Of a DNA stretch of 64,000 bases, positions 1-64,000 are shown in pieces. This stretch comes from Pristiophorus japonicus (Eukaryota): the NCBI RefSeq assembly GCF_044704955.1, contig NW_027252668.1, positions 2,852,001 to 2,916,000 on the forward strand, in the 5' to 3' direction. Made by a program: the position numbers and the translations under genes. Numbering within the stretch: position 1 is the stretch's first letter; every line of letters begins with the position of its first letter. The notes beneath the pieces were generated by a model. It did no database searches. It saw nothing but the letters and a program-made list of their open reading frames with translations, and was not told the origin of the DNA.

Positions 1-960
1 TCACGCCTCATACCTTCAAAGTTACCCTTCTTTCAGTTCTGGACCATGGTCTCTGAATTAACTGTTTCATTCTCCATTCTAATGCAGAATTCCACCATAT
101 TATGGTCACTCTTCCCCAAGGGGCCTCGCACAATGAGATTGCTAATTAATCCTCTCTCATTACACAACACCCAGTCTAAGATGGCCTCCCCCCTAGTTGG
201 TTCCTCGACATATTGGTCTAGAAAACCATCCCTTATGCACTCCAGGAAATCCTCCTCCACCGTATTGCTTCCAGTTTGGCTAGCCCAATCTATGTGCATA
301 TTAAAGTCATCCATTATAACTGCTGCACCTTTATAGCATGCACCCCTAATTTCCTGTTTGATGCCCTCCCCAACATCACTACTACTGTTTGGAGGTCTGT
401 ACACAACTCCCACTAACGTTTTTTGCCCTTTGGTGTTCTGCAGCTCTACCCATATAGATTCCACATCATCCAAGCTCATGTCTTTCCTAACTATTGCATT
501 AATCTCCTCTTTAACCAGCAATGCTACCCCACCTCCTTTTCCTTTTATTCTATCCTTCCTGAATGTTGAATACCCCTGGATGTTGAGTTCCCAGCCCTGA
601 TCATCCTGGAGCCACGTCTCCGTAATCCCAATCACATCATATTTGTTAACATCTATTTGCACAGTTAATTCATCCACCTTATTGCGGATACTCCTTGCAT
701 TAAGACACAAAGCCTTCAGGCTTGCTTTTTTAACACCCTTTCTCCTTCTAGAATTTTGCTGTACAGTGGCCCTTTTTGTTCTTTGCCTTGAGTTTCTCTG
801 CCCTCCACTTTTCCTCATCTCCTTTCTGTCTTTTGCTTTTGCCTCCTTTTTGTCTCCCTCTGTCTCCCTGCATTGGTTCCCATCCCCCTGCCATATTAGT
901 TTAACTCCTCCCCAACAGCACTAGCAAACACTCCCCCTAGGACATTGGTTCCGGTCCTGC
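1..960 (-). mobile_element. CR1 LINE fragment: end of ORF1 plus APE endonuclease N-terminus of ORF2; cut by satellite at 960 and running off the window start
   Basis: ORF 33-818 has APE motifs (LCLNARSIRNK, IGITETW, GGGVAL, GVVYRPP, DFN, LDWVL, SDH). Minus strand 958-896 reads RTGTNVLGGVFASAVGEELN*, resembling the end of a CR1 ORF1 esterase. Confidence 0.9.
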
Positions 961-1835
961 CTGTATATATCTGTCTCCGGTATGTGAGGGTGGGATTTTC
1001 CCGGTATATAAATATATAGTCTCGAGTATGCGAGGGTGGGATTTTCCCTGTATACATCTGTCTCTGGTGTGTGAGGGTCGGCTTTTCCCTATATATATCT
1101 GTCTCTGGTATGTGATGGTGGGATTTTCCCTGTATATATGTCTCTGGTGTGAGAGGGTAAGATTTTCTCTGTATTTTTCTGTCTCTGGTATGTGAGGGTG
1201 GGATTTTCTCTGTTTATATCTGTCTCTGGTGTGAGGTTCAGATTTTCTCTGTATATATCTGTCTCTGGTATGTGAGGGTGAGATTTTCGCTGTATAAATC
1301 TGTCTCTGGTGTGTGAGGATGGAATTTTCACTGAATATATCTGTCTCTGGCATGTGCGGGTGGGATTTTCTCTGTGTCTATCTGTCTCCGGTATGTGAGG
1401 GTGGAATTTTCCCGGTATATAAATATATAGTCTCCAGTATGCGAGGGTGGGATTTTCCCTGTATGTATCTGCCTCTGGTGTGTGATGGTGGGATTTTCCC
1501 TGTATACATCTGTCTCTGGAGTGTGAAGGTGGGATTTTTACTGTATATATCTGTCTCTGGTGTGTGAGGGTGGGATTTTCCCTGAATATATCTGTCTCTT
1601 GTGTGTGAGGGTGGGATTTTCCCTGTATATATCTGTCTCTGGTATGTGAGCGTGGGATTTTCCATGCTTATATCGGTCTCTGGTATGTGAGGGTGGGATT
1701 TGTCCTTTATATATCTGTCTCTGGTGTGTGAGGGTCGGCTTTTCCCTGTATATATCTGTGTCGGGTGTGTGAGAGTGGGATTTTCTCTGTATATATCTGT
1801 CTCTAGTGTGTGAGGGTGGGAATTTCCCTGAATAT

Positions 1836-3360
1836 GCTGTGCTGGGGCCCCAGCTGTTTACATTGTATATTAATGATTTGGACGAGGGGATTAAATGCAG
1901 TATCGGCAAATTTGCAGATGACACTAAGTTGGGTGGCAGTGTGAGCTGCGAGGAGGATGCCATCAGGCTGCAGAATGACTTGGATAGGTTTGGTGAGTGC
2001 GCAAATGCATGGCAGATAAAGTATAATGTGGATAAATGTGAGGTTATCCACTTTGGTGGTAAAAACAGAGAGACAGACTATTATCTGAATGGTGACAGAT
2101 TAGGAAAAGGGGATGTGCAACGAGACCTGGGTGTCATGGTACATCAGTCATTGAAGGTTGGCATGCAGATACAGCAGGCAGTTAAGAAAGCAAATGGCAT
2201 GTTGGCCTTCATAGCGAGGGGATTTGAGTACAGGGGCAGGGAGGTATTGCTACAGTTGTACAGGGCCTTGGTGAGGCCACACCTGGAGTATTGTGTACAG
2301 TTTTGGTCTCCTAACTTGAGGAAGGAAATTCTTGCTATTGAGGGAGTGCAGCGAAGGTTCACCAGACTGATTCCCAGGATGCCGGGACTGACATATCAAG
2401 AAAGACTGGATCAACTTGGCTTGTATTCACTGGAGTTCAGAAGAATGAGAGGGGATCTCATAGAAACGTTTAAAATTCTGACGGGTTTAGACAGGTTAGA
2501 TGCAGGAAGAATGTTCCCAATGTTGGGGAAGTCCAGAACCAGGGGTCACAGCCCAAGGATCAGGGATAATCCATTCAGTACTGAGATGAGGAGAAACTTC
2601 TTCACCCAGAGAGTGGTGAACCTGTGGAATTCTCTACCACAGAAAGTTGTTGAGGCCAATTCACTAAATATATTCAAAAAGGAGTTAGATATAGTCCTTA
2701 CTACTCGGGGGTTCAAGGGGTATGGCGAGAAAGCAGGAATGGGGTACTGAGGTTGCATGTGTGAATGTTTCAAATGTATAGAGACATTGAAGTTGAGAAT
2801 GTGGGAATTGTAAAGGGCCAGTATAAGCTAACAAAGAATTCATGGAGGAATAGCCATGACATCTCGGACTCGAGACTGCGAAATGTTACAACACTAACAC
2901 ATATTGAAACAAAACCCACAGCTTGCAGAAAAACCTCAAGGTCTTATTAAATCATGTTATTAACCTGAAACATTAACAGAAGGTCTTTGTTTAAAATAAG
3001 ACCATACTTATGTCGGCTTATGAGTGGACAAAGGGAAAGAGGGACCAAAAGAGATAGGTTGAACTAGGATGTCACTCTAGCCCTATCTTGTTATCTTTTG
3101 CCGAGAATGTATAACTGTTGTCGCTTTACGATGTAACTTCACTTATCCGTAGGGAGTGTGTACGCTCGATCGAGAATGTATATCCCCTGTCTGATACGTC
3201 TTGCCGGCCGGTAAAATAAAGACTGCTTTGTTCAAATCACAAGAGGTATTCGACTCAGTAATTTTACTGAACCAGATTGAGAGAAAAGAATCCACATTTA
3301 CACATGTTCAGCCATGAACTCATTGAATGGCCTACTCCTGCACCTATCTTCTGTGTTTCT
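1836..3360 (+). mobile_element. 5'-truncated CR1 LINE (RT C-half to natural stop at 2750, plus 3' UTR split by a solo LTR), copy 1
   Basis: VLGPQLFTLYINDL, KFADDTKL, LVRPHLEYCVQFWSP, RRMRGDLIE, GYGEKAGMGY*. The 3' UTR resumes at 3303 and ends CCTACTCCTGCACCTATCTTCTGTGTTTCT. Confidence 0.95.
2760..3302 (+). mobile_element. Solo LTR (543 bp) with 4-bp target-site duplication
   Basis: Starts TGTGAATGT, ends ACATTTACA (8/9 inverted match); CATG at 2756-2759 and 3303-3306; AATAAA at 3215-3220. The paralogous CR1 UTR near 7265 is empty (GTTGCATGTTCAGCC). Confidence 0.85.
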
Positions 3361-3814
3361 GTATATCTGTCTCTGGTGTGTGAGGGTGGGATTTTCCCTG
3401 AATATATCTGTCTCTGGTATGAGAGAGTGGGATTTTCTCTCTATATATCTGTCGCTGGTGTGTGAGGGTGGGATTTTCCCTGTATATATCTGTCTCTGGT
3501 GTGTGAGGGTAGGATTTTCTCTGTATATATCTGTCTCTGGTATGTGAGGGTGGATTTTTTCTGTATATATCGGTCTCTGGTATGTGAGGGTGGAATTTTC
3601 CCTGTATATATCTGTCTCGGGTGTGTGAGAGTGGGATTTTCTCTATATATATCTGTCTCTGGTGTGTGAGGGTCGGCTTTTCCCTGTATATATCTGTCTC
3701 GGGTGTGTGAGAGTGGGATTTTCTCTATATATACCTGTCTCTGGTGTGTGAGGGTGGGAGTTTCTCTGTATATATCTGTCTCTGGTGTGTGAGGGTGGGA
3801 TTTTCCCTGAATAT

Positions 3815-4277
3815 GCTGTGCTGGGGCCCCAGCTGTTTACATTGTACATTAATGATTTGGACGAGGGGATTAAACGTAGTATCTCCAAATTTGCAGATGA
3901 CACCAAGTTGGGTGGCAGTGTGAGCTGCGAGGAGGATGCTATGAGACTGCAGAGTAACTTGGATAGGTTAGGTGAGTGGGCAAATGCATGGCAGATGAAG
4001 TATAATGTGGATAAATGTGAGGTTATCCACTTTGGTGGTAAAAACAGAGAGACAGACTATTATCTGAATGGTGACAGATTAGGAAAAGGGGAGGTGCAAC
4101 GAGACCTGGGTGTCATGGTACATCAGTCATTGAAGGTTGGCATGCAGATACAGCAGGCAGTTAAGTAAGCAAATGGCATGTTAACCTTCATAGCGAGGAT
4201 TTTTGAGTACAGGGGCAGGGAGGTATTGCTACAGTTGTACAGGGCCTTGGGAGGTATTGCTACAGTTGTACAGGGCC
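3815..4277 (+). mobile_element. Doubly truncated CR1 RT fragment, copy 2
   Basis: Same 5' junction as copy 1; premature TAA at 4166-4168; ends in a 29-bp direct repeat GGGAGGTATTGCTACAGTTGTACAGGGCC (4218-4246 and 4249-4277). Confidence 0.93.
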
Positions 4278-4975
4278 ATATCTGTCTCTGGTGTGTGAGG
4301 GTGGGCTTTTCCCTGTATAGATCTGTCTCCGGTATGTGAGGGTGGGATTTTCCCTGTATAGGTCTGTCTCCGGTATGTGAGGGTGGGATTTTCTCTGTAT
4401 ATATCTGCCTCTGGTATGAGGGTGGGATCTTGTCTGTATATATCTGTCTCTGGTATGTGAGGGTGGTATTTTCGCTCTTTGTATCTGTCTGGTGTGTGAG
4501 GGTGGGATTTTCTCTGTATATATCTATCTCTGGTATGTGAGGGTGGGATTTGTCCTGCATATATCTGTCTCTGGTATGTGAGGGTGGTATTTTCACTGTA
4601 TATATCTGTCTCTGGTATATGAGGGTGGGATTTTGTCTGTATATATCTGTCTCTGGTATGTGAGGGTGGTATTTTCTCTGTATATATCTGTCTCTGGTAT
4701 ATGAAGGTGGGATCTTGTCTGTATATATCTGTCTCTGGTATGTGAGGGTGGTATTTTCGCTCTTTATATCTGTCTGGTGTGTGAGGGTGGGATTTACTCT
4801 GTATATATCTGTCTCTGGTGTGTGAGGGTGGGATTTTTCCTGTATATAAATATATAGTCTCCACTATGTGAGGGTGGGATTTTCCCTGTATGTATCTGTC
4901 TCAGGTGTGTGAGGGTGGGATTTTCTCTGTATATATCTGTCTCTGGTGTGTGAGAGTGGGATTTTCCCTGAATAT

Positions 4976-5438
4976 GCTGTGCTGGGGCCCCAGCTGTTTA
5001 CATTGTACGTTAATGATTTGGACAAGGGGATTAAATGTAGTATCTCCAAATCTGCAGATGACACCAAGTTGGGTGGCAGTGTGAGCTGCGAGGAGGATGC
5101 TATGAGGCTGCAGAGTGACTTGGATAGGTTAGGTGAGTGGGCAAATGCATGGCAGATGAAGTATAATGTGGCTAAATGTGAGGTTATCCACTTTGGTGGT
5201 AAAAACAGAGAGACAGACTATTATCTGAATGGTGACAGATTAGGAAAAGGGGAGGTGCAACGAGACCTGGGTGTCATGGTACATCAGTCATTGAAGGTTG
5301 GCATGCAGATACAGCAGGCAGTTAAGAAAGCAAATGGCATGTTGGCCTTCATAGCGAGGATTTTTGAGTACAGGGGCAGGGAGGTATTGCTACAGTTGTA
5401 CAGGGCCTTGGGAGGTATTGCTACAGTTGTACAGGGCC
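4976..5438 (+). mobile_element. Doubly truncated CR1 RT fragment, copy 3
   Basis: Same 5' and 3' junctions as copy 2, 1161 bp downstream; shares the ARIFEY variant; FADD changed to SADD. Confidence 0.93.
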
Positions 5439-6347
5439 ATATCTGTCTCTGGTGTGTGAGGGTGGGCTTTTCCCTGTATATAGCTGTCTCTAGTATGTGA
5501 GGGTGGGATTTTCCCTGTATATATCTGTCTGATATGTGAGGGTGGGATTTTCTCTCTATATATCTGTCTCTGGTATATGAGGGTGGGATTTTGTCTGTAT
5601 ATTTCTGTCTCTGGTATGTGAGGGTGATATTTTCGCTCTTTGTATCCGTCTGGTGTGTGAGGGTGGTATTTTTCATGTATATCTATATATATATATAATC
5701 TCCGGTATGTGAGGGAGGATTTTCCCTGTATATATCTGTTTCTGCTATGTGAGGGTGGGATTTTCCCTGTATGTATCAATCTCTGGTATGTGAGGATGGA
5801 ATTTTCCCTGTATATATCTGTCTCTGGTGTGTGAGAGTGGGATTTTTTCTGTATATACCTGTCTCTGGTGTGTGAGGGTGGTATTTTCCCGGTATATATC
5901 TGTCTCTGGTATGTGAGGGTCGGCTTTTCCCTGTATATACCTGTCTCTGGTGTGTGAGGGTGGTATTTTCCCGGTATATATCTGTCTCTGGTGTGTGAAG
6001 GTGGGATTTTCCCTGTATATATATCGTCTCCGGAATGTGAGAGTGGGATTTTCCCTGTATATATCTGTCTCTGGAATCGGAGGGTTGGATTTTCCCTGTA
6101 TATATCTGTCTCCGGTATGTGAGGGTGGGATTTTCGCTGTATATATCTGTCTCTCGTATGTGAGGTTGGAATTTTCCCTGTATATATCTGTCTCTGGTAT
6201 GTGAGGGTTGGCTTTTCCCTGTATATATCTGTCTCCGGTGTGTGTGAGTGAGAATTTCTCTGTATATACCTGTGTCTGGTGTGTGAGGGTGGGATATTCT
6301 CTGTATATATCTGTCTGGTGTGTGAGGGAGAGATTTTCCCTGAATAT

Positions 6348-7350
6348 GCTGTGCTGGGGCCCCAGCTGTTTACATTGTACATTAATGATTTAGCCGAGGG
6401 GATTAAATGTAGTATCTCCAAATTTGTGGATAACACTAAGTTGGGTGGCAGTGTGAGCTGCGAGGAGGATGCTATCAGGCTGCACAGTGACTTGGATAGG
6501 TTAGGTGAGTGGGCAAATGCATGGCAGATGAAGTATAATGTGGATAAATGTGAGGTTATCCACTTTGGTGGTAAAAACAGAGAGACAGACTATTATCTGT
6601 ATGGTGACAGATTAGGAAAAGGGAAGGTGCAACGAGACCTGGGTGTCATGGTACATCAGTCATTGAAGGCTGGCATGCAGGTACAGCAGGCGGTTAAGAA
6701 AGAAAATGGCATGTTGGCCTTCATAGCGAGGGGATTTGAGTACAGGGGCAGGGAGGTATTGCTACAGTTGTACAGGGCCTTGGTGAGGCCACACCTGGAG
6801 TATTGTGTCCAGTTTTGGTCTCCTAACTTGAGGAAGGACATTCTTGGTATTGAGGGAGTGCAGCGAAGGTTCACCAGACTGATTCCCGGGATGGCGGGAC
6901 TGACATATCAAGAAAGACTGGATCAACTGGGCTTGTATTCACTGGACTTCAGAAGAATGAGAGGGGATCTCATAGAAACGTTTAAAATTATGACGGGTTT
7001 AGACAGGTTAGATGAAGGAAGAATGTTCCCAATGTTGGGGAAGTCCAGAACCAGGGGTCACAGTCCAAGGATAAGGGGCAATCCATTTAGGACTGACATG
7101 AGGAGAAACTTCTTCACTCAGAGAGTGGTGAACCTGTGGAATTCTCTACCACAGAAAGTTGTTGAGGCCAATTCACTAAATATATTCAAAAAGGAGTTAG
7201 ATATAGTCCTTACTACTCGGGGGATCAAGGGGTATGGCGAGAAAGCAGGAATGGGTTACTGAGGTTGCATGTTCAGCCATGAATTCATTGAATCGCGGTG
7301 CAGGCTCGAAGGGCCGAATGGCCTACTCCTGCACCTATCTTTTGTGTTTC
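6348..7350 (+). mobile_element. 5'-truncated CR1 LINE with complete 3' end, copy 4
   Basis: Same 5' junction; open frame to GIKGYGEKAGMGY* (7262); catalytic motif degraded to FVDN; uninterrupted 3' UTR. Confidence 0.95.
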
Positions 7351-8536
7351 TGTATATCTGTCTCTGGTGTGTGATGGTGGGATTTTTCCTGAATATATCT
7401 GTCTCTGGTGTGTGAGGGTGGGATTTTCCCTGTATATATCTGTCTCTGGTATGTGAGGGTGGAATTTTCCCTGTATATATCTGTCTCTGGTGTGTGAGGG
7501 TGGAATTTTCCCTGTATATAAATCGGTCTCTGGTGTGTGAGGGTGGGATTTTCTCTGTATATAATCGGTCTCTGATATGTGAGGCTGGGATTTTCCCTGT
7601 TTATATCTGTCTCTGGTGTGTGAGGGTGGGATTTTCCCTGTATATACCTGTCTCTGCAATGTGAGGGTGGGATTTTCTCTGTGCATATCCGTCTCTGGTA
7701 TGTGATGGTGGGATTTTCCCTGTATATATCTGTCTCTGGTATGTGAGGGTGGGATTTTCCCTGTATATATCTGTCTCTGGTGTGTGAGGGTGGGATTTTC
7801 CCTGTATATATCTGTCTCTGGTATGTGATGGTGGGATTTTCCCTGTATATATCTGTCTCTGGTGTGAGGGTGGGATTTTCTCTGTATATATCTGTCTCTG
7901 GTATGTGAGGGTGGGATTTTCCTTGTATATATCTGGCTCTGGTGTGTGAGAATGGAATTTTCCGTGAATATATCTGTCTCTGGTATGTGCGGGTGGGATT
8001 TTCTCTGTATATATCTGTCTTTGGTGTTTGAGGGTGGGATTTCCTCTGTATATATGTCTCTGGTATGTGAGGGTGGGATTTTCCCGGTATATATCTGTCT
8101 CTGGTATGTGAGTTTGGGATTCTCTCCATTTATCTGCCAGTTTCTGAAATGTGAGTGTGGGTCTTGCTCTGTACCTGACAGTTTCTGCTTAATTGAGAAT
8201 TGATGCCGCCTATCTCATACCGTTTAATTCAACACCTTTCTTGTCTGTCACTGCTGCTGTAACTACATTCGTTGTTTTACTATTACTTTCACTTGGAGTA
8301 TCCTTGGCACTGTTTGGGACCCGAACTCTGCTCTTCCCCCAATGTTTTGGACATTTAACTACCATTTTTACTGTAGTTTTTCACTGAGTACTCATTTATT
8401 AGTTTGAAGTCCCTTTTAGTTTAATTTTGTTAATTTTAATTTACAAATGGGATTGACAATTGTCTTGTTGTAAAATCCTGCTGCAAGATCCCATAATTCA
8501 GTTCTGACCTGCGACGGATATTAAAAGTACCTCTGT

Positions 8537-8608
8537 TGAGATGGCGAAGAATCGAACCTGGGTCAACTGCTTGAAAGGCAGCTATGCTCAGCACTATACC
8601 ACCATTGC
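8537..8608 (-). pseudogene. tRNA-Gly(TCC)-derived pseudogene with anticodon changed to TTC
   Basis: Reverse complement GCAATGGTGGTATAGTGCTGAGCATAGCTGCCTTTCAAGCAGTTGACCCAGGTTCGATTCTTCGCCATCTCA is colinear with vertebrate tRNA-Gly-TCC (72 nt); acceptor and T-stem mismatches; TTTT about 10 nt downstream. Confidence 0.85.
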
Positions 8609-9021
8609 CCACACATCAGTCATTTTGTATTTGCAGACAAACTGCTTCTTACGGGTCTTCAGCGGGACAAATAAATTGCTGTGCAATCATTTTAATCAGA
8701 ATGTAAGCACGGTGCTGGGACACCTTCCCTCCAATTACAAATGGTCACTGTCAATAGTAATCTTGCTTGGACTGAGCCCTCACCCCATTTATTAGTTTAA
8801 AGTCTGGACTGAGTCCTCACCCCAGTTACTTTTTCTTCAGTCCCCTCTAGATTAAACAATAGTTATCACCAAAAATAAATGAAACCTCAATTTTATGTGA
8901 TAAATAAATGGATGATGAATGTGCTTTGTAAATGTTAGAGAAATGGCATTTGCTGGAAGGCACTCGTGTTCGGTTCTAAACTGCGACATGGTGACATAAA
9001 CTGTATTAAATGGAGCCTGTT

Positions 9022-9093
9022 TGTGCTGGCCGAGAATGAAACCCGAGTCAACCCCTGGGAAGGCAGCTATGCTCAGCACTATAGCACCATCAC
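9022..9093 (-). pseudogene. tRNA-Gly(TCC) pseudogene
   Basis: Reverse complement GTGATGGTGCTATAGTGCTGAGCATAGCTGCCTTCCCAGGGGTTGACTCGGGTTTCATTCTCGGCCAGCACA; TCC anticodon kept, anticodon stem and B box damaged. Confidence 0.8.
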
Positions 9094-9324
9094 ACTAAGT
9101 TTAACATGTAAACCTCTGTATTGACAGACCACTCACCATGGGTCTTTGGAGCTTTAGTCAGGACTAACTGCAATCATTGTAATCTGAACGTAAACAAGGT
9201 GTTCAGGTTATTTGTCTCCAGCTTAAAACAGTTACTGATGAATGGTTATCTTGTTGCACTACTGGCTGGCAGCCAGGAGATGGCACCAGCCTCCAATAGT
9301 TTGGCTGTTGTGGATTGTGTACAC

Positions 9325-9470
9325 ACCCAGACCGCTGTGAGTCTGGTGCTGCCCGGGGAGCTGGCCAAGCACGCCGTGTCGGAATGGGACAAAGGCGGTG
9401 ACCATTGCAAATAAATTCACAACACAGGAAAAAGCATTAAAAAAGCAACGGCTCTTTTAAGAGGAAACCG
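9325..9470 (+). pseudogene. H2B: Histone H2B 3' fragment with decayed stem-loop
   Basis: [19 protein letters not shown], then a 1-nt insertion before GTKAVT; AACGGCTCTTTTAAGAGGA at 9447-9465 is a broken histone stem-loop. Confidence 0.85.
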
Positions 9471-9529
9471 CAGTGTTAATTTAGTCGATTTATTCATTCT
9501 GCTATCGTCCTTTTATAAAATAATGGTAC

Positions 9530-10215
9530 AACACAGAGTGTGTGAGTTTCACCCTGTATCTATCTGTCTCTGATATGTGAGTGAGTTTCACTCTGCACCA
9601 GTTCTGGTGTGTGAGTGTGTATTTTATTATGTAACAGCTGATTTCAGCGAAGTGGGTGTGTGGCTTACACTGTATGTATCAGTTTCTGTTTGTGAATGTG
9701 GGACTTAATCTACCTGTCAGTTTCTGATATGCAAATCTGTGTTTTACTCTAACTGTCAGGTTGTGAAAAGTGAGAGCGGGTTTTATGCTGTAACTGTCAG
9801 TTTCTAGTTTGTGAATGTGGTTCCACTCTGTATCTGTCAGTTTCTGATGTGTGAGTGAGTTTTACTCTGTACCATTCATTTACCACTACATGAGTGTGGG
9901 TTTTCCTTTCTACCTGTCAATTTCTGCTGTGGAAGAGAGGGGTTTACGTGAGTGTGGGTTTTAGTCTTTATCCGTCAGTCCCTGTTTTGTGTGTGTTATT
10001 TTTTTCCAGTATCTTCTCTTTCTGGTCTGTGAATGTGGGTTTTATTATGTACCTGTCAGTGTCTGAAATGAGAATGTGGGTTTTACTCTGTACCTGTCAG
10101 TCTCTGGAATTACATTTGTGGGTTTTATTCTGTAACTCTCATTTTCTGGTCCGCGAGTGTGGGTATTCCTCTGTATCTGCCAGTTTCTGGTGTGAGTGGA
10201 GGTTTTACTTTATAT
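9530..10215. repeat. Degenerate ~41-bp satellite (old relative of SatA/SatC)
   Basis: Recurrent CTGTACCTGTCAGTTTCTGGTATGTGAGTGTGGGTTTTA-like units with many substitutions. Confidence 0.8.
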
Positions 10216-10229
10216 GAATAGAAAACCAG

Positions 10230-12075
10230 AATATTGTTTAAAACCTGAGAGATTAGTAAATGTTGCAATTCAGGGGGATTTGAGAGTCATTGTACGTGAA
10301 ACATTGAAAGTTAACATGTAGGTACAGCAAGCACTTAGGAAGGTGAAAGGTGTAGGTCTATACACTTGGAGATGAGAAGAATGAGAGGTGATCTTATTGA
10401 AACATACAAGACCCTGAGGGGGATTGACAGGGTAGATGCTGAGAGGTTGCTTCCACTGGATGGACAGTCCAGAACTAGGAGTGTTAGACTCACAATAAGG
10501 GCTCAGCCATTTAGATCTGAGATGAGGAGAAATGTCTTCACTGAGAGGGTTGTGAATCTTTGGAATGCTCTATCCCAGAGGGATGTGGATGCTCAGGTGA
10601 TGAGTGTATTCAAGACTGAGATTGACATTTTGTTTGATACTAAGGGAATCAAGGGATATGGGGATAGTGCGGGCAACGGGAGTTGAGGTAGAAGATCAGC
10701 CATGATCTAATTCAATGGCGGAGCAGGCTCGAGGGGCAAATCATAGAATCATAGAAATTTACAGCATGGAAGGAGGCCATTTTGGCCCATTGCGTCCGCG
10801 CCGGCCGACCAAGAGCTATCCTGCCTAATCCCATTTTCCAGCTCTTGGTCCGTAGCCCTGAAGGTTACGGCACTTTAAGTGCACATCCAAGTATTAAATG
10901 TCGTGAGGATTTCTGCCTCTACCACCCTTTCGGGCAGTGTGTTCCAGACCCCCACTACCAGCTGGGTGAAGACATTTCCCCTCGTATCTCCTCTAAACCT
11001 CCCCCCAATTACATTAAATCTATGTCCCCTGGCTGTTGACCCCTCTGCCAAGGGAAACAAGTCCTTCCTTTCCACTCTATCCAGAACTCTCATAATTTTA
11101 TCCACCTCAATCAGGTCTCTCCTCAGCCTCCTCTCTCCAATCTTTCCCCATTGCCAATATTCTCCAGTCCAGGCAACATTCTTGTAAATCTCCTCTGCAC
11201 CCTTTCCAGTGCCATCACACCTTACTGTAATGTGGTGACCAGAACTACACACAGTACTCCAGCTGTGGCCTAACCAGTGTTTTATACAGTTCAAGCACAA
11301 CCTCCTTGGCTCTTGTATTCTATACCTCGACTAATAAAGGCAAGTATTCCACATGCCTTCTTAACCACCTTATCTACCTGGCCTGATACCTTCAGGGATC
11401 CGTGGACATGTACTCCAAGGTCCCTTTGTTCCTCTACACTTTTCAGTGGCGTACCATTTAATGTGTATTCCCTTGCCTCGTTAGCCCTCCCCAAATGCAT
11501 GACCTCACATTTCTCTGGATTGAATCCATTTGGCACTGTTCCACCCACCTGACCAGTACATTGATATCTTCCTGCAATCCACAGCTTTCTTCTTCATTAT
11601 TAACCACACAGTCTATTTTACTGTCAGCTGTAAACTTCTTAATCATACCCACAACATTCCAGTCCAAGTCATTGATATATAGACCCAGCACTGAGCCCTT
11701 CGGAACCCCACTGGATACACCCTTCCAGTCACAAAAACACCTATCAACCATTACCCTTTGCTTTCTGCCTCTGAGCCAATTTTGGATCCAACTTGCCACT
11801 TTGCCCTGGATCCCATCGGCTTTTACTTTCGTGACCAGTTGGCCATGTTGGACCTTATCAAAAGCTTTGCTAAAATCCATAAACACTACATCACATGCAC
11901 TGCCCTCATCGATCCTCCTGGTTACCTCCTCGAAAAATTCAATCAAGTTAGTCAGACATGACCTTCCCTTCACAAATCCATGCTGACTGTCCTTGATTAA
12001 TCCCTGTCTTTCCAAATGAAGCTTTATCCTGTTCCTCAAATGGCCAACTCCTGCTCCAATTGCTTATGTTCTTAT
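10230..12075 (+). mobile_element. Degenerate CR1 3' fragment whose 3' UTR is split by a nested antisense CR1
   Basis: RRMRGDLIETYK...GIKGYGDSAGNGS* (10366-10686); the UTR breaks at 10741 and resumes at 12037, ending CTTATGTTCTTAT. Confidence 0.85.
10742..12036 (-). mobile_element. Nested 5'-truncated CR1 (RT domain to 3' tail), frameshifted
   Basis: SQHGFVKGRSCLTNL, MDFSKAFDKV, GVPKGSVLG; (CATAGAAT)n tail at 10742; CAAAT at 10737-10741 and 12037-12041 is a candidate TSD. Confidence 0.9.
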
Positions 12076-14120
12076 ATGAGTGTGAGTTCATTCTGCACCT
12101 ATCTGTCTCTGGTATGTGAGTGGGAGTTCACACTGTACCTATCTGTCTCTGGTATGTGAGTGTGAGTTCATTCTGTATCTATCTGTCTCTGGTATGTGAG
12201 TGTGAGTTCACACTGTACCTATCTGTCTCTGGTATGTGAGTGGGAGTTCACACTGTACCTATCTGTCTCTGGTATGTGAGTGGGAGTTCACACTGTATCT
12301 ATCTGTCTCTGGTATGTGAGTGGGAGTTTCACTCTGTACCTATCTTTCTCTGGAATGTGAGTGTGAGTTCACACTGTATCTATCTGTCTCTGGTATTGAG
12401 TGTGAGTTCACTCTGTACCTATCTGTCTCTGGTATGTGAGTGTGAGTTCACACTGTATCTATCTGTCCCTGGTTTGTGAGTGTAAGTTCACTCTGTATCT
12501 ATCTGTCCCTGGTTTGTGAGTGTGAGTTCACTCTGTATCTATCTGTCTCTGGTATGTGAGTGTGAGTTCACTCTGTATCTATCAGTCTCTGATATGTGAG
12601 TGTGAGTTCACTCTGCACCTATCTGTCTCTGGTATGTGAGTGTGAGTTTCACTCTGTATCTATGTTTCTCTGGTATGTGAGTGTGAGTTCACTCTGTATC
12701 TATCTGTCTCTGGTATGTGAGTGTGAGTTCATTCTGTACCCATCTGTCTCTGGTATGTGAGTGGGAGTTTCACTCCGTATCTATCTGTCTCTGGTTTGTG
12801 AGTGTGTGTTCACTCTGTATCTATCTGTCTCTGATATGTGAGTGTGAGTTCATTTTGCACCTATCTGTCTCTGGTATGTGAGTGGGAGTTTCACTCCGTA
12901 TCTATCTGTCTCTGGTATGTGAGTGTGAGTTCATTCTGCACCTATCTGTCTCTGGTATGTGAGTGTGAGTTTCACTCTGTATCTATGTGTCTCGGGTATG
13001 TGAGTGTGAGTTCATTCTGTATCTATCTGTCTCTGGTATGTGAGTGTGAGTTCACACTGTATCTATCTGTCTCTGGTATGTGAGTATGAGTTCATTCTGT
13101 ATCTATCTGCCTCTGGTATGTGAGTGTGAGTTTCACTCTGTACCTTTCTGTCTCTGGTATGTGAGTGGGAGTTCACTCTGTACCTATCTGTCTCTGGTAT
13201 GTGAGTGGGAGTTCACACTGTATCTATCTGTCTCTGGTATGTGAGTGTGAGTTCATTCTGTATCTATCTGTCTCTGGTATGTGAGTGGGAGTTTCACTCT
13301 GTACCTATCTGTCTCTGGTATGTGAGTGTGAGTTCACACTGTATCTATCTGTCTCTGGTATTGAGTGTGAGTTCACTCTGTACCTATCTGTCTCTGGTTT
13401 GTGAGTGTAAGTTCACTCTGTATCCATCTGCCCCTGGTTTGTGAGTGTGAGTTCACTCTGCATCTATCTGTCTCTGGTATGTGAGTGTGAGTTCAGTCTG
13501 TATCTATCTGTCTCTGGTATGTGAGTGAGTTTCACTCTGTATCTATTTGTCTCTGGTTTGTGAGTGTGAGTTCACTCTGTATCTATTTGTCTCTGATATG
13601 TGAGTGTGAGTTTCACTCTGTATCTATTTGTCTCTGGTTTGTGAGTGTGAGTTCACTCTGTATTTATCTGTCTCTGGTATGTGAGTGTGAGTTTCACTCT
13701 GTATCTATGTGTTTCTGGTGTGAGTGGGAGTTTCATTCCGTATCTATCTGTCTCTGGTATGTGAGTGTGAGTTCATTCTGTACCAATCTGTCTCTGGTGT
13801 GAGTGTGAGTTAATTCTGTATCTATCTGTCTCTGGTATGCGAGTGTGAGTTTCACTCTGTATCTATCTGTCTCTGGTATGTGAGTGTGAGTTCATTCTGT
13901 ACCTATCTGTCTCCGGTATGTGAGTGTGAGTTTCACTCTGTATCTATGTGTCTCTGGTATGTGAGTGTGAGTTCACTCTGTATCTATCTGTCTCTGGTAT
14001 GTGAGTGTGAGTTCATTCTGTATCTAACTGTCTCTGGTCTGTGAATGTGAGTTCATTCTGTATCTATCTGTCTCTGGTATGCTAGTGTGAGTTCACACTG
14101 TATCTGTCTGTCTCTGGTAT
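12076..14120. repeat. 40-bp tandem satellite (SatC), about 50 homogeneous copies
   Basis: Consensus ATCTGTCTCTGGTATGTGAGTGTGAGTTCACTCTGTATCT, period 40-41; shares the ATCTGTCTCTGGTATGTGAG core with SatA. Confidence 0.95.
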
Positions 14121-15690
14121 GTGCGTATATGCTTTTCTCTGTATCTATTATGGGAGTCTGGGTTTTATTCTTTCCTTGTTCTGTTCTGATATGTTAGTGA
14201 GTGTCCTACTCTATAACTGCCAGTTTCTGCTTAATTGGAAGTTGCTTTTCCTTTGTATCTGCCAGTTTCAGGTATGGGCGAGACGTTATAACCCTGTTCC
14301 AGTCAATAACTGGGAAGTGAGGATGGTCTTTACTCTATCTGTCAGTATCTGTTCGGTGAGTGTGGGTTTTACTTTGTACATGTCACTTTCTGGTATGTGA
14401 TTGGGTACTTTATTCTGCACCTGTTGATTTCAAGTTAGTGGGTTAGTAATTTACACTGTATGTATCTTTCGCTAGAACATGAATGTGGCATTTACTCTGT
14501 ATCTGTCAGTATCTAAGTGTAGGTTTTATTTTACCTGTCAGTTTCTGATATGTGAGATTCAATAGATGAGTGTGGTGCTTAATCTCTGCCAGTCAGTTTC
14601 TGATTTATGAGGGTGTGTTTTATTCTGTACTTATCAGTCTATTGTATGTGAATGTGCGTTATGATCTGTATTTGTCAGTTTCTGGTATGTGAGAGTGGGG
14701 TTTATTCTGTACCTGTCAGTTTCTGATATGTGAGTGTTGGTTTAATCTGTACCTGTCAGTTTCTGGTACGTGAGAGTGGGGTTTATTCTGTACCTGTCAG
14801 TTTCTGATATGAGTGTGTTGGTTTAATCTGTACCTGTCAGTTTCTGGCTTATGAGTGGTAGTTTAACTTGTAACTGTCAGCTTTTATGTATGATACATGA
14901 ATATGGGCTTTATACTGTATGTGTCTCTCATATGCGAGTCTGTGTATATTTCTGTAACTGTCAGATTTAGGTATGTGTGTGGGGGTTTAATCTGTGCCTC
15001 TCAGTTTCTGGTGTATTTGTCTGGGTTTAATCAGCACCTATTAGCTTCTGCAATTTGGGTGTATGTTTTAGACTGTACCTGTCAGTTCCTGCTATATGAG
15101 CGGAGATTGACTCTGTATCTGCCCGTCTCTGGTATGTGAACGTGAATATCTGTTTTATGTTCTACCTGAATTTGTCTGATATGTGAGTAAAGGTTTTACC
15201 TTTCTGATAGGTGTGTGTGGGTTTCACTCTGCATCTGCCAGTTTATGAGATGGCAATATGTCTTTAGCTCAGAAACTGTCAGATTCTGCAATGCAAGTAT
15301 CAGTTTTATTTTTTACCTCTGTTTTCTGACATGTGACTCTGGGATTTACACTCTACCTGTCACTCTCTGGTGTGGAGTTTACTCTGTGCGTGTCACTTTC
15401 ATCTATGTGGGTGTGGGTTGTAGATTGTATCTGTCAGTCTATGGTACGGGAGTGTGGGTTTTATTCTGCACCTGTCATTTTCTGGTATATTCGAGATGGC
15501 TTAATACTGAATCTCTCCTTTCCTGATACGTGATTATTGCTTTTGCTCTGTACCCGTCAGCTTCTGATATGAGAGTATGGTTTTTACTTTCTAACTTATA
15601 TATTAAGGTATGTGATTGTGTGTTTTATTCTCTACCTGCCAGTTTCTGGCAAGTGAGTGCGGGTGTTTAATCTACATGTCAGTTTGATCT
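14120..15690. repeat. Degenerate ~41-bp satellite
   Basis: TCTGTACCTGTCAGTTTCTG(G/A)TATGTGAGTGTGGGTTTTA units, clearest at 14670-14850. Confidence 0.8.
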
Positions 15691-16185
15691 GTTTCAATGG
15701 TGAAACAGCGTCTGATTCTACTGCTCCTTGTAAGATTCACAATGTAACTCTTGTACTGTGGATTACTGTGGGACTGACTGCTTCTGCTGCCTGTGATAAT
15801 AGGATTGAGGCCAGTTCTGTGTCTCTGCGCTCTGTGAGTGATAATGTACTTACTGTGTGTGGGAAGGAGCTGCCTGCACTGGTTGACAGTCCGTGTATGC
15901 CAGCAGTGTGGATTGACACTGTGTCAGTGTCTATCTGTTCCTGTGTTTGTGAGTAAGTGAGTGAAATGGATCTGTCTCTCAGTGTGATATGTTTGGACTT
16001 TAAAACAACATCTTATTGTACTGCTCCAAGTGACTGTGGGATTCATAATGTAACTCTGGAAATTCGGATCACTGTGGGACTGACAGCTTCTGCTGCCTAT
16101 GACAATAGGATTGAGACCAGTTCTGTGTCTCTGCGTTCTGTAAGTGATAATATACTTACTGTGAGTGAGAAGGAGCTGACAGCAC
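15690..16185. repeat. Two diverged tandem copies of a ~306-bp unit
   Basis: ACTGTGGGACTGAC(T/A)GCTTCTGCTGCCT...AATAGGATTGAG...GAAGGAGCTG at 15765 and 16071. Confidence 0.75.
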
Positions 16186-16909
16186 TGTTCCTTGTGTTCC
16201 GGGTGGAGGAAAGATCACATTTATTCAGGCTCAGTGAAGTACTTCTCTCTGAGAATAATAATACGAGAACAATATTAGTTATGATATGGACAGGTGAGTG
16301 AGAGAATAAAAAAAGTAAAGTTATAATTAACATGTTTGTTTATAATAAAGTAAAGTATCTGGAGAGGGGAAACCACGATACAAACAGCACTGGTCCATGA
16401 ATAGGACCACCCGATTGGAACAGTTCAGGTTTAAATCTCCCACGGGACTACTTGTAAAATTCTGAATCTCTTCCTGGAATATAACTATAGTACCTGGGCT
16501 GTACAACACTTGTTTTCAGACTTTTGAAACCGAGTTGAGGGCCTGTGTAGTTAACAGAATGTCACAGAGCCCAGATCCTGATGTATCTGAGGGAGCGACA
16601 GGCTCTCGATCACCAGCAACACGGTTCTAGACAACTCAATGCACCAAAACAAAATAACCGATGCTTGAAATGTCTTCTCCCACACTCCTCACCTGGTGTC
16701 TGCAATAGATACACTTTGTGACACTCCTCACATCCTCACCGTCAGGCTGTGTTTCCACTGTTCACTGTCGAAGAACAACAAACACGGTGAGATTGGGATT
16801 GAATCAGGAACATTCACTACTGATTTGGGGAAAGAAAGCAGCAATGATTTGAAAGAGCGAGGTGACTTACTTTCACTGTTACCCCACACTGTATACACAA
16901 CTATTTTCA

Positions 16910-17295
16910 TAAAACATTAAATCAAGTGCCCCCTTATTAAAGGGGCATTAAAACAGACAAATTTAACTTTGGCATTAAATGGATCAAATTAAAATTTGGT
17001 TTCCGGGAGTGATGATGCACTCCAGTCCCTCCGGCGCCCACCTCTCACAGAAGGCCGCGAGCGTACCGGTGAACACCGCGTGCTCCATCTCCAGGGACAC
17101 CCTGGCTCGAACATAACCGTGGAAGAGAGGCAGGCAGTCAGACTGAACACCCCCTCGACCGCCCGTGGCCTGGACCGGTTAATGGCTACCTTGGCCATGC
17201 CCAGGAGCAGTCCTACGAGGAGGCCTTCCAATCTGCCTGCTCCCCTCCGCACAGGGGGCCCAAAGATCAGGAGCGGGGGACTGAAGTGCAAATGA
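16910..17295 (-). mobile_element. Tx1-like (L1/Tx1 clade) LINE 3' end
   Basis: LHFSPPLLIFGPPVRRGAGRLEGLLVGLLLGMAKVAI, then a frameshift into PLFHGYVRARVSLEMEHAVFTGTLAAFCERWAPEGLECIITPGNQILI* (stop 16986-16984). Resembles Tx1 ORF2 C-termini; assigned from recall, not a search. Confidence 0.7.
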
Positions 17296-17859
17296 TTAAC
17301 GAGTGTCATCCTTATGCAGGAGCATTAAGCAAACTCTACCAAGTAACGTTCATTGGTTCATGTGCAACGGCCTGCGGAGAATCATGAGATGCTACTGTAA
17401 GAACTGCTTACAACCAGAGTCATCAGAGGACCATTTTATCCTCAAGTAGAAAGTAAGAGACTGTCCACACACAGCCCGAGAATGGCCTCTCCCTTCCCCC
17501 ACTCACTCCATGTTCCGGAACTAGTTCCTGCTCCACTCTGCCTCTGACAAACAAACAGCCCCCGACGGAACTAAACCAGGAACGTTCAGTCCTGGTGAGG
17601 AGAGAGAAAGCAGCAATGATTGTAAACAGCAGATTCTGCCCATTCTGTCTCCCTTCCCCCTGGACACACACTGTCCACACACAGCCCGAGAATGGCCTCT
17701 CCCTCCCCCGACTCACACCACGCACTGACACTGGTTCTTGCTCCACTCCGCCCCTTACACACAGCCCCCGACTCTCCCCGGACTCAGTGACGGTCTCTGA
17801 GCCCATCTGCGGACACGCTCCCAAAGCGCTGCGCTGCTGTAAGGAGGCTGCTGCTCGCT

Positions 17860-18030
17860 GCCTTACCCCGGGGCCGCGGGCTCTCCATTCCCGGCTGTTT
17901 GAAACCATCTTCTTCCGCTCACTGAGTGAATGGCGATCACAGGCAGGGCTGGGGGAAGGGAGGGCGCATGCGCTCTTCTGCTCACTGGGAATCGACACAG
18001 GGGGCGGGGCTAGACCGCGCATGCGCAGCT
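17860..18030 (-). promoter_or_regulatory. CpG-rich promoter-like region with candidate first exon
   Basis: Two NRF1 palindromes GCGCATGCGC (17964-17973, 18017-18026), GC box at 18001-18010, minus-strand CGGAAGAAGATGG and splice donor GG|GTAAGG at 17867/17866. Confidence 0.55.
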
Positions 18031-18990
18031 ATCTGCAATAATTCAGCCTGAAAAAATCAAAATGCACTTTTCCCAATTTACTTTTATCAGAATCTGACAA
18101 AGGAACTGGGCCTGGGGGGAAAGGACAGAGAATGATTAAAGCTGGGAGCCTTGTCCCTTGGAGATGCTCAATTTGGGATCATTCCGTGCAGGGTGTTTCT
18201 CTCTCCATGAGCCCGTCTTCACAAAGCAATCCTGCAGAAACATCGGAGGGACGAGGGAGTGGGAGTGTTTGCTGGGACCGTGCAGGAGTTAATATCTGAC
18301 AGAAAGAGTCCGAGATTAGTTTAAACACTCTCACTGTGAGTAATATCGAAGTGTACAATCAAGAGGTTATAGGTAGGGAGGAACTTATTACAATCACTGT
18401 CACTAATGAAGTAGTACTCGGTAAAATAATGGGACGAAAGATGGACAAGTCCCCTGGACCTGATGGCTTACATCCTTTGGTCTTAAGAAATGTGGCTGTA
18501 GAGATAGTGGATGCATTGTTTGTAATCTACCAAAATTCCCTGGATTCTGGAGAGGTCCGAGCAGATTAGAAAACCACAAATGTAACACCCTTATTTAAAA
18601 AAGGAGGCAGACAAAAAGCAGGTGTATTTGGATTCTCAGAAGGCATTCGATAAAGTGCCACCTAAGAGGTTACTGCACAAGATAAAAGCTCACGGGGTTG
18701 GGAATAATATATGCTTGGATAGAGGATTAGTTAACAAACAGAAAACAGAGAGTCGAGATGAATGGGTCATTTTTCAGTTGGCAAACAATAACTAGTGGGG
18801 TGCTGCAGGGATTGGTGCTGGGTACTCAACTATTTACAATCTATATTAATGACTTGGACGAAGGGACTGAGTTTAATGTAGCCAAGTTTACCGATGATAC
18901 AAAGATGGGTGGGAAAGCAAATTGTGAGGAAGGCACAAAAAATCTGCAAAGGGATATAGACAGGCTAAGTGAGTGAGCATAAATGTGGCC

Positions 18991-19098
18991 CATAAGAGCA
19001 TAAGAAATAGGAGCAGGAGTAGACCATATAGTCCCTCGAGCCTGGTCCGCCATTTAGTGTGATCATGGCTGATCCGATCATGGACTCAGGTTCACTTC
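18991..19098 (-). mobile_element. Short antisense CR1 3'-tail insertion
   Basis: CATAAGAGCATAAGAAATAGGAGCAGGAGTAG... interrupts the host CR1 between the W and QMEYN codons. Confidence 0.75.
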
Positions 19099-19804
19099 CA
19101 GATGGAGTACAATGTGGGAAAATGTGAGGTTATCTACTTTGGCAGAAATAATAGAAAAGCAAATTATAATTTAAATAGAGAAAAATTGCAAAGTGCAGCA
19201 GTACAAAGTGATCTGGAGGTCCTCGTGTATGAAGCACAAAAAGTTTGCATGCAGGTACAGCAAGTAATCAGGAAGACAAATGGAATGTTGGCCTTTATTG
19301 CAAGGGGGATAGAGTCTAAAAACAAAGAAGTCCTACTACAACTGTACAGGGTATTGGTGAGGCCACACCTGGAGTACTGTGTACAGTTTTGGTCTCTGTA
19401 TTTAAGGAAGGATATACTTGCAATGGAGGCTGTTCAGAGAAGGTTCACTTAGTTGATTCCGAAGATGAGGCGGTTGACTTATGAGGATAGGTTTGAGTAG
19501 ATTGGGCCTAAAAACATTGGAGTTCAGAAGAATAAGAGGTGATCTTATTGAAATTTATAAGATAATGAGGGGACTTGACAAGGTGGATACAGAGAGGATA
19601 TTTCCACTCATGGGGCAACTAAAACTAGGGGACATAATCTTAGAATTAGGGGCTGCCCATTTAAAACTGGGATGAGGAGGAATTTCTTCTCTCAGAGGGT
19701 TGTAAATCTATGGAATTATCTGTGCCAGAGAGCTGTGGAGTCTGTGTCATTGAATATATTTAAGGCGGAGACAGACAGATTTTTGTGCGATAATGGAGTA
19801 AAGG

Positions 19805-20006
19805 TGTTGTGTGTGGAGAAAGTGTGAACACTGAACTCAAAGTAAAGTGTGACCTTAGTCTTTCATTGCAGGTCTCCAGAGTGCCTTTCCAACCTGGGAA
19901 GCCTCCTTAAATACCTGTGCTCCCAAAGGATTATGGGATCCTTGGGACTCCAGGGGATGAGCCCTCTGGTGGCTGTACAGAGTAAATACAAGTATACAGA
20001 GGAACA
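19805..20006 (-). mobile_element. Solo LTR (202 bp) with 5-bp target-site duplication
   Basis: TGTT...AACA termini; AAAGG at 19800-19804 and 20007-20011; interrupts the CR1 GVKG|YAERAGKWS end. Minus strand has TATTTAA and AATGAAA. Confidence 0.8.
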
Positions 20007-20582
20007 AAAGGTTTATGCGGAGCGGGCAGGGAAATGGAGCTGAGTCCATGATCAGATCAGCCATGATCTTATTGAATGGCAGAGCAGGCTCGAGGGACCA
20101 AATGGCCTACTCCTGCTCTGATTTGGTATGTTCTTGTGGCCCTGAACGGCAAGATTGCAGAGAGTACAACAGCCAAGCGAGTGACAAATGTGGGACACTG
20201 TTTCTCTCACTCTCTGACACTGTCCCGCAGTGTGGGATTCATAACGTGTCTGTCTCTGGTACAATATCAGTGAGAGAGGAGACTGCATCTTCTGTCTCTC
20301 CAGAATAAAACGGGACTTCACAGGTCAGTCTGGAACTGATACTGTGTATGTCTTTCTGTGCCTCGCCGCCCTACCTCGCACGCTTCTGTCTCTCGCTCAG
20401 CTCTCTCCCCTCGCTCTGCCTCTCTGTTGCTATCCGCTCTCTCTTGTACTGGTTGTGAAGGCGAGATACTGTTATTTAGCGTGATGTGGAAACACTGTCG
20501 GAAGTGCAAGACGGATAATGTCTCTGTTTCTCTCTCGGTGCAATACGTGAAGGTGTGGCACTGTTACTGAGCGTATTATGGA

Positions 20583-20754
20583 AACATAAGAACATAAGAA
20601 CATAAGAATTAGGAACAGGAGTAGGCCATCTAGCTCCTCGAGCCTGCTCCGCCATTCAACAAGATCATGGCTGATCTGGCCGTGGACTCAGCTCCACTTA
20701 CCCGCCCGCTCCCCGTAACCCTTAATTCCCTTATTGGTTAAAAATCTATCTATC
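20583..20754 (-). mobile_element. Short CR1 3' end with intact octamer tail
   Basis: (AACATAAG)3 tail, CR1 3' UTR and ...IKGYGERAGKWS* codons on the minus strand. Confidence 0.85.
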
Positions 20755-21675
20755 TGGTACAAAGTGTAAAACTGATACTGTATCTGTGTCTTTTCCGCTG
20801 GTGCTGTACATTAATGTGTGATACTATTATTGAGCGTAATATGGAGACACAGTTCAGGAGTTTAAGATTGAAACTGTGTCTGTCTCTCTGATAGCCGTCT
20901 CTGGGTGTTGAGTATGGGATTGATAGGACACCAGTTACTGTTACATGTCCCTCAATTTCGGAGGAGAGAGACAAAGAGAGGCTGCAGGGGCGGTGAGCTC
21001 ATAATTTGTATTTTCATGTTAGTCAAACATATTTCTGCATTCGAACAATACAACAACTTAAAAGCAGATATGGGTTAAGCCAGCCACAGCTGTGATTGGC
21101 TCCTGCCCCTGAATCTGGGAACAGACACTGTGAGGAGCGCCGGCCTCACTGACTGAGCTGGGAAACTACAACTGACCCGAGAATCGGCAGCAAATCCGAG
21201 CGGAGAGGAAAACCTGTGCTGGGAACTGTAAATCTGGGAACAGTTTGTGCTGTGAATGTGCAGATTTCAACATTGTGTGAGCGAGAGTGTGTTAAAGGGA
21301 CGGGCGGGTTAGACTAATGTCACTGTGTTTGTGTGTCCGCTCTCATCGCCGGATTTCAGAGTCCCTCTTGTGTAAAATTCAAAGATTTCCCCGTCACAGG
21401 ATCGCCCTGCTGCCCTGCTCAGGTCTGAAGTGGGAATGAATCAGAAAGTTTGATTTGATTTCAAATTTCAGTCAAAAACAGAGAAAATATCCGCGATCGG
21501 CTGAGAGAGCGCGACCAGTGCAGCAATGAAACGGGTTTAAATCGAAATTGCTGCCTTCAATTCGGATGGAACTTTCTCGGCAGCAAACATCCCGGTCTTC
21601 GGGACAGAAAGAGGCCAGTCTGGGAATGTGGAGGGCCCGAGTTGAATTGGAATCGGAGAGTTAGTGAGGAGAGAG

Positions 21676-21750
21676 AAACACAGAGAGGCTGGAGGGGCCG
21701 GGAGCTGACAGCAGGATGTCTCCTCCCCGTCCGCTCGCTGCCTTTAAGTT
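21676..21750 (+). promoter_or_regulatory. H1 promoter: H1 box and TATA-like element
   Basis: AAACACA (H1 AC box) at 21676-21682, G-rich GGAGGGGCCGGG, and TTTAAG near 21743. Confidence 0.65.
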
Positions 21751-21824
21751 GCTCTGTGTCGCCGCCTCTCGTTTCATTTCTGACCCAGCTCTGACTGTCA
21801 GAGAGATTTTCTAGAGTCGCGGAC

Positions 21825-22487
21825 ATGACTGATACTGCAGCCGCCGAAACGGCTCCTCCTGCCGCCGTCGCTCAAACCAAGGCTCCCAGCAAGAAGAAGA
21901 AGGCGGCTCCTCGCTCCGGGCCAGCCGGTCCCAAGTTGGGTGACCAGATCCTCAAGGTTGTGGCCGATGGCAAGGATCGCAGGGGAACGTCCCTGGCCGC
22001 GATAAAGAAGGCTCTGGCGGCCAAAGGCGTCGATGTGGAGAAGCGCGGCTTCCAGATCAGGTCCAGTATCAAGAAGAATGTGATGAATGGCTCCCTGAAG
22101 CAGATCAAGGGCACGGGCGCCTCGGGCTCATTCAAAATCGCTAATATTGATCCCCAGGGGAAAGTGGGAAAGAAGGTGAAGAAGCCAGCAGCCAAGAAAG
22201 CAGCAGCCAAGAAATCTCCAGCAAAGAAAGCAGCAACCAAGAAATCTCCAGCAAAGAAAGCAGCAGCCAAGAAATCTCCAGCAAAGAAAGTAGCAGCCAA
22301 GAAAACGAGCACCAAGAAGGCGCTAACGGCAAAAAAGACAGCGAAAGGACCGGCTGGGAAGAAGGCGGCGGCGAAGAAGCCCAAGAGCCCCAAGAAAGTG
22401 AAGGCGGCCAAGAAGGTGGAGAACCCGAGGGTCAAGGCCACGTCCAAATCAGTAAAGGCCAAGAAAGCAGCGCCCCCCCAAAAATAA
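21825..22487 (+). CDS. H1: Linker histone H1 (220 aa), replication-dependent
   Basis: Globular domain (RRGTSLAAIKKAL...LKQIKGTGASGSFK), Lys/Ala/Pro tail with KKSPAKK repeats, no introns, stem-loop downstream. Confidence 0.97.
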   Translation: MTDTAAAETAPPAAVAQTKAPSKKKKAAPRSGPAGPKLGDQILKVVADGKDRRGTSLAAIKKALAAKGVDVEKRGFQIRSSIKKNVMNGSLKQIKGTGASGSFKIANIDPQGKVGKKVKKPAAKKAAAKKSPAKKAATKKSPAKKAAAKKSPAKKVAAKKTSTKKALTAKKTAKGPAGKKAAAKKPKSPKKVKAAKKVENPRVKATSKSVKAKKAAPPQK

Positions 22488-22517
22488 AAAGGCAACTTCT
22501 AAACATTTCAACCCAAA

Positions 22518-22558
22518 GGCTCTTCTCAGAGCCACCCACGCCTCTCAGAAAAGAGCTG
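22518..22558 (+). terminator. H1 3' stem-loop and histone downstream element
   Basis: GGCTCTTCTCAGAGCC-ACCCA followed by CAGAAAAGAGCTG. Confidence 0.92.
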
Positions 22559-22671
22559 ATCCCGGAATCAATTAATCCCTGTCTCGGGCTCAGATTCCAG
22601 ATAGAAATCATTGAAAATGACCTCGGGATCCCTCGTGACTCGTTGGCATTGGCTGCAACCCACCGCGTCCA

Positions 22672-22916
22672 CAGTGTTTGCACCCACCCCTCCCTCAGTG
22701 TCTGCACCCGTCCCTCCCTCAGTGTCTGCACCCGCCCCTCTCCCAGCGTCTGCACCCACCCCTGCCCCAGTGTCTGCACCCACCCCCCCCCCCCAGTGTC
22801 TGCACCCATCCCTCCCCCAGTGTCTGCACCCACCCCTCCCCCAGTGTCTGCACCCACCCCTCCCCCAGTGTCTGCACCCACCCTCCAGTGTCTGCACACA
22901 CCCCTCCCCCAGTGCC
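22672..22916. repeat. 24-bp C-rich minisatellite (~10 copies) in the H1-H4 spacer
   Basis: CAGTGTCTGCACCCACCCCTCCCC units; period 24 (22801, 22825, 22849). Confidence 0.92.
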
Positions 22917-23573
22917 TACAATAAAACACAGAGAATGGGATGTCCGGCCCGGGCCTCACTGCAACTGGGGATTGAGTCCGGCTCCAGTCTCAGTTCCTGG
23001 TCATTGTCATTTCACAGATTCAGGGGGAAGAGTATCTGTGAGACGATAGGACTGGCGGCGATACCCCGCCTCACAACTCAAACCCCAAACTCCAGATTCT
23101 CCAAATCAGCTGGAATAAGGTGTTTGTAAACTGCTGAACCGGTCTGTGAGAGGAGATGGAATAAGGTCTGAGATTGACAGGGAACGGACTATATAGGCGG
23201 GAATATTTCTGATTGTTAATTGTACCAGGACCTTATTTAAAAGCTTCTGGTCCCTGGAAGCCTTGAATATGAATTCAGAGTCTGTAAGGGTTTGTGCGGA
23301 GCGCTGTGTATCGGTTGTATTGTGGAGAAAACAATTTGAAATTGGCGGTTGCAGAAAGCTGGAGGTGGAGCTGGAAGATCAGAGGCGGCGCTCTGCTCTG
23401 TCTCTAAATCTTGATTCTGTCTCCTCCCCTACCGCGCTCTCTGTTTAATCTCTCACTCTGTCTCCTGCCCTTCCCGGCTCTCTCACTCTGCGCTTTCTCA
23501 GTCAGGTCGGGGCCTGCTCGATAAAAAAGGAGCCAAGAGGAGTTGGTTCCTCATTCAGCGACAGTTTGAGTGA

Positions 23574-23894
<321 letters not shown>

Positions 23895-23928
23895 ACAACT
23901 CCACCCTTTCCACCCAGCACAACACAAA

Positions 23929-23970
23929 GGCTCTTTTAAGAGCCACCCACCGCCTCACAGAGAGAGCAGT
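23929..23970 (+). terminator. H4 3' stem-loop and HDE
   Basis: GGCTCTTTTAAGAGCC-ACCCA then CAGAGAGAGCAG. Confidence 0.93.
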
Positions 23971-24511
23971 GACCTGGGGATCGAAGTGTGGTCAGTTTGG
24001 GTGGGAAATTATTTTAGTTATTTATTTAATGGAAAGTAACACGCTGAGTTATGTAGCGCCTTACACGGCCGTCGGACTTCTCAAAGCCAATAAAGTACTT
24101 TTGCAGTGTAGTCGCTTTAGGAATATGGGAATTATTAAATATTTTAGAACAATAGTTTAATATGAGACCAGAAACTCCGCGTGTCCCAGTCACAATCAGC
24201 GGGCGGGGATACACAGTCTCCCCTCACAGATAATCCTGTTATGTTGTGAGCTTTGTGTGAGAATCGGTGAAACGGGACGGCACTGGCGGGATGGATGCGG
24301 GACTTTGTGTTTACAGGATGCAGTGACCGGGGAATTATTCCCGCCCGCTGCAGACCCATCAGGGAATGGGACAGAATTCAAACCGGAATGTTAAAGAGAA
24401 TGGGATTGGTGATTTATAATGGGGCACAATCGAGGTTATAAAGAGCCGAATTCTTAAATTGCTGGCGGGAAATTAGAGTTTCTTTAATCTGTTCGTTGAG
24501 ACTCTGAAATT

Positions 24512-25138
<627 letters not shown>

Positions 25139-25183
25139 ACTCCTCCTGCCCGGGCTCCAAGCTTTAGCAGCAAGTGCAACAAC

Positions 25184-25226
25184 GGCTCTTTTCAGAGCCA
25201 CCAAATCAGCAAAGGAAAGGGCTGCG
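25184..25226 (+). terminator. H3 3' stem-loop and HDE
   Basis: GGCTCTTTTCAGAGCC-ACCA then AAGGAAAGGGCTG. Confidence 0.93.
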
Positions 25227-25823
25227 ACCTCCTCCAGACAAATTGTCCTGTATGTACGTCTTGTGTTATTATAACTGGGGCTTTATGTAGTGCAGGCGGT
25301 GATTATCTGACGGTGCGGCTTTGATTCAGGTATCAATGCAAGTCAGATGCCCAATATACCGACTACACCCGCCCAATGTGGGGCGCTAACTGTAAGTGGG
25401 ATATCTGATAGTGAATTAATCCCACTGCACAGACCGGAATAGATTCCAGAGAGGGGACGAGCTGCCTGTAATCTGTATCTCACCTTTAACCCAGCTCTTA
25501 ATGCGGGCACAGGTCGGATACTATTTGGGATATTTTAAATTAAACATGAGCTGCAATTCCATCCTTCTGTTCGCAAATTTTAAAAATGGGTAAAAGTCCG
25601 CATGGATCAATGTGTTCAAATGTATATATTTCTCCCTGTGGAATTATTGCCCCTATAAAAGTCAGTGAGCCTATCAACCGCTCATTGCTTTATACTCGGC
25701 TCTTATCATCCGGTTCATATTCGGCTGTCCCAACATGTTCAATGACTAGCGGTCTCACGTTCAGCTTCCGTCTGTTTTTGTATTAAATTAGACGAGGGAG
25801 AATTGTGTTCCACAGAACAGAAA

Positions 25824-25865
25824 GCAGCCCTTTCACAGAGAATGTGGGTGGCTCTGAAAAGAGCC
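25824..25865 (-). terminator. H2A 3' stem-loop and HDE
   Basis: Minus strand GGCTCTTTTCAGAGCC (25865-25850), ACCCA, then GTGAAAGGGCTG. Confidence 0.93.
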
Positions 25866-25895
25866 GTTGGGTTATTAGATTAAATCCTGTCCGCT

Positions 25896-26512
<617 letters not shown>

Positions 26513-27232
26513 AAGAAATTTTTAAATAGCGGATTATGTTAATATAAATTCACCATTAGTCAAAGATTTCCCAACACGTTTTAATTAATTTTGTCTTTTA
26601 CATATTCCCCTTGCAAGTTCCAGGCTGTTACAATCAAGATTAAATTCGGGTACTATTTCAAACTGTCTAATGGGCGGGAATCAATCTCCACCGATTCTGT
26701 AACGGGACACATTCCAACTCAATCTTTGTAAAAGTTGGGTTTCACAGATTATCGATCCCCCCCAAAGACGGGAGTGAGCCCAGAACTGGGGGTCCTTCTG
26801 TGAAAAGAGAAGAGGGACAGAGTGTTCAAACTGCCCCGGTTCTGGTCTCTGGAAGAACTCCCATTCTGGGTTGTTACACTGCGGGGAGTGTCGGCTTAAT
26901 AAACGGACTGACCCGCAACAGGAATTGAAAAATAAACTTGAAAAGGGCTTGCGAGAGAGAATGTGTGACTGAAATTTGAGTCTCAGCCCCTAAACAAGCT
27001 CTTAATTCGGCAGGCGGTGTAAATGAACGGGTCTGAGAGCAAAGGGAAACAGCGACCAGGGACCGTGTTTGTAGTTGGCGGAAAATTCCAGCGACGCTAA
27101 AGTGGAACCAGACAGTGAAACTGATATCTGAGAATTCAAAACTAAATCTACAGCTGGAAGTGTAAAAGTTCTCAAATATACTTGTTCAGGAAATAATTAC
27201 AGTAAACAGAGTGTAAAGGGAGATGTGTTTGT

Positions 27233-27274
27233 GCAGCTCTTTCAGAGAGGTTGTGGGTGGCTCTTAAAAGAGCC
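27233..27274 (-). terminator. H2B 3' stem-loop and HDE
   Basis: Minus strand GGCTCTTTTAAGAGCC (27274-27259), ACCCA, then CTGAAAGAGCTG. Confidence 0.93.
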
Positions 27275-27314
27275 GTTGTGTTTGGGGTTTGATCTCTCAG
27301 GACAGCGGGCAGTC

Positions 27315-27692
27315 TCACTTGGAGCTGGTGTACTTGGTCACCGCCTTTGTCCCTTCCGACACGGCGTGCTTGGCCAACTCCCCGGGCAGTAGCAGGCGCA
27401 CGGCGGTCTGGATCTCCCGGGAACTGATGGTGCGGCGCTTGTTGTAATGGGCCAGGCGGGAAGCCTCACCCGCGATGCGCTCGAAAATATCGCTCACAAA
27501 CGAGTTCATGATGCCCATGGCCTTGGAGGAGATGCCGGTGTCGGGGTGAACCTGCTTCATCACTTTGTAGATGTAGATGGCGTAACTCTCCTTCCTCGAC
27601 TTTCTGCGCCTCTTGCCGCTCTTCGCTGGGGTTTTCTTGATTACTTTCTTGGCGCCTTTCTTGGCGGGACCTGTTTTCTTTTCGTCAGCCAT
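27315..27692 (-). CDS. H2B: Histone H2B (125 aa)
   Basis: [27 protein letters not shown]...[26 protein letters not shown]. Confidence 0.99.
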
Positions 27693-27739
27693 CGTCTCGT
27701 TCAGTCAGGCGCAGATTTGGGGAAATTCTGCTCCGAACC

Positions 27740-27875
27740 CGTATTATATCGGCAGCCCCCACACTCCGCCCACAGCCCTATGCTAATGAGGGACGAGCGA
27801 AGGCAATGGTTGTGATTGGCTTGTCAATATCCATTGTTCAGTATCTCTCTGATTGGATGTTTAAAGAGACCAATC
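27740..27875 (-). promoter_or_regulatory. H2B promoter: TATA, GC box, H2B octamer box, CCAAT boxes
   Basis: Minus strand ATATAATA near 27745; CCTCATTAGCATAG (octamer variant at 27780-27787; H2B box consensus CCTTATTTGCATAAG); CCAAT motifs near 27817, 27854 and 27870. Confidence 0.75.
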
Positions 27876-28194
27876 AAATTTGTTGCTCGCCACAATCTCA
27901 AATTCTTGAATGAGGTCATCAGTTGCAACACCTCCTGATTTATATCTGTTCTTTGTGCTTCTGTTCTGCTTTCAGGCAAAAATCTTACGAAGAAGGTTCA
28001 TGCATTTTTTCCTATAATATATATATTTTAGAATCTGAACAGCAAACTCGCTGCTCTGTTTGCCGATCTCGATTTCTACATGTTCAACAGACAATGACCG
28101 CTTTATACCCGAGATTGACTGAGGGTGACTTCTGGTCAAGAATCTCCCAGTTTATCAACCGTCGGGATTTAATATTAAGTAGAAAAATACTGAA

Positions 28195-28612
28195 TTGGAT
28201 TTATATAGCGCCTTTCATGACCTGCTTCACATCCAACGAAATACTTTTTGAAGAGTAGGCACTGATGTAATGTAACGCGGCAGCCAATTTGGGAACAGCA
28301 AGCTCCCACAAACAGCAACATGATAATGGTCAAATGATCTGTTGTGTTGTGTTGATCGAGGGATAAATATTGCCTATGACACGCGATAACTCCCCATATT
28401 GCTATGAGATGTTTTGCGTCCAGCTGAGAGAGCAGACGGTGGCTCGGTTTAACGTCTTATCCGATCGATGTCACCTCCGACAATGTAGCGCTCTCTCAAC
28501 ACTGCACTGGAGTTTCAGCCTAGATTTTTCTGCTCAAGACCCTGGAGTGGGACTTGAACCCACAACTTTCTGACTCAAAAGTGTGGGTGCTCCCAACTGA
28601 AGCACAGCTGAT
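28195..28612 (-). mobile_element. tRNA-headed DeuSINE (SacSINE1-like)
   Basis: Minus strand has a tRNA-like head (TCAGCTGTG...GTGGGTTCAAGTCCCACTCCAG), a Deu-like core (TGTCGGAGGTG...CGGATAAGACGTTAAACCGAG) and the tail AAGGCGCTATATAAAT. Family name from recall. Confidence 0.75.
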
Positions 28613-28651
28613 AAGATTGTGATCAATAGATCAGTTTCTTCAGACAGTAAC

Positions 28652-28788
28652 CAGCCCTTTTACAGATAGAGTGGGTGGCTCTGAAAAGAACCAACGTGGC
28701 ATTAGATTAAATCTTGTCCACTTTACTTGTTCTTGCTGAACCCAACCTTGGATTTCTTTGTCAGAAGCACTGCCTGGATATTGGGCAG
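28652..28788 (-). pseudogene. H2A: Histone H2A 3' fragment with 3' UTR, stem-loop and HDE
   Basis: [21 protein letters not shown], then a UTR (GATTTAATCTAAT) homologous to the intact H2A UTR, GGTTCTTTTCAGAGCCACCCA and AAAAGGGCTG. Confidence 0.88.
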
Positions 28789-28857
28789 TTCAGCCATGAT
28801 CCTATTGAATTGTGGAGCAGGCTCCAGAGTCCTTTTGGCCTTCTCCTGTTTCTTATA
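28788..28857 (+). mobile_element. Short CR1 3' tail
   Basis: TTCAGCCATGATCCTATTGAAT...GGAGCAGGCTC...TGGCCTTCTCCTGTTTCTTAT. Confidence 0.7.
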
Positions 28858-30049
28858 GCTGTCAGTCGCTGATATGTGAGTGTTTTTTTTACCTCAGTTA
28901 CTGGCAGACGAATTTGGGTTTTATTATACACCTGTCAAATTCTGGTATGTGATTATCATTCTATTTCTGTCTGTCTCTGTGATATGTGTGTGGGTTTATT
29001 CTGCACTTTGTCTGTTTCTGTATGGGAGTGCGTGTTTTATTCTCTACCTGGCAGCCTCTGGTATGATTTCATCTGTACCTGTCCATCTGTGGCTGGTATC
29101 TGAGTGGGCTTTAATCTGTCATTTCTGGTATGTGAGTGTTGGGTATAATCTGTACCTGTCATTTCTGGTGTATGAGAGTGGGGTTTAATCTGTACCTGTC
29201 AGTTTCTGATATCTGACTGGAGTTTAATCTGTACCTATCTGTTTCTGGTATGTGAGTTGTGTGTTTTATTCTGTACTTGTCAATTTCTGGTATGCAAGTG
29301 TTGGATTTATTTTATACCCATCAGTCTCTAGTATGCGAGTGTGGAATTTAATCTGCATCTGTCTGATTCTGGTATGTGAGAGTTGGGTTTCATCTGTACC
29401 TGGCAGGTTCTGATATGTAAGTGTGGGGTTTATTCTGTACCTTTCTGCCCAAGTATGTGAGTGTAATGTTTATTCTGTACCTGTCAGTGAGTGTGGGGGA
29501 TATTCGGTACCTCTTTGTTTCAGGTGTGTGAGTGTTAGATTTAGTCTGTACCTGGTTGTTTCTGGTATACAAATGTTGCGTTAAATCTGTACCCATCAGC
29601 TTCCACTTTGTGAGTGTGGGATTTAATCTGTACCTGTCATTTCTGGTATGCGAGTGTGGGTTTAATCAAAATCTGTACCTGTCAGATTCTGGTGTGTGTG
29701 AATATGGGTTTTATTCTGTACCTGTCATTTTCTGGTATGTGAGGGTGGGCTTTTCTCTATTTTTCTGGCCTTGGTATGTGAGGATGGGATTTCATCTGTA
29801 CCTGCCAATCTGTGGCTGGTATATGAGAGTGGAGTATAATCTGTACCTGTCACTTTCAGGGATGTGAGAGTGGGATTTAATCTGCACCTGTCGTTTCTGG
29901 TGAGTGTTGGGTATAATCTGTACCTGTAGGATTTCCTTGCTTTCTGTCAACTTCTGCTACAAAGTTTTTACCATGAATTTGTCAGTTTCTGGTAGGGGAA
30001 TGCGGGTTTCACTTTGCACCTGTCAGCATTTTATGTGTGAGTATCAGTG
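28858..30049. repeat. Degenerate ~41-bp satellite
   Basis: AATCTGTACCTGTCATTTCTGGTATGTGAGTGTGGG-type units, as at 9530-10215 and 14120-15690. Confidence 0.8.
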
Positions 30050-33000
30050 TTTCCCTGTATATATCTGTCTCTGGTGTGTGAGAGTGGGATTTTCTCTGGA
30101 AATATCTGTCTCTGATGTGTGAGGGTGGGATTTTCTCTGCATATATCTGTGTCTGGTGTGTGAGGGTGGGCTGATCCCTGTATATATCTGTCTCTGGTAT
30201 GTGAGGGTGGGATTTTCTCTGTATATATCTATGTCTGGTGTGTGAGGGTGGGATTTTCTCTGCATATATCTGTGTCTGGTGTGTGAGGGTGGGATTTTCT
30301 CTGTATATATCTGTCTCTGGTATGTGAGGGTGGGATTTTCCCTGCATATATCTGTCTGGTATGTGAGGGTGGGATTTTCCCTGCATATATCTCTGTCTCT
30401 AGTGTGTGAGGGGAGAATTTTCCCTGCATATATCTGTCTCTGGTATGTGAGGGTGGGATTTTCTCTGTAGATATCTGCCTCTGGTGTGTCAGGGTGGGAT
30501 TTTCTCTGTGCATATCTGTCTCTGGTGTGTCAGGGTGGGATTTTCTCGATATATATCTGTCTCTGGTGTGTGAGGGTGGGATTTTCTCTGTATATAATCG
30601 GTCTCTGATGTGTGAGGGTGGGATTTTCCCTGTATATATCTGTCTCTCGTGTGTGAGGGTGGGATTTTCCCTGTATATATCTGTCTCTGGTATGTGAGGG
30701 TGGGATTTTCCCTGTATATATCTGTCTACTGTGTGGGAGTGAGATTTTCCCGATATATATCTGTCTCTGGTGTGTGAGGGTGGGATTTTCCCTGTATATA
30801 CCCGTCTCTGGTGTGAGGGTGGGATTTTCTTTGTATATATCTGTCTAGTATGTGAGGGTCAAATTTTCTCTGTATATATCTGTCTCTGGACGTGAGGGTG
30901 AGATTTTCCTTGTATATATCTGGCTCTGGTATGTGAGGATGGAATTTTCCCTGAATATATCTGTCTCTGGTGTGTGAGGGTGGGCTTTTCTCTGTATATA
31001 TCTGTCTCTGGTATGAGAGAGTGGGATTTTCTCTCTATATATCTGTCTCTGGTGTGTGAGGGTGGGATTTTCTCTGGAAATATCTGTGTCTGGTCTGTGT
31101 GGGTGGGATTTTTCCTGTATAAATCTGTCTCTGGTGTGTGAGGGTGGGATTTTCCCTGTATATAATCGGTCTCCGGTGTGTGAGGGTGGGACTTTCCCTG
31201 TATATAATCAGTCTCTGGTGTGTGAGGGTGGGATTTTCCCTGTATATATCTGTCTCTGGTGTGTGAGGGTGGGATTTTCTCTGGAAATATCTGTCTCTGG
31301 TGTGTGAGGGTGGGATTTTCCCTGTATATACCCATCTCTGGTACATGAGGGTCGGATTTTCCCTGTATATATCTGTCTCTGGTGTGAGGGTGGGATTTTC
31401 TCTGTATATATCTGTCTCTGGTATGTGAGGCTGAGATTTTCCTTGTATATATCTGGCTCTGTTGTGTGAGGATGCAATTTTTCCTGAATATATCTGTCTC
31501 TGGTGTGTGAGGTTGGGATTTTCCCTGTATATATATCTGTCTCGTGTGTGAGCGTGTGATTTTCTCTGTATATATCTGTCTCTCGTGTGTGAGGGTGGGA
31601 TTTTCTCTGTATGTATCTGTCTCTGGTATGTGAGGGTGCGATTTTCTCTGTGCATATGTCTCTGGTATGTGGGAGTGCGATTTTCTCGGTATATACCTGT
31701 CTCTGGTGTGTGAGGATGAGATTTTCCCTGTATATACCCGTCCCTGGTGTGAGGGTGGGATTTTCTCTGTACATATCTGTCTAGTATGTGAGGGTTGGAT
31801 TTTCTCTGTATATATCTATCTGTCCCTGCTATGTGAGGGTGAGATTTTCCTTGTATATATCTGGCTCTGGTATGTGAGGATGGAAATTTCCCTGAATATA
31901 TCTGTCTCTGGTGTGTGAGGGTGGGATTTTCCCTGTATATATTAGTCTCTCATGTGTGATGGTCGGATTTTCTCAGCATATATCTGTCTCTGGTATGTGA
32001 GGATGAGATTTTCTCTGTATATATCTGTCTCTGGTATGAGAGAGTGGGATTTTCTCTCTATATATCTGTCTCTGGTGTGTGAGGGTGGGATTTTCTCGGT
32101 ATATATCTGTCTCTGGTGTGAGGGTGGGATTTTCTCTGTATATATCTGTCTAGTATGTGAGGGCCGGATTTTCTCTGTATATATCTGTCTCTGGTATGTG
32201 AGGGTGAGATTTTCCTTGTAGATATCTGTCTCTGGTGTGTGAGGGTGGGATTTTCCCGGTATATATCTGTCTCTGGTGTGAGGGTGGGATTTTCTCTGTA
32301 TATATCTGTCTCTGATGTGTGAGGGTGGGCTTTTCTCTGTATATATCTGTCTCTGGTATGTGAGGGTGAGATTTTCCTTGTATATATCTGTCTCTGGTGT
32401 GTGAGGGTGTGATTTTCCCGGTATAGTTCTGTCTCTGGTGTGTGAGGGAGGGATTTTCCCTGTATATATACAGTCTCCGGTAGGTGAGGGTGGGATTTTC
32501 ACAATACATATCAATCTCTGGTATGTGAGGATGGAATTTTCCCAGTAAATATCTGTCTCTGGTGCTTGAGGGTGGGATTTTCTCTGTATATAATCGGTCT
32601 CTGGTGTGTGAGGATGGAATTTTCCCTGAATATATCTGTCTCTGGTGTGTGGGAGTGGGATTTTCTCAATATATATACTGTCTCCGGTATGTGAGGGTGG
32701 AATTTTCCCTGTATATATCGGTCTCCGATATGTGCGGGTGGAATTTTCTCTGTATATAATCGGTCTCTGGTATGTGAGGGTGGGATTTTCCCTGTATATA
32801 TCTGTCTGGTGTGTAAGGGTGGGATTTATTCTCTATATATCTGTCTCTGTATGTGAGGGTGTGATTTTCCCTGTACATATCTGTCACTGGCACGTGAGGG
32901 TGGGATTTTCCCTGTATATACCTGTCTCTGGTATGTGAGGGTGCGATTTTCTCTGTGCATATCTGTCTCTGGTATGTGATGGTCGGATTTTCCCTGTACA

Positions 33001-36000
33001 TATCTGTCAATGGTACGTGAGGGTGGGATTTTCTCTGTGAATACCTGTCTCTGGTATGTGAGGGTGGGATTTTCTCTGTGCATACCTGTCTCTGGTATGT
33101 GATGGTGGGATGTTCCCTGCATATATGTCTCTGGTGTGTGAGGGTGGGATTTTCCCTGTATATAATCTGTCTAGTGTGTGAGGGTGGGATTTTTCCTGTA
33201 TATACCTGTCTCTGGCATGTGAGGGTGGGATTTTCTCTGCGCATATCTGTTATGGTCTGTGATGGTGGGACTTTCCCTGTCTGTATCTGTCTCTGGTGTG
33301 TGAGGGTAAGATTTTCTCTGTATATATCGGTCTCTGATATGTGAGGGTGGGATTTTCCCTGTATATATCTGTCTGGTGTGTGAGGGTGTGATTTTCTCTG
33401 TATATATCTGACTGTCGTGTGTGAGAGTGGGATTTTCCCGGTATATAAATATATAGTCTCCAGTATGCGAGAGTGGGATTTTCCCTGTATGTATTTGCCT
33501 CTGGTGTGTGATGGTGGGATTTTCCCTGTATACATCTGTCTCTGGTGTTTCAGGCTGGGATTTTCCCTGAATATATCTGTCTCTGGTGTGTGTGGGTGGG
33601 ATTTTCCATGCTTAAATCGGTCTTTGGTGTGTGAGGGTGGGATTATCCATGCTTAAATCGGTCTCTGGTATGTGATGGTGGTATTTTCCCTGTATACATC
33701 TGTCTCTGGTGTTTCAGGCTGGGATTTTCCCTGAATATATCTGTCTCTGGTGTGTGAGGGTGGGATTTTCCCTGAATATATCTGTCTCTGGTGTGTGAGG
33801 GTGGGATTTTCCATGCTTAAATCGGTCTCTGGTGTGTGAGGGTGGGATTATCCATGCATAAATCGGTCTCTGGTGTGTGAGGGTGGGATTTTCTATGTAT
33901 ATATCTGTCTGGTGTGTGAGGGTAGGATTTTCCATGCTTAAATCGGTCTCTGGTGTGTGAGGGTGGGATTTTCCCTGTATAAATCTGTATCTGGTGTGTG
34001 AGGGTGGGATTTTCCTTGTACATGTCTGTCTCTGGTATGTGATGGTGGGATTTTCCTTGTCTCTATCTGTCTCGTGTGTGAGGGTGGGATTTTCCCTGAA
34101 TATATCTGTCTCTGGTGTGTGAGGGTGGGATTTTCCATGCTTAAATCGGTCTCTGGTGTGTGAGGGTGGGATTATCCATGCATAAATCGGTCTCTGGTGT
34201 GTGAGGGTGGGATTTTCTATGTATATATCTGTCTGGTGTGTGAGGGTGGGATTTTCCATGCTTAAATCGGTCTCTGGTGTGTGAGGGTGGGATTTTCCCT
34301 GTATAAATCTGTATCTGGTGTGTGAGGGTGGGATTTTCCTTGTACATGCCTGTCTCTGGTATGTGATGGTGGGATTTTCCTTGTCTCTATCTGTCTCGTG
34401 TGTGAGGGTGGGATTTTCCCTGTATATATCTGTCTCTGGTGTGTGAGAGTGAGATTTTCTCTGTATATATCGGTCTCTGGTATGTGAGGCTGGGATTTGT
34501 CCTGTGTATATCTGGTGTGTGATGGTCGGCTTTTCCCTGTATATATCTGTCTCGGATGTGTGAGAGTGGGATTTTCTCTGTATATACCTGTCTCTGCTGT
34601 GTGAGGGTGCGATTTTCTCTGCATATATCTGTCTCTGGTGTGTGAAGGTGGGATTTTCCCTGTATATATCTGTCTCTGGTATGTGAGGGTGGGATTTTCC
34701 CTGAATATGCTGTGCTGGGGCCCCAGCTGTTTACATTGTACATTAATGATTTGGACGAGGGGATTAAATGTAGTATCTCCAAATTTGTGGATGACACTAA
34801 GTTGGGTGGCAGTGTGAGCTGCGAGGAGGATGCTATGAGGCTGCAGAGTGACTTGGATAGGTTAGGTGAGTGGGCAAATGCATGGCAGATGAAGTATAAT
34901 GTGGATACATGTGAGGTTATCCACTTTGGTGGTAAAAACAGAGAGACAGTCTATTATCTGAATGGTGACAGATTAGGAAAAGGGGAGGTGCAACGAGACC
35001 TGGGTGTCATGGTACATCAGTCATTGAAGGTTGGCATGCAGGTACAGCAGGCGGTGAAGAAAGCAAATGGCATGTTGGCCTTCATAGCGAGGGGATTTGA
35101 GTACAGGGGCAGAGAGGTATTGCTACAGTTGTACAGGGCCTTGGGAGGTATTGCTACAGTTGTACAGGGCCATATCTGTCTCTGGTGTGTGAGGGTGGGC
35201 TTTTCCCTGTATAGATCTGTCTCCGGTATGTGAGGGTGGGATTTTCCCTGTATAGGTCTGTCTCCAGTATGTGAGGGTGGGATTTTCTCTGTATATATCT
35301 GTCTCTGGTATGTGAGGGTGGGATTGTGTCTGTATATATCTGTCTCTGGTATGTGAGGGTGGGATTTCGCTCTTTGTATCTGTCTGGTTTGTGAGGGAGG
35401 TATTTTTCCTGTATATTTATAGATATAATCTCCGTTATGTGAGGGTGGGATTTTCCCTGTATGTATCTGCCTCTGGTGTGTGAGAGTGTAATTTTCTCTG
35501 TGTATACCTGTCTCTGGTGTGAGACGGTGGGAATTTCTCTGTATATATCTGTCTGGTGTGTGATGTTGGGATTTTTCCTGTATATATCTGTCTCTGGTGT
35601 GTGAGGGTGGGATTTTCCCTGTATATATCTGTTTCCGGTATGTGAGGGTGGGATTTTCCCGGTATATATCTGTCTCTGGTGTGTGAGGGTGGGATTTTCC
35701 CTGAATATATCTGTCTCTGGTGTGTGATGATGGGATTTTCCCTGAATATATCTGTCTCTGGTAGTTGAGGATGGAATTTTCCCTCTGTATATCTGTCTCT
35801 GGTATGTGAGGGTGGGATTTTGTTTGTATATATCTGTCTCTGGTATGTGAGGGTGGGATTTTCGCTCTTTGTATCTGTCTGGTGTGTGAGGGTGATATTT
35901 TTCCTGTATATTTATATATATAATCTCCAGTATGTGAGGGTGGGATTTTCACTGAATATATCTGTCTCTTGTGTGTGATGGTGGGATTTTCCCTGTATAT

Positions 36001-36540
36001 ATCTGTCTCTGGTGTGTGAGGGTGGGATTTTGCTTGTCTCTATCTGTCTCGTGTGTGAGGGTGGGATTTTCCCTGTATATATCTGTCTCTGGTGTGTGAG
36101 AGTGGGATTTTCTCTGTATATATCGGTCTCTGGTATGTGAGGCTGGGATTTGTCCTGTGTATATCTGGTGTGTGATGGTCAGCTTTTCCCTGTATATATC
36201 TGTCTCGGATGTGTGAGAGTGGGATTTTCTCTGTATATACCTGTCTCTGCTGTGTGAGGGTGCGACTTTCTCTGTATATATCTGTCTCTGGTGTGTGAAG
36301 GTGGGATTTTCCCTGTATATAATCGGTCTCTGATATGTGAGGGTGGGATTTTCCCTGTATATATCTGTCTCTGGTGTGTGAGGGTGGGATTTCCTCTCGT
36401 ATATATATATATATATAATGTCTCTGGTATGTGAGTTTGGGATTTTCCCTGTACATATCTGTCTCTGGTGTGAGGGTGGGATTTTCCCGGTAGATATCTG
36501 TCTCTGGTATGTGAGGGTGGGATTTTCTCTATTTATCTGC
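30050..36540. repeat. 41-bp satellite SatA, right array
   Basis: Same consensus as 961-8130; internal duplications at offsets 324 (33811/34135) and 1653 (34381/36034). Confidence 0.95.
34709..35171 (+). mobile_element. Doubly truncated CR1 RT fragment, copy 5
   Basis: Same 5' junction and same terminal direct repeat as copies 2 and 3; FVDD motif. Confidence 0.93.
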
Positions 36541-36938
36541 CAGTTTCTGAAATGTGAGTGTGGGTCTTCCTCTGTACCTGACAGTTTCTGCTTAATTGAG
36601 AATTGATGCCGCCTATCTCATACCGTTTAAATCAACACCTTTCTTGTCTGTCACTGCTGCTGTAACTACATTCGTTGTTTTACTATTACCTTCACTTGGA
36701 GTATCCTTGGCACTGTTTGGGACCCGACCTCTGCTCTTCACCCATTTTTTGGACATTTAACCACCATTTGTACTGTAGTTTTTCACTGAGTACTCATTTA
36801 TTAGTTTGAAGTCCCTTTTAGTTTAATTTTGTTAATTTTAATTTTCAAATGGCATTGACAGTTGTCTTGTTGTAAAATCCTGCTGCAAGATTCCATAATT
36901 CAGTTCTGACCTGCGACGGATATTAAAAGTACCTCGGT

Positions 36939-37010
36939 TGAGATGGCCAAGAATCAAACCCGGGTCAACTGCTTGAAAGGCAGCTATGCTCGGCACTATA
37001 CCACCATCGC
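36939..37010 (-). pseudogene. tRNA-Gly(TCC)-derived pseudogene with TTC anticodon, copy 2
   Basis: Reverse complement GCGATGGTGGTATAGTGCCGAGCATAGCTGCCTTTCAAGCAGTTGACCCGGGTTTGATTCTTGGCCATCTCA; D-loop GG lost, B box reads GGTTTGA. Confidence 0.85.
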
Positions 37011-37423
37011 CCACACATCAGTCATTTTGTATTTGCAGACAAACTGCTTCTTACGGGTCTTCAGCGGGACAAATAAATTGCTGTGCAATCATTTTAATCA
37101 GAATGTAAGCACGGTGCTGGGACACCTTCCCTCCAATTACAAATGGTCACTGTCAATAGTAATCTTGCTTGGACCGAGCCCTCACCCCATTTATTAGTTT
37201 AAAGTCTGGACTGAGTCCTCACCCCAGTTACTTTTTCTTCAGTCCCCTCTAGATTAAACAATAGTTATCACCAAAAATGAATGAAACCTCAATTTTATGT
37301 GATAAATAAATGGATGATGAATGTGCTTTGTAAATGTTAGAGAAATAGCATTTGCTGGAAGGCACTCGTGTTCGGTTCTAAACTGCGACATGGTGACATA
37401 AACTGTATTAAATGGAGCCTGTT

Positions 37424-37495
37424 TGTGCTGGCCGAGAATGAAACCTGAGTCAACCCCTGGGAAGGCAGCTATGCTCAGCACTATAGCACCATCAC
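37424..37495 (-). pseudogene. tRNA-Gly(TCC) pseudogene, copy 2
   Basis: Paralog of 9022-9093 at +28,402. Confidence 0.8.
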
Positions 37496-37650
37496 ACTAA
37501 GTTTAACATGTAAACCTCTGTATTGACAGACCACTCATCATGGGTCTTTGGAGCTTTAGTCAGGACTAACTGCAATCATTGTAATCTGAACGAAAACAAG
37601 GTGTTCAGGTTATTTGTCTCCAGCTTATAACAGTTACTGATGAATGGTTA

Positions 37651-37922
37651 TAGAAAGATAGAAACATAGAAAATAGGTGCAGGAGTCGGCCATTCGGCCC
37701 TTCTAGCCTGCACCGCCATTCAATGAGTTCATGGCTGAACATGCAACTTCAGTACCCCATTCCTGCTTTCTCGCCATACCCCTTGATGCCCTTAGTAGTA
37801 AGGACTTCATCTAACTTGTTTTTGAATATATTTAGTGAATTGGCCTCAACAACTTTCTGTGGTAGTGAATTCCACAGGTTCACCACTCTCTGGGTGAAGA
37901 AATTCCTCCTCATCTCGGTCCT
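37651..37922 (-). mobile_element. CR1 3' fragment, same subfamily as copies 1 and 4
   Basis: RTEMRRNFFTQRVVNLWNSLPQ...GIKGYGEKAGMGY* plus UTR and (TAGAAACA)-type tail. Confidence 0.9.
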
Positions 37923-38064
37923 ATGTTTGGAAAGTTCTGTTCGAGAGCAAAGGTATCCTCTTCGAAACAGAAAACAAGTGCTTAAGTTTGAGTTGTGAAT
38001 ATGGCAAAATAAGTCCATATTTTTTGATGTGTATAACCATGCAAGTATGGAGAATGATTTATTT

Positions 38065-38246
38065 TGTTATGATTACTTCTTCATGAAGGAGGGAGAAGCT
38101 CCCCCCAGTGGACTACTGCTCCACCTAGTGGACTACTCTGGCAATGCAACTAACAATGTATGTAATAAAAGGACCATGTGACAAGGTCACATGACAAGTT
38201 CCTGTAGAGCCATCTTGTGTATGTGTGTGTTTCTGATGTCGTAACA
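38065..38246 (+). mobile_element. Possible short solo LTR (182 bp)
   Basis: TGTTATGA...TCGTAACA (7/8 inverted match), AATAAA at 38164; no TSD visible. Confidence 0.45.
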
Positions 38247-38440
38247 TCACACTCCTGACTTGTGTCTTGTAGATGGTGGAAAGGCTTTGGGGAGTCAGGA
38301 GGTGAGACACTGGCCACAGAATACCCAGCCTCTGACCCGCTCTTGTTGCCACAGTATTTATGTGGCTGGTCCAGTTAAGTTTCTGGTCAATGGTGACCCC
38401 CAGGATGTTGATGGTGGGGGGATTCGGTGATGGTAATGAC
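38247..38440 (-). mobile_element. LINE ORF2 fragment of a different family (CR1/L2 group)
   Basis: INILGVTIDQKLNWTSHINTVATRAGQRLGIL...LTPQSLSTIYKTQVRSVM is a post-RT/thumb region. Confidence 0.75.
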
Positions 38441-38860
38441 TAGGCTTATATTCCCTCGAGTTTAGAAGAATGAGAGGTGATCTCATTGAAACATATAAGA
38501 TTTTGAGGGGTAGGCATTGACAGGGTAGATACAGGGAGGGTGTTTCCCCCCCGGGCTGGGGAGTCTAGAACCAGGGGTCACAGTCTCAGGATAAGGGCTC
38601 AGCCATTGAGGACTGAGATGAGGAGAAACTTCTTCACTCAGAGGGGGGTGAATCTTTGGAATTCTCTGCCCCCAGAGGGCTGTGGAGGTTCAGTCGTTGA
38701 GTATATTCCAGGCTGAGATCGGTAGATTTTTAGACTTGCGTGGAATCGAGGGATATGGGGATCAGGCGGGAAAGTGGACTTAGGGTCGACGGTCAGCCGT
38801 GATCTCGTTGAAGGGCCGAGCAGGCTCAAGGGGCCGAATGGCCGACTCCTGCTCCTAATC
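38441..38860 (+). mobile_element. CR1 3' fragment
   Basis: LGLYSLEFRRMRGDLIETYKIL...MRRNFFTQR...GIEGYGDQAGKW plus 3' UTR. Confidence 0.85.
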
Positions 38861-38861
38861 C

Positions 38862-39425
38862 TTGAACTGCATAAAGCACTGGGTTAGGCCACAGCTGGAG
38901 TACTGCGTTAAGTTCTGGTCACCACATTACAGCAAAGATGTGATTGCACTGGAGAGGGTGCAGAGGAGATTTACTAGGCTGTTGCCGGGACTGGAGAATT
39001 TTAGCGATGAGGAAAGATTGGATAGGCTGGGGTTGTTTTCTTTGGAACAGACGAGGCTGAGGGGAGACCTGATTGAGGTGTATAAAATGATGAGGGGCCT
39101 GGATAGAGTGGATAGGATGGACCTGTTTCCCCTTAGCAGAGGGGTCAACAACCAGGGGTCATGGATTTAAAGTAAATGAGGGGAGGTTTAGAGGGGATTT
39201 GAGGGGAAATGTCTTCACCCAGAGGGTGGTGAGGGTCTGGAACTCACTGCCTGAAAGGGTGGTAGAGGTAGAAACCCTCACCACATTTAAAAAGTACTTG
39301 GAGGTGCACTTGAAGTGCCGTAACCTACAGGGCTACGGACCCAGAGCTGGAGAGTGGGATTAGGCTGGGTAGCTCTTGGTCAGCCGGCACGGACACAATG
39401 GACCGAAATGAATGCTAATGTTCTT
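38862..39425 (+). mobile_element. CR1 3' fragment, second subfamily
   Basis: VRPQLEYCVKFWSPHY...RLRGDLIEVYK; ORF2 ends NLQGYGPRAGEWD* at about 39322-39363. Confidence 0.88.
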
Positions 39426-39679
39426 AAGTATTCTCAGAAACTCCTGAGATCTGTAGATCCACCTCGCTGGCGAGATCATGAGACTGAACCATAACTCTGT
39501 CACTCTCTCCCCGGATAGGGACTGGAAAATCCAGGGGACAGAGCTCGTTTCAGCTGGAGTTGGCCCAAACAGGCTTCAGTGCTCTTTTCATGTCAGTAAT
39601 TACCGAACTTTCGAATTGGATGCCACAAATGACTGAGTCGCATGGAGCAGGAACTGCCCAGCTTCCATTCTCTACCTGA

Positions 39680-42600
39680 GTATCAATCCCAAACTAATCC
39701 CACTGCCCCGCTCTCTCCCCATAGCCCTGTAAAAATCCCAAACTAATCCCACTACCCCGCTCTCTCCCCATGGCCCTGTAAAAATCCCAAACTAATCCCA
39801 CTGCCCCGCTCTCTCCCCATAGACCTGTATCAATCCCCAAACTAATCCCACTGCCCCGCTCTCACCCCATAGCCCTGCATCAATCCCCAAACTAATCCCA
39901 CTGCCCCACTCTCTCCCCATAGACCTGTATCAATCCCCAAATTAATCCCACTGCCCCGCTCTCTCCCCATAGCCCTGTATCAATCCCCAAACTAATCCCA
40001 CTGCCCCACTCTCTCCCCATAGACCTGTATCAATCCCAAAACTAATCCCACTGCCCCGCGCTCTCCCCATAGCCCTGTATCAATCCCAAACAAATCCCAC
40101 TGCCCCGCTCTCTCCCCATAGCCCTGTATCAATCCCCAAACTAATCCCACTGCCCCACTCTCTCCCCATAGACCTGTATCAATCCCAAAACTAATCCCAC
40201 TGCCCCGCGCTCTCCCCATAGCCCTGTATCAATCCCAAACTAATCCCACTGCCCCGCTCTCTCCCCATAGCCCTGTATCAATCTCCAAACTAATCCCACT
40301 GCCCTCTCTCCCCATAGCACTGTATCAATGCCCAAACTAATCCCACTGCCCCGCTCTCTCCATAGCCCTGTATCAATGCTCAAACTAATCCCACTGCCCC
40401 GCTCTCGCTCCCCATAGCCCTGTATCAATCCCCAAACTAATCCCACTGCCCCGCTCTCTGGCCATAGCCCTGTATCAATCCACAAACTAATCCCACTGCA
40501 CCGCTCTCTCCCCATAGCCCTGTATCAATCCCAAACTAATCCCACTGCCCCGCTCTCTCCCCATAGCCCTGTAAGAATCCCAAACTAATTCCACTGACCC
40601 GCTCTCTCCACATAGCCCTGTATCAATCCACAAACTAATCCCACTGCCCCGCTCTCTCCCCATAGCCCTTTATCAATCCACAAACTAATGCCACTGCCCC
40701 GCTCTCTCCCCATAGCCCTGTACCAATCCCCAAACTAATCCCACTGCCTCGCTCTCTCCCCATAACCCTGTAACAATCCCAAACTAATCCCAATGCCCCG
40801 CTTTCTCCACATAGCCCTGTAAGAATCCCAAACTAATCCCACTGCCCCGCTCTCTCCCCATAGCCCTGTATCAATCCCCAAACTAATCCCACTGCCTGCT
40901 CTCTCTCCCCATACCCCTTTATCAATCCACAAACTAATGCGACTGCCCCGCTCTCTCCCCATAGCCCTGTATCAAACCCCAAAGTAATCCCACTCGCAGC
41001 GCTCTCCCCATACCCCTGCATCAATCCCCAAACAAATCCCATCGCCCTGTATCAATCCCTAAAATAATCCCAATGCCCCGCTCTTGCCCCAGAACCCTGC
41101 ATCAATCCCCAAATTAATCCTACTGCCCAGTCTCCCCATAGCCCTGTATCAATCCCCAAACTAATCCCGCTGCCCCGCTCTCTGCCCATAGCCCTGTATC
41201 AATCCACAAACTAATCCCACTGCCCCGCTCTCTCCCCATAGCCCTGTACCAATCCCAAACTAATCCCACTGCCCTCTCTCCCCATAGCCCTGTATCAATC
41301 CCCAAACTAATCCCACTGACCCGCTCTCGCTCCAGAGTCTTGTATCAATCTCCAAACTAATCCCACTGCCCCGCTCTCTCTCCCCATAGCCCTGTATCAA
41401 TCCCAAACTAATCCCACTGCCCAACTCTCTCCCCATAGCCCTGTATCAATCCCCAAATTAATCCCACTGCCCCGCTCTCTCCCCATAGCCCTGTAACAAT
41501 CCCAAACTAATCCCACTGCCCTCTCTCCCCATAGCCCTGTATCAATCCCCAAACTAATCCCACTGCTCCGCTCTCTCCCCATAGCCCTCTATCAACCCCC
41601 AAACTAATCCCACTGACCCGCTCTCTCTCCATAGCTCTGTATCAATCCCAATCTAATTCCACTGCCCCGCTCTCTCCCCATAGCGCTGTATCAATCTCCA
41701 AAAAACACCCACTGCCCCGCTCTCTCTCCCCTAAGACCTGGATCAATCCCAAACTAATCCCACTGCCCCACTCTCTCCCCATACCTCTGTATCAATCCCC
41801 AAACTAATCCCACTGCCCTGTCTCCCCATAGCCCTGTATCAATCCCCAAACGAATCCCACTGCCCCGCTCTCTACCCATACCCCTGGATCAATCCACAAA
41901 CTAATCCCACTGCCCCGCTCTCTCCCCATAGCCCTGTAAGAATCCCAAACTAATCCCACTGCACCGCTCTCTCCCCATAGCCCTGTATCAATCCACAAAC
42001 TAATCCCACTGCCCCGCTCTCTCCCCATAGCCCTGTATCAATCCCAAACTAATCCCACTGCCCCGCTCTCTCCCCATAGCCCTGTAAGAATCCCAAACTA
42101 ATCCCACTGTCCCGCTCTCTGCCCATAGCCCTGTATCAATCCCCAAATTAATCCCACTGCCCCGCTCTCTCCCCATAGCCCTGTATCAATCACAAACTAA
42201 TCCTACTGCCCCGCTCTCTCCCCATAGCCCTGTAAGAATCCAAAACTAATCCCACTGACCCGCTCTCTCCCCACAGCCCTGTATCAATCACAAACTAATC
42301 CTACTGCCCCGCTCTCTCCCCATAGCCCTGTAAGAATCCCAAACTAATTCCACTGCCCCGCTCTCTCCCCATAGCCCTGGAAGAATCCCAAACTAATTCC
42401 ACTGACCCGCTCTCTCCCCATAGCCCTGTATCAATCCACAAACTAATCCCACTGCCCCGCTCTCTCCCCCATAGCCCTGTATCAATCCACAAACTAATTC
42501 CACTGCCCCGCTCTCTCCCCATAGCCATGTAAGAATCCCAAACTAATTCCACTGACCCGCTCTCTCCACATAGCCCTGTATCAATCCACAAACTAATCCC

Positions 42601-45600
42601 ACTGCCCCGCTCTCTCCCCATAGCCCTTTATCAATCCACAAACTAATGCCAATGCCCCGCTCTCTCCCCATAGCCCTGTACCAATCCCCAAACTAATCCC
42701 ACTGCCCCGCTCTCTCCCCATAGCCCTGTAACAATCCCCAAACTAATCCCACTGCCCCGCTCTCTCCCCATAGCCCTGTATCAATCCCCAAACTAATCCC
42801 ACTGCCCCGCTCTCTCCCCATAGCCCTGTAAGAATCCCAAACTAATTCCACTGACCAGCTCTCTCCACATAGCCCTGTATCAATCCCCAAACTAATCCCA
42901 CTGCCCTGCTCTCTCTCCCCATAGCCCTTTATCAATCCACAAACTAATGCCACTGCCCCGCTCTCTCCCCATAGCCCTGTATCAATCCCCAAAGTAATCC
43001 CACTCCCAGCGCTCTCCCCATACCCCAATCCCCAAACGAATCCCATCGCCCTGTATCAATCCCGAAAATAATCCCAATGCCCCGCTCTCGCCCCAGAGCC
43101 CTGTATCAATCCCCAAATTAATCCTACTGCCCAGTCTCCCCATAGCCCTGTATCAATCCCCAAACTAATCCCGCTGCCCCGCTCTCTGCCCATAGCCCTG
43201 TATCAATCCACAAACTAATCCCACTGCCCCGCTCTCTCCCCACAGCCCTGTAACAATCCCAAACTAATCCCACTGCCCTCTCTCCCCATAGCCCTGTATC
43301 AATCCCCAAACTAATCCCACTGCCCCGCTCTCTCTCCATAGCCCTGTATCAATCCCAATCTAATTCCACTGCCCCGCTCTCCCGCCATAGCCCTGTAACG
43401 ATCCCAAACTAATCCCAATGCCCCGATCTCTCCCCATAGCCCTGTATCAATCCCAAACTAATCCCACTGGCCCGCTCTCTCCCCATAGCCCTGTATCAGT
43501 CCCAAACTAATCCCACTGCCACACTCTCTCCCCATAGCCCTGTATCAATCCCCAAACTAATCCCACTGCCCTGTCTCCCCATAGCCCTGTATCAATCCCA
43601 AAACTAATCCCACTGCCCCGCTCTCTCCCCATACCTCTGTATAAATCCACAAACTAATCCCACTGCCCCGCTCTCTCCCCACAGCCCTGTAAAAATCCCA
43701 AACTAATCCCACTGCCCCGCTCTCTCCCCATAGCACTGTATCAATCCCCAAACTAATCCCACTGCCCCACTCTCTCCCCATAGACCTGTATCAATCCCCA
43801 AACTAATCCCACTGCCCCGCTCTCTCCCCATAGCCCTGTATCAATCCCCAAACTAATCCCACTGCCCCACTATCTCCCCATAGCCCTGTATCAATCCCAA
43901 ACAAATCCCACTGCCCCGCTCTCTCTCCATAGCCCTGTATCAATCCCAATCTAATTCCACTGCCCCGCTCTCCCGCCATAGCCCTGTAACGATCCCAAAC
44001 TAATCCCAATGCCCCGATCTCTCCCCATAGCCCTGTATCAATCCCAAACTAATCCCACTGCCCCACTCTCTCTCTCCCCATAGACCTGTATCAATCCCCA
44101 AACTAATCCCACTGCCCCGCGCTCTCCCCAGAGCCCTGCATCAATCCCAAACTAATCCCCCTGCCCCGCTCTCTCCCCATAGCCCTGTATCAATACCAAA
44201 CTAATCCCACTGCCCCGCTCTCTCCCCATAGCCCTGTATCAATCCCCAAACTAATCCCACTGCCCCACTCTCTCCCCATAGACCTGTATCAATCCCCAAA
44301 CTAATCCCACTGCCCCGCGCTCTCCCCATAGCCCTGTATCAATCCCCAAACTAACCTCACTGCCCCGCTCTATCCCCATACTAATCCCACTGCCCCGCTC
44401 TCTCCCCACAGCCCTGTATCAATCCCAAACTAATCCCACTGCCCCGCTCTCTCCCCATAGCCCTGTATCAATCTCCAAACTAATCCCACTGCCCTCTCTC
44501 CCCATAGCACTGTATCAATCCCAAACTAATCCCACTGCCTCGCTCTCTCCCCATAGCCCTGTAACAATCCCAAACTAATCCCACTGTCCTCTCTCCCCAT
44601 AGCCCTGTATGAATCCCCAAACTAATCCCACTGCCCCGCTATCTCCCCATAGCCCTGTTTCAATCTCCAAACTAAACCCACTGCCCCGCTCTCTCTCCCC
44701 AAAGCACTGCATCAATCCCAAACTAATCCCACTGCCCCACTCTCTCCCCATACCCCTGTATCAATCCCCAAACTAATACCACTGCCCTGTCTCCCCATAG
44801 CACTGTATCAATCCCCAAACTAATCCCACTGCCCCGCTCTCTCCCCATACCATTGTATCAATCCACAAACTAATCCCACTGCCCCGCTCTCTCCCCATAG
44901 CCCTGTAAGAATCCCAAACTAATCCCTCTCCCAGCGCTCTCCCCATACCCCTGTATCAATCCCCAAACGAATCCCATCGCCCTGCATCAATCCCTAAAAT
45001 AATCCCAATGCCCCGCTCTCGCCCCAGAGCCCTGTATCAATCCCCAAATTTATCCTACTGCCCAGTCTCCCCATAGCCCTGTATCAATCCCCAAACTAAT
45101 CCCGCTGCCCCGCTCTCTGCCCATAGCCCTGTATCAATCCACAAACTAATCCCACTGCCCCGCTCTCTCCCCATAGCCCTGTAACAATCCCAAACTAATC
45201 CCACTGCCCTCTCTCCCCATAGCCCTGTATCAATCCCCAAACTAATCCCACTGCCCCGCTCTCGCTCCAGAGCCCTGTATCAATCTCCAAACTAATCCCA
45301 CTGCCAGCTCTCTCTCCCCATAGCCCTGTATCAATCCCAAACTAATCCCACTGCCCAACTCTCTCCCCATAGCCCTGTATCAATCCCCAAACTAATCCCA
45401 CTGCCCCGCTCTCTCCCCATAGCCCTGTAACAATCCCAAACGAATCCCACTGCCCTCTCTCCCCATAGCCCTGTATCAATCCCCAAACTAATCCCACTGC
45501 TCCGCTCTCCCGCCATAGACCTGTAACGATCCCAAACTAATCCCACTGCCCCGATCTCTCCCCATAGCCCTGTATCAATCCCAAACTAATCCCACTGGCC

Positions 45601-48600
45601 CGCTCTCTCCCCATAGCCGTGTATCAGTCCCAAACTAATCCCACTGCCCCACACTCTCCCCATAGCCCTGTATCAATCCCCAAACTAATCCCATTGCCCT
45701 GTCTCCCCATAGCCCTGTATCAATCCCAAAACTAATCCCACTGCCCCGCTCTCTCCCCATACCCCTGTATAAATCCCCAAACTAATCCCAGTGCCCCGCT
45801 CTCTCCGCATAGCCCTGTATCTATCCCCAAACTAATCCCACTTCCCCGCTATCACCCCATAGCCCTGTAACAATCCCCAAACTAATCCCACTGCCCTGTC
45901 TTCCCACAGCCCTGTATCAATCCCCAAACTAATCCCACAGCCCCGCTCTCTCCCCATACCCGTGTATCAATCTACAAACTAATCCCACTGCCCCGCTCTC
46001 TCCCGATAGCCCTGTAACAATCCCAAACTAATCCCACTGCCCTGCTCTCTCCCCATAGCCCTGTACCAATCTCCAAACTAATCCCACTGCCCCGCTCTCT
46101 CCCCATAGCCCTGTAACAATCCCAAACTAATCCCACTGCCCCGCTCGCTCTCCCCATAGCCCTGCATCAATCCCCAAACTAATCACACTGCACTCTCTTC
46201 CCATAGCCCTGTATCAATCACCAAACTAATCCCACTGCCCTCTCTCCCCATAGCCCTGTATCAATCCCCAAACTAATCACACTACCCTCTCTCCCCATAG
46301 CCCTGTATCAATCACCAAACTAATCCCACTGCCCTCTCTCCCCATAGCCATGTATCAATCCCAATCTAATTCCACTGCCCCGCTCTCCCGCCATAGCCCT
46401 GTAACGATCCCAAAGTAATCCCACTTCCCCGCTCTCTCCCCATAGCCCTGTAATAATCCCAAACTAATCCCACTGGCCCGCTCTCTCCCCATAGCCCTGT
46501 ATCAATCCCAAACTAATCCCACTGCCCCACTCTCTCCCCATAGCCCTGTATCAATCCCCAAACTAATCCCACTGCCCTGTCTCCCTATAGCCCTGTATCA
46601 ATCCCCAAACGAATCCCACTGGCCCGCTCTCTCCCCATAGCCCTGTAACAATCCCAAACTAATCCCACTGTCCTTCTCTCTATCCATAGCTCTATATCAA
46701 TCTCAAACCAATCCCACTTCCACAGACTCTCCCGCCATAGCCCTGTATCAATCCCAAACTAATCCCACTGCCCCGCTCTCTCCCCATAGCCCTGTAACAA
46801 TCCCAAACTAATCCCACTGTCCTTCTCTCTCTCCACAGCTCTATATCAATCTCAAACCAATCCCACTTCCACACTCTCTCCCCATAGCCCTGTATCAATC
46901 CCCAAACTAATCACACTACCCTCTCTCCCCATAGCCCTGTATCAATCCCCAAACTAATCCCACTGCCCCGCTCTCTCCCCAGAGACCTGTATCAATCCCG
47001 AAACTAATCCCACTGCCCCGCTCTCTCCCCAGAGCCCTGTATCAATCACGAAACTAATCCCACTGCCGCACTCTCTCCCCATAGCCCTGTACCAATCCCA
47101 AACTAATCTCACTGCCCCGCTCTCTACCCGTAGCCCTGTATCAATCCCCAAACTAATCCCACTGCCCCGCGCTCTCCCCAGAGCCCTGTATCAATTCCGA
47201 AACTAATCCCACTGCCCCGCTCTCTCCCCATAGCCCTGTACCAATCCCAAACTAATCCCACTGCCCCGCTCTCAACCCGTAGCCCTGTATCAATCCCCAA
47301 ACTAATCCCACTGCCCTGTCTCCCCATAGCACTGTATCAATCCCCAAACTAATCCCACTGCCCCGCTCTCTCCCCATAGCCGTGTAACAATCCCAAACTA
47401 ATTCCACTGCCCTGCTCTCTCCCCATAGCCTGTAACAAACCCAAACTAATCCCACTGTCCTTCTCTCTCTCCATAGCCCTATATCAATCACAAACCAATC
47501 CCACTTCCCCACTCGCTCCTCATACCCCTGTATCAATCCCCAAACTAATCCCACTGCCCCGCTCTCTCCCCATAGCCCTGTATCAATCCCCAAACTAATT
47601 CCACTGCCCCGCTCTCTCCCCATAGCCCTGTAACAATCCCAAACTAATCCCACTGCCCCGCTCTCTCCCCATAGCCCTGTAACAATCCCAAACTAATCAC
47701 ACTGCCCCGCTTTCTCCCCATAGCCCTGTAAGAATCCCAAACTAATCCGACTGCCCCACTCTCTCCCCATAGTCCTGTATCAATCCCCAAACTAATCCCA
47801 CTGCCCCGATCTCCCCCCATCGCCCTGTATCAATGCACAAACTACTCCCACTGCCCCGCTCTCTCCCCATAGCCCTGTATCAATCCCAAACTAATCCCAC
47901 TGCCTCGCTCTCTCCCCATAGCCCTGTAACAATCCCAAACTAATCCCTCTGTACTCTCTCCCCATAGCCCTGTATCAATCTCCAAACTAATCCCACTGCC
48001 CCGCTCTCTCCCCAGAGCCCTGTATCAATCCCCAAACTAATCCCACTGCCCCGCTCTCTCCCCAGAGCCCTGTATCAATCCCCAAACTAATCCCACTGCC
48101 CCGCTCTCTCCCCATAGCCCTGTAAAAATCCCAAACTAATCCCACTGCCCCGCTTTCTCCCCATAGCCCTGTAAGAATCCCAAACTAATCCCACTGCCCC
48201 GCTCTCTCCCCATAGCCCTGTATCAATCCCAAACCAATCCCACTGCCCCGCACTCTCCCCATAACCCTGTATCAATCCCCAAACTAATCCCACTGCCCCA
48301 CTCTCTCCCCATAGCCCTGTATCAATCCCCAAACTAATCCCACTGCCCCGCTCTCTCCCCATAGCCCTGTAGCAATCCCAAACTAATCCCACTGCCCCGC
48401 TCTCTACCCATAGCCCTGTATCAATCCCCAAAGTCATCCCACTCCCAGCGCTCTCCCCGTAGCCCTGTATCAATCCCCAAACGAATCCCATCGCCCTGTA
48501 TCAATCCCTAAAATAATCCCACTGCCCCGCTCTCGCCCCAGAGCCCTGTATCAATCCCCAAACTAATCCTACTTCCCAGTCTCCCCATAGTCCTGTATCA

Positions 48601-51600
48601 ATCCCCAAACTAATCCCGCTGACCCGCTCTCTGCCCATAGCCCTGTATCAATCCACAAACTAATCCCACTGCCCCGCTCTCTCCCCATAGCCCTGTAACA
48701 ATCCCAAACTAATCCCACTGCCCTCTCTCCCCATAGCCCTGTATCAATCCCCAAACTAATCCCACTGTCCCGCTCTCGCCCCAGAGCCCTGCATCCATCT
48801 CCAAACTAATCCCACTGCCCCGCTCTCTCTCCCCATAGCCCTGTATCAATCCCCAAACTAATACGACTGCCCCGCTCTCTCCCCATAGCCTTGTAACAAT
48901 CCCAAACTAATCCCACTGCCCCGCTCTCTCCCCATAGCCCTGTATCAATCCCAAACTAATCCCACTGCCCCACTCTCTCCCCATAGCCCTGTAACAATCC
49001 CAAACTAATCCCACTGTCCTTCTCTCCCCATAGCCCTGTATCAATCACCAAACTAATCCCACTGCCCTCTCTCCCCATAGCACTGTATCAATCCCCAAAC
49101 TAATCCCACTGCCCCGCTCTCTCCCCATAGCCCTGTAACAATCCCAAACTAATCCCACTGTCCTTCTCTCTCTCCATAGCCCTGTAACAATCCACAAACT
49201 AATCTCACTGACCCGCTCTCTCCCCATAGCCCTGTATCAATCCCAATCTAATTCCACTGCCCCGCTCTCCCGCCATAGCCCTGTAACGATCCCAAACTAA
49301 TCCCACTTCCCCGCTCTCTCCCCATAGCCCTGTAACAATCCCAAACGAATCCCACTGCCCCACTCTCTCCCCATAGCCCTGTATCAATCCCCAAACTAAT
49401 CCCACTGCCCTGTCTCCCCATAGCCCTGTATGAATCCCAAACTAATCCCACAGCCCCGCTCTCTCCCCATAGCCCTGTAACAATCCCAAACTAATCCCAC
49501 TGTCCTTCTCTCTCTCCATAGCTCTATATCAATCTCAAACCAATCCCACTTCCACACTCTCTCCCCATAGCCCTGTATCAATCCCCAAACTAATCACACT
49601 ACCCTCTCTCCCCATAGCCCTGTATCAATCCCCAAACTAATCCCACTGCCCCGCTCTCTCCCCATAGCCCTGTAGCAATCCCAAACTAATCCCACTGCCC
49701 CGCTCTCTCCCCATAGCCCTGTATCAATCCCCAAACTAATCCCACTGCCGTCTCTCCTCATAGCCCTGTAGCAATCCCAAACTAATCCCACTGCCCCGCT
49801 CTCTCCCCATAGCCCTGTATCAATCCCCAAACTAATCCCACTGCCCCACTCTCTCCCCATAGACCTGTATCAATCCCAAAACTAATCCCACTGCCCCGCG
49901 CTCTCCCCATAGCCCTGTATCAATCCCAAACTAATCCCACTGCCCCGCTCTCTCCCCATAGCCCTGTATCAATCTCCAAACTAATCCCACTGCCCTCTCT
50001 CCCCATAGCACTGTATCAATGCCCAAACTAATCCCACTGCCCCGCTCTCTCCATAGCCCTGTATCAATGCTCAAACTAATCCCACTGCCCCGCTCTCGCT
50101 CCCCATAGCCCTGTATCAATCCCCAAACTAATCCCACTGCCCCGCTCTCTGGCCATAGCCCTGTATCAATCCACAAACTAATCCCACTGCACCGCTCTCT
50201 CCCCATAGCCCTGTATCAATCCCAAACTAATCCCACTGCCCCGCTCTCTCCCCATAGCCCTGTAAGAATCCCAAACTAATTCCACTGACCCGCTCTCTCC
50301 ACATAGCCCTGTATCAATCCACAAACTAATCCCACTGCCCCGCTCTCTCCCCATAGCCCTTTATCAATCCACAAACTAATGCCACTGCCCCGCTCTCTCC
50401 CCATAGCCCTGTACCAATCCCCAAACTAATCCCACTGCCTCGCTCTCTCCCCATAACCCTGTAACAATCCCAAACTAATCCCAATGCCCCGCTTTCTCCA
50501 CATAGCCCTGTAAGAATCCCAAACTAATCCCACTGCCCCGCTCTCTCCCCATAGCCCTGTATCAATCCCCAAACTAATCCCACTGCCTGCTCTCTCTCCC
50601 CATACCCCTTTATCAATCCACAAACTAATGCGACTGCCCCGCTCTCTCCCCATAGCCCTGTATCAAACCCCAAAGTAATCCCACTCGCAGCGCTCTCCCC
50701 ATACCCCTGCATCAATCCCCAAACAAATCCCATCGCCCTGTATCAATCCCTAAAATAATCCCAATGCCCCGCTCTTGCCCCAGAACCCTGCATCAATCCC
50801 CAAATTAATCCTACTGCCCAGTCTCCCCATAGCCCTGTATCAATCCCCAAACTAATCCCGCTGCCCCGCTCTCTGCCCATAGCCCTGTATCAATCCACAA
50901 ACTAATCCCACTGCCCCGCTCTCTCCCCATAGCCCTGTACCAATCCCAAACTAATCCCACTGCCCTCTCTCCCCATAGCCCTGTATCAATCCCCAAACTA
51001 ATCCCACTGACCCGCTCTCGCTCCAGAGTCTTGTATCAATCTCCAAACTAATCCCACTGCCCCGCTCTCTCTCCCCATAGCCCTGTATCAATCCCAAACT
51101 AATCCCACTGCCCAACTCTCTCCCCATAGCCCTGTATCAATCCCCAAATTAATCCCACTGCCCCGCTCTCTCCCCATAGCCCTGTAACAATCCCAAACTA
51201 ATCCCACTGCCCTCTCTCCCCATAGCCCTGTATCAATCCCCAAACTAATCCCACTGCTCCGCTCTCTCCCCATAGCCCTCTATCAATCCCCAAACTAATC
51301 CCACTGACCCGCTCTCTCTCCATAGCTCTGTATCAATCCCAATCTAATTCCACTGCCCCGCTCTCTCCCCATAGCGCTGTATCAATCTCCAAAAAACACC
51401 CACTGCCCCGCTCTCTCTCCCCTAAGACCTGGATCAATCCCAAACTAATCCCACTGCCCCACTCTCTCCCCATACCTCTGTATCAATCCCCAAACTAATC
51501 CCACTGCCCTGTCTCCCCATAGCCCTGTATCAATCCCCAAACGAATCCCACTGCCCCGCTCTCTACCCATACCCCTGGATCAATCCACAAACTAATCCCA

Positions 51601-54600
51601 CTGCCCCGCTCTCTCCCCATAGCCCTGTAAGAATCCCAAACTAATCCCACTGCACCGCTCTCTCCCCATAGCCCTGTATCAATCCACAAACTAATCCCAC
51701 TGCCCCGCTCTCTCCCCATAGCCCTGTATCAATCCCAAACTAATCCCACTGCCCCGCTCTCTCCCCATAGCCCTGTAAGAATCCCAAACTAATCCCACTG
51801 TCCCGCTCTCTGCCCATAGCCCTGTATCAATCCCCAAATTAATCCCACTGCCCCGCTCTCTCCCCATAGCCCTGTATCAATCACAAACTAATCCTACTGC
51901 CCCGCTCTCTCCCCATAGCCCTGTAAGAATCCAAAACTAATCCCACTGACCCGCTCTCTCCCCACAGCCCTGTATCAATCACAAACTAATCCTACTGCCC
52001 CGCTCTCTCCCCATAGCCCTGTAAGAATCCCAAACTAATTCCACTGCCCCGCTCTCTCCCCATAGCCCTGGAAGAATCCCAAACTAATTCCACTGACCCG
52101 CTCTCTCCCCATAGCCCTGTATCAATCCACAAACTAATCCCACTGCCCCGCTCTCTCCCCCATAGCCCTGTATCAATCCACAAACTAATTCCACTGCCCC
52201 GCTCTCTCCCCATAGCCATGTAAGAATCCCAAACTAATTCCACTGACCCGCTCTCTCCACATAGCCCTGTATCAATCCACAAACTAATCCCACTGCCCCG
52301 CTCTCTCCCCATAGCCCTTTATCAATCCACAAACTAATGCCAATGCCCCGCTCTCTCCCCATAGCCCTGTACCAATCCCCAAACTAATCCCACTGCCCCG
52401 CTCTCTCCCCATAGCCCTGTAACAATCCCCAAACTAATCCCACTGCCCCGCTCTCTCCCCATAGCCCTGTATCAATCCCCAAACTAATCCCACTGCCCCG
52501 CTCTCTCCCCATAGCCCTGTAAGAATCCCAAACTAATTCCACTGACCAGCTCTCTCCACATAGCCCTGTATCAATCCCCAAACTAATCCCACTGCCCTGC
52601 TCTCTCTCCCCATAGCCCTTTATCAATCCACAAACTAATGCCACTGCCCCGCTCTCTCCCCATAGCCCTGTATCAATCCCCAAAGTAATCCCACTCCCAG
52701 CGCTCTCCCCATACCCCAATCCCCAAACGAATCCCATCGCCCTGTATCAATCCCGAAAATAATCCCAATGCCCCGCTCTCGCCCCAGAGCCCTGTATCAA
52801 TCCCCAAATTAATCCTACTGCCCAGTCTCCCCATAGCCCTGTATCAATCCCCAAACTAATCCCGCTGCCCCGCTCTCTGCCCATAGCCCTGTATCAATCC
52901 ACAAACTAATCCCACTGCCCCGCTCTCTCCCCACAGCCCTGTAACAATCCCAAACTAATCCCACTGCCCTCTCTCCCCATAGCCCTGTATCAATCCCCAA
53001 ACTAATCCCACTGCCCCGCTCTCTCTCCATAGCCCTGTATCAATCCCAATCTAATTCCACTGCCCCGCTCTCCCGCCATAGCCCTGTAACGATCCCAAAC
53101 TAATCCCAATGCCCCGATCTCTCCCCATAGCCCTGTATCAATCCCAAACTAATCCCACTGGCCCGCTCTCTCCCCATAGCCCTGTATCAGTCCCAAACTA
53201 ATCCCACTGCCACACTCTCTCCCCATAGCCCTGTATCAATCCCCAAACTAATCCCACTGCCCTGTCTCCCCATAGCCCTGTATCAATCCCAAAACTAATC
53301 CCACTGCCCCGCTCTCTCCCCATACCTCTGTATAAATCCACAAACTAATCCCACTGCCCCGCTCTCTCCCCACAGCCCTGTAAAAATCCCAAACTAATCC
53401 CACTGCCCCGCTCTCTCCCCATAGCACTGTATCAATCCCCAAACTAATCCCACTGCCCCACTCTCTCCCCATAGACCTGTATCAATCCCCAAACTAATCC
53501 CACTGCCCCGCTCTCTCCCCATAGCCCTGTATCAATCCCCAAACTAATCCCACTGCCCCACTATCTCCCCATAGCCCTGTATCAATCCCAAACAAATCCC
53601 ACTGCCCCGCTCTCTCTCCATAGCCCTGTATCAATCCCAATCTAATTCCACTGCCCCGCTCTCCCGCCATAGCCCTGTAACGATCCCAAACTAATCCCAA
53701 TGCCCCGATCTCTCCCCATAGCCCTGTATCAATCCCAAACTAATCCCACTGCCCCACTCTCTCTCTCCCCATAGACCTGTATCAATCCCCAAACTAATCC
53801 CACTGCCCCGCGCTCTCCCCAGAGCCCTGCATCAATCCCAAACTAATCCCCCTGCCCCGCTCTCTCCCCATAGCCCTGTATCAATACCAAACTAATCCCA
53901 CTGCCCCGCTCTCTCCCCATAGCCCTGTATCAATCCCCAAACTAATCCCACTGCCCCACTCTCTCCCCATAGACCTGTATCAATCCCCAAACTAATCCCA
54001 CTGCCCCGCGCTCTCCCCATAGCCCTGTATCAATCCCCAAACTAACCTCACTGCCCCGCTCTATCCCCATACTAATCCCACTGCCCCGCTCTCTCCCCAC
54101 AGCCCTGTATCAATCCCAAACTAATCCCACTGCCCCGCTCTCTCCCCATAGCCCTGTATCAATCTCCAAACTAATCCCACTGCCCTCTCTCCCCATAGCA
54201 CTGTATCAATCCCAAACTAATCCCACTGCCTCGCTCTCTCCCCATAGCCCTGTAACAATCCCAAACTAATCCCACTGTCCTCTCTCCCCATAGCCCTGTA
54301 TGAATCCCCAAACTAATCCCACTGCCCCGCTATCTCCCCATAGCCCTGTTTCAATCTCCAAACTAAACCCACTGCCCCGCTCTCTCTCCCCAAAGCACTG
54401 CATCAATCCCAAACTAATCCCACTGCCCCACTCTCTCCCCATACCCCTGTATCAATCCCCAAACTAATACCACTGCCCTGTCTCCCCATAGCACTGTATC
54501 AATCCCCAAACTAATCCCACTGCCCCGCTCTCTCCCCATACCATTGTATCAATCCACAAACTAATCCCACTGCCCCGCTCTCTCCCCATAGCCCTGTAAG

Positions 54601-57600
54601 AATCCCAAACTAATCCCTCTCCCAGCGCTCTCCCCATACCCCTGTATCAATCCCCAAACGAATCCCATCGCCCTGCATCAATCCCTAAAATAATCCCAAT
54701 GCCCCGCTCTCGCCCCAGAGCCCTGTATCAATCCCCAAATTTATCCTACTGCCCAGTCTCCCCATAGCCCTGTATCAATCCCCAAACTAATCCCGCTGCC
54801 CCGCTCTCTGCCCATAGCCCTGTATCAATCCACAAACTAATCCCACTGCCCCGCTCTCTCCCCATAGCCCTGTAACAATCCCAAACTAATCCCACTGCCC
54901 TCTCTCCCCATAGCCCTGTATCAATCCCCAAACTAATCCCACTGCCCCGCTCTCGCTCCAGAGCCCTGTATCAATCTCCAAACTAATCCCACTGCCAGCT
55001 CTCTCTCCCCATAGCCCTGTATCAATCCCAAACTAATCCCACTGCCCAACTCTCTCCCCATAGCCCTGTATCAATCCCCAAACTAATCCCACTGCCCCGC
55101 TCTCTCCCCATAGCCCTGTAACAATCCCAAACGAATCCCACTGCCCTCTCTCCCCATAGCCCTGTATCAATCCCCAAACTAATCCCACTGCTCCGCTCTC
55201 CCGCCATAGACCTGTAACGATCCCAAACTAATCCCACTGCCCCGATCTCTCCCCATAGCCCTGTATCAATCCCAAACTAATCCCACTGGCCCGCTCTCTC
55301 CCCATAGCCGTGTATCAGTCCCAAACTAATCCCACTGCCCCACACTCTCCCCATAGCCCTGTATCAATCCCCAAACTAATCCCATTGCCCTGTCTCCCCA
55401 TAGCCCTGTATCAATCCCAAAACTAATCCCACTGCCCCGCTCTCTCCCCATACCCCTGTATAAATCCCCAAACTAATCCCAGTGCCCCGCTCTCTCCGCA
55501 TAGCCCTGTATCTATCCCCAAACTAATCCCACTTCCCCGCTATCACCCCATAGCCCTGTAACAATCCCCAAACTAATCCCACTGCCCTGTCTTCCCACAG
55601 CCCTGTATCAATCCCCAAACTAATCCCACAGCCCCGCTCTCTCCCCATACCCGTGTATCAATCTACAAACTAATCCCACTGCCCCGCTCTCTCCCGATAG
55701 CCCTGTAACAATCCCAAACTAATCCCACTGCCCTGCTCTCTCCCCATAGCCCTGTACCAATCTCCAAACTAATCCCACTGCCCCGCTCTCTCCCCATAGC
55801 CCTGTAACAATCCCAAACTAATCCCACTGCCCCGCTCGCTCTCCCCATAGCCCTGCATCAATCCCCAAACTAATCACACTGCACTCTCTTCCCATAGCCC
55901 TGTATCAATCACCAAACTAATCCCACTGCCCTCTCTCCCCATAGCCCTGTATCAATCCCCAAACTAATCACACTACCCTCTCTCCCCATAGCCCTGTATC
56001 AATCACCAAACTAATCCCACTGCCCTCTCTCCCCATAGCCATGTATCAATCCCAATCTAATTCCACTGCCCCGCTCTCCCGCCATAGCCCTGTAACGATC
56101 CCAAAGTAATCCCACTTCCCCGCTCTCTCCCCATAGCCCTGTAATAATCCCAAACTAATCCCACTGGCCCGCTCTCTCCCCATAGCCCTGTATCAATCCC
56201 AAACTAATCCCACTGCCCCACTCTCTCCCCATAGCCCTGTATCAATCCCCAAACTAATCCCACTGCCCTGTCTCCCTATAGCCCTGTATCAATCCCCAAA
56301 CGAATCCCACTGGCCCGCTCTCTCCCCATAGCCCTGTAACAATCCCAAACTAATCCCACTGTCCTTCTCTCTATCCATAGCTCTATATCAATCTCAAACC
56401 AATCCCACTTCCACAGACTCTCCCGCCATAGCCCTGTATCAATCCCAAACTAATCCCACTGCCCCGCTCTCTCCCCATAGCCCTGTAACAATCCCAAACT
56501 AATCCCACTGTCCTTCTCTCTCTCCACAGCTCTATATCAATCTCAAACCAATCCCACTTCCACACTCTCTCCCCATAGCCCTGTATCAATCCCCAAACTA
56601 ATCACACTACCCTCTCTCCCCATAGCCCTGTATCAATCCCCAAACTAATCCCACTGCCCCGCTCTCTCCCCAGAGACCTGTATCAATCCCGAAACTAATC
56701 CCACTGCCCCGCTCTCTCCCCAGAGCCCTGTATCAATCACGAAACTAATCCCACTGCCGCACTCTCTCCCCATAGCCCTGTACCAATCCCAAACTAATCT
56801 CACTGCCCCGCTCTCTACCCGTAGCCCTGTATCAATCCCCAAACTAATCCCACTGCCCCGCGCTCTCCCCAGAGCCCTGTATCAATTCCGAAACTAATCC
56901 CACTGCCCCGCTCTCTCCCCATAGCCCTGTACCAATCCCAAACTAATCCCACTGCCCCGCTCTCAACCCGTAGCCCTGTATCAATCCCCAAACTAATCCC
57001 ACTGCCCTGTCTCCCCATAGCACTGTATCAATCCCCAAACTAATCCCACTGCCCCGCTCTCTCCCCATAGCCGTGTAACAATCCCAAACTAATTCCACTG
57101 CCCTGCTCTCTCCCCATAGCCTGTAACAAACCCAAACTAATCCCACTGTCCTTCTCTCTCTCCATAGCCCTATATCAATCACAAACCAATCCCACTTCCC
57201 CACTCGCTCCTCATACCCCTGTATCAATCCCCAAACTAATCCCACTGCCCCGCTCTCTCCCCATAGCCCTGTATCAATCCCCAAACTAATTCCACTGCCC
57301 CGCTCTCTCCCCATAGCCCTGTAACAATCCCAAACTAATCCCACTGCCCCGCTCTCTCCCCATAGCCCTGTAACAATCCCAAACTAATCACACTGCCCCG
57401 CTTTCTCCCCATAGCCCTGTAAGAATCCCAAACTAATCCGACTGCCCCACTCTCTCCCCATAGTCCTGTATCAATCCCCAAACTAATCCCACTGCCCCGA
57501 TCTCCCCCCATCGCCCTGTATCAATGCACAAACTACTCCCACTGCCCCGCTCTCTCCCCATAGCCCTGTATCAATCCCAAACTAATCCCACTGCCTCGCT

Positions 57601-60600
57601 CTCTCCCCATAGCCCTGTAACAATCCCAAACTAATCCCTCTGTACTCTCTCCCCATAGCCCTGTATCAATCTCCAAACTAATCCCACTGCCCCGCTCTCT
57701 CCCCAGAGCCCTGTATCAATCCCCAAACTAATCCCACTGCCCCGCTCTCTCCCCAGAGCCCTGTATCAATCCCCAAACTAATCCCACTGCCCCGCTCTCT
57801 CCCCATAGCCCTGTAAAAATCCCAAACTAATCCCACTGCCCCGCTTTCTCCCCATAGCCCTGTAAGAATCCCAAACTAATCCCACTGCCCCGCTCTCTCC
57901 CCATAGCCCTGTATCAATCCCAAACCAATCCCACTGCCCCGCACTCTCCCCATAACCCTGTATCAATCCCCAAACTAATCCCACTGCCCCACTCTCTCCC
58001 CATAGCCCTGTATCAATCCCCAAACTAATCCCACTGCCCCGCTCTCTCCCCATAGCCCTGTAGCAATCCCAAACTAATCCCACTGCCCCGCTCTCTACCC
58101 ATAGCCCTGTATCAATCCCCAAAGTCATCCCACTCCCAGCGCTCTCCCCGTAGCCCTGTATCAATCCCCAAACGAATCCCATCGCCCTGTATCAATCCCT
58201 AAAATAATCCCACTGCCCCGCTCTCGCCCCAGAGCCCTGTATCAATCCCCAAACTAATCCTACTTCCCAGTCTCCCCATAGTCCTGTATCAATCCCCAAA
58301 CTAATCCCGCTGACCCGCTCTCTGCCCATAGCCCTGTATCAATCCACAAACTAATCCCACTGCCCCGCTCTCTCCCCATAGCCCTGTAACAATCCCAAAC
58401 TAATCCCACTGCCCTCTCTCCCCATAGCCCTGTATCAATCCCCAAACTAATCCCACTGTCCCGCTCTCGCCCCAGAGCCCTGCATCCATCTCCAAACTAA
58501 TCCCACTGCCCCGCTCTCTCTCCCCATAGCCCTGTATCAATCCCCAAACTAATACGACTGCCCCGCTCTCTCCCCATAGCCTTGTAACAATCCCAAACTA
58601 ATCCCACTGCCCCGCTCTCTCCCCATAGCCCTGTATCAATCCCAAACTAATCCCACTGCCCCACTCTCTCCCCATAGCCCTGTAACAATCCCAAACTAAT
58701 CCCACTGTCCTTCTCTCCCCATAGCCCTGTATCAATCACCAAACTAATCCCACTGCCCTCTCTCCCCATAGCACTGTATCAATCCCCAAACTAATCCCAC
58801 TGCCCCGCTCTCTCCCCATAGCCCTGTAACAATCCCAAACTAATCCCACTGTCCTTCTCTCTCTCCATAGCCCTGTAACAATCCACAAACTAATCTCACT
58901 GACCCGCTCTCTCCCCATAGCCCTGTATCAATCCCAATCTAATTCCACTGCCCCGCTCTCCCGCCATAGCCCTGTAACGATCCCAAACTAATCCCACTTC
59001 CCCGCTCTCTCCCCATAGCCCTGTAACAATCCCAAACGAATCCCACTGCCCCACTCTCTCCCCATAGCCCTGTATCAATCCCCAAACTAATCCCACTGCC
59101 CTGTCTCCCCATAGCCCTGTATGAATCCCAAACTAATCCCACAGCCCCGCTCTCTCCCCATAGCCCTGTAACAATCCCAAACTAATCCCACTGTCCTTCT
59201 CTCTCTCCATAGCTCTATATCAATCTCAAACCAATCCCACTTCCACACTCTCTCCCCATAGCCCTGTATCAATCCCCAAACTAATCACACTACCCTCTCT
59301 CCCCATAGCCCTGTATCAATCCCCAAACTAATCCCACTGCCCCGCTCTCTCCCCATAGCCCTGTAGCAATCCCAAACTAATCCCACTGCCCCGCTCTCTC
59401 CCCATAGCCCTGTATCAATCCCCAAACTAATCCCACTGCCGTCTCTCCTCATAGCACTGTATCAATCCCCAAACGAATCCCACTGCCCCGCTATCACCCC
59501 ATAGCCCTGTAACAATGCCAAACTAATTCCACTGACCCGCTCTCTCCCCATAGCCCTGTAAGAATCCCAAACTAATTCCATTGACCCGCTCTCTCCACAT
59601 AGCCCTGTATCAATCCCCAAACTAATCCCACTGCCCTGCTCTCTCTCCTCATAGCCCTTTATCAATCCACAAACTAATGGCACTGCCCCGCTCTCTCCCC
59701 ATAGCCCTGTATCAATCCCCAAAGTAATCCCACTCCCAGCGCTCTCCCCATACCCCAATCCCCAAACGAATCCCATCGCCCTGTATCAATCCCGAAAATA
59801 ATCCCAATGCCCCGCTCTCGCCCCAGAGCCCTGTATCAATCCCCAAATTAATCCTACTGCCCAGTCTCCCCATAGCCCTGTATCAATCCCCAAACTAATC
59901 CCGCTGCCCCGCTCTCTGCCCATAGCCCTGTATCAATCCACAAACTAATCCCACTGCCCCGCTCTCTCCCCACAGCCCTGTAACAATCCCAAACTAATCC
60001 CACTGCCCTCTCTCCCCATAGCCCTGTATCAATCCCCAAACTAATCCCACTGCCCCGCTCTCTCTCCATAGCCCTGTATCAATCCCAATCTAATTCCACT
60101 GCCCCGCTCTCCCGCCATAGCCCTGTAACGATCCCAAACTAATCCCAATGCCCCGATCTCTCCCCATAGCCCTGTATCAATCCCAAACTAATCCCACTGG
60201 CCCGCTCTCTCCCCATAGCCCTGTTTCAGTCCCAAACTAATCCCACTGCCACACTCTCTCCCCATAGCCCTGTATCAATCCCCAAACTAATCCCACTGCC
60301 CTGTCTCCCCATAGCCCTGTATCAATCCCAAAACTAATCCCACTGCCCCGCTCTCTCCCCATACCTCTGTATAAATCCACAAACTAATCCCACTGCCCCG
60401 CTCTCTCCCCACAGCCCTGTAAAAATCCCAAACTAATCCCACTGCCCCGCTCTCTCCCCATAGCACTGTATCAATCCCCAAACTAATCCCACTGCCCCAC
60501 TCTCTCCCCATAGACCTGTATCAATCCCCAAACTAATCCCACTGCCCCGCTCTCTCCCCATAGCCCTGTATCAATCCCAAACTAATCCCACTGCCCCACT

Positions 60601-63600
60601 CTCTCCCCATAGCCCTGTAACAATCCCAAACTAATCCCACTGTCCTTCTCTCCCCATAGCCCTGTATCAATCACCAAACTAATTCCACTGCCCTCTCTCC
60701 CCATAGCACTGTATCAATCCCCAAACTAATCCCACTGCCCCGCTCTCTCCCCATAGCCCTGTAACAATCCCAAACTAATCCCACTGTCCTTCTCTCTCTC
60801 CATAGCCCTGTAACAATCCACAAACTAATCTCACTGACCCGCTCTCTCCCCATAGCCCTGTATCAATCCCAATCTAATTCCACTGCCCCGCTCTCCCGCC
60901 ATAGCCCTGTAACGATCCCAAACTAATCCCACTTCCCCGCTCTCTCCCCATAGCCCTGTAACAATCCCAAACGAATCCCACTGCCCCACTCTCTCCCCAT
61001 AGCCCTGTATCAATCCCCAAACTAATCCCACTGCCCTGTCTCCCCATAGCCCTGTATGAATCCCAAACTAATCCCACAGCCCCGCTCTCTCCCCATAGCC
61101 CTGTAACAATCCCAAACTAATCCCACTGTCCTTCTCTCTCTCCATAGCTCTATATCAATCTCAAACCAATCCCACTTCCACACTCTCTCCCCATAGCCCT
61201 GTATCAATCCCCAAACTAATCACACTACCCTCTCTCCCCATAGCCCTGTATCAATCCCCAAACTAATCCCACTGCCCCGCTCTCTCCCCATAGCCCTGTA
61301 GCAATCCCAAACTAATCCCACTGCCCCGCTCTCTCCCCATAGCCCTGTATCAATCCCCAAACTAATCCCACTGCCGTCTCTCCTCATAGCACTGTATCAA
61401 TCCCCAAACGAATCCCACTGCCCCGCTATCACCCCATAGCCCTGTAACAATGCCAAACTAATTCCACTGACCCGCTCTCTCCCCATAGCCCTGTAAGAAT
61501 CCCAAACTAATTCCATTGACCCGCTCTCTCCACATAGCCCTGTATCAATCCCCAAACTAATCCCACTGCCCTGCTCTCTCTCCTCATAGCCCTTTATCAA
61601 TCCACAAACTAATGGCACTGCCCCGCTCTCTCCCCATAGCCCTGTATCAATCCCCAAAGTAATCCCACTCCCAGCGCTCTCCCCATACCCCAATCCCCAA
61701 ACGAATCCCATCGCCCTGTATCAATCCCGAAAATAATCCCAATGCCCCGCTCTCGCCCCAGAGCCCTGTATCAATCCCCAAATTAATCCTACTGCCCAGT
61801 CTCCCCATAGCCCTGTATCAATCCCCAAACTAATCCCGCTGCCCCGCTCTCTGCCCATAGCCCTGTATCAATCCACAAACTAATCCCACTGCCCCGCTCT
61901 CTCCCCACAGCCCTGTAACAATCCCAAACTAATCCCACTGCCCTCTCTCCCCATAGCCCTGTATCAATCCCCAAACTAATCCCACTGCCCCGCTCTCTCT
62001 CCATAGCCCTGTATCAATCCCAATCTAATTCCACTGCCCCGCTCTCCCGCCATAGCCCTGTAACGATCCCAAACTAATCCCAATGCCCCGATCTCTCCCC
62101 ATAGCCCTGTATCAATCCCAAACTAATCCCACTGGCCCGCTCTCTCCCCATAGCCCTGTTTCAGTCCCAAACTAATCCCACTGCCACACTCTCTCCCCAT
62201 AGCCCTGTATCAATCCCCAAACTAATCCCACTGCCCTGTCTCCCCATAGCCCTGTATCAATCCCAAAACTAATCCCACTGCCCCGCTCTCTCCCCATACC
62301 TCTGTATAAATCCACAAACTAATCCCACTGCCCCGCTCTCTCCCCACAGCCCTGTAAAAATCCCAAACTAATCCCACTGCCCCGCTCTCTCCCCATAGCA
62401 CTGTATCAATCCCCAAACTAATCCCACTGCCCCACTCTCTCCCCATAGACCTGTATCAATCCCCAAACTAATCCCACTGCCCCGCTCTCTCCCCATAGCC
62501 CTGTATCAATCCCCAAACTAATCCCACTGCCCCACTATCTCCCCATAGCCCTGTATCAATCCCAAACAAATCCCACTGCCCCGCTCTCTCCCCATCGCCC
62601 TGTATCAATCCCCAAACTAATCCCACTGCCCCACTCTCTCTCTCCCCATAGACCTGTATCAATCCCCAAACTAATCCCACTGCCCCGCGCTCTCCCCAGA
62701 GCCCTGCATCAATCCCAAACTAATCCCCCTGCCCCGCTCTCTCCCCATAGCCCTGTATCAATACCAAACTAATCCCACTGCCCCGCTCTCTCCCCATAGC
62801 CCTGTATCAATCCCCAAACTAATCCCACTGCCCCACTCTCTCCCCATAGACCTGTATCAATCCCCAAACTAATCCCACTGCCCCGCGCTCTCCCCATAGC
62901 CCTGTATCAATCCCAAACAAATCCCACTGCCCCGCTCTCTCCCCATAGCCCTGTATCAATCCCCAAACTAACCTCACTGCCCCGCTCTATCCCCATACTA
63001 ATCCCACTGCCCCGCTCTCTCCCCACAGCCCTGTATCAATCCCAAACTAATCCCACTGCCCCGCTCTCTCCCCATAGCCCTGTATCAATCTCCAAACTAA
63101 TCCCACTGCCCTCTCTCCCCATAGCACTGTATCAATCCCAAACTAATCCCACTGCCTCGCTCTCTCCCCATAGCCCTGTAACAATCCCAAACTAATCCCA
63201 CTGTCCTCTCTCCCCATAGCCCTGTATGAATCCCCAAACTAATCCCACTGCCCCGCTATCTCCCCATAGCCCTGTTTCAATCTCCAAACTAAACCCACTG
63301 CCCCGCTCTCTCTCCCCAAAGCACTGGATCAATCCCAAACTAATCCCACTGCCCCATTCTCTCCCCATACCCCTGTATCAATCCCCAAACTAATACCACT
63401 GCCCTGTCTCCCCATAGCACTGTATCAATCCCCAAACTAATCCCACTGCCCCGCTCTCTCCCCATACCATTGTATCAATCCACAAACTAATCCCACTGCC
63501 CCGCTCTCTCCCCATAGCCCTGTAAGAATCCCAAACTAATCCCTCTCCCAGCGCTCTCCCCATACCCCTGTATCAATCCCCAAACGAATCCCATCGCCCT

Positions 63601-64000
63601 GCATCAATCCCTAAAATAATCCCAATGCCCCGCTCTCTCCCCATAGCCCTGTAACAATCCCAAACTAATCCCACTGCCCTCTCTCCCCATAGCCCTGTAT
63701 CAATCCCCAAACTAATCCCACTGCCCCGCTCTCGCTCCAGAGCCCTGTATCAATCTCCAAACTAATCTCACTGCCCGCTCTCTCTCCCCATAGCCCTGTA
63801 TCAATCCCAAACTAATCCCACTGCCCAACTCTCTCCCCATAGCCCTGTATCAATCCCCAAACTAATCCCACTGCCCCGCTCTCTCCCCATAGCCCTGTAA
63901 CAATCCCAAACTAATCCCACTGCCCTCTCTCCCCATAGCCCTGTATCAATCCCCAAACTAATCCCACTGCTCCGCTCTCCCGCCATAGACCTGTAACGAT
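39680..64000 (-). repeat. ~50-bp satellite (SatB), more than 24 kb, with higher-order structure; continues past the window end
   Basis: Plus-strand monomer AAACTAATCCCACTGCCCCGCTCTCTCCCCATAGCCCTGTATCAATCCCC (47-51 bp variants); ORF track repeats at offsets 9,691 and 1,935. Confidence 0.98.

Follow-up and report, generated by a model that had tools for sequence, protein, structure and literature searches.

A satellite derived from the ORF2 stop/3' UTR boundary of an old CR1-type LINE subfamily

The window analysed here, a stretch of 64,000 nucleotides of Pristiophorus japonicus DNA, ends in a tandem array of short units that had been predicted to be a slice of a CR1 element amplified about 500 times. 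This raises the question of which element supplied the unit, and how the unit came to be multiplied with so little decay. The features of the window that bear on this question are as follows:

39680..64000, minus strand (the CR1 sense): tandem array of 49/50-bp units, detected by TRF and wraparound alignment
42779..42828, minus strand: monomer matching the 50-bp array consensus exactly (1 of 21 such)
40093..49765, no strand assigned: first of two tandem copies of a 9,691-bp block within the array
49784..59456, no strand assigned: second copy of the 9,691-bp block
58592..62514, no strand assigned: 1,935-bp tandem duplication within the array (copy 1: 58592-60579)
39420..39679, no strand assigned: flank at the 3' end of the array (in CR1 sense), without the parent 3' UTR
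38859..39420, plus strand: decayed CR1 3' fragment of another subfamily, oriented opposite to the array

The window array and its parent element

The array of about 500 units proved to be real. TRF reported a period of 50 with 478.5 copies at 39680-63593 and a further 8.3 copies at 63590-63995, and wraparound alignment yielded 502 segments, partial ends included (190 of 50 bp and 175 of 49 bp), with a mean identity to the consensus of 0.914. The original prediction gave the array a size of 24 kb. While it indeed fills 39680-64000, this is the opening 24.3 kb of a 70.8-kb array that continues for 46 kb past the window and ends at G000:C2056:2962436. Within the window, 9.7 kb of the array is a near-perfect duplicate with 1 mismatch between 40680 and 49680; this 9,691-bp duplication may represent a very recent event or an assembly artefact.

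The minus-strand monomer does read LIQGYGERAGQWD*, and the other CR1 ends that had been quoted from the window are real. The ungapped match of the monomer to 39326-39369 was reproduced (34/44, score 38), but this is in itself a modest score: when 200 dinucleotide shuffles were run against the 39.7 kb of the window outside the array, they scored 25.5 on average (sd 2.7), and 1 of them attained 38. The four matches to the monomer that rank next within the window were also identified, by reading, as CR1 ORF2 ends. The adjacent CR1 fragment had been regarded as a relative of the array and not as its seed. This view holds, as the fragment matches the parent described below at 69.5% over 433 aligned bases and lies on the opposite strand, which rules it out as the seed. 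The flank at 39420..39679 was single-copy in a genome search, and no parent CR1 anchor was found at either end of the 70.8-kb array.

The parent subfamily is absent from the 64-kb window. Cut in CR1 phase, the unit comprises the 12 last ORF2 codons, the stop codon and 10 nt of the 3' UTR. It matches a consensus from 22 single-unit copies in 47 of 51 columns with a score of 80, as opposed to 19.3 +/- 2.9 and a maximum of 37 for shuffled controls (n=1000), so that the predicted similarity to a CR1 subfamily beyond shuffled sequence was observed over the whole unit. Against 30 independent single-unit copies, for which the search pattern itself fixed 8 of the 49 unit positions, 47/49 bases match. 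One mismatch, at unit position 24, is a decayed CpG (CA in 13, TG in 7 and CG in 4 of the 30 copies), and the other, T43G, is derived in the array unit. In the single-unit copies (64 matches) the ORF frame continues through the unit to the stop and then into the 3' UTR without any junction, which indicates that the direction was from element to satellite. The parent 3' UTR of ~85 nt ends in CTATG-like repeats. The C-terminus is identical in 73/129 aa to an intact Exo_endo_phos + RVT_1 frame in L062. In L123, L136 and the array host L086, collinear matches extend into the RT domain, while recovery of the parent did not reach its endonuclease end. On the basis of its C-terminal motifs and tail, we take the parent to be a CR1 element. 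Altogether, these comparisons indicate that the satellite derives from the ORF2 stop/3' UTR boundary of an old CR1-type LINE subfamily, as had been proposed. The window array, a head-to-tail array extending over kilobases whose unit is homologous to the element beyond chance, is a TE-derived satellite.

Arrays inside CR1 copies and the decay of their units

Beyond what had been predicted, the satellite is a genome-wide family with one common junction and with units that are far less decayed than their hosts. The original prediction proposed to look for CR1 copies that carry a small number of tandem units at the stop of ORF2, and such copies were found at many loci. The 23 CR1 hosts examined carry from 2 to ~55 units in register behind the ORF2 anchor (2 in L078 and L091, then 3, 4, 7, 9-15, 20, 31-39 and ~55), and in 16 of them the 3' UTR is also present behind the units. 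In having arrays within element copies and in register, the satellite resembles the Ogre/PisTR-A type. A single junction, with 1 bp of microhomology only, was present at every locus examined, and the first unit carries G43 in 11/11 junction-bearing matches versus 0/64 single-unit matches (the latter counted by reading). The shared junction and G43 together point to a single origin.

The host 5' ends are variable (16 to over 350 bp), and the host flanks are unrelated with the exception of L109/L112 and the C20 cluster. Pairwise, anchors differ by 28.5% among hosts and by 28.0% between hosts and single-unit copies. No diagnostic anchor mutation common to the array hosts was found, and the hosts form no clade. 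In 9 of 20 sampled arrays there was no anchor above the threshold, and some of these lie beside GA-rich sequence. For L079, no contig of runs X5, X6 and X15 bridges flank and array; one X6 contig spans unique flank sequence, differing at 37 of about 257 letters, and is possibly orthologous.

Divergence from the consensus was 16.9% in array hosts and 17.0% in single-unit copies. By contrast, the unit segment diverges from the ancestral sequence by 22% in single-unit copies and by 5.4% in inner array units, and across arrays with at least three units the divergence is ~5%. The two dimers, L078 and L091, are decayed as much as their hosts (23.7% and 17.7%), and both sit at unlinked interior sites. 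Locus-majority changes were absent from 19 of 21 arrays and numbered 0-1 in each of seven large arrays, whereas a decay of 12-22% would predict less than 1% of loci without any fixed change. No young source subfamily was found among the 64 exact-pattern single-unit matches, and the 30 that were fetched average 22% divergence in the unit. A CR1 or SINE subfamily with the same 3' end and a young age (about 5%) would make a freeze of the units unnecessary, but none was seen among these 64 matches. Array length was not significantly related to purity (Spearman rho -0.23, p-value of 0.29). With regard to GC-biased conversion, arrays had an S>W to W>S ratio of 1.7 and single-unit copies one of 2.6, from counts that are not independent. 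It should be noted that the unit divergence of L108 (13%) is too high owing to alignment across an inserted CR1, and that L108 was excluded from the pooled spectra.

Origin and turnover of the arrays

The reading that we prefer, with a probability of roughly 0.57, is that many loci were seeded by a CR1 master carrying an internal duplication that did it no harm, and that turnover favouring perfect units froze the consensus. First, a 49-bp segment from the 12th-last ORF2 codon to 10 nt into the 3' UTR evidently became tandemly duplicated. The duplication would have begun in an active CR1 master, in which ORF2 would be spared because the stop codon is located in the first unit. With ORF2 and the 3' tail both intact, retrotransposition could have scattered multi-unit seeds. 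These would make up a few per cent of the subfamily copies, and T43G probably appeared early in the multi-unit lineage. Seeds stuck at two units would then have decayed like the remaining element, while others, mostly near chromosome ends, would have undergone continued turnover through conversion or misaligned exchange. In this process perfect units would be copied preferentially and mutated units shed, freezing the consensus at the ancestral sequence. Lastly, a few arrays, the window array among them, may have reached 10-70 kb and lost their CR1 flanks via later insertions, deletions or movement. The array is most likely selfish, neutral DNA.

The dimers are as decayed as their hosts, which indicates that the seeds are old and favours transposition of a multi-unit form. 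L079 and L165, however, end in T43 units that follow fresh G43 units, and the two units of L078 are T43/T43; this would require two successive masters or later inter-locus exchange. The lack of a diagnostic anchor mutation or a clade among the hosts argues against a separate master, which could show these features but need not. The lack of a relation between array length and purity, the missing parent anchors of the window array and the anchored matches far from chromosome ends also speak against the preferred reading.

A possible, though distinctly less probable, alternative is that one duplication gave rise to a satellite pool, from which arrays were written into resident CR1 copies by homology. 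Homology-directed repair, interlocus conversion or reinsertion of circles could serve as routes, with single-unit copies or old multimers as targets and the host's own unit as the homology. It is tentatively conceivable, then, that the satellite recolonises dead copies of its own parent, with thousands of decayed CR1 3' ends as landing pads; if so, a daughter satellite would keep and redistribute the ancestral sequence of an extinct element across species. The hosts indeed look randomly drawn from the old subfamily, but decay in their units is four times lower, and old T43 units persist in L079 and L165 where the fresh G43 arrays end on the 3' side. Moreover, unit positions 35-42 are more decayed in last units (11/96) than in inner units (47/2231), the 50-bp form occurs in 17/21 arrays on different contigs, and the arrays without an above-threshold anchor may move as DNA. 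A precedent is provided, in the passage cited, by Rsp-like insertion into 1.688 clusters (PMC7403614). However, the seven large arrays share no derived haplotypes in excess of shuffles (0.151 vs 0.158 for pairs, 0.007 vs 0.013 for triples), the same-junction dimers equal their hosts in age, and the sharing of the unit across organism codes suggests that youth alone does not account for its low divergence. In addition, homologous repair is expected to work poorly on a stretch of 49 bp with about 80% identity.

It is highly improbable that an intrinsically unstable segment was duplicated independently in many CR1s, for example via a G-quadruplex motif. At positions 6-34, the CpG-restored unit does contain the sole canonical four-tract G4 motif of the reconstructed 3' region, and a fifth G3 tract is created by T43G. 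However, the motif is also found in two other CR1 ends of the window, and G4Hunter scores are 1.72 within the unit versus 1.56 outside. The G-tract Gs of the arrays are no better conserved than other Gs (223/4092 vs 66/1576), and selection on the motif is not supported. The many arrays without locus-specific fixed changes also speak against recurrence, and the shared junction and G43 largely exclude it.

Spread of a founder locus among subtelomeres by segmental duplication, with the CR1 flanks carried along, is very unlikely as well: such duplication occurs locally (L051-L054 on C20 and C4224 have common anchors, and L109 and L112 are 81% alike), but the anchors of the 153 host pairs differ as much as those of unrelated single-unit copies, collinear similarity mostly ends at the CR1 5' end, and most of the 23 anchored loci have unrelated flanks.

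Known satellites and genomic distribution

No published report of this particular CR1-derived satellite was found in the literature; the comparisons below relate to the passages cited from each source. In chicken, the HinfI (SCR1) and Cen2/3/4/7/11 repeats are described as CR1-derived satellites, and the entry for HinfI lists the CR1 3' UTR together with part of ORF2 (PMC9659126, PMC6947457). They share this origin with the present satellite, but their CR1 piece is described as lying inside a larger monomer, whereas here the entire 49-bp unit is CR1 and a graded series is retained inside dispersed parent copies. The closest match to the seeding by a CR1 master is provided by pea PisTR-A, which arose from tandem repeats in the Ogre 3' UTR, and by Drosophila DINE/Helitron elements with their central tandem repeats (PMC9659126). 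As described there, both combine short arrays in dispersed element copies with large free arrays. Their parents are an LTR element and a Helitron instead of a LINE, and the present satellite further differs in that the unit overlaps the coding end, most copies are single-unit and the host subfamily decayed long ago. In maize, CRM1TR and CRM4TR are likewise reported to be tandem repeats wholly derived from retrotransposons, with growth by conversion proposed (PMC3648361), but they are presented as having few loci and locus-specific variants, unlike the many loci and single near-ancestral consensus seen here. Drosophila Rsp-like repeats spread into 1.688 clusters via homology, by interlocus conversion or circles (PMC7403614). 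They are the template for a recolonisation driven by homology to resident sequence, except that their landing sites, as described, are another satellite and not decayed copies of the satellite's own parent. Finally, 'frozen' satellites such as FA-SAT are reported to have a consensus conserved across taxa (PMC5714208), as does the present satellite. In contrast to FA-SAT as described there, the present arrays lie next to the ancestral sequence and to the host element, which serves as a neutral yardstick, and the freeze is measurable per locus.

Most element-derived satellites have been inferred from resemblance alone; here, the parent and the precise breakpoint occur in one genome alongside dimers that have decayed, short arrays with anchors and a 70-kb array. 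Because each anchored array is flanked by a neutral CR1 clock, locus-by-locus tests are possible with related genomes. This makes it testable how the consensus stays frozen, and whether arrays stem from inherited seeds or from inter-locus exchange. Divergence from the consensus would underestimate the age of the satellite about fourfold.

Pure arrays concentrate close to chromosome ends, and 6 of the 10 chromosome-scale anchored matches lie far from them. The pattern on C1-C3, one of many small near-terminal arrays, does not suggest a centromeric role. Neither the small word shares in the metatranscriptomes X16-X20 nor the guess that X15 is RNA counts as evidence of transcription. The unit was found in sequencing runs under four organism codes, with at least half of the sampled 31-mers present in runs under three of the codes and a share of 0.27 under the fourth; summed contig depths do not equal copy numbers. 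The 50-bp variant was present in all four runs examined.

Parent element of the satellite unit

The minus strand of the array unit translates as LIQGYGERAGQWD*, and the original prediction regarded the satellite as an amplified slice of the end of CR1 ORF2. The parent was approached through L001, the sole locus matched by a pattern combining a conserved motif of ORF2 with unit sequence; there a CR1 end passes into nine or ten units without a shift of register. The 140 bp upstream in L001, used as query, gave 40 matches, 30 of which were fetched; after seven array- or dimer-bearing loci and one duplicate had been dropped, a parent consensus was obtained from 22 copies. This consensus translates into an ORF2 C-terminus that finishes in the unit's peptide, and it contains the unit over its full length (47 of 51 columns match, with a score of 80; 1000 shuffles gave 19.3 +/- 2.9, maximum 37), which shows that the prediction was correct. 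The 129 C-terminal amino acids of the parent are 57% identical to the intact frame of the CR1 inserted in the array, and collinear homology extends to the RT domain in three loci.

The unit takes in the last 12 codons of ORF2 with their stop codon, plus the first 10 nt of the UTR; the unit-to-unit junction, GGATTG/ATAC, has 1 bp of microhomology. Compared with an independent set of 30 of the 64 single-unit matches (CR1 copies with one unit, or singles), it agreed at 47 of 49 positions, 8 of which are fixed by the search pattern. Position 24 in these singles is a decayed CpG (CA 13, TG 7, CG 4). Since this explains the other mismatch, the change from T in singles to G in array units at position 43 (T43G) is, judged from these alignments, the sole derived base of the unit.

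The previously noted 34/44 match of the monomer to the nearby CR1 was reproduced with a score of 38. This score was reached by 1 of 200 shuffles, and the evidence from the window by itself for a CR1 origin is therefore modest. The view that this adjacent CR1 is not the direct seed was borne out: over 433 aligned bases, its identity to the real parent is 69.5%.

The array in and beyond the window

The genome assembly amounts to 5.9 Gb in 4,318 contigs, and the contig in question, C2056, measures 21.7 Mb. The window occupies positions 2852001-2916000 on it, and features of the genome's CR1 and SINE sequences make a cartilaginous fish the probable source. TRF reported a 50-bp period; 478.5 copies fill 39680-63593, and a further 8.3 extend to 63995. 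Wraparound alignment gave 502 segments, most commonly of 50 bp (190) or 49 bp (175), with a mean identity of 0.914, gaps counted. The full array spans 70.8 kb (~1,370 units) with its far end at C2056:2962436, and no parent sequence is retained at either end. The flank at 39420-39679 is single-copy in the genome. A 9,691-bp array block is present twice, the copies differing by 1 mismatch between 40680 and 49680, which reflects either a very recent duplication or an assembly artefact. The array is split by a younger element:

C2056:2917205-2920307 (L062:1159-4194), younger CR1 whose endonuclease and RT frame of 1,011 aa is intact

This copy is 95-97% identical to the CR1 copies of the window, and its subfamily is a recently active one. 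About 1 kb past the far end of the array lies another G-rich tandem repeat of ~56 bp (L066:7350-7600), possibly element-derived too. The window also contains the following features:

21795-22487, plus strand, H1 histone gene (Pfam)
23574-23894, plus strand, putative H4 histone gene
within 24635-25138, minus strand, putative H3 histone gene
25896-26462, minus strand, putative H2A histone gene
27315-27704, minus strand, putative H2B histone gene
960-8121, 12073-15139 and 29116-36527, several related 40/41-bp satellites
1773, 3752, 4913, 6252 and 34646, 5'-truncated young CR1 start joined to the 41-bp satellite (five occurrences)

We take 21795-27704 to be a histone gene cluster, with H1 supported by Pfam and H4, H3, H2A and H2B as putative members. 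The fusion of the same truncated CR1 start to the satellite five times suggests a compound unit that was duplicated.

CR1 copies carrying tandem units

CR1 copies with few tandem units at the ORF2 stop, proposed earlier as something to look for, were found at many loci. A pattern leading from the array into the UTR matched 7 loci, and one leading from the anchor (parent ORF2 sequence upstream of the array) into the junction matched 11; at similar stringency there were 64 single-unit matches, and reversed-pattern controls gave 0. G43 was present in the first unit of 11/11 junction matches versus 0/64 singles. An exact 46-mer listed 21 array loci on contigs C1-C3, and 11 of the 20 fetched retain the 5' anchor (score of at least 58) or the 3' UTR (score of at least 44), the respective background, which includes real CR1s, scoring 26 and 21 at the 95th percentile and 74 and 40 at the 99th. 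The 23 analysed hosts with a 5' anchor bear 2 to ~55 units, and 16 of them also have the UTR. The 46-mer occurs 9,741 times in the genome, which, corrected for how often it is found in the sampled arrays, corresponds to an estimated ~85,000-160,000 units, or 4-8 Mb.

Several loci show particular arrangements. L089 and L090 (C17:128.87 Mb) are anchored arrays of 7 and 15 units that face each other in opposite orientation, less than 2 kb apart. Short deletions immediately after the last unit removed the UTR start in L087, L088, L090 and L093. At L022, L097 and L107, arrays without anchor adjoin GA- or G-rich simple sequence that resembles a stretch of the unit, the kind of trace expected from microhomology capture.

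On C1-C3, 20 of the 21 array loci, versus 0 of 31 singles, are no more than 16 Mb from a contig end, a threshold set post hoc. As these loci were picked by the exact 46-mer, the clustering concerns pure arrays; among anchor-selected chromosome-scale matches, only 4 of 10 lie within 10 Mb of an end. Raised GC and distinct repeat content have been described for shark chromosome ends (bioRxiv 10.1101/2022.10.17.512540).

Age and origin of the arrays

Anchors diverge from their consensus by 16.9% in array hosts (22 of 23 used) and 17.0% in singles (27 of 30 used), with pairwise differences of 28.5% between hosts, 27.4% between singles and 28.0% in mixed pairs. No diagnostic site separates host from single anchors except one imposed by the search pattern. 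The unit segment has diverged by 22% in singles, whereas in arrays the figure is 5.4% for inner units, 6.7% for the first unit and 6.5% for the last; the two dimers show 23.7% and 17.7%. No majority change was found in 19 of the 21 arrays with at least three units, and seven large arrays show 4-6% divergence with 0-1 majority changes. Furthermore, of 111 sampled 31-mers, sequencing runs under organism codes A, B and C contain at least half (0.27 for D), and all of the four runs examined show the unit in tandem along with the 50-bp variant. Together, the old anchors, low unit divergence, few majority changes and presence across organisms make the satellite consensus appear frozen at its ancestral state. 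The G8A variant, which does not rank among the leading variants in the window's array, reaches 23-89% in five large arrays on different contigs (L155, L156, L159, L161 and L162).

We favour, at a probability of roughly 0.57, a master CR1 that carried the unit duplication at no cost to ORF2 or the 3' tail, with turnover at each locus then favouring perfect units. This view is supported by the old dimers, by the lack of excess haplotype sharing between large arrays and by the conservation across organisms. It is less probable that arrays were written by homology into resident CR1 copies. That explanation is supported by the findings that array hosts make up no clade, that the fresh G43 arrays of L079 and L165 still end, on their 3' side, in old T43 units, and that the 50-bp form occurs in 17 of 21 arrays. 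Both routes may have acted. Recurrent independent duplication is largely excluded by the common junction and G43, and spread via segmental duplication by the unrelated anchors.

The unit contains a canonical G4 motif. As two further CR1 ends in the window also have one, and the G tracts of the unit are no better conserved, the motif could at most be a possible trigger.

The satellite is undescribed in the literature searched, and it may already be catalogued elsewhere, for example in Dfam or Repbase. The main text of a 2026 vertebrate CR1-group survey (PMC13343379) does not contain 'satellite' or 'tandem', and PMC3747384 names HER1 for sharks and rays but gives no sequence of it. In the present satellite the intermediates form an unusually complete series, and the apparently frozen consensus is open to measurement. 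CR1-derived satellites are on record in chicken, and arrays expanded within elements are represented by pea Ogre and Drosophila DINEs (PMC9659126, PMC6947457). Parallels in mechanism are provided by maize CRM1TR (PMC3648361) and Drosophila Rsp-like (PMC7403614).
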